Positions 1 through 32,000 are shown, counted from the first letter of the stretch. The stretch: 32,000 nt of DNA from Bdellovibrionales bacterium (GCA_965247685.1 OZ252021.1:1-32000), one strand, 5' to 3'. Made by a program: numbers and translations. The notes: generated by a model from the letters alone, not told the origin.

Positions 1-439
1 CGCAGTTATCTCTGAAACAATACTCAAAACCCTCAGAGCCTTTGATAGACACTTGAAGATCTTTTTCTTCAATAAGCTCCAGCTCTCGTTCTAGTTTTTG
101 CAAAAAAGAATTTTTCTTCGATTCTTTTTTAAGATTTTTTGTGGGTTTAGATCCTGCTTTTGTTTTAGTAACCTTTATTTTTCCTGTAATTTTTTTGGTT
201 GTAGCTTTTTTAGTTAAAGATTTTTTCTTTTTTGAAGCTGTTTTTTTTCTCACACTTTTTTGAGATGAAGCTTTCTTTTTTATGATCTTCTTTTTTGCGA
301 CAGTCTTCTTTTTTGCGGCAGTCTTCTTTTTTGCGACAGTCTTCTTTTTTGCGACAGTCTTCTTTTTTGTTTTTGGGACCACTTTTTTATTGGATTTCTT
401 TTTAGTTAAGTCTTTGGACTTGTTTTTTAATTTCTTCAC
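1..439 (-). CDS. Lysine-rich protein, N-terminal part (gene continues past the left edge); contains KKKTVA hexapeptide repeats; function unknown
   Basis: Not in the supplied ORF track. Hand translation of the minus strand: plus-strand triplets starting at position 2 contain no tta/cta/tca from 445 down to 1, and the in-frame stop is at 446-448. The first start candidate is GTG at 439-437; an alternative GTG is at 382. Product: VKKLKNKSKDLTKKKSNKKVVPKTKKKTVAKKKTVAKKKTAAKKKTVAKKKIIKKK...KNSFLQKLERELELIEEKDLQVSIKGSEGFEYCFRDNC. About 146 stop-free codons in an AT-rich genome is unlikely by chance. Confidence 0.55.
   Translation of the reverse strand, partial: MKKLKNKSKDLTKKKSNKKVVPKTKKKTVAKKKTVAKKKTAAKKKTVAKKKIIKKKASSQKSVRKKTASKKKKSLTKKATTKKITGKIKVTKTKAGSKPTKNLKKESKKNSFLQKLERELELIEEKDLQVSIKGSEGFEYCFRDNC
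285..368. repeat. 18-bp tandem repeat (gcgacagtcttctttttt), four full units plus a partial unit, in frame with the minus-strand lysine-rich CDS
   Basis: Units at 297-314, 315-332 (one A>G change), 333-350 and 351-368; partial unit at 285-296. Each 18-nt unit is 6 codons and encodes KKKTVA/KKKTAA on the minus strand. Confidence 0.9.
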
Positions 440-535
440 TGTAACTCATTCCCTATTTTTAAGGCAATATCATGCTATAACTTACCTTGAATCGTCAAGA
501 TGAGATATTCAAATTTCTTCTTAAGACCTAAGACT

Positions 536-563
536 TTGACTTTCCTCCTTGTACCAGTATCAT
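536..563 (+). promoter_or_regulatory. Candidate sigma-70 promoter TTGACT-16 nt-TATCAT directly in front of the ATG at 570 (possible leaderless mRNA)
   Basis: -35 TTGACT at 536-541, 16-nt spacer, -10 TATCAT at 558-563. The ATG at 570 lies 7 nt after the -10 and has no Shine-Dalgarno sequence in between. Promoter-like hexamers are common in AT-rich DNA, so confidence is low. Confidence 0.35.
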
Positions 564-569
564 GAAACG

Positions 570-929
570 ATGAAATATTTGCCACTCCTCTTCTTATGGG
601 TGCTTATTGTATCTTGTGCACCCCCACCAAGGCTTAGTTCTAAACCATTTGATTTGGAATCCCCTCATCTTGCGTATAAAGGCTCTTATCCTAAGTATAA
701 AATCCCCTATGATTTGGATAAACAACTTCAATTCTCCAAAGATTCTCCTAAAACTCAAGAAAAAGATTCTTTAGAAATTAGTAATTTTTTTAAACCTCCT
801 GACCTAGATGAACATCCATCCGATTTGATCAAGGAACGTGAGATAGCTCAAAGAGATCCTGAAGAATTTAAAGAGCAAATTAAAAGACTGGACAAACTTC
901 TCGAAAAACAAAAAAGAACTCGCCGTTAG
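570..929 (+). CDS. Small secreted lipoprotein, function unknown
   Basis: ORF track 549..929. The start is moved to the ATG at 570, giving MKYLPLLFLWVLIVSC with lipobox IVSC. The TTG at 549 lies inside the putative promoter spacer. The mature part is charged and low-complexity with a basic C-terminus (KQKRTRR). Confidence 0.6.
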   Translation: MKYLPLLFLWVLIVSCAPPPRLSSKPFDLESPHLAYKGSYPKYKIPYDLDKQLQFSKDSPKTQEKDSLEISNFFKPPDLDEHPSDLIKEREIAQRDPEEFKEQIKRLDKLLEKQKRTRR

Positions 930-996
930 GTGGACTTATTCCTATACCTAAAAATATACTGCTCAATTCATTAAAACTGTCGCAAAGCGTTAGTTC

Positions 997-1024
997 TTGA
1001 TTATTTGAAGAAGAATATTAAAAT
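997..1024 (+). promoter_or_regulatory. Candidate sigma-70 promoter TTGATT-16 nt-TAAAAT for the lipoprotein gene at 1053
   Basis: -35 at 997-1002 and -10 at 1019-1024, followed by AAGGAG (1041-1046) and the ATG at 1053. It overlaps the track's TTG start at 1005, which argues against that start. Confidence 0.3.
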
Positions 1025-1052
1025 TCTCATTAGCTTGTGTAAGGAGTTTATC

Positions 1053-1604
1053 ATGAAGTGGTCTATTATTTTATTTTTCACTCTTGCTCTCTGTGGATGT
1101 GGAGATACAGCAGCAGACGATGATAAGGGGCATCTAATCAAAGCCTTAGGAACAGGTATGGAAGAGGAACAAAACGAAACTCAAGAAACTACAACTCAAA
1201 AAAATGAAGCTCCAGAAGAAACTCCAACAGAAACTACAACTCAAGACGAAAAGATAGGAATATCTGACTTTATCTCCGTTGTCACCTCTCCTGATACTGT
1301 GAAATTTATTTCCAAAAGATATCGACACTCACAAGCGTGCCTGCGTGATTTTACAAAACCCTGCTTTTGTGAAATTTTTCAAGTGAACAGTAAAACCGTA
1401 GTAAAATATTCAAATCACAGCAGGGATCATTGCCACAACAAGGGCTTACTTGAAATTCAAAATGGCTACACATCCACTGAAACAAATCTCTACATTCAAG
1501 GTTATAAGGAAAAAGGCTACTCATGCCATGTGACTGAAGATGAGAGTGATGAAGAAAAGAATGTGACCTCAATAAGAAGACTCTTTTGCACCCCTCCTTC
1601 TTAA
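1053..1604 (+). CDS. Lipoprotein with an acidic Thr/Glu-rich linker and a Cys/His-containing C-terminal domain, function unknown
   Basis: ORF track 1005..1604. AAGGAG lies 6 nt before the ATG at 1053, giving MKWSIILFFTLALCGC (lipobox LCGC). The linker reads ...QNETQETTTQKNEAPEETPTETTTQDEK. The C-terminal part has six Cys and the segment HSRDHCHNKG. Confidence 0.65.
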   Translation: MKWSIILFFTLALCGCGDTAADDDKGHLIKALGTGMEEEQNETQETTTQKNEAPEETPTETTTQDEKIGISDFISVVTSPDTVKFISKRYRHSQACLRDFTKPCFCEIFQVNSKTVVKYSNHSRDHCHNKGLLEIQNGYTSTETNLYIQGYKEKGYSCHVTEDESDEEKNVTSIRRLFCTPPS

Positions 1605-1666
1605 AAATATTTCGATTGAAAATATCAAAAAAATTAGATATGTAACTTGAGGGAGTGATTTCTTAT

Positions 1667-2572
1667 ATGACACCACCTGTAAAAAAAATATTACAAAACT
1701 ATCTATCTCAGTCTGCTGGAGTGCGCGCTAACCTTTACCGTATCCTCAATCATGGTGTTCTTGCTGGAACAGGAAAGGCAGTGATATTGCCTGTCGATCA
1801 AGGTTTTGAACATGGACCTTCTAAAAGTTTTGCAGTCAATCCTGAAGCTTATGATCCTTTTTACCACGCAAAGCTTGCCATTGAATCGGGCTGCAATGCC
1901 TTTGCTGCTCCCCTAGGCTTTATCGAATCTGTAGCTCACGACTATGCTGGAGCTCTTCCTCTTATTTTAAAAATTAATAACTCAGACAGTTTATACAAAG
2001 ATGAGAAAGCACCTATTCCTGCTTTAACTTCTTCTGTGTCCACAGCATTAAAATTAGGCTGTGTGGGAATTGGCCTTACCATTTACCCTGCAAGCTCTCG
2101 TCGAAAGCAACAATACGAAGAAATTGCGGAAGCTATCGAGTATGCCAAAGATGTCGGTCTTGTTGTTGTGATATGGTCTTACCCTCGAGGAGAGGGAATT
2201 TCTCAGGAAGGACAAACAGCTTTAGATGTGGTCGCCTATGCCGCCCACATTGCCTGCCAGCTAGGAGCTCATATTGTCAAAGTGAAACCGCCGACCTCTC
2301 ATGTCGAAAAAGAAACTTCCATTATTAAAAATATTCCTACAAAAACTTTAAGTGATCGAGTGGCTCATGTGATTCAATCTGCTTTTAATGGCAGGCGTAT
2401 TGTGATCTTTAGCGGTGGAGCAAAAAAAAATGAGAGCGAACTTTTGACAGAAGTAGAAGAACTTAAACAAGGTGGAGCTTTTGGAAGTATTGTGGGACGC
2501 AATGCCTTTCAAAGACCTAAAAAAGAAGCCATTGTCCTTTTACAAAAAATAATGAACATTTATAAAAAATAA
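1667..2572 (+). CDS. Class I fructose-bisphosphate aldolase, DhnA/FbaB (DeoC/LacD-type) family
   Basis: ILPVDQGFEHGP near the N-terminus and a candidate Schiff-base lysine context (HIVKVKPP) are typical of DhnA-type class I aldolases. The ATG at 1667 is preferred over the GTG at 1655 because GAGGGAG (1649-1655) overlaps the GTG. Confidence 0.72.
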   Translation: MTPPVKKILQNYLSQSAGVRANLYRILNHGVLAGTGKAVILPVDQGFEHGPSKSFAVNPEAYDPFYHAKLAIESGCNAFAAPLGFIESVAHDYAGALPLILKINNSDSLYKDEKAPIPALTSSVSTALKLGCVGIGLTIYPASSRRKQQYEEIAEAIEYAKDVGLVVVIWSYPRGEGISQEGQTALDVVAYAAHIACQLGAHIVKVKPPTSHVEKETSIIKNIPTKTLSDRVAHVIQSAFNGRRIVIFSGGAKKNESELLTEVEELKQGGAFGSIVGRNAFQRPKKEAIVLLQKIMNIYKK

Positions 2573-2573
2573 T

Positions 2574-4007
2574 ATGAGTGAGAAGAAAAATAAAAGACAA
2601 CTTTTAATAGATAAAGGTCTTAATCCTTATCCTATTAATTTCAAAAAAAATACTACAACTCAGCAAATTGCTCAGTCAAAATTAAAAATAGATCAAAAAG
2701 GAACTCTGGCCGGCCGCCTGATGCGTATTCGTCAAATGGGAAAAGCTTCTTTTTTTAATATTCAAGATGAATCAGGCCAATGTCAATGCTATGTCAAATC
2801 TCAAGACCTTTCTAAAGAAGATCAAATCTTTTTTGATCTCGTAGACATTGGAGATTTTATCGGTGTCACTGGAAAATTTTTCACTACAAAAAAAGGAGAG
2901 CCCACTTTAAGAGTGAATCAATTTAAAATTTTATGTAAAACAACAGAGCTTCTTCCTGAAAAATATCACGGTTTAGAAAATAAAGAACTTCGTTATCGTC
3001 ATCGCCATCTAGATCTGATTATGAATAAAAAAAGTCGTGACACTTTACTGACTCGCTCTCGAGTGATTCGATTTATTCGGGAATACATGAACAATCGTGG
3101 TTTTATTGAAGTGGAAACACCTGTTCTTCAACCGATTTACGGTGGAGCAGCAGCCCAACCTTTTTCAACGATCCATAACACACTCAACGTTCCATTTTAT
3201 TTAAAAATTTCTCCTGAACTTTATCTTAAAAGATTAATCGCAGGAGGATTCGAGAAGGTCTATGAAATTGGAAAAAATTTCAGAAACGAGGGAATGGATC
3301 GATTACACAATCCTGAGTTTACCATGATGGAGTATTACGAAGCTTACACAGACTATGAAGATCAAATGAAAGAATTTGAAAAACTGATACTTCATGTCGT
3401 TCAAACTATTAAAGGTAGTTCACAAATATCTTATCAAGGAAAAACTCTCGACTTTTCTACACCTTGGAGGCAGATAAGTATACAAGAGGGTATTAAGGAG
3501 CATGTAGGGATAGATATTTATTCTTCTTCTCAAAAAGAAATTATTCAAAAACTTAAAGAACTCAATATAGAGTACAATCCTCAATCCGGCTTTGGTGAAC
3601 TCATCATGACTTTATTTGAAGAATCTGTAGAAAAACATATCTGGAATCCCTGCTTTATTAAGGATTTCCCTCGTGATATCTCCCCTTTAACTAAAGACCA
3701 TCGAAATATAAAAGGTTTTGTGGAACGTTTTGAACCTTATGCTGCAGGAATGGAATTAGGAAATGCCTATTCGGAGCTGAATGATCCCATCGACCAACAT
3801 CAACGGCTCAAAGAACAAACTCGTGTCACAGAAGAAAATACACACCCTATGGATCATGACTTCCTTCATGCGGTCGGCGTTGGTATGCCTCCTATGGGCG
3901 GTGTAGGACTGGGAATTGATCGGCTCATTATGCTTCTCACTGATCAAAGCAGTATTCGTGAAGTTATTTGGTTTCCGACAGTCAAAAGCTCAGAAAATAA
4001 AGAGTGA
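2574..4007 (+). CDS. lysS: Lysine--tRNA ligase (class II)
   Basis: Class II aaRS motifs FRNEG, NPEFTMMEYYEAY and GLGIDRLIMLLT; N-terminal OB-fold region; length 477 aa. The start is 1 nt after the aldolase stop. Confidence 0.95.
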   Translation: MSEKKNKRQLLIDKGLNPYPINFKKNTTTQQIAQSKLKIDQKGTLAGRLMRIRQMGKASFFNIQDESGQCQCYVKSQDLSKEDQIFFDLVDIGDFIGVTGKFFTTKKGEPTLRVNQFKILCKTTELLPEKYHGLENKELRYRHRHLDLIMNKKSRDTLLTRSRVIRFIREYMNNRGFIEVETPVLQPIYGGAAAQPFSTIHNTLNVPFYLKISPELYLKRLIAGGFEKVYEIGKNFRNEGMDRLHNPEFTMMEYYEAYTDYEDQMKEFEKLILHVVQTIKGSSQISYQGKTLDFSTPWRQISIQEGIKEHVGIDIYSSSQKEIIQKLKELNIEYNPQSGFGELIMTLFEESVEKHIWNPCFIKDFPRDISPLTKDHRNIKGFVERFEPYAAGMELGNAYSELNDPIDQHQRLKEQTRVTEENTHPMDHDFLHAVGVGMPPMGGVGLGIDRLIMLLTDQSSIREVIWFPTVKSSENKE

Positions 4008-4010
4008 TTA

Positions 4011-6068
4011 ATGAGATCTGAAGAATTTCTTGAAACATCTTTGCAATTTGTTAAAGGTGTAGGACCTCACCTTGCAGAACGGTTGTTTAAAAAAAATCTC
4101 CACAAAATAGAAGACCTACTTCACTTTTACCCTCGTGCTTATCATCATGTTCAAGCTGTTCAAAATGTTCAAGAATTGCATGAGGGTCAGCATGCTATTT
4201 TAAAAGGAGAAATTTTTAGAAAAAACATTATTCAAAGATCTAAAAGATCGTCCTTATATGTTGTTATGCTCAGAACGCATGACCAAGATTTCGTAACTTT
4301 AAAATACTTTAAGCTTCCTTATAAAGGATTTTTCGACTCCATCGAAATAGGTCAGAATGTTCAAGTTTATGGAGAAGTTTTTTCTTATAACGGAAAAATG
4401 GAATTTCATCATCCTGAGTTTTTACCTATAGATTACAAAATGGAGACTGGAGTGATTCCCGTTTACTCTGAAATAGAGGGAGTCAGCAATCAAAAACATT
4501 CTAAAATACTCCATACTATTTTTCAGATGATAGAAAGTAATGACCACAATGTGAATTTTTTACCAGAATGGATGTTGGAAAAATTTAATCTTATGAATAC
4601 TTTTGAAAGTTTAAAAGATATTCATAACCCCTCTCAAGCTGAACCTGATCTTTATTTAAAACACCAAGCCCCTTGTCAAAAGACACTCATTTTTGAAGAG
4701 CTTTTTAAATTACAGCTTCATTTATGTCTGAAGAAAAAAAGAATTAAAAATCGATCATCTTATCCTATTCACTCCGAAGGACGACTTTCTAAACAACTGA
4801 TTCAATCTTTGCCCTTCTCTCTCACTCATGCCCAACAAAGGGTTTTTCAAGAAATCACAGATCAGATCAAACACCCCCACCCGATGTATCGATTAATTCA
4901 AGGTGATGTAGGTTGTGGAAAAACACTCATTGCATTTCTTTCTTCATGTCAAGTGATTGAAAGTGGGTATCAATGTGCTTTTATGGTACCTACAGAAATT
5001 CTAGCAGAACAACATTTTAAACAAGCACGATTGAGATTAAAGGATTTATCTATTCAACTTCTCACCTCTAAAGTGAAAAATAAAAAAACTATTTTAAAAT
5101 CTATTGAAACTGGAGAGTGTCAGCTTTGTATTGGAACTCACGCTCTTTTACAAGAGTCGGTAAAGTTTAAAAATTTAGGATTAGTGATCATTGATGAGCA
5201 ACATCGATTTGGAGTGTATCAAAGGCACTCTTTAGCAGAAAAAGGCAACACTCCTCATTGCTTAGTTATGACAGCCACTCCGATTCCACGAACTTTATCA
5301 ATGACTCTTTATGGAGATTTAGATATTTCCATTGTGAATGAAATGCCTCCAGGGCGTCAGCCTATCGTCACAAAAAAAACGAGAAAGAGAAAAGAAGTCT
5401 TTGAGTTTTTAGAAAAAGAAGTTTCTAAAGGCCGTCAAGCTTATGTTGTTTATCCTTTAATCGAAGAAAGTGAAAAAATGGATTTAAAAAATGCAACAGA
5501 GCAGTTTGAAAAATTGAAAAACAGTTTTCCTCATATTCGCTGGGCTTTACTGCATGGTCAGATGAAGACTGAGGAAAAATCTCAAGTAATGAAAGATTTT
5601 ATTTCGAATAAAATTCAAGTGCTTGTGACCACCACAGTGATTGAGGTCGGGGTCGATGTTCCGAATGCTACTTTGATGATTGTAGAGCATAGTGAAAGGT
5701 TTGGTCTTTCTCAACTTCATCAACTCAGAGGACGGATAGGAAGAGGATCGGAAAAAAGTTATTGTGTTTTGATTTTAGGAGATAGAGTTTCTAAAGAATC
5801 TTATATGAGAGCAGTCGTAATGGAGAAATACTTGGATGGCTTTCAAATTGCAGAGGAGGATTTAAAATTGAGAGGAGCGGGTGAAATATTTGGAACAAAG
5901 CAGTCCGGAGATTTGAATTTTAAAATTGCAAACTTTATCCGTGATGTGGAAATTCTTCAACAGGCAAGAAAGGTCGCCACTGATCTGTTGGAAAGTGATC
6001 CTTTATTGGAGAAAAATCCAATATTGAAAAAAGAAATGGAAAAAGTATCTAAAATTCGATTGATTTGA
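4011..6068 (+). CDS. recG: ATP-dependent DNA helicase RecG
   Basis: Walker A GDVGCGKT, DEQHRFG (DEAH-type box), TATPIPRTL and QLHQLRGRIGRG; N-terminal wedge region; 685 aa. The start is 3 nt after the lysS stop. Confidence 0.95.
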   Translation: MRSEEFLETSLQFVKGVGPHLAERLFKKNLHKIEDLLHFYPRAYHHVQAVQNVQELHEGQHAILKGEIFRKNIIQRSKRSSLYVVMLRTHDQDFVTLKYFKLPYKGFFDSIEIGQNVQVYGEVFSYNGKMEFHHPEFLPIDYKMETGVIPVYSEIEGVSNQKHSKILHTIFQMIESNDHNVNFLPEWMLEKFNLMNTFESLKDIHNPSQAEPDLYLKHQAPCQKTLIFEELFKLQLHLCLKKKRIKNRSSYPIHSEGRLSKQLIQSLPFSLTHAQQRVFQEITDQIKHPHPMYRLIQGDVGCGKTLIAFLSSCQVIESGYQCAFMVPTEILAEQHFKQARLRLKDLSIQLLTSKVKNKKTILKSIETGECQLCIGTHALLQESVKFKNLGLVIIDEQHRFGVYQRHSLAEKGNTPHCLVMTATPIPRTLSMTLYGDLDISIVNEMPPGRQPIVTKKTRKRKEVFEFLEKEVSKGRQAYVVYPLIEESEKMDLKNATEQFEKLKNSFPHIRWALLHGQMKTEEKSQVMKDFISNKIQVLVTTTVIEVGVDVPNATLMIVEHSERFGLSQLHQLRGRIGRGSEKSYCVLILGDRVSKESYMRAVVMEKYLDGFQIAEEDLKLRGAGEIFGTKQSGDLNFKIANFIRDVEILQQARKVATDLLESDPLLEKNPILKKEMEKVSKIRLI

Positions 6069-6269
6069 ATTCAAAATAAAACAATTAAACTAATCTCGAA
6101 TTATTCTAAAAATTGATTTGAATTCTGATTGATTCAGTAATCTCAATGATTAGACTCAGATATTTTGTAATTGTGGAAAAAGTTCTGTGACAGGAGTGAT
6201 ATTTACTTGAAATCCCATAAAAAGGAAAAAATCATTTCTCAATTTATTTTATTATAATGATCTATTTAA

Positions 6270-7337
6270 TTAAAAGAGATTATCGATTCTGTCTTCGTCG
6301 TGTAAATCATCACAACGATCATTCTTCGTTCTGCCTACAATGTCATCATAATTTTCTAAGTCATCAAAAATACCATCGGCAAAACTCCACATATCGCCTC
6401 CAAAAACATCATACTGGCAGTAAGTAGCCTGTAAACATTGTTTCACTTCAACCTCATCTTCATTTTCATCAGTCATATTTTTACAAAGCTCCACAAGAAT
6501 ACTATGTCCGTATTGAATAGCTTGATCATTTTCTTCGTCAATGGCATAGCTCATAAAGCGATCAGTACCAAAGTTTTCTGGTTCTGCTTCCATAAATTGA
6601 TACCAAGCTTGACCCCACAATTCGTCTGAACCTAAGTCTAAATCTCTAAGAAAAACACCCTGCTCACTATTTTTTACTTCTACACTAATGCCCCTATTAA
6701 CAACATCTGTAAGTTTTAAGCAAGTAGCATCATTGCTACAAAACTTATCTCTTTCAAATGCTGCAACATTTGCTAGAGTTGCACCAATACTATTAAAAAG
6801 TTCTATACCAAAATCAAGCATATCTTCACTTTCCACAAACACTTCCGAGACATCTTCATTTTCAGCAATCCATTGAAGTATCACTTCTGAGTTATCTTTT
6901 CTAGCTGCCCTAGTATCCCCCCATGCTTCATCGTTATAACCCACTCCTTCTCCTTCCGCAATCTTCACTAAAGTGGCTGAGCCTATCTCGACATAAGATC
7001 TCAAATCATCGGAATCAATATCTTCTAAATCATTTAAATCGATATCATCATCTAAAAGAACATCTGCCACTTTAGCAAGAGTGCTCACTTCTCTGTAGCT
7101 CATGTCATAACATTGAAATCTTTCGGATGTGGAGTCAAAAATGTCGTCACAAATATCTTCACAACTATCACGGCTCGCACAAGATCGAACGACGGGTTCA
7201 TCATCGTCGTCGTCACCACCATCGACTACTGATGGAAGCGGAACACTCGGGAAATTACAAGAGATGACCAAAAAAGCAGAGCATAATGAAAAAACAAAAA
7301 CAGAAAACACTATTTTCAAGATATATCGTATGTTCAT
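6270..7337 (-). CDS. Highly acidic, cysteine-containing lipoprotein, function unknown
   Basis: Signal peptide and lipobox: MNIRYILKIVFSVFVFSLCSAFLVISC. Acidic runs include DGGDDDDDEP and DDDIDLNDLEDIDSDD. There are ten Cys after the lipobox Cys. RBS GAAGGAAA lies upstream of the ATG at 7337. I recognise no family. Confidence 0.7.
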   Translation of the reverse strand: MNIRYILKIVFSVFVFSLCSAFLVISCNFPSVPLPSVVDGGDDDDDEPVVRSCASRDSCEDICDDIFDSTSERFQCYDMSYREVSTLAKVADVLLDDDIDLNDLEDIDSDDLRSYVEIGSATLVKIAEGEGVGYNDEAWGDTRAARKDNSEVILQWIAENEDVSEVFVESEDMLDFGIELFNSIGATLANVAAFERDKFCSNDATCLKLTDVVNRGISVEVKNSEQGVFLRDLDLGSDELWGQAWYQFMEAEPENFGTDRFMSYAIDEENDQAIQYGHSILVELCKNMTDENEDEVEVKQCLQATYCQYDVFGGDMWSFADGIFDDLENYDDIVGRTKNDRCDDLHDEDRIDNLF

Positions 7338-7383
7338 AAAAATTTTCCTTCTAAAATTATTCTATAAACCACATCGACATTTC

Positions 7384-7411
7384 AAAATACCTTCAGTAGG
7401 TATTTTGTCAA
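7384..7411 (-). promoter_or_regulatory. Candidate sigma-70 promoter TTGACA-16 nt-TATTTT for the acidic lipoprotein gene; the spacer is occupied by a perfect 9-bp inverted repeat (possible operator)
   Basis: On the minus strand the -35 TTGACA is at 7411-7406 and the -10 TATTTT at 7389-7384. The inverted repeat caaaatacc (7383-7391) / ggtattttg (7399-7407) has a 7-nt loop and spans the spacer and the -10. Confidence 0.35.
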
Positions 7412-7473
7412 TATTAAGAAAAAACAAGTCTATAGTCTTAATTTTTAGACCAAAAAACAATGAAAATAATACA

Positions 7474-8577
7474 CTAAAAGAGAAGTGAAAACTTATAAAG
7501 CCATGCTTCGGTAGATAGCACATACATTTCTTGAGAAAGAGAATCCACCACAGGCTCCACTGTTACACCATTAAATAAATCTAAACTGTGCACCAGCAAA
7601 CCGTTACTTACTCTGATAAAATTAAAATCTCCTTTAGATGTGCCGTAGATCAGAAAAGATTTGTAAAGAACAGGTCTCGTCGCCAATCCCTTCACCTGAT
7701 GAGTCCATAAAACCTCTCCTGAAAAACGATTCAACGCTACAATATTCCCCTTAGTCGAGGAATAATAAAGACGAGATCCACTCACAGTCGGAGCATTATG
7801 ACTTCCCTCTTTATATCGCCAAACTATGCGGCCTGTTTTTCTGTTCAAATTGTAAAGACCTCCATCGTAGCTTGCCACATAGATATGATCACCCTTTACC
7901 ACTGGAGAAACATCCACATCCTTAAATCGATGACTCTTCTTTGATAAAGAAACTCTCCAAACCCATTGACCTGTTTTTCTATTCAATGCCACAAATAAAC
8001 CATTTGAAAAACCTGCATACACAAAATTTCTATCCACTACTGGGCGACCTACTCCACGAATGCTCATCGTATGGGTAGAGTCCATCTTATATGTCCAAAA
8101 CTCCTGACCCGTTTTAATATCCAATGCATAAAGTTTATCTTTTGAAGTTAAGAAATAAATCACATTATCTTTTACAAAAGGTTCACCCAGATTTTCCACA
8201 CCTGTATAAAACTTCCAAAGCATCAAGCCTGTCTTTAATTCTAAACAATAAAAAAATCCATCCGATCCACCAAAGACCACACGATTATTTTTTACAACAA
8301 GACCACCTTCTACTCCTCCTAATACGGAAAAATACCACTGCAAATTACCGGTTTGACGATCATAAGCGCGCACTCCATATAAAGAATCGGGCTGCAACAC
8401 TAAATCCTGAGTGAGTAATGTTTTGGCTCTTTGTAAAACTCTAGTCCTCAAATAAGGCTTAGATAATGTGTTGAGCACCCATTTTTTTCTCACCTCTTCA
8501 CTAGAGATCATAGACTTCGACATATTTTGACAAGAAACACAAAAAACTAACAAAAATAATGAAAATAAAATTCTCAT
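7474..8577 (-). CDS. bamB: Outer membrane protein assembly factor BamB (PQQ-like beta-propeller lipoprotein)
   Basis: Lipoprotein signal MRILFSLFLLVFCVSC. Repeated propeller blades such as GGSDGFFYCLELKTGLMLWKF, KLYALDIKTGQEFWTY and GNIVALNRFSGEVLWTH. The ATG overlaps the stop of the upstream yfgM-like gene (ATGA at 8574-8577). Confidence 0.85.
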   Translation of the reverse strand: MRILFSLFLLVFCVSCQNMSKSMISSEEVRKKWVLNTLSKPYLRTRVLQRAKTLLTQDLVLQPDSLYGVRAYDRQTGNLQWYFSVLGGVEGGLVVKNNRVVFGGSDGFFYCLELKTGLMLWKFYTGVENLGEPFVKDNVIYFLTSKDKLYALDIKTGQEFWTYKMDSTHTMSIRGVGRPVVDRNFVYAGFSNGLFVALNRKTGQWVWRVSLSKKSHRFKDVDVSPVVKGDHIYVASYDGGLYNLNRKTGRIVWRYKEGSHNAPTVSGSRLYYSSTKGNIVALNRFSGEVLWTHQVKGLATRPVLYKSFLIYGTSKGDFNFIRVSNGLLVHSLDLFNGVTVEPVVDSLSQEMYVLSTEAWLYKFSLLF

Positions 8578-9275
8578 AGCAAATCTCTCACTTTTTCTTT
8601 CACTTGAAGAAGTCTGTCATAATGAACAACTCTTTCCTTATAAAGGCTGTCTTCTTTTGCTAACTCTAAATAAATGTTTCTTGCTTTTTCCTTTTCCCCC
8701 ATCTCCTCATAGCATAAGGCCATCTTTAAAAAAACTTCTTGATGAAAAGAAGAGGTGGCATCATTGGAAGCCACTTTAGAAAAAAAGTGTAAAGCACGAG
8801 TATAATTTTTCTGATTCATAAAAAGCACACCTAATTGATAAAGCAATGCGTGGTAAACCCATCCTTTTGAGGAAGACTGTTGACTCATATTTTCTAATAA
8901 AGACAACGCTTCTTTTTCTTCATCATATTGAATTAAAAAATATGCCAACTCTACAGACGCTATCCAGTGAGCCACACGATAAGAGTTTTTTGAAAGTAAA
9001 AAATTCTTATAATCCTCAAGCTCTTTTGAAAAAACCTTTATACTCTTAGCTTTTTTCAAAGCAAAAAAACTAGATGCTGCTCCGTACACCTCACCGCCGG
9101 CCTTCTTTTCTGCTGCTACTAAACGACTGCGATAAGGATAAATATCTTCTTCAGCTTGATGATTTTGAAAATTATTGTAATAACCCCAGCCCAACCAGCC
9201 AGAAAAGCCAAAAAACAAGACCCCAACTCCTACAACAATGTAGTAACGATATTTATAAAAATCCAACTTTTTCAC
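8574..9275 (-). CDS. YfgM-like membrane-anchored TPR-like protein
   Basis: N-terminal TM segment YYIVVGVGVLFFGFSGWLGWGYY followed by a helical TPR-like domain. It sits immediately upstream of, and is coupled to, bamB, as in the E. coli yfgM-bamB arrangement. Confidence 0.6.
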   Translation of the reverse strand: MKKLDFYKYRYYIVVGVGVLFFGFSGWLGWGYYNNFQNHQAEEDIYPYRSRLVAAEKKAGGEVYGAASSFFALKKAKSIKVFSKELEDYKNFLLSKNSYRVAHWIASVELAYFLIQYDEEKEALSLLENMSQQSSSKGWVYHALLYQLGVLFMNQKNYTRALHFFSKVASNDATSSFHQEVFLKMALCYEEMGEKEKARNIYLELAKEDSLYKERVVHYDRLLQVKEKVRDLL

Positions 9276-9329
9276 TCTATTTATATTCTCCTTATTGTAA
9301 AATAGAAAATCTTTTCCATTTTTTTCTTT

Positions 9330-10388
9330 TTACATCAATCTATCCCGAGAGTATATCTTTTCATACTTTTTTCGAGCCATATCTGATGCAATTTGACTCG
9401 TTGGTAATTTTTTTCTATGTGATTCCTGCAGAATATCTTGAATGAGAACTCCGATTTGATTCACTCTCTTGTAGGTCTCATCCAAACTCTTTTGCCTTAA
9501 GCCTCGAGTTACTACACCAATGAGTCCGCCGGAATTCACCGCAAAATCTGGTAAATAAACAATCCCTCTCTTAAAAAGCTCTTTGCCGGCTGCATCTGAA
9601 CTCAACTGATTATTAGCTGCTCCTGCAATAATTTTACAATTCAACTCCCCCATCACAGTCTCAGTAAAAACATCTCCAGCCGCACACGGAGAAAAAATAT
9701 CACAAGACTCCTGATGGGCATGCTCCGGAGAAACCACCCGAATATCACCACTTAAATTTTTAATCTCTTGCACTTTTTTTTCATCAATATCTGAAATCAC
9801 TAAATGCACCCCTTCTTTAAGTAACTCTTCACAAAGCACTTGACCCACATTACCTAATCCTACAACAGTCACTTTAAGTCCTTTCAAAGAAGACTTATTC
9901 CATTTCTCTCTCGCAACAGCTCTCATACCTGCTATCACGCCATATGCCGTGTAAACACCCGGATCTCCCGCACCACCGCTGGCATCATTGTAGCCAGTCA
10001 CATAATCCGTATTCTTCTTTAACAAATCCATATCTGTTGAATCACTTCCCATATCTACAGACACGATGTAACGACCTTTTAAAGAGTTCACAGCTTCTGC
10101 AAATGCTTTCAGCAGTTGTGGAGTTTTTTTCTTAAAATTTTTAGGAATTATAACGACGGATTTGCCACCTCCAATATTGAGATCACAAAGAAGAGATTTG
10201 TAGGTCATGTGTTCCGATAATCGTAGAACATCTCTCAAAGCTTCCTCTTCTGAATCAAAAGAATGAATACGACATCCACCTAAACTCACACCAGAATAGG
10301 TCGTATGGACAGCGATGATTGCCGATAAACCTACTGTATCGTTCTTATAAAAATACACACCTTCATGATTGCTATTCCATTTTTTCAT
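9330..10388 (-). CDS. Leucine/phenylalanine/valine dehydrogenase (Glu/Leu/Phe/Val dehydrogenase family)
   Basis: Catalytic-lysine motif GGGKSVVI and Rossmann motif VVGLGNVGQ; the size is typical of LeuDH. The track ORF extends to a TTG at 10427. I prefer the ATG at 10388 (MKKWNSNHEGVYFY...) by comparison with the usual LeuDH N-terminus; the start is uncertain. Confidence 0.82.
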   Translation of the reverse strand: MKKWNSNHEGVYFYKNDTVGLSAIIAVHTTYSGVSLGGCRIHSFDSEEEALRDVLRLSEHMTYKSLLCDLNIGGGKSVVIIPKNFKKKTPQLLKAFAEAVNSLKGRYIVSVDMGSDSTDMDLLKKNTDYVTGYNDASGGAGDPGVYTAYGVIAGMRAVAREKWNKSSLKGLKVTVVGLGNVGQVLCEELLKEGVHLVISDIDEKKVQEIKNLSGDIRVVSPEHAHQESCDIFSPCAAGDVFTETVMGELNCKIIAGAANNQLSSDAAGKELFKRGIVYLPDFAVNSGGLIGVVTRGLRQKSLDETYKRVNQIGVLIQDILQESHRKKLPTSQIASDMARKKYEKIYSRDRLM

Positions 10389-10453
10389 ATTTCCCTTTTT
10401 TGCCTCCAACACCTTCTCAGTATTCAATGAACCCGCACGTACGCAAATAAAAA

Positions 10454-11545
10454 TTAGTTTTTCAATTTTGCAATTTGACTAAGCAAGTCCAACTCTTTTT
10501 TCTTTAATTTTTTAGGAATCTGGACTTGAATATTATAAATCAAAGATCCCCTTCTTCCACCAGAAGCTAAAAGCGGAAGACCTTTATTTCTTAATGTAAT
10601 TTGTTCTTCCGGTTGAACTCCTTTTGGAATTTGAATATAAATGGGATCCTCTTCTAAGGAAGGAGCTTGAACTTCAGCTCCCAATATTGCTTGAAGATAA
10701 GAAATTTTAACATTTGCTATCAAGTCTACTCCCCTTCTTTCGAAAAAAGGATCATCTTTCACTTTAATCTCTACATAAAGATCCCCCTGCCTTCCTCCCT
10801 TGTAGCCCATTTCACCTTCGCTTCTTACTCGAAGACGAGTGCCTGTCTCTACTCCTTTGGGAATTTTTACGGAAAGTTGTTTTTTCTGTTTGGCTTCTCC
10901 CTTTCCATGGCAGCTTCCGCAAGGAAAATCCACTATCTCTCCTCGACCTGCACACATATCACAAGTGGAAGAAAAAGAAATAAAACCCTGACTCCTCATT
11001 TTCTGTCCTCGTCCATTGCATTTCGAACAAGTTTTCAAAGCTTTACCATTTTTAGCTCCTGTACCTTTGCATTGTTCACAATTTAAAATAGACGAAAACT
11101 CTACAACCTTCTCACAACCATAAAGGACATCTTTTAAAGTGACTTCTTGGTGATACCTTAGATCGGCACCCTCCCGACCCTGACGAGAAGGTGCTGAGGA
11201 TCGACGAAAAAGATCTTCAAAGCCGCCACCGCGACCCATACCTCCAAAATTCATCTGATCAAAAATATCAGAGAAAGATTCAAAAATATCGTGAACATCT
11301 CTAAAGCTATGAGCTCCACCTGCATGCTGGAATTGAGTATGACCAAATTGATCATATTGAGCTTTTTTTTGTGCATCACCTAAAACTTGATAAGCTTCGG
11401 AGGCTTCTTTAAATTTTTCTTCTGCTTCTGCACTTCCTGGATTGCGATCGGGATGATATTTTAAAGCTTGTTTACGGTAAGCATTTTTAATCTCTTTATC
11501 GGAAGCGTCCCGAGAAACACCCAGTATATCGTAATAATCAGACAT
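10454..11545 (-). CDS. dnaJ: Molecular chaperone DnaJ
   Basis: J domain YYDILGV...KYHPDRN (HPD motif), a Gly-rich linker, and four CxxCxGxG zinc motifs ([32 protein letters not shown]). Confidence 0.96.
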
Positions 11546-11622
11546 AAAATGAACCCTTAGAAACTACTTTAAGAAAATGTGTGATGTACAGATTAAACAG
11601 TCAAGCTAAAATAAAATTATTT

Positions 11623-12312
11623 TTATTTCAACTTTCTAATTTCAGAAAGTCTTTTTTGATAATTTTTAACAAAAGGACTATTTGGATCATCTTCAATCAT
11701 TTTCAACATCATTTGCTCAGCTACATTAATGCGCCCCGATTCCGAATAGAGCTTAGCAGAAAGACTATAGAGCCAATAAGGACCTCCTTGTTTTGCTGCA
11801 GTCAAAAGAAGGTCTGCGGCTATCGAAGGTTGATTCAACTCCAAAAGATAGTGATGACCAGCATGAAAAAAAACATCCCAGTCGTTTGGAAACTGCTTGA
11901 CCGCTTTATCTAAAATAAGACGAGCCCCTTCCTTATCACCCATAATAATCCCCATTATCACACTAGAGGTGATGTAAGGACGCTTGAATCGTGGAGCTAA
12001 TTCAGTGATAGCATTGGCCATATGGTACGACCAACCTTTATGACAGCTGAATCTAGTTTTACCATCGTACACGGGAAGGCCGTACTCATAACCACAGAAA
12101 TCTGAATTTTGAATATATCGAACCCATAACAAGTCGGCATAAATATCATTATATCCAAAAGTAAAGTACTTAATCACTTCTGGAGGAGAAAAATAATAAG
12201 GTTTTCTGTAGGATAAAAATCGGGTTTCACCAAAAAAGAAGATGCCCACAATAGAAACCACAAAAAATAGTGAAGACACTAAAGAAGATAGAACGGCCTT
12301 TTTGTCTTTCAT
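11623..12312 (-). CDS. Membrane-anchored helical (TPR-like) protein, function unknown
   Basis: AAGGAG lies 5 nt before the ATG at 12312. N-terminal TM segment VLSSLVSSLFFVVSIVGIFFF. The C-terminal half is helical-repeat-like. I recognise no family. Confidence 0.6.
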   Translation of the reverse strand: MKDKKAVLSSLVSSLFFVVSIVGIFFFGETRFLSYRKPYYFSPPEVIKYFTFGYNDIYADLLWVRYIQNSDFCGYEYGLPVYDGKTRFSCHKGWSYHMANAITELAPRFKRPYITSSVIMGIIMGDKEGARLILDKAVKQFPNDWDVFFHAGHHYLLELNQPSIAADLLLTAAKQGGPYWLYSLSAKLYSESGRINVAEQMMLKMIEDDPNSPFVKNYQKRLSEIRKLK

Positions 12313-12440
12313 TTCATCTCCTTCTAACTGTTTCTGTAATTCTACATTAATTTTTAAGATAAAAAAATACTCTTTTTAAAAAATAAATTGACTCATAGTT
12401 TAATAAGATTTTAAACACAATATCAGAAAAAGGTTGAATT

Positions 12441-13787
12441 ATGGTACTCAATTCTAATCCGCAGTCTTCGGAAAATATTTCGATTACAAAGCGTATTCAA
12501 AAATCTAGGTCAAAAAAATCTGCTATTCAAGGGTTTATTTCTTGGTCTTCTCAAAACACATTTCAGCAGCAAGAAGTTCAATCTATGGTGAGTATCGGGC
12601 GTGATTCTGGACAAATGGTCATATTGGATGATCCTTTTACATCGCGCAGACATACTCGAATTGAAAAAAAAGAACAGGCAAGCATCACTTCTTTCATACT
12701 AAAAGATATGTCCAGCCGAAACGGGACATTCCTTAATGGAAATAGAATTTTTCAAGCTGTATTAAAAGATGGCGATCGAATCCTCATTGGTCAAACAGAG
12801 TTTATTTTCTCCTCCCAAAGGTTTAATCAGAATTGGGAGATTTTCCACCGCAGTCTGAATCCCAAATGGAATCAGCAGCTATCTCGAATTCCATCACTGG
12901 CTCGAACAGAATTTCCTATCCTCATTCAAGGACCTACGGGGGCTGGCAAGGAGCATGTCGCTCACATGATTCATCAAAATTCTCAAAGAAGCTCTGGCCC
13001 TTATATAAGTGTCAATTGTAGTGCTTTATCTGAAAACTTAGCAGAAAGTGAATTTTTTGGACATATTAAAGGCTCCTATACCGGTGCTAGCAGTGATCGA
13101 AAAGGGGCTTTCTTAACCGCTCATGGAGGAACTCTTTTCTTAGATGAAATTGGAGATCTTCCTTTGAATTTACAGCCTAAATTACTACGAGCTTTAGAGC
13201 ATAAGGAAATTAAACCTGTTGGATCTGACCAAACGATTCGAGTGGATGTGCGTGTTGTTTCTGCCACTCATCAAAATTTACAAAAAAAAGTACTTCAAAA
13301 AGAATTTCGTGAGGACCTTTATTTTCGATTAAGAGTTTTAGAAGTAAAGACTCCTCACTTAAAAGATCGTATGGAAGACTTTGATGCTTTATTGGAGTAT
13401 TTTTCTGTTCAACTGGGCGTTCATTTTTCCAAGGAAGCAAAAAATTACTTAAAAAACTACAGTTGGCCTGGAAACATTCGTGAACTCAAAAATACAGTTT
13501 CTAGAGCTCAGGCTTTTTATTCTCAATCGATTATCACAACATCCCACATTGAAGAAATACTGGATCCTCTGCATGAAGAAGAAATTACACAAACTCCTTC
13601 CATCCCTTACTCTCCTTCTTTACTCAAACAGATAGAAAAAGAAGCTATTTTACGAGTACTTAAAGAAAATAATGGCAATAAAAAGAAAACTGCAGATCAA
13701 TTAAGTATGCCTCGTACCACTTTAACTCAAAAATTAAAAAACTATGGCGTTTTTACAAGATCTCCAAAAGAATTTATCAACAAATGA
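12441..13787 (+). CDS. Sigma-54-dependent transcriptional activator with an N-terminal FHA domain (FHA-AAA+-Fis-type HTH)
   Basis: Canonical FHA signature: SIGRDSG...TSRRHTRI...SSRNGTFLNG...GDRILIG. AAA+ features: Walker A GPTGAGKE, Walker B LFLDEIG, a GAFTGA-loop variant GSYTGA, FREDLYFRL and WPGNIRELKN. C-terminal HTH: KKKTADQLSMPRTTLTQKLKNYG. Confidence 0.9.
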   Translation: MVLNSNPQSSENISITKRIQKSRSKKSAIQGFISWSSQNTFQQQEVQSMVSIGRDSGQMVILDDPFTSRRHTRIEKKEQASITSFILKDMSSRNGTFLNGNRIFQAVLKDGDRILIGQTEFIFSSQRFNQNWEIFHRSLNPKWNQQLSRIPSLARTEFPILIQGPTGAGKEHVAHMIHQNSQRSSGPYISVNCSALSENLAESEFFGHIKGSYTGASSDRKGAFLTAHGGTLFLDEIGDLPLNLQPKLLRALEHKEIKPVGSDQTIRVDVRVVSATHQNLQKKVLQKEFREDLYFRLRVLEVKTPHLKDRMEDFDALLEYFSVQLGVHFSKEAKNYLKNYSWPGNIRELKNTVSRAQAFYSQSIITTSHIEEILDPLHEEEITQTPSIPYSPSLLKQIEKEAILRVLKENNGNKKKTADQLSMPRTTLTQKLKNYGVFTRSPKEFINK

Positions 13788-14878
13788 AATTTCTCATAAT
13801 TCTCTCTTTTTTTCTTTGTTTGTCACCCTCCGTTTATGCTGAAGTCACTTGGTTTTTATCTGAAAAAGAAAGCACTCATAAACTCGCTTTAGTTCCCTCT
13901 TACCGCAGGTCTGAAACTTTAGGCTCTGTAGTCAGTGGACGAATCTTTGTATACCCCACTCAAGAAAGTGGGCTTTACACTTCATTCAGTGCGGACTGGG
14001 GATTTGGAAAAAAAAATTATGGCTTTAAACAAAGCACTATTTACTGGACTCCATCTCAAAATGAGTGGGGATTTTCTGGTGAATGGAATCGGACTTTTGA
14101 CTCCTATTACAAAGAGACATCAACAACTCGACTGGAAGTTCCTATCCGCCAAAGATGGCTCAAAGCTTATTATCTAGATAGTGGTATCTTAAAAAAGATT
14201 CATCCTCAGATTCAAACTGGAATCTCTGTTGAAATTCAAAGTAGAAAAGAAGATGCTGTTCAGCCTTGTATTTTTATTCAAGAGAATACACAAAAACTAA
14301 AAACCCCCTGCCAAGCTTACAATCCGGTAGAACTGGGAGGCACTGTAGGCTGGATTTTACGAATCGACACCCGAGATAACTCCTTTGATCCTTCTGTTGG
14401 TTATCTTTTACAAACGGATTTTCAAATAGGAAAAGAAATAGAAGCTAAAAATTTAATATTCTTTCAAGCAGAAGGTCAAATGCAGTTTATCTTCTCTTTA
14501 TTTCAAAAAGAAAGATGGTTTGTTAAAATAGCTTCGGCTTGGACTTTTTACAACGGTAATTACTCTCACGAACTTCCCTACTCTTTTCAATATAAACTGG
14601 GAGGAATAAATCAACTCAGAGGTTACCTCAAAGATAGATGGCATTCTGATAAATATTATCTCATGCAATTTGAATTTCGTTATCCTATTTCAAAATGGAT
14701 CCAACCTTTGTTGTTTGCAGATATTGGACACGTAGATGTGAATAAAACCCCTCTTTTCACATACGGAGGAGGAATTCGCATTGGATTACCCCCTTCTTAT
14801 AAACAAAAAATTAGAGTGGAATACGGTCGAGGAAAAGATCAATCCAACTTCATCATTTCTTTTGCACGACCCTACTAA
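13784..14878 (+). CDS. Omp85/BamA-family outer-membrane beta-barrel without POTRA domains
   Basis: Signal peptide [19 protein letters not shown]. Surface-antigen (D15) barrel signatures: RIDTRDNSFDPSVGYLLQTDFQIG and KLGGINQLRGY. At 364 aa there is no room for POTRA repeats. The start overlaps the activator stop (ATGA at 13784-13787). Confidence 0.68.
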   Translation: MKFLIILSFFLCLSPSVYAEVTWFLSEKESTHKLALVPSYRRSETLGSVVSGRIFVYPTQESGLYTSFSADWGFGKKNYGFKQSTIYWTPSQNEWGFSGEWNRTFDSYYKETSTTRLEVPIRQRWLKAYYLDSGILKKIHPQIQTGISVEIQSRKEDAVQPCIFIQENTQKLKTPCQAYNPVELGGTVGWILRIDTRDNSFDPSVGYLLQTDFQIGKEIEAKNLIFFQAEGQMQFIFSLFQKERWFVKIASAWTFYNGNYSHELPYSFQYKLGGINQLRGYLKDRWHSDKYYLMQFEFRYPISKWIQPLLFADIGHVDVNKTPLFTYGGGIRIGLPPSYKQKIRVEYGRGKDQSNFIISFARPY

Positions 14879-15083
14879 TTTCCACAAATCATAATGTAAA
14901 ATAAAATATCTTGAATCGTTATCCAAACTTCCTCGCCTTCCTCAAAGCTAAAAATATATCTATCTGTTCTGTTTATTTCCTTTATAAAACTCAAAATAAA
15001 TCAAATTTATTTTGAATTGTTCAAAAAATGATTCTTTCATTTACTTTTATATCAAATCCGTGTATCACTCATGTTAAGGGAAA

Positions 15084-16724
15084 ATGAAAAACACTAAATA
15101 TATTTTTGTCACAGGCGGCGTGGCCTCTTCTATTGGAAAAGGACTCACCTCAGCAAGTATTGGAGCTTTGCTTGAAGCTCGAGGTATTTCCATTAATATT
15201 ATCAAATGCGATCCTTATTTGAATGTGGATCCAGGAACTCTATCTCCTTTTCAACATGGAGAAGTATATGTCACTCAAGATGGAGCTGAAACCGATCTGG
15301 ATCTGGGACATTATGAAAGGTTCACTCAAGTTCCTTTAAGAAAATCTAATAGCATCACCACAGGCCAAATATATGAAAGTGTCATTTCGAAGGAAAGAAA
15401 AGGAGATTACTTAGGACACACTGTACAGGTGATTCCTCATATCACAGATGAAATTAAATCTCACATACTCAACATGGGAAAAGACTGCGAAGTCGTGATT
15501 GTAGAAATTGGAGGTACTGTCGGCGACATAGAAGGCTTACCTTTTATCGAAACTATTCGCCAAATGCGGACTGATCTCGGCGTAGAAAATACTGTCTTCA
15601 TTCATGTAACTCTCGTTCCTTTTATTGATGTTGTGGGAGAATTTAAAAGCAAGCCAACTCAACACTCTGTAAAAGCATTAAGAGAAGCTGGTATTCATCC
15701 CGACTTTCTGATTTGCCGCAGTCAAAATAAAATGGAAGAATCTCTTAAATCTAAAATTTCTCTGTTCTGTAGTGTTCCTGTTCAAGAAATTATCTACACT
15801 CCTAATGTGAGTGTCATTTACGAGCTTCCTTTGATGCTTCGAAGGGAAAAGTTAGATGATCAAATTGTTCAAAAACTCCATCTTAAAACAGAAGCTCCTA
15901 ATATGAGCGGTTGGGAAAAAATTGTCAAAACTTATCACTCACCTCAAAAAACAATATCAATTGGTCTTGTAGGAAAATATGTGGAGCTGAAAGACAGCTA
16001 TCAATCTTTGCACGAAGCTCTGACTCACGGAGGTATCGCCAACCAAACTCAAGTCAAGATCGAGTATATTGACTCCGAATATATTAATAAAGAAAATGCT
16101 CAAACTGTCCTGAAAGACTTAGATGGTATTTTAGTACCGGGTGGTTTTGGTTCAAGGGGTGTCGAAGGTAAAATAGAGACCATTCAATATGCGAGGGAAA
16201 ACAATATCCCTTTCCTTGGTATTTGCTTTGGAATGCAGATTGCAGCTATTGAGTTTGCTTTGAATGTTTGCGGACTTAAAAATGCATCTTCTAGAGAATT
16301 TAAAACAGCATCAGAGGAACTGATTATTGAATCGATGGAAAATCAAATAGGAATTAATAAAAAAGGGGCAACAATGAGACTTGGATCTTACCCTTGCAAC
16401 ATTCGAAAAGGCACTCGTGCCCATCAGATTTATCAGGTGGATCAAATTTTTGAAAGACATCGTCATCGATTTGAGTTGAATAACAAGTACCGCCCTCTTC
16501 TGGAACAAAATGGAATGACCTTATCTGGAATCAATACGCAGGATAATCTAGTGGAGATGCTTGAGATTTCAAATCACCCTTGGTTTTTAGCTGTGCAGTT
16601 TCACCCTGAGTTCCAATCTAAACCTCTGAGCCCGCACCCACTTTTTACAAGTTACATTGCAGCCACAACAAAACCAAAAGAAGCCAAAAAATCCACAACT
16701 CCTAATCTGGAAGCAACCAATTAA
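15084..16724 (+). CDS. pyrG: CTP synthase
   Basis: N-terminal KYIFVTGGVASSIGKG, glutamine amidotransferase nucleophile GICFGMQ, HRHRFE and FHPEF; 546 aa. Confidence 0.97.
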   Translation: MKNTKYIFVTGGVASSIGKGLTSASIGALLEARGISINIIKCDPYLNVDPGTLSPFQHGEVYVTQDGAETDLDLGHYERFTQVPLRKSNSITTGQIYESVISKERKGDYLGHTVQVIPHITDEIKSHILNMGKDCEVVIVEIGGTVGDIEGLPFIETIRQMRTDLGVENTVFIHVTLVPFIDVVGEFKSKPTQHSVKALREAGIHPDFLICRSQNKMEESLKSKISLFCSVPVQEIIYTPNVSVIYELPLMLRREKLDDQIVQKLHLKTEAPNMSGWEKIVKTYHSPQKTISIGLVGKYVELKDSYQSLHEALTHGGIANQTQVKIEYIDSEYINKENAQTVLKDLDGILVPGGFGSRGVEGKIETIQYARENNIPFLGICFGMQIAAIEFALNVCGLKNASSREFKTASEELIIESMENQIGINKKGATMRLGSYPCNIRKGTRAHQIYQVDQIFERHRHRFELNNKYRPLLEQNGMTLSGINTQDNLVEMLEISNHPWFLAVQFHPEFQSKPLSPHPLFTSYIAATTKPKEAKKSTTPNLEATN

Positions 16725-16828
16725 TTCTGATTTTATTTTCATCTTGTAATGGTAAGCTTCACCAAAGTGAGGGCTGAATCAGAATTTCAAGCGAGAATTG
16801 CACAAAAAACTTTAGCCTTTATAAAAAA

Positions 16829-18058
16829 TTAAAGTTTTTGTAAAAGTTCCTTCTTAGAAGAAACAAGACCTTCTAATTGATCATCATAAAGTTTTTCTAA
16901 TATCTCTGAAAAATGAGGACCTTTTGTTATACCTTTTTGAATCAAATCATGCCCCCCCACCCATGGCTTCGGAAGTTTTTCGTTCTGAAGTAAACTTTGA
17001 TAATTCTTCTGAAGCTTTTTCCAATCACTGAGTGTTTCTTTTTGATCCGAAATAATATGACGAGCCAATTCCAAATACCACGAAGCTTGATTATGAGCCA
17101 GCCACCTTAGTTTTTTACCTTGACGCACTTTTTTTTGAGTCATATCTGAAAAGAAAACAAAAAACTCAAAAACTTCTCGATATTGATGATTTGAAAAACG
17201 AATTAAAGAATCTTTCATCATAGATTTTAAAAGTTGAGAATCTTTCAAACCTATAGGAGCCAAAAGCAAGCTCCACCAAAAATTCAAAGGCTTATTGGAA
17301 GAATCTGAAATATTCCAAAATAAATGATCATATACACTAAAATTTCTAAATAAAATCTCTAACAACTTCATTTTCTCAAAGTAATAAATAGTAGTTTTAA
17401 ATTTTCCATGAATAAAAGTTTTATTCAATTCATCTAAAATCCTTTCTTGAGATATTTTTTTAAGTTGTGGAGTCCATTTTTTTACAGCGTCAAAAGTTTT
17501 TTCTTCCATAGAAAAATCAAAGGTGACAGCAAAACGAATAGCTCTTAAAATTCTTAAGTGATCTTCTTCAAACCTTTGATCAGAATCTCCCACCGTACGA
17601 ATGATCTTATTTTTTAAATCTTTCAAACCTTGAACTTCATCGATCACTTGATGAGTTTGAGTGTCATAATAAAGAGCATTCACAGTAAAATCTCTTCTTT
17701 GAACATCCTGCTCCAGAGTACAAAACTCTACCGAAGAAGGATGTCTGCCATCTTGATAAAGACCTTCTTTTCTAAAAGTGGCAATTTCTACTCCTTTCCC
17801 ATCTTTAAAAGGAATCCAAATCACACCAAAAGACTGGCCCACAGCATGAGCATAAGGAAAGAGCTTTAACAACTGATGTGGCAAAGCTGAAGAAGCAATA
17901 TCAAAATCCTTAGGAGAGAGCCCTAACAAAGCATCACGAACAGCACCTCCAACTAAAACAGTCTGATAGCCTGCCTTTTGGCATTTTTCAAGAATGGAAT
18001 AAACCTGATTCCAGTGAGGATTCTTCTGAAATATTTTTTCTAGTTGTTCATTCATCAT
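16829..18058 (-). CDS. tRNA nucleotidyltransferase (CCA-adding) / poly(A) polymerase family protein
   Basis: Nucleotidyltransferase head GGAVRDALLGLSPKDFDIA, RRDFTVNALYYD and DHLRILRAIRFA. CCA-adding versus poly(A) polymerase activity cannot be decided by eye. Confidence 0.85.
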   Translation of the reverse strand: MMNEQLEKIFQKNPHWNQVYSILEKCQKAGYQTVLVGGAVRDALLGLSPKDFDIASSALPHQLLKLFPYAHAVGQSFGVIWIPFKDGKGVEIATFRKEGLYQDGRHPSSVEFCTLEQDVQRRDFTVNALYYDTQTHQVIDEVQGLKDLKNKIIRTVGDSDQRFEEDHLRILRAIRFAVTFDFSMEEKTFDAVKKWTPQLKKISQERILDELNKTFIHGKFKTTIYYFEKMKLLEILFRNFSVYDHLFWNISDSSNKPLNFWWSLLLAPIGLKDSQLLKSMMKDSLIRFSNHQYREVFEFFVFFSDMTQKKVRQGKKLRWLAHNQASWYLELARHIISDQKETLSDWKKLQKNYQSLLQNEKLPKPWVGGHDLIQKGITKGPHFSEILEKLYDDQLEGLVSSKKELLQKL

Positions 18059-18119
18059 TAATACTATAAAAAATAAAAGATGCTGAGGTCAGCTATTTTT
18101 ACATCATAAGGAGTTTATT

Positions 18120-18701
18120 ATGGCTATTTCACTACCCCCTCTTCCCTATTCCACAAAAGCTTTGACTCCTCATATATCCGAAAAGACATTAGAATTTCAC
18201 TATGGAAAACACCACAAAGGTTATGTCGATAAGCTGAATGCTCAAATTGAAGGACAAGCCTTAGATAAAGCGAGTCTCAAAGAGATTGTTCTCAACAGCC
18301 AAAGTGGTTTATTCAACTTGAGTGCTCAAGCTTGGAATCATGAGTTTTATTGGAATAGCCTTTGCGCTCCAAGTCAAAGCTCTCTTCCTAACGAATTAAA
18401 GAGTGCTTTGGAGAAAAATTTTGGCTCTGTTGATGAATTCAAATCTCAATTCACTCGTGAGTCTTTGAGTCACTTCGGATCGGGTTGGTCTTGGCTTATT
18501 CGAGAAAATTCTGGAGCTTTAAAAGTCATCTCAACTCATGATGCAGACACTCCTATTGCTCATAACATGACTCCATTACTGACTTGTGATGTATGGGAGC
18601 ATGCTTATTATCTGGATTATCAAAACAACCGAGGAAAATATCTTGAAAGTTTTTGGAGTATTGTGAACTGGGAATTTGCTCATAAAAATTACTCGTCATA
18701 A
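18120..18701 (+). CDS. sodB: Superoxide dismutase, Fe type
   Basis: LPY...HxxKHH start, AQAWNHEFYW (Gln in the position typical of Fe-SODs) and DVWEHAYYLDYQNNR. AAGGAG RBS at 18109-18114. Confidence 0.92.
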   Translation: MAISLPPLPYSTKALTPHISEKTLEFHYGKHHKGYVDKLNAQIEGQALDKASLKEIVLNSQSGLFNLSAQAWNHEFYWNSLCAPSQSSLPNELKSALEKNFGSVDEFKSQFTRESLSHFGSGWSWLIRENSGALKVISTHDADTPIAHNMTPLLTCDVWEHAYYLDYQNNRGKYLESFWSIVNWEFAHKNYSS

Positions 18702-18751
18702 CATACAATTTTTTATTTAATACTCTAAGATATTATTGGTGGATTGAAGGT

Positions 18752-19987
18752 ATGAGTGCACAAACCCTAAGAGGAATGAAAGATCATTGGCCTGCCCAAA
18801 GTGACTCTTATCGTTTAATAGAAAAAACAGCTCGAAAAATACTTCATCAATTTAATTATCAAGAAATTTCCACTCCTTTACTTGAAAGTATTGAAGTTTT
18901 TCAAAAAACTTTAGGCACAGATCTTTTAGATAAAGAACTTTATCAATTTGAAGATAAAGGAGGCTCTGCTATTGCATTAAGACCTGAAGGAACGGCTGGA
19001 GTTGTTCGAGCTTTGATTAATGAAAAAAGCTTAATACTTCCTCTTCGATTGTTTTACTTAGGTCCTATGTTTCGCTATGAGCGTCCACAAAAAGGAAGAC
19101 TCAGACAATTCCATCAAATCGGATGCGAATTTTTTGGAGAATCCTCACCATATGCCGAGCTCGAACTGATTCAAATAGCTGTGAATTTTCTTAAAGAACT
19201 TCAAATACTTCCTCAAACTCAATTGATTGTTAATAGCATTGGAGATGAAGAAAGCCGCCATCAGTATAGAGAAAAACTCTTAAAATACCTAGATCCTTAC
19301 AAAAAAGATTTAAGTGCAGAAAGCCAAGTGCGTCTTATTAAAAATCCACTTCGTATTTTGGATTCCAAATCTGAACAAGATAAAAAAATATTAAAAAAAG
19401 CTCCTCGCCCTTTAGATTCACTCAGTTCTTCATCTCGAGCTTTTTATGATGAAGTTTTAAACCTTCTCACTCAACATAACATTTCTTTTCAACAAAAAGA
19501 TTTTCTAGTTCGAGGTTTGGATTATTATTCACATACTGTATTTGAATTTATAAGCTCAAGCCTTGGAGCTCAAGATACTGTGCTGGCTGGAGGAAGATAC
19601 GACGCTCTCGTTCAAACTATGGGCGGCACACCCTGCCCTGCTATCGGATGGGCTTGCGGTGTAGAAAGATTATCTCTTCTTTGTCCTATTCCATCCCGAT
19701 CTCAGACTTTAGTTTCGATACTGACCACAGACTCCTCTTTGGAAAAAGAAAAAATGACACTCGCTCAAAAACTTCGTGAAAACAGTATTGCCGTCTCACT
19801 TTCCTATAATTTGGATCAAGCCTTGAAAAAGCAATTAAAAAAAGCTCATCAACAAGGGTATTCTCATGTGTTGATATTAGGACTCAACGAGTGGAAAGAG
19901 AATCAAGTGATTCTAAAAAATATGAAAACAGGAGAACAAGAACTCCATTCCAAAAATCTTGAAACCATTATTCCTCTTCTTCGATGA
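18752..19987 (+). CDS. hisS: Histidine--tRNA ligase
   Basis: RGMKDHWP, RPEGTAGVVR, MFRYERPQKGRLRQFHQIG and AGGRYD, plus a C-terminal anticodon-binding domain; 411 aa. Confidence 0.95.
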   Translation: MSAQTLRGMKDHWPAQSDSYRLIEKTARKILHQFNYQEISTPLLESIEVFQKTLGTDLLDKELYQFEDKGGSAIALRPEGTAGVVRALINEKSLILPLRLFYLGPMFRYERPQKGRLRQFHQIGCEFFGESSPYAELELIQIAVNFLKELQILPQTQLIVNSIGDEESRHQYREKLLKYLDPYKKDLSAESQVRLIKNPLRILDSKSEQDKKILKKAPRPLDSLSSSSRAFYDEVLNLLTQHNISFQQKDFLVRGLDYYSHTVFEFISSSLGAQDTVLAGGRYDALVQTMGGTPCPAIGWACGVERLSLLCPIPSRSQTLVSILTTDSSLEKEKMTLAQKLRENSIAVSLSYNLDQALKKQLKKAHQQGYSHVLILGLNEWKENQVILKNMKTGEQELHSKNLETIIPLLR

Positions 19988-19998
19988 GGATTGAATCA

Positions 19999-20550
19999 TT
20001 AAGAGTATTCTTTGATTTGAATAACAGCAAAATTAATTTCTCTAACTCCAGCCTCTGTCAAAGTGTACATAATTTTCTTAATACTTAAAAAATCAATATC
20101 TTCATCGGCCTGTAAAGTTAACTTTTCGTAGGGAAAAATACGTGACACTCCTTCTCTTTTGGTCACCACCACATCATTTTTTGTCTCTTTCTTCAAAATT
20201 TCAATTTCTTGATTCACTCGATCTCTTAATTTTTCAATCATCCAATCTTTATCTCTTTGCACTTCAGAAAAAGTAGCCATTTTTTGACCATTAAAAAGCA
20301 CGGCATCTTTAGAGAAAATGACCACCAAAGAAGGGACGAGTTGTGCTGTACTTGTCGCCTGAGGAAGATCCACTTGATTTGAAATAGGTAAGATCTGATT
20401 CGTAGAAGCATAGTTTTGTAAAAGAAAGACTACTAAAACTGTGAACATATCCACCATCGCTGTTAACTGAAGAACAGCCACCACTTCCCTTTTTGAAGCA
20501 TGTGCTCTTTTATTTCTACGATCTCGGAATCCAGGAACATGAATGGGCAT
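19999..20550 (-). CDS. ExbD/TolR-family protein, second paralog (at the AglS position of the stator trio)
   Basis: Basic N-terminus followed by a single TM segment with a conserved acidic residue (LQLTAMVDMFTVLVVFLL) and a periplasmic alpha/beta domain. The ATG overlaps the upstream stop by 1 nt (TAATG at 20548-20552). Confidence 0.8.
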   Translation of the reverse strand: MPIHVPGFRDRRNKRAHASKREVVAVLQLTAMVDMFTVLVVFLLQNYASTNQILPISNQVDLPQATSTAQLVPSLVVIFSKDAVLFNGQKMATFSEVQRDKDWMIEKLRDRVNQEIEILKKETKNDVVVTKREGVSRIFPYEKLTLQADEDIDFLSIKKIMYTLTEAGVREINFAVIQIKEYS

Positions 20551-21026
20551 TACATCACCTCTCCTGTTGCAATAGTAATTCCCGAAAACCCTTGGGCTAA
20601 AAGGACATCCATTGCCTTAATTAAATTTTTGTAAAGCATTTGATCTTCTGCCGTCACCACCACATCTATTTTTTGAGGATAGCTCTTTTTAATTTTCTTC
20701 AAACTCTTTTGAAGGGCTCTATGGTCATACTCCCCTCTTCGAGAAATAGGAATAAGTTCAATCTGCGATCCCAACACCACTTTATAACCACGAGAAAGCA
20801 CATCTATTCGAAACGGAATTTCTGCAAGAGGAGTGACAACAGCAGGAGGTGTATCATCTACTTTTTGAGCATAAACACTGCTACCTAATTGAATCATTGA
20901 AACCTGAGTCCAAACTGCAGTGATAAGCAGGAAGATAATACACACACTCATCAGGTCAATAAATGGAACTAAGTTAAGATCCACAACACCCGATCTTTTA
21001 CCAGTATTCTCTTCAGTATAAGTCAT
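20550..21026 (-). CDS. ExbD/TolR-family protein, first paralog (at the AglQ position)
   Basis: DLNLVPFIDLMSVCIIFLLI is the classic ExbD/TolR TM segment with the conserved Asp; 158 aa. Confidence 0.85.
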   Translation of the reverse strand: MTYTEENTGKRSGVVDLNLVPFIDLMSVCIIFLLITAVWTQVSMIQLGSSVYAQKVDDTPPAVVTPLAEIPFRIDVLSRGYKVVLGSQIELIPISRRGEYDHRALQKSLKKIKKSYPQKIDVVVTAEDQMLYKNLIKAMDVLLAQGFSGITIATGEVM

Positions 21027-21066
21027 GTATCACCTTTTAAAAAATCTTAACTAAACTTTTATAGCT

Positions 21067-21750
21067 TTAAGATTTTTTCAAAGCTTTATCTCGGTTTGAA
21101 ACCACATGATTCATCAAATTCATCGTACTTTCCAACATATCATTAATAGCCCGACTAATTTGAATTTGAAAGAACCCATAAGCCACGATAGCTATAATTG
21201 CAACAAACAAACCAAAAGCTGTACAGTTTAAAGCTTCCGAAATCCCTTTAGAAAGTAAAGCCGCCTTAGTTGCAGCATCTGATTCAGCCACACCACCGAA
21301 AGCTCGAATCAAACCTATAATGGTACCTAACAAACCCACCAAGACACTCACATTGCCAAAGACTGCCAGCAGTGAAGTCCACCCTTCTAAACGAGGAGTT
21401 TCCCGAAGTACAGAAGCATCCATAGCGACCTGCACTTCTTCATCCGGTCTCTTGTTCATCACTTGAACTAAACCTGCTTTCATTGTGTTGGTTAAAGGAG
21501 CGGGGGTTGCATCACAAAAGGCAATGGCCTGTTGTATTTGACCCTGTAACACCATTCCAAAAATGGAACTACTTGCAGATGCTTTATCTATAGAGAATTT
21601 TCTTAGATTAAAAAGCCGTTCTAAAATAAGCACAAACACAAGGATACCGACAGCAGCAATGAAGTACATCGCCAAACCGCCTTCGCAAAAAGCTTTAGCA
21701 AAAAAGTTGCTATAGTTAACACATTCTAAACCTTTAGCTAATTCGTCCAC
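21067..21750 (-). CDS. MotA/TolQ/ExbB-family proton channel (at the AglR position)
   Basis: Three TM segments. ExbB/TolQ signatures GLLGTIIGLIRAFG and EALNCTAFGLFVAIIAIVAY. GTG start at 21750 is preceded by AAGGAGG with a 7-nt spacer. Confidence 0.88.
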   Translation of the reverse strand: MDELAKGLECVNYSNFFAKAFCEGGLAMYFIAAVGILVFVLILERLFNLRKFSIDKASASSSIFGMVLQGQIQQAIAFCDATPAPLTNTMKAGLVQVMNKRPDEEVQVAMDASVLRETPRLEGWTSLLAVFGNVSVLVGLLGTIIGLIRAFGGVAESDAATKAALLSKGISEALNCTAFGLFVAIIAIVAYGFFQIQISRAINDMLESTMNLMNHVVSNRDKALKKS

Positions 21751-21866
21751 AAAGACACCTCCTTAATTTAAGCGTATTCCAATGAATACTCTTTTATTTC
21801 AACAAAATTTGAATAGAATACCAACACTTTTTTTTGTTCTCCTTTTATGTGTCTAAAAAATATCCA

Positions 21867-23939
21867 CTAACTTCCAACAAAGACAAATGGATACCCCACG
21901 ACACCTTGACCTCCAGGAGGAACGACTCCTGGAAATTTCCAAGTTTTTAATCGAGCCTTAATGCATTGAGCTAATTTTTTACTTCCTGAGCCGTTACTTA
22001 AAATAGAAACATTCTTGACTACTCCATTATAGATTGTCCATTGGACTTTGATCCGACCCTTTATAGATGGATTATTTTGTAAAACGGAACTATGACACCG
22101 AGCGAGTTGCGCTTTATGTGCTTGTACAATTCTAAAAATAGCGTCCTTATCTAAATTCCCTTCTACATCCACCTCAGAAGTACCAAAGGAAAGATCGACA
22201 GATCCTCGATTTCCTAATCCTCCACCTCTTCTATACCCTTTGATTCCCCCAACTTTTCCTTTTGTAGAAATTCCAGCAATACCGATAATGTTTGAGCCTC
22301 GCCCCCCTGAACCAGCATCTTTAAATTTCGTACCTAGACCATCACCCTCATAAGTCTCTGCAGTTCCTGAAAAACCAGTTGCTTGATCCGCAAGACCTCC
22401 AAGCTCCCCAGCACCAGAATAAGCTTTATCCAATTGTTTTTTCATTCCACTTTTTCCAAAAACTCCAAGTAAACCCACCTTGTTCGGATCGGGCTTTGGA
22501 CTTCTCGCTCCTGAACCTGGTTTTTTTGTCTTAATAGGTGAACTGCCAGATCGTGCAGTAGTCACAACTTTTTTCCTACTTTTCGCTTTTTTCTTGGAAG
22601 CTACCGCACCCATACGTCCTTTTTTAGACTTGGCTTTCTTTTTTATTTGCGGAGTTTTATTAGATTTCTTCGGAGATTTTTTCATTCGAATAGGAATATT
22701 TTTTTTCTTACTTTTTTGGACTTTCTTTTCTGCAATGCGTATTATTTTTTTGGGTGATGGAGGTTTAATTTGCACCACCACTCGACGAATCTTTGTTTCC
22801 TCTAACTTTTCCTCATCCACTAAAGATGGATAATAAACTCCAAAGAAGAAAAATAAAACTAACATGAAACAAACCGAAAGTCCTAACCCAACCAATTCTG
22901 CTTCATTAAAACCAAACAAAGCTCCGGGGTTTGGTTTCGCTTTCAAAGCCGTATAACGAATATATATATGTAAAGAAGAAGAAAAATGAACACAAATAAT
23001 TTCATTCTGCCCTAAAGAAATGCAATAGCCTGAAGGAACTTGATTCATTACTCCTTTTTCAATAGCCACCTTAAAACTGACAGACTTGTTGTTTCGAATA
23101 ATTTTTCCACTCATATGAGAACCAATATGAACCTGAGCTACAGATCCTGTTTGCACTAAATTATAAAGCTCATCGTTCACCATATTAGGTATACGAATGG
23201 AAGCCTTGGAATGATTTCCTATAGTGACGACCTCGTTTTTTTTCGCATGATAAACAGATATAACGCGATCTTCCCAAGCAACCAACACCTCAACTTTATC
23301 CCCTTTTCCAATAGGAATTTCTTTTTCTAAATTTTCAATACGGCTTTTTGGAGCAAAAGTTTTTTTGGACATACGAAGAGGAAGAAAGTTTTTCCAAAGG
23401 TTTTTTCCTCTAGAAGGTGTGGTATCTAAGTTTCGTGAAAGAGGTTTTTCTTTTGGTGGACTCACCTCCTGTGGAGAATCCAAAACTTTTGGTTCTTCTG
23501 TTTTCTGAATGGGAGGCGGAGTCGACTCAGAAATATCAGGAGATTCTGAAACTTCCAATATCTCTTCTTCCACCGCCCCTTCGAGAGGTGGAATCTCTTG
23601 TTCTTTTTGTGGATGGCTTGTTGATTTTTTATGACTGTAAGGAGCTCCTAAAAAAAACTCAATCAAAAACGGAGCAATTTGAATTTTATCTCCTGACTGA
23701 ATCACAGATTCTACTATTTTTTGACCATTGAGCAGTGTTCCGGAAGAACTGCCTAGATCGGAAAGAAAATACTCCTCTCCTCTTTTTTCAATAAAAGCAT
23801 GCCAAGGCAATATATCATCCGCTTGCAGACGGACTTCAATCTCTTCATTGCTCCCAATAGAGAAATGTTCTTCGCTCAACTGCTGAATATTCAAAAGCTT
23901 ATTATCTTTATAAATTTTTAAAAAAATAGTTTTACTCAA
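21867..23939 (-). CDS. FHA-like domain / single TM / Lys-rich linker / Gly-rich segment / TonB_C-like C-terminal domain protein (GltG/AgmX- or NfsG-like)
   Basis: The N-terminus has an FHA-like pattern: FSIGSNEE...LPWHAFI...DLGSSSGTLLNGQKI...GDKIQI. An acidic Pro/Glu/Ser linker follows, then a second beta-rich region and the TM segment LVGLGLSVCFMLVLFFFFGVYY. Next come a basic linker (KKVQKSKKKNIPIRMKKSPKKSNKTPQIKKKAKSKKGR...) and a Gly-rich stretch. The C-terminal approx. 90 aa follow a TonB_C-like pattern (IKGRIKVQWTIYNGVVKNVSILSNGSGSKKLAQCIKARLKTWKFP). Confidence 0.75.
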   Translation of the reverse strand: MSKTIFLKIYKDNKLLNIQQLSEEHFSIGSNEEIEVRLQADDILPWHAFIEKRGEEYFLSDLGSSSGTLLNGQKIVESVIQSGDKIQIAPFLIEFFLGAPYSHKKSTSHPQKEQEIPPLEGAVEEEILEVSESPDISESTPPPIQKTEEPKVLDSPQEVSPPKEKPLSRNLDTTPSRGKNLWKNFLPLRMSKKTFAPKSRIENLEKEIPIGKGDKVEVLVAWEDRVISVYHAKKNEVVTIGNHSKASIRIPNMVNDELYNLVQTGSVAQVHIGSHMSGKIIRNNKSVSFKVAIEKGVMNQVPSGYCISLGQNEIICVHFSSSLHIYIRYTALKAKPNPGALFGFNEAELVGLGLSVCFMLVLFFFFGVYYPSLVDEEKLEETKIRRVVVQIKPPSPKKIIRIAEKKVQKSKKKNIPIRMKKSPKKSNKTPQIKKKAKSKKGRMGAVASKKKAKSRKKVVTTARSGSSPIKTKKPGSGARSPKPDPNKVGLLGVFGKSGMKKQLDKAYSGAGELGGLADQATGFSGTAETYEGDGLGTKFKDAGSGGRGSNIIGIAGISTKGKVGGIKGYRRGGGLGNRGSVDLSFGTSEVDVEGNLDKDAIFRIVQAHKAQLARCHSSVLQNNPSIKGRIKVQWTIYNGVVKNVSILSNGSGSKKLAQCIKARLKTWKFPGVVPPGGQGVVGYPFVFVGS

Positions 23940-23957
23940 TGTATGATAGCCTCTTTT

Positions 23958-24218
23958 TTACTCCAGTTCTCCTGCTGTTCGTCTCATTTCAGGAAGAAAA
24001 TCCTTTTTCAAATCCACAAGCTTATCATATTCCAATTGTTGCTTATTGAATAAGTGAAAAATAGTCGGGTTTTTAACATGACCTTCAATAAATTCATCTT
24101 CAAAGTCTACAGTGTATATTCGTTTTTTCCCTTTCTTCGCTATAGCTCCACTTATAAAAAGAGCTGAAGCAATGATCAAGCCAACATATAATATTTTATA
24201 TTTTCTAAATATTTCCAT
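23958..24218 (-). CDS. Small single-pass membrane protein (at the gltF/nfsF position)
   Basis: 86 aa with one TM segment (ILYVGLIIASALFISGAIA). It starts 3 nt after the upstream stop and ends 18 nt before the next start, so it is embedded in the operon. Support is positional only. Confidence 0.5.
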   Translation of the reverse strand: MEIFRKYKILYVGLIIASALFISGAIAKKGKKRIYTVDFEDEFIEGHVKNPTIFHLFNKQQLEYDKLVDLKKDFLPEMRRTAGELE

Positions 24219-24221
24219 ATA

Positions 24222-24971
24222 TTACCTCTTTTTATTAAGTTTCTTTTTTAACAATTGCACTCTTTTTCTATCCCTTGAATTTCGAGCCCTAATGTCCGCA
24301 CGATCAAGCATTTTTTGTGCTTCTTCGTAGTCATTAAAACTTTCCATTAAAAGCAACGCATAATTCATTAAAATCAAAGAATTTTCTTTTTTCTTTTTTA
24401 TAACAGTTTTGTAGATTTTTCTGGCTTTCTTCTCTTTTCCAGACAATCTTAATGCCAGAGCATAGTTATGTGCAATAGGTGCAAAGAATTTAGACAGTTG
24501 ATCATCAGAATAAACATCTTCCAGTAAAGGTAGAGCTTTTCGTACATTCAAATTTTCCATATAAAGCGAAGAGAGTGCAACTCGAGCTGGATGATAAGAC
24601 CTACTTTTTTTCAAACTCTGCTCAAAAGCAAGAATTGCTTTTTGTTCATCTTTTTCTTTCAAAGCAATAAGACCTTGAGCGTAATACAAGGCCTCCTCAT
24701 GAGGATGATATTGAACTGCTTTTTCAAAAAGAATCCGAGCAATTCCTATTTGATTTCTTTCTAAATGATATGTTCCTAATTTATACAAAGCACCTAAGTG
24801 TTTAGGATTCTCAGATAAAACACGGCGAGCCCAAGTTTGAAATCGTGATAGATTTTTACTATTATACGCTTGATTCATTTTTTTTACTTTCTGATCCAAT
24901 GAAAGAATCTCTTCGGCCTCAACAAAAAGAGCAAAGATCCATATCAAAGTAAATAATTTGAATTTACTCAT
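24222..24971 (-). CDS. Secreted TPR-repeat protein (GltE/AglT- or NfsE-like)
   Basis: Track ORF 24222..25070. The start is moved to the ATG at 24971, which forms an ATGA overlap with the stop of the 1040-aa gene. This gives the signal peptide MSKFKLFTLIWIFALFVEA. Several TPR-like units are present (e.g. GALYKLGTYHLERNQIGIARILFEKAVQYHP). Confidence 0.7.
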   Translation of the reverse strand: MSKFKLFTLIWIFALFVEAEEILSLDQKVKKMNQAYNSKNLSRFQTWARRVLSENPKHLGALYKLGTYHLERNQIGIARILFEKAVQYHPHEEALYYAQGLIALKEKDEQKAILAFEQSLKKSRSYHPARVALSSLYMENLNVRKALPLLEDVYSDDQLSKFFAPIAHNYALALRLSGKEKKARKIYKTVIKKKKENSLILMNYALLLMESFNDYEEAQKMLDRADIRARNSRDRKRVQLLKKKLNKKR

Positions 24972-27900
24972 CTCAAAACTCCAGCAGGAATAGTCCTTAA
25001 AGCAGATCCCTCTATAGAAAAAGATCCTTTTTCCAAATTGATATTTTCTAACTGCGCCTTTTTCAACCATGAGGTGTAACTGAGTGAACTTCTCGCTTTT
25101 TGAATAGCCTGAGCATAATAACCCTTGGCCACTTTTTGAAAAGGAGTCGCTGTTTTTACAAGCCCTTTCTTATAGGCTTTTCGACCTTGAGCATCTAACC
25201 CTTTGGGTATAGGAGAGCGAATGATCACATTATAGAGGTGGTGATTAGACAAACCCATCAAAGTCAAAGAGGCTATAATTTGTGGATTATAATTCAGTCG
25301 AATGACATTTTTAATATCTTCTTTCAAACGATTGAGTAATTGAAGCTTAGACCGCATGGCTCGAGCCTGTTGATTTGGATTAGAAGATAAACGAATGCGA
25401 GTAAACTTATTATAAATTTGTTCAGAAGAGTAGAATCGAGCTTGAGAAGCGTACTCCACACCTTGCTTTGTTTTTCGGTACATATTTAAAGTTATACGAT
25501 ACCATTTTTGCATCTCTTGTTTTCTTCTTAATTTCTTATTTAACTCAGCAATACGAAAAGTAGACATCACTTGAGCTCTTTTATTTTGATCGGGACGATT
25601 CAAGTATTTCTGATAAAGCTGAATAGATTTGGAATAACTTTTCCTTCTTTCATACATTCGAGCAATCAAGAAGTATACTTGATTTCTTTCCACTCCTTTT
25701 TTACTCAAACGAAAATACTTCATGTAAGCTTCTTCTGCAGATTGATAGAAGTTTAAGCCATCAAAAATAATAGCGGCATTATACCAAAAGGAAGCAGCAT
25801 TTTTATCTTTAGGATAAGTTGTAGCATAACTTTTATAAGATTGAGCTGCTTTGAGATACTGCCCAGAGTTTTGAAGAATTTCCGCTATATCCCGCATCAC
25901 ATTTTTTTTAATTTTAGGATACTTCGAAAGCTGTGGAGAGTTATAAAGTATGTCATAAAGATTTCTAGATTTACTAATCTCTTTTGCCTTCTCATAATTT
26001 AAAGCTGCATTGTAAAGCGCAACTACGGTCAAATCGGAGCCTGTATTTTTACGATAAAACTCTTCATACATCTTTGCACTCGCTTTATATTTTTTATTAT
26101 TAGCTAAATCTTGGGCTGCTTTGAACTGAATTTGCCTTAAAATTTTATTAATCTCTTGAGCAATAGGTAATTTTTGAATCATAGATTGTTTAAGAAAGTA
26201 CTGCCCTGTCTTTTTTAAAGAATCAAAATCTTTTATCAAGTTATAAGTGTCCAATACTAAGTGAATCGATTGAGTATAATAAGATTTTTTTGATGAAGGA
26301 TAACTTCGAATCAAAATCATCCAATACTTAATAGCTGTTTTGTAATGTCGATACTCCGAGTGCAGATTAGCGAGAGTATATATAATTTGAGGGGCTTGAG
26401 ATTTTTTCTTATACCTCTTTAAATAATCCCCCACCGCTTCTTCGAAGGCTACAACATTTGAAGGAAAAGGAACAGCTCCAGACTGACCCTTTAAAGAAGC
26501 TTTCACTTCTCGTTCATTTGGTAATGCTTTTTCTAAAGCTAAGATTCTATTCCAAGAAGCTACAGGGTGGTTTTTAGATTTTGGATAATTATTCACTACA
26601 ACACTATACTGTTTCACCGCATCTAAAAAACGACCGACATCAAAAAGAAGCTCTCCGTATTGAAAACGAATGTCAGAATTAAAATCTGACTTTGGAAAAA
26701 CCAAGGTATAAAGTTGATAAGCTAATAAAGCTTGTTCCTTTGCATACTTTTGCTTGCTCTTTAAAAAAGAATGGTGCATCACAAAGGCATAGTTTCTTAT
26801 CGTCAGCTCCATTAATTTATTAGATTTTTGAATCAATTCTTTTTGAGAACGATGCTTACGAGACCAATCACTTTTAGGACCATAGTTCTTCACCCATTCT
26901 TTAAGTTCTTTATTAAAAGTTTTTCGATCTCCTTTATAAGCATAGACTTGAACAATTTCATGTTTATATTCAAAAGCAAAACGATTCAAGGGAACAAGTT
27001 TTAAAATAAAATTAAATACGAAACGCATATTTTGATATTCACCCGCATCCTTGTAGGCAAAACCTACTTTTCTCAATATAGATAAAGTTTTTTCTTCATC
27101 ATTGGTTAAATCATAAAAATAAGAATAAGCATTACTGGCTTTATAATTGGAATAAATATAAAAACTTCCCAAATCATTTAAAGCTTCCTGCGAAAGATCG
27201 ATAAAAATTAAAGATTTCCCTTGATTTTTTATTCGAGACTCTTTAATGAGACTTGCCAAAACCTTTATTGCATTAGAGATCCGACCTTCGTTGTAAAAAC
27301 ACCAAGCTATTTTATAGATAGAAAAAGAATAAAACTTCGCTCGGTATCGAGAAGCTCTACTGTAATACTTACGAGCCGTCTTCCATTGATTTTGTTCAAA
27401 GTAGTGATCCCCTAAGTGAAAATAGGCGTCTTCAATGTTGCTGTTTTTAGGATATTGACGAATCAGCCTTTCATAATATTTTTTACCAATATGAGGTTTT
27501 CTAATCTGAACATAACTAAACCCTAAATTAAAAAGAGCGTCCGAAGCATATTTTCCTTTAGGGTATCTTTGAATATAGGATTCGTATAAATTAATGGCTT
27601 TTTGAGAGTACTCCTTAACTACGGATAAGTTGATGCGAGGGGCTCTTGTAGTCGATCCCATTTTATATAGCTCTAAATCTTCTGTGTATTTTTCATAAAT
27701 ACGACTTTCGATCAAGCGAGCCTGCTCTACATAAAGAGAGGCGAGTCTTAATTGGATATCCGATCGAGGACTAATTTTAAGAAGTTCATAAAGTTGTTTG
27801 ATCTCCCTTAAGGTCACATCTTCGAGTTGAGCTTCATCACTTCCCTTTTCAAAATAAAGACGACTGCTAGAAGGAGGCTTCACATATTTTAATAATTCTT

Positions 27901-28090
27901 TTTTCTTTTTACCTTTTTTTTGAAAGAAAGATTTCCCTCGAGGTAAACTCCCTTTTTGCCTTTTGATGCTCTTAGATGATCGAGTCGCCACCAACCAAGA
28001 AGACTCTTCTTGAGCGACACTCCAACTCAGACTACCCAAAATGAGCAGAATGATGCAAATTCTAAGGGCGACAGTTTTGCGATCCCACAT
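24968..28090 (-). CDS. Large secreted TPR-repeat protein, 1040 aa (GltD/AgmU- or NfsD-like)
   Basis: Signal-like N-terminus MWDRKTVALRICIILLILGSLSWSVAQ. TPR-like helical repeats run through the whole length (recurring A..Y..Y/F...YP motifs, e.g. YESYIQRYPKGKYASDALFNLGFSY and YERLIRQYPKNSNIEDAYFHLGDHYF). Confidence 0.75.
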   Translation of the reverse strand: MWDRKTVALRICIILLILGSLSWSVAQEESSWLVATRSSKSIKRQKGSLPRGKSFFQKKGKKKKELLKYVKPPSSSRLYFEKGSDEAQLEDVTLREIKQLYELLKISPRSDIQLRLASLYVEQARLIESRIYEKYTEDLELYKMGSTTRAPRINLSVVKEYSQKAINLYESYIQRYPKGKYASDALFNLGFSYVQIRKPHIGKKYYERLIRQYPKNSNIEDAYFHLGDHYFEQNQWKTARKYYSRASRYRAKFYSFSIYKIAWCFYNEGRISNAIKVLASLIKESRIKNQGKSLIFIDLSQEALNDLGSFYIYSNYKASNAYSYFYDLTNDEEKTLSILRKVGFAYKDAGEYQNMRFVFNFILKLVPLNRFAFEYKHEIVQVYAYKGDRKTFNKELKEWVKNYGPKSDWSRKHRSQKELIQKSNKLMELTIRNYAFVMHHSFLKSKQKYAKEQALLAYQLYTLVFPKSDFNSDIRFQYGELLFDVGRFLDAVKQYSVVVNNYPKSKNHPVASWNRILALEKALPNEREVKASLKGQSGAVPFPSNVVAFEEAVGDYLKRYKKKSQAPQIIYTLANLHSEYRHYKTAIKYWMILIRSYPSSKKSYYTQSIHLVLDTYNLIKDFDSLKKTGQYFLKQSMIQKLPIAQEINKILRQIQFKAAQDLANNKKYKASAKMYEEFYRKNTGSDLTVVALYNAALNYEKAKEISKSRNLYDILYNSPQLSKYPKIKKNVMRDIAEILQNSGQYLKAAQSYKSYATTYPKDKNAASFWYNAAIIFDGLNFYQSAEEAYMKYFRLSKKGVERNQVYFLIARMYERRKSYSKSIQLYQKYLNRPDQNKRAQVMSTFRIAELNKKLRRKQEMQKWYRITLNMYRKTKQGVEYASQARFYSSEQIYNKFTRIRLSSNPNQQARAMRSKLQLLNRLKEDIKNVIRLNYNPQIIASLTLMGLSNHHLYNVIIRSPIPKGLDAQGRKAYKKGLVKTATPFQKVAKGYYAQAIQKARSSLSYTSWLKKAQLENINLEKGSFSIEGSALRTIPAGVLR

Positions 28091-29585
28091 AATGATAATT
28101 CCCCAGTTCGTCTAACCAGTATTCTCCTTGAAAAGGATAATACTCAAATCCATTTTGAATAAAATAATCTCGGCTTGTACTTGCCGTGATTTGAACATTT
28201 CCAAAATGTTTTGATTTAATTTTTCTCTTTAGCAGTTCTCTTTTTCCACGCAAACTCTCATAACGTAAGTATTTTTCCTGATTCAACAAGCTCCTCAGTT
28301 CTGACTTCATAACTAATAAGTGCTGTTTGATATTTTTATTAATATTAGATTGCGCTCTTTTGAGATATTTTTCCACTAAATTTTCTGAATACCGACCTAT
28401 TTGAGACGCCCTCCAATACTGAGGTCGACCTTGGATCACCCGAAGCTCACTTTGAAGATATCGAACATAACGATTCAAAAGCTCAAAGTCGTACTCTCTA
28501 CTAATTCTGTTCGCAATCACTGGAGGAAAAGAATTGGAAGAAGAACGAAGGGATCGGGTGAGATTGGCATAATAAAATTGAGAAGAAGACGAAAGGATTC
28601 GATTCACTTTTTTATACAAAGGCTGATAAGTAATCTTGAATAAACTCAGCACTTTTTCCATCTCTGAGTATTTACATATATACATATATATTATTCCTCT
28701 TAAAAGAAGAGAGCCTGGTTGATACACTTTATCATAATAATCAGAGTGCAAAGTAAGAAAACTATTCATTGCAGAACGAAACTTCCCTCCCCTCAGTAAG
28801 GCCCAACTGCTTTCAAAAAGCATATCATGCCATTCTGGAGTATCTCGGGGAATTCTCCTATAGTACTGAATTGCTAAGTCCCATCTTTTAGCCTGATAAT
28901 ACACACGGGCTATCCCCATTAAGGCGGCCACTCGGACAGAATCTGTGACCTTGCTTGTTTTGGATAAAATATTTTTAAAAGCATCCGTAGCTCTTCGAGT
29001 TCGCTTCCTTTCTGCATAAGAAAGCCCCAGATGATACTGAGCCTTAGAATAAAGAGGGCTGTGTTTTGGAATTTTTTTAAAATAAATAGCAGCCTTACGA
29101 TACTTTTTACTACTCAACTCATGTTTACCCCAGTAATAGTAAAGAGAATACCTGTAAGCCCCTTTGACTTTTTGAGCTCCTCCGTTTTCAACAGCAAATT
29201 GGATCATCTGACTGTTTCCGATCAGAGAGGCAATTTCAGACAGGTGAGCCAAAGCCCGCTGAGCAAACTTAGAGTTTCCAGATTGAATCACTGATAAAAA
29301 TTGAAAAGAAGCCACATGAAATAACTTCATTTTAACAAGAGCCTTCCCTAATTCATAACGAATTTCTGTTCTGCGTTTTTTTAAAGTCGCACTTTTACTC
29401 ATCATGAATAATTTTTGAACTCCCTTTTCATACTTTCCATTCGATATTAAAGCTAAAGCCTGACTGAGTTGAATACGATCTTTCATTTTATTTCGAATCT
29501 GTCTGGATTTTTGAAGCGAATACTTGCTCGTACGAGCTTCTGCACTCCCCATCAATAAGAAAAAAGTCAAAAATATATATCTCAA
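28062..29585 (-). CDS. Secreted TPR-repeat protein, 507 aa (GltC- or NfsC-like)
   Basis: TTG start at 29585, with GAGG 7 nt upstream and 4 nt after the preceding stop. Signal peptide MRYIFLTFFLLMGSAEA. The N-terminal two thirds contain TPR-like repeats. The 3' end overlaps the next gene by 29 nt. Confidence 0.65.
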   Translation of the reverse strand: MRYIFLTFFLLMGSAEARTSKYSLQKSRQIRNKMKDRIQLSQALALISNGKYEKGVQKLFMMSKSATLKKRRTEIRYELGKALVKMKLFHVASFQFLSVIQSGNSKFAQRALAHLSEIASLIGNSQMIQFAVENGGAQKVKGAYRYSLYYYWGKHELSSKKYRKAAIYFKKIPKHSPLYSKAQYHLGLSYAERKRTRRATDAFKNILSKTSKVTDSVRVAALMGIARVYYQAKRWDLAIQYYRRIPRDTPEWHDMLFESSWALLRGGKFRSAMNSFLTLHSDYYDKVYQPGSLLLRGIIYMYICKYSEMEKVLSLFKITYQPLYKKVNRILSSSSQFYYANLTRSLRSSSNSFPPVIANRISREYDFELLNRYVRYLQSELRVIQGRPQYWRASQIGRYSENLVEKYLKRAQSNINKNIKQHLLVMKSELRSLLNQEKYLRYESLRGKRELLKRKIKSKHFGNVQITASTSRDYFIQNGFEYYPFQGEYWLDELGNYHYVGSQNCRP

Positions 29586-29589
29586 GAAA

Positions 29590-30348
29590 CTACCTCACAA
29601 CCTTTTGAGGAAAATAAAAACTGACGGCTAATTTCATATAAGTATCCCAGTAATGTTGATTGCTAGGTATATTTTGAGAAAAAAGTAAACTTCCATAATA
29701 ATGAAACCCTATATCTACTTTGAACGCAAGATTTCGAGATAGAGAATAAGACTGACCAAAACCTAATACCAACGTCGGCTCAAACCAAGATTCCGTTGCA
29801 GCACAAGAAACACCCGTTGCTACATTTACAGATCGGCACTGTTGCACTTGGCTCATTCCTCCTCCCACAATTATTGAAAAATCAAAAGGGATAATCTTTT
29901 TATTCCACCATGCCATTTTTCCGTAAACAGGAGTCCATTTATAAAGTAAACCGGCAAACCCTATTGTGCTGGCTCCTTTAGAAGCTGCACTAATACGTAA
30001 ATTCTCATAAATATCAAAAGCCACTTCTCGATTCACTTGAAATAAATAAAATCCTTTTAATTCCAATCCATGTTTTTCTAAAAAATAAAACCCAACACTT
30101 CCCCCCAAACCCAATTTGAAGAAAAACTCACTGCTGAAAAATATAGATACAGAAGGAGAGATTTCAAATCGACCTGTCTTTTGTAAAAAACGTCTTTGAA
30201 TCACGACAATATCTTCAAAAGCAGATAGACGATTGAGATTATCAGAAAGTTGCATCGGTATATCATCATTGATTGTAAAAGCGTAACTCGAATTCACAAA
30301 TAGTAAACTCAAACCTATAATCCATAAGTATTTTTTCACAAATTTCAT
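29590..30348 (-). CDS. Predicted outer-membrane beta-barrel protein, 252 aa (GltA/GltB/NfsA/NfsB-like by position and size)
   Basis: Signal peptide MKFVKKYLWIIGLSLLFVNSSYA. Alternating hydrophobic beta-strand pattern with Gly/aromatic girdles (GLGGSVGFYF, GFAGLLYKW, LVLGFGQSYSL, KLAVSFYF). Confidence 0.62.
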   Translation of the reverse strand: MKFVKKYLWIIGLSLLFVNSSYAFTINDDIPMQLSDNLNRLSAFEDIVVIQRRFLQKTGRFEISPSVSIFFSSEFFFKLGLGGSVGFYFLEKHGLELKGFYLFQVNREVAFDIYENLRISAASKGASTIGFAGLLYKWTPVYGKMAWWNKKIIPFDFSIIVGGGMSQVQQCRSVNVATGVSCAATESWFEPTLVLGFGQSYSLSRNLAFKVDIGFHYYGSLLFSQNIPSNQHYWDTYMKLAVSFYFPQKVVR

Positions 30349-30433
30349 AAACTTAAAAAACCCCTTTTTATTTCATACTGCTGCAAACTCATCTAAAACT
30401 ATCCTTCACTCAAATTATTCGAATATAAAAAGT

Positions 30434-31267
30434 TTAAAATAACAAAGCTCCAAATCCAGCTCCTACTAAGTTTCTAAAAACAAAAGATTTTTCAAATTGA
30501 TCATAATTTTTAGTTTGTGAACGGTATAAAGAACAAGAACGAGAATCCACTTTATCAACTGGAAGACTGACAGCTCCTATTCTACACCAAACTGGATTCG
30601 GTCCATAATAGAAAAAAAATCTCAACCAACCATGAATATAGAATCTTTTCCCAATAAAAATCTTTTGATTGATCCCAGTTATAAGGATAGGCGCAAAATA
30701 CAATTGTGATAAATCATAAGATTCGTAAGGACCAGGGTTTCGATCCTGAACCAGAGCAACCGTACCTCCTCCTAAATGAAGAGAAATATTATAGTTCATC
30801 ACAACATTTTTAAGCAAAGACAACTTTCCGTAAAAGGGTATCCAATTATAGTTCAACAAAAAAGCATATCTAGGATGAGGAACTTCCGTTGCGTGAAAAG
30901 AAATATTTTGTAACTCTGTATTGGGTTTGGAGAAGAACTCTCCTATAGAAGAAACCCCTTGAAAAAAGTACATACCTAAGAGGCTTAGACCATGAGCTTC
31001 ACTAAGAAAAAACCCTACATCTCCAGTAAAAGCCAGTCGAGAGTAAAAAGGATCATCAGCTCTATAATCTATAGAACTCATCATACTCATCTTATATTTT
31101 AACTTCACATTGCGATTCATGGTTACTTTGTTATTATCTGGAAAAATAGGGAGAACAGATTCTGCAGCAAGCTCTTCTTCTGGAAAACGAATTTCACGAG
31201 CCTCCACCCATAAAGAACAAAATAGAAAAAAACAAGCTATTTTGAGACATAAGAACCCAAATGGCAC
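30434..31267 (-). CDS. Predicted outer-membrane beta-barrel protein, 277 aa (GltA/GltB-family-like paralog)
   Basis: Track ORF 30434..31363 uses a TTG start. The start is moved to the GTG at 31267 because AAGGAG lies 9 nt upstream. The product then begins with a signal peptide (M)PFGFLCLKIACFFLFCSLWVEA. The strand pattern is similar to the 252-aa neighbour (FTGDVGFFL, LLNYNWIPFYGKLSLL, LVGAGFGALLF terminal Phe). Confidence 0.6.
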   Translation of the reverse strand: MPFGFLCLKIACFFLFCSLWVEAREIRFPEEELAAESVLPIFPDNNKVTMNRNVKLKYKMSMMSSIDYRADDPFYSRLAFTGDVGFFLSEAHGLSLLGMYFFQGVSSIGEFFSKPNTELQNISFHATEVPHPRYAFLLNYNWIPFYGKLSLLKNVVMNYNISLHLGGGTVALVQDRNPGPYESYDLSQLYFAPILITGINQKIFIGKRFYIHGWLRFFFYYGPNPVWCRIGAVSLPVDKVDSRSCSLYRSQTKNYDQFEKSFVFRNLVGAGFGALLF

Positions 31268-31482
31268 GATAAAATACTCCTTAAAACCAAAGGTTAACTG
31301 TTTATATTTTAAATGACTATTTAATAAATGTGTAGTGACATTAGTAAAGAGGTCGAGTTCCAAGAAGACTCTTATAGATCACTTTATGACAGGAGCAAAA
31401 TCCAGACTTCATGCTCTGATAAACCTATGGGTGAGTGTATAAAATATAGACACTATAGTGGCTTATTTATTAATGAAAAAAG

Positions 31483-32000
31483 TTAGATACGGATAGAAAT
31501 ATCCATAAAAGCTAAATGATCGATTTTGTTCTCATCTGAGGCAGAGATTTCTTTACCTCGCATTGTATATTTAAGCCCCAATGCAACACCATCGCTTAAG
31601 AAATACTTTAGAGCTAAGCGATGCCCTGAATATCCTGTGCCACCAATATCATAATCCACATAGTTGCTGAAGGCGACATCTGTGGGCAATCTAAAGTAAT
31701 GATAACTGGCATTGAATTGCTGGTTTTGTTGATGTCCAAAAACTCCACCAACAACAAATCCTAAAGTTTCTAAGGATGCGCTATTGATATAACCCGATCC
31801 AAAATTTTGAATCAAATTCAAAGATAAAGAAAGAGGAGTGCTTAATTCCACACCTTTGAATCTAAGATTCTTAATGTCCATTCTTACAAGCAGATCCAAT
31901 ACAGAATAATTATATTTGTAACTTTGTTGTTTTGTTTTTGCAGATTCCAATACACTGTTGGTTGTATATGTACTCGAAACAAACATATCTTTTGTAGGCA
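31483..32000 (-). CDS. Predicted beta-barrel/outer-membrane protein, C-terminal part (probably runs off the right edge)
   Basis: The track gives 31483..31986 from an ATG, but the frame stays open to position 32000 and the listed N-terminus has no signal peptide. Beta-strand-rich sequence (GFVVGGVFGH, HRLALKYFLSDGVALGLKYTM). Confidence 0.45.
   Translation of the reverse strand, partial: PTKDMFVSSTYTTNSVLESAKTKQQSYKYNYSVLDLLVRMDIKNLRFKGVELSTPLSLSLNLIQNFGSGYINSASLETLGFVVGGVFGHQQNQQFNASYHYFRLPTDVAFSNYVDYDIGGTGYSGHRLALKYFLSDGVALGLKYTMRGKEISASDENKIDHLAFMDISIRI

Follow-up and report, generated by a model that had tools for sequence, protein, structure and literature searches.

An orthologue of the Bdellovibrio Bd0828-Bd0838 cluster in a small-genome relative probably encodes an Agl-Glt/Nfs-class envelope machine

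In the Agl-Glt machine of Myxococcus xanthus, periplasmic scaffolds connect a proton-driven motor in the inner membrane to barrels in the outer membrane. The machine includes GltH, GltI, GltJ, GltK and a CglB-like adhesin, all of which are essential in this organism. Its GltG protein combines an FHA domain, a second beta domain, a transmembrane (TM) helix, a disordered linker and a C-terminal domain (Cambillau and Mignot 2025). Interaction of AglR with GltG has been established experimentally in M. xanthus (Luciano et al. 2011, PMC3169522). In Bdellovibrio bacteriovorus HD100, the genes Bd0828-Bd0838 form an "expanded core complex", considered the strongest candidate for a gliding apparatus in Bdellovibrio; GltH-K are absent from Bdellovibrio, and the set of AglRQS and GltA-G was proposed as the mark of a potential glider (Luciano et al. 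2011, PMC3169522). A transposon in Bd0838 (aglS) leaves the mutant unable to attach to, kill or round its prey. According to a 2026 review, the Bdellovibrio gliding machinery 'remains unidentified'.

How does a similar array from a small-genome relative compare with these systems? The window analysed here comprises 32,000 nt of a Bdellovibrionales bacterium (GCA_965247685.1 OZ252021.1:1-32000). Its ORF map shows ten complete genes on the minus strand (19999-31267) and an eleventh, truncated at the window end. In the direction of transcription the complete genes read gltA-B-C-D-E-F-G-aglR-Q-S-like, and the features are as follows.

31483-32000, minus strand: 3' part (171 codons) of a gene for a Porin_5-family outer-membrane porin, with a frame open to the window end.
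31268-31482, minus strand: intergenic region of 215 nt, including the ribosome-binding site of the GltA-like gene; aligned with locus L076.
30434-31267, minus strand: GltA-like outer-membrane beta-barrel, 277 aa from GTG; orthologue of L004:8336-9061 (Bd0828-type).
29590-30348, minus strand: GltB-like outer-membrane beta-barrel, 252 aa; orthologue of L004:9075-9866 (Bd0829-type).
28062-29585, minus strand: GltC-like periplasmic TPR protein, 507 aa; GltC profile NF033756, 1.5e-54, residues 29-505.
24968-28090, minus strand: GltD-like large periplasmic TPR scaffold, 1040 aa; TPR family matches.
24222-24971, minus strand: GltE-like TPR protein, 249 aa from ATG; GltE profile NF033758, 7.6e-13, and conserved position.
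23958-24218, minus strand: GltF/CglF-like small connector, 86 aa; CglF profile NF033764, 8e-6, residues 27-85.
21867-23939, minus strand: GltG-like force transducer, 690 aa; GltG profile NF033760, 4.6e-58, full length.
21751-21866, minus strand: gap of 116 nt with sequence blocks kept in five genomes, as seen in alignments.
21067-21750, minus strand: AglR-like proton channel of the TolQ/ExbB/MotA family, 227 aa; PF01618, 3.4e-28.
20550-21026, minus strand: AglQ-like TolR/ExbD subunit, 158 aa; PF02472, 4.8e-16.
19999-20550, minus strand: AglS-like TolR/ExbD subunit, 183 aa, last gene of the array; PF02472, 4.4e-12.

The intergenic gaps measure 215, 85, 116 and 40 nt. The genes for the 507- and 1040-residue proteins overlap by 29 nt, the next junction is an ATGA overlap, and the two ExbD genes share 1 nt. 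The ORF map agrees with the original prediction in strand, gene sizes, gaps and the 29-nt overlap, and profile searches recover the domain classes named there, with ExbD twice, MotA_ExbB and FHA once each and TPR in three proteins; the two barrels match TIGR04565 below its cut-off. The hisS gene is convergent to the array and ends 11 nt from the gene of the 183-residue protein.

What the sequence shows directly is the gene content and order, the domain architectures, the conserved stator residues and the orthology of the array to the Bdellovibrio cluster. Each B. bacteriovorus protein finds its best match in the window product that holds the corresponding position (blastp in one direction, within loci; 7.7e-16 to 6e-158, 26-62% identity). 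Collinear best matches to the window are found in L004 (B. bacteriovorus), L030 and L062, and the L004 protein lengths agree with the published table for Bd0828-0838. Among 75 Bdellovibrionales loci, all that are long enough show the A-B-C-D-E-F-G-R-Q-S order, gene-by-gene collinearity extends to at least 70 loci besides that of B. bacteriovorus, and this identity of a ten-gene order indicates that the arrangement is not due to chance. Only one of the four HD100 clusters, Bd0828-0838, has the order A-B-C-D-E-(F)-G-R-Q-S. The array adds, from a relative with a small genome, another copy of the known Bdellovibrio Agl-Glt system. The original prediction saw three M. xanthus loci placed end to end; the collinearity stands, and the array is no new fusion of loci but the standard published Bdellovibrionales layout (Luciano et al. 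2011, PMC3169522). We assign a probability of about 0.78 to the reading that the array is the Bd0828-Bd0838 orthologue and encodes an Agl-Glt/Nfs-class envelope machine, most likely for gliding and prey contact.

The profile-HMM comparison proposed with the original prediction points the same way, with matches to GltG (4.6e-58), GltC (1.5e-54), GltE (7.6e-13) and CglF (8e-6), and with TIGR04565 scores of 59 and 44 bits. The four Glt scores lie far below the NCBIfam equivalog cut-offs (197 bits against 650 for GltG, 186 against 450 for GltC, 48 against 225 for GltE and 26 against 90 for CglF); by NCBI thresholds the products are distant homologues, not equivalogs. Together with the orthology to the Bdellovibrio cluster, the Glt matches make the earlier Agl-Glt-type assignment essentially right. 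They are also the reverse of the pairing of no Glt similarity with a canonical TonB that it had set against itself, since the 690-residue protein is not a canonical TonB either.

The stator genes raise the question of a different machine. Could this be a Tol-Pal or TonB-ExbBD system that has diverged, with a role in outer-membrane integrity, cell division or energised uptake, next to which the TPR and barrel genes lie by chance? The AglR-like protein has three predicted TM segments and aligns with TM2 and TM3 of TolQ, where the conserved Thr positions also match; identity to its homologue is 85% in L001 and 62% in B. bacteriovorus. The AglQ-like protein has the same length as Bd0837 (158 aa), and its Asp24, in the TM segment, occupies the position of the TM Asp in an alignment with E. 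coli TolR. The AglS-like protein, orthologue of the Bd0838-type protein, carries Asp34 inside a TM segment (residues 22-45), as judged from its sequence. The two TolR-like proteins differ, and the TM Asp is retained in each; two different TolR-like subunits are the signature of Agl. Matches of the stator proteins to TolQ, TolR, ExbB and ExbD models would fit a Tol-Pal or TonB system, but equivalog scores lie far under the cut-offs (78.8 against 221 for TolQ, 36 against 127 for TolR). The 1040-residue protein does exceed the YbgF/CpoB cut-off (91.9 against 90.1 bits), a score reached by summed repeats. No TonB-dependent receptor, TolA, TolB, Pal or CpoB was found within the window by profile searches and ORF survey, as the original prediction had it for all of these except TolA. 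With the entire array orthologous to a Glt-type cluster, we consider a Tol-Pal or TonB system highly improbable.

The transducer argues in the same direction. Residues 1-688 of the 690-residue protein align with positions 1-646 of 650 in the GltG profile, and the protein passes the AgmX/PglI C-terminal domain model NF033768 (81 bits against a cut-off of 40). AlphaFold models, Foldseek and linker composition predict an FHA domain (1-100), a Pro/Glu/Ser-rich linker and a second beta domain (200-333), followed by a TM helix (~346-375), a disordered periplasmic linker, first Lys-rich and further on Gly-rich, and a domain resembling the TonB C-terminal domain (590-690). This is the architecture described for M. 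xanthus GltG by Cambillau and Mignot 2025. In Foldseek searches the FHA domain is matched at 3e-8, and TonB C-terminal domains, or a TonB homologue, account for 13 of the 14 top matches to the C-terminal domain. This TonB-like fold would favour a TonB system and bears out the TonB_C-like end proposed earlier; however, the modelled likeness is at the level of fold only. A canonical TonB was rejected as an identity for the protein (TIGR01352, 13.8 bits against a cut-off of 27.1), and Pfam TonB_C finds no match in it.

Between transducer and outer membrane lie the putative scaffolds. The GltC-like protein is 40% identical to its B. bacteriovorus orthologue. The 1040-residue protein has a signal peptide without lipobox and aligns with the Bd0832-type protein over ~990 aa (31% identity, 6e-158), which Luciano et al. 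2011 (PMC3169522) assigned to MXAN_4870 (gltD). No GltD-specific profile matches the 1040-residue protein, and its putative GltD label comes only through the Bd0832-type protein and that table. The longest ORF of the GltE-like gene would give 282 aa; the 249-residue product has a signal peptide without lipobox, unlike its B. bacteriovorus counterpart, which has LAAC. The 86-residue protein begins with a hydrophobic anchor or signal, and its C-terminal 60 aa, 90% identical to L001, form the most conserved stretch of the array.

Both barrels score below the 60-bit cut-off of TIGR04565, the 252-residue protein at 59.2 bits and the 277-residue protein at 44.3 bits; their Bd0829- and Bd0828-type orthologues reach 117 and 107 bits, respectively. 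The longest ORF for the first barrel encodes 309 aa, and an AAGGAG ribosome-binding site 9 nt 5' of the GTG backs the 277-residue start. Orthology to Bd0828 and Bd0829 places the barrels in the order A-B-C, as in nfsA-C. This order replaces the K-B-A-C of the original prediction, and GltK drops out of it. The truncated gene, correctly taken for a barrel, encodes a product 44% identical to the C-terminus of a 443-residue protein (L001:6874-8205) that matches Pfam Porin_5 at 2.9e-12; full-length homologues measure 443-455 aa (452 aa in L076). Judged by these homologues, it is a Porin_5-family porin of ~445 aa. GltK/CglC, the homologue of MXAN_2538, was rejected as its identity on the grounds of this length and family, GltK being a lipoprotein of the outer membrane with about 140-170 aa. 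The Porin_5 gene adjoins the array only in the window's own small-genome clade and is absent upstream of the B. bacteriovorus cluster, and its membership of the operon is uncertain.

Is the array a single unit? The 215-nt region contains a block of ~70 nt that is nearly invariant between the window and L076, a relative whose proteins are 75% identical. The region may be an operon promoter or 5' leader. The 116-nt gap holds the motifs TTGGTA-N17-TGAAAT and TGTTGAAAT and an inverted repeat, TTCAA-N6-TTGAA; no RNA structure is predicted in it (-1.2 kcal/mol). It may serve the stator genes as an internal promoter or operator, and the conserved non-coding blocks suggest that these genes have a promoter of their own. 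Such promoter-like blocks in both gaps could mean that porin, gltA-G and aglRQS are transcribed independently as two or three units, mere neighbours whose products belong to no common machine, the more so as the M. xanthus Agl motor is encoded apart and shared between complexes, and as porin adjacency is limited to one clade. Yet glt and agl stay neighbours in all loci of sufficient length, in genomes only 25-60% identical, the B. bacteriovorus gltG-aglR junction spans 33 nt only, in contrast to the 116 nt with conserved motifs in the window, and AglR interacts with GltG in M. xanthus. Separate promoters are, moreover, still compatible with one complex. We regard independent units as the least probable of the readings.

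On the preferred reading, an Agl-Glt/Nfs-class machine, we infer subunit contacts, stoichiometry and cellular role from homology to the M. xanthus system. An AglR-like pentamer would enclose an AglQ/AglS heterodimer, with proton flow via the TM Asp residues powering the motor. The motor would engage the GltG-like protein at its single TM helix and juxtamembrane beta domain. The Lys-/Gly-rich periplasmic linker of GltG would span the cell wall and, with the TonB-like C-terminal domain, grip the GltD TPR pillar, on which GltE may be carried. The small GltF would link GltG and GltD to GltC, and GltC would dock beneath the GltA/GltB barrel pair, so that motor work could reach the cell surface. The most likely use would be slow surface gliding, and surface contact for prey attachment, entry and exit.

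The same class of machine might instead have a job other than locomotion: it might move or hold an adhesin, a polysaccharide or a prey-contact structure, either as an Agl-Nfs-like device (spore-coat polymer transport) or purely for prey attachment and invasion. The single-cluster A-to-G order is the layout of nfs, Agl-Nfs moves polymer and not the cell, the Bd0838 mutant loses prey attachment, and motility genes are reported lost in reduced sponge-associated Bdellovibrionota; the core complex also occurs in non-gliding bacteria (Luciano et al. 2011, PMC3169522). Against this, the glt/nfs duplication arose inside Myxococcales, so Nfs is a paralogue of Glt and not an orthologue of the window array. 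No sporulation or polymer-export genes were found within the window, Bdellovibrio itself glides, and the set proposed to mark potential gliders matches the genes assigned here. A non-locomotory role is, in our estimate, unlikely, while carrying more weight than the other alternatives.

Where, then, does the array stand among known systems? Like Tol-Pal and TonB-ExbBD, it pairs a stator of the proton-driven 5:2-type family with a single-pass transducer that has a long linker in the periplasm and a TonB/TolA-fold C-terminal domain. In contrast to these systems, which have one TolR/ExbD type, it has two, and its transducer, which fails the TonB_C model, has FHA domains on the cytoplasmic side. 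As in M. xanthus Nfs (nfsA-H), one cluster holds the genes in A-B-C-D-E-F-G order and the motor is of AglRQS type. Nfs, however, has NfsH, lacks a stator of its own and functions in sporulation, whereas the array brings its own stator and, by ORF map, no NfsH/GltH-like gene follows gltG.

With M. xanthus Agl-Glt the array shares the classes of component, with an AglR/Q/S stator, a GltG transducer (FHA, TM helix, TonB-like C-terminal domain), TPR scaffolds (GltE, GltC and a putative GltD), a GltF connector and candidate GltA/B barrels, and probably the wiring. It differs in being one array instead of three loci (G1 gltD-J, G2 gltK-B-A-C, M1 aglRQS), in its A-B-C versus K-B-A-C barrel order and in a Lys/Gly-rich instead of Pro-rich GltG linker. 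Profile searches of the window found none of GltH, GltI, GltJ, GltK and the CglB adhesin, all present in M. xanthus, in line with the earlier claim for GltI and GltJ; a GltJ model match arises via the shared C-terminal domain only. The closest system is Bd0828-Bd0838. The source differs from B. bacteriovorus in its 36% GC and ~1.28-Mb contig (50% GC and 3.8 Mb in the latter), and the array in its upstream porin and downstream neighbour. From A to S its products measure 277, 252, 507, 1040, 249, 86, 690, 227, 158 and 183 aa, compared to 240, 266, 529, 1066, 281, unlisted (GltF), 707, 221, 158 and 196 aa in B. bacteriovorus, and the same ten genes stand in the same order and orientation in both.

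The ORF map places an uninterrupted series of minus-strand genes between nucleotide 19999 and the right end of the window:

19999-20550, minus strand: AglS-like gene, 183 aa
20550-21026, minus strand: AglQ-like gene, 158 aa
21067-21750, minus strand: AglR-like gene, 227 aa
21867-23939, minus strand: GltG-like gene, 690 aa
23958-24218, minus strand: GltF-like gene, 86 aa
24222-24971, minus strand: GltE-like gene, 249 aa
24968-28090, minus strand: GltD-like gene, 1040 aa
28062-29585, minus strand: GltC-like gene, 507 aa
29590-30348, minus strand: GltB-like barrel gene, 252 aa
30434-31267, minus strand: GltA-like barrel gene, 277 aa
31483 to window end, minus strand: cut porin gene, reading frame still open at the end

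The map reproduces the junctions of the original prediction (gaps of 215, 85, 116 and 40 nt, and one 29-nt overlap). The 1040-aa and 249-aa genes overlap in an ATGA, and the two ExbD genes share 1 nt. The shorter start that had been chosen for the first complete barrel is borne out by an AAGGAG ribosome-binding site preceding the GTG at 31267. Annotation of the whole window agrees that a TonB-dependent receptor, TolB and Pal are absent, and GltI, GltJ, MglA and AglZ are missing from the window, as had also been stated. What remains is housekeeping: recG, lysS, fba, bamB, dnaJ, pyrG, sodB, cca and a sigma-54 activator. This sigma-54 enhancer-binding protein gene (12441-13787) overlaps an Omp85/BamA-like barrel gene (13784-14878, 364 aa) by 4 nt, an unusual pairing (window 12441-14878). 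At the 3' side of the array, hisS is convergent and ends 11 nt from the last array gene. In relatives, the place of window 18752-19999 is taken by rpoN (sigma-54), which comes after aglS on the same strand (L001:19810-21183; L076:18308-19693, both loci of nearest relatives). A convergent hisS beside the aglS stop, where relatives have rpoN, indicates a local rearrangement at this end.

Are these proteins members of the Glt families? Pfam finds ExbD twice, MotA_ExbB, FHA, and TPR in three array proteins. NCBIfam profiles are more specific: the GltG model aligns end to end with the 690-aa protein (4.6e-58), and the 507-aa, 249-aa and 86-aa proteins match GltC (1.5e-54), GltE (7.6e-13) and CglF (8e-6), CglF being another name for GltF. 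The proposed kinship with Glt families is thus matched by profile for GltG, GltC, GltE and CglF, all at scores well under the NCBI equivalog cut-offs, so the array proteins are distant homologues. The two barrels reach 59.2 and 44.3 bits on TIGR04565 (cut-off 60), and their B. bacteriovorus orthologues 107 and 117 bits. In NCBIfam the 1040-aa protein matches only general TPR models. Over ~990 residues it shares 31% identity with Bd0832, its positional counterpart in B. bacteriovorus, which is given as a homologue of MXAN_4870 (gltD) (Luciano et al. 2011, PMC3169522), and on these two grounds we take it to be GltD-like. Protein database searches with the GltD and GltG queries returned Bdellovibrionales-type proteins only, none of them named Myxococcus. 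The GltE-like protein has a plain signal peptide without a lipobox cysteine, both here (window 24222-24971) and in L001; a lipobox, LAAC, is present in the B. bacteriovorus orthologue (L004:14605-15468), and the literature treats M. xanthus GltE as a lipoprotein.

The stator proteins retain the residues expected of a proton-driven motor. Three transmembrane segments are present in the 227-aa protein, of which TM2 and TM3 align with those of solved TolQ structures, conserved Thr positions included. Asp24 of the 158-aa protein falls at the position of the essential transmembrane Asp of E. coli TolR, and Asp34 of the 183-aa protein lies in the equivalent transmembrane context; a search of solved structures with the sequence of this AglS-like protein gave no match.

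The 690-aa protein was modelled with AlphaFold from 36 homologues. Three domains come out with confidence: an FHA domain at residues 1-100, a second beta domain at 200-333 and a C-terminal one at 590-690; a transmembrane helix occupies 346-380, and residues 384-580 are disordered. The modelled layout agrees with the one described for M. xanthus GltG. In the periplasmic linker, Lys makes up 29% of residues 375-480 and Gly 26% of residues 480-595; many of the glycines are invariant across the family. Could the C-terminal domain be a canonical TonB domain? By NCBIfam the protein stays below the TonB_C cut-off (13.8 against 27.1) and scores 81 bits on the AgmX/PglI C-terminal domain model, above its cut-off of 40. 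Foldseek with the full-length model matched FHA domains only (3e-8), and the C-terminal domain was therefore modelled (pLDDT 88.6) and searched separately. Among the 14 best structural matches, 13 are to TonB C-terminal domains or a TonB homologue, with E values of 3e-3 to 7e-2 and probabilities of 0.87-1.0; TolA comes next. M. xanthus GltG and GltJ are reported to resemble TonB in the same weak, fold-level way (Cambillau and Mignot 2025). The FHA domain (GltG residues 1-100, window 23640-23939) lacks the usual phosphothreonine-binding residues, with GS in place of GR, PWH in place of SxxH and SSSGT in place of S/TxNGT, as does the consensus of the 36 homologues; by its sequence it may be phospho-independent. 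GltI is reported absent from Bdellovibrio.

Is the collinear arrangement new? The original prediction had seen three Myxococcus loci joined end to end; the order proves instead to be a known Bdellovibrio arrangement. A scan with the GltC-like protein as query, taking one genome per species, gave 75 loci, nearly all labelled Bdellovibrionales or Bdellovibrionota, and the ten genes stand in identical order in all loci of sufficient length. The B. bacteriovorus proteins measure 241, 263, 525, 1058, 287, 108, 711, 221, 158 and 196 aa, which matches the published list for Bd0828-Bd0838 (240, 266, 529, 1066, 281, 707, 221, 158, 196; Luciano et al. 2011, PMC3169522). The same authors describe four "expanded core complexes" in Bdellovibrio, report that it is without GltH, I, J and K, regard Bd0828-0838 as the best candidate gliding apparatus, and propose that any bacterium with AglRQS and GltA-G is a potential glider. 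The three further HD100 clusters have the order C, B, G, F, D, S, Q, R and are without GltE. Given the published arrangement, the window carries a new orthologue of the Bd0828-type array. The observation behind the original prediction is confirmed, and its interpretation as an Agl-Glt / Nfs-type motor is supported with corrections.

One correction concerns the barrels. Orthology to Bd0828/Bd0829 gives A then B, an nfsA-C-like order, and not the proposed K-B-A-C. The published table assigns MXAN_2541 to Bd0828, apparently for MXAN_2540 (Luciano et al. 2011, PMC3169522), and owing to this apparent mislabelling the A and B identities are ones that we infer. The alternative description as an nfsA-G-like operon with its own stator holds for the A-B-C order, which is that of nfs; it fails as a statement of descent, since the glt/nfs duplication took place inside Myxococcales and the array is therefore co-orthologous to Glt and Nfs. 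Other sets occur among the related loci. L071 (8834-12488) has a partial one of barrel, GltC, GltF and barrel, resembling Bd3598-3601. L077 (7277-19037, on a 1.8-Mb contig) has a barrel followed by GltC-, D-, E-, F- and G-like genes and a 297-aa gene, with no adjoining stator and a layout resembling nfs.

A second correction concerns the cut gene at 31483-32000, which had been equated with gltK. The upstream context was read from the relatives L001-L003 and L076, where full-length homologues are 443-455 aa and belong to Pfam Porin_5 (L001:6874-8205; L076:5194-6552). GltK, an outer-membrane lipoprotein of ~140-170 aa, is ruled out by this size and family, and GltH is ruled out on the same two counts. 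A porin gene directly upstream of the array is peculiar to the window's small-genome clade (L001-L003, L076); the B. bacteriovorus cluster has none beside it. In the clade relatives it comes after a divergent EF-G-like gene, so the array is unable to reach further upstream.

Two intergenic regions are conserved well above the coding identity alongside. In 31268-31482 (minus strand), the window and L076 (L076:6553-6842), whose proteins are 75% identical, share a ~70-nt block with hardly any differences, AATGTyACTACACATTTATTAAATArYCATTTAAAATATAAACAGTTAACCT; it lies immediately before the first barrel gene's ribosome-binding site and may be an operon promoter or leader. The gltG-aglR gap (21751-21866, minus strand) was aligned with L076:16302-16419, L001:17716-17830, L002:17749-17861 and L003:17830-17940. 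Proteins of these five genomes are only ~55% identical, and the gap shares the blocks TGGATATwTTTTAtACA, AAAAAGTrTTGGT and TCAAAyTTTGTTGAAAT. Within the last lie an inverted repeat, TTCAA-N6-TTGAA, and a candidate extended -10. The gap also contains TTGGTA-N17-TGAAAT, accompanied by a TGn extended -10, and is predicted to form no RNA structure. The same junction in B. bacteriovorus is 33 nt only. The gap may hold an internal promoter or operator of the stator genes. Generic sigma-70 promoter and terminator scans did not exceed shuffled expectation, the sigma-54 promoter pattern occurred at chance level, and Rfam and tRNA searches gave no matches. The pattern suggests, short of proof, a separate unit for the porin gene and, in the window's clade, a promoter belonging to the stator genes themselves.

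How might the machine work? What is observed here comprises the set of parts, their topologies, the conserved residues of the stator, the architecture of GltG and the orthology; the steps that follow are modelled on M. xanthus experiments and models. AglR5-AglQ-AglS would convert proton flow into movement and engage the GltG transmembrane helix and adjacent beta domain. The GltG linker would span the periplasm and wrap GltD, with the TonB-like domain seated on GltD; GltE would bind GltD, GltF would bridge GltG and GltD to GltC, and GltC would dock from beneath onto the GltA/B barrels. Conservation against L001 fits this scheme, being highest in the C-terminal 60 residues of GltF (90%) and AglR (85%) and lowest in the barrels and porin (~44%). 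B. bacteriovorus glides, which serves prey scouting and leaving prey, and a Bd0838 (aglS) transposon mutant shows no prey attachment, killing or rounding. In a 2026 review the machinery behind Bdellovibrio gliding still counts as unidentified, so the link between cluster and gliding is put forward as a hypothesis.

The GltD- and GltG-like proteins have exact matches on one 1,280,446-bp contig, the source contig. The closest relatives (64-75% identity) lie on contigs of 1.1-1.4 Mb, L001 being a 1.40-Mb chromosome; L002 is the MAG RHO3_bin_17. Small contigs and a window GC of 36% point to a genome-reduced Bdellovibrionales lineage. Sponge-associated Bdellovibrionota with reduced, low-GC genomes are reported without flagella, pili and chemotaxis genes. 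Could the Bd0828-type array be the clade's sole retained engine for surface motility or prey contact, a natural minimal Agl-Glt machine that dispenses with GltH/I/J/K and CglB, has a clade-specific Porin_5 partner instead and regulates its stator separately? We consider this unlikely. The ten-gene array is complete and intact in a lineage with a genome about one third the size of that of B. bacteriovorus, which argues that this lifestyle cannot do without it.

These small and divergent proteins also pinpoint the conserved parts: the C-terminal end of GltF, AglR and, in GltG, the invariant linker glycines and the C-terminal domain. Such parts could steer mutagenesis in B. bacteriovorus. Since the system class and the exact gene order have been published since 2011, knowledge of Agl-Glt machines is unchanged, and the locus is of value mainly for comparison: it is a compact and divergent Bd0828-type array kept in a very small genome.
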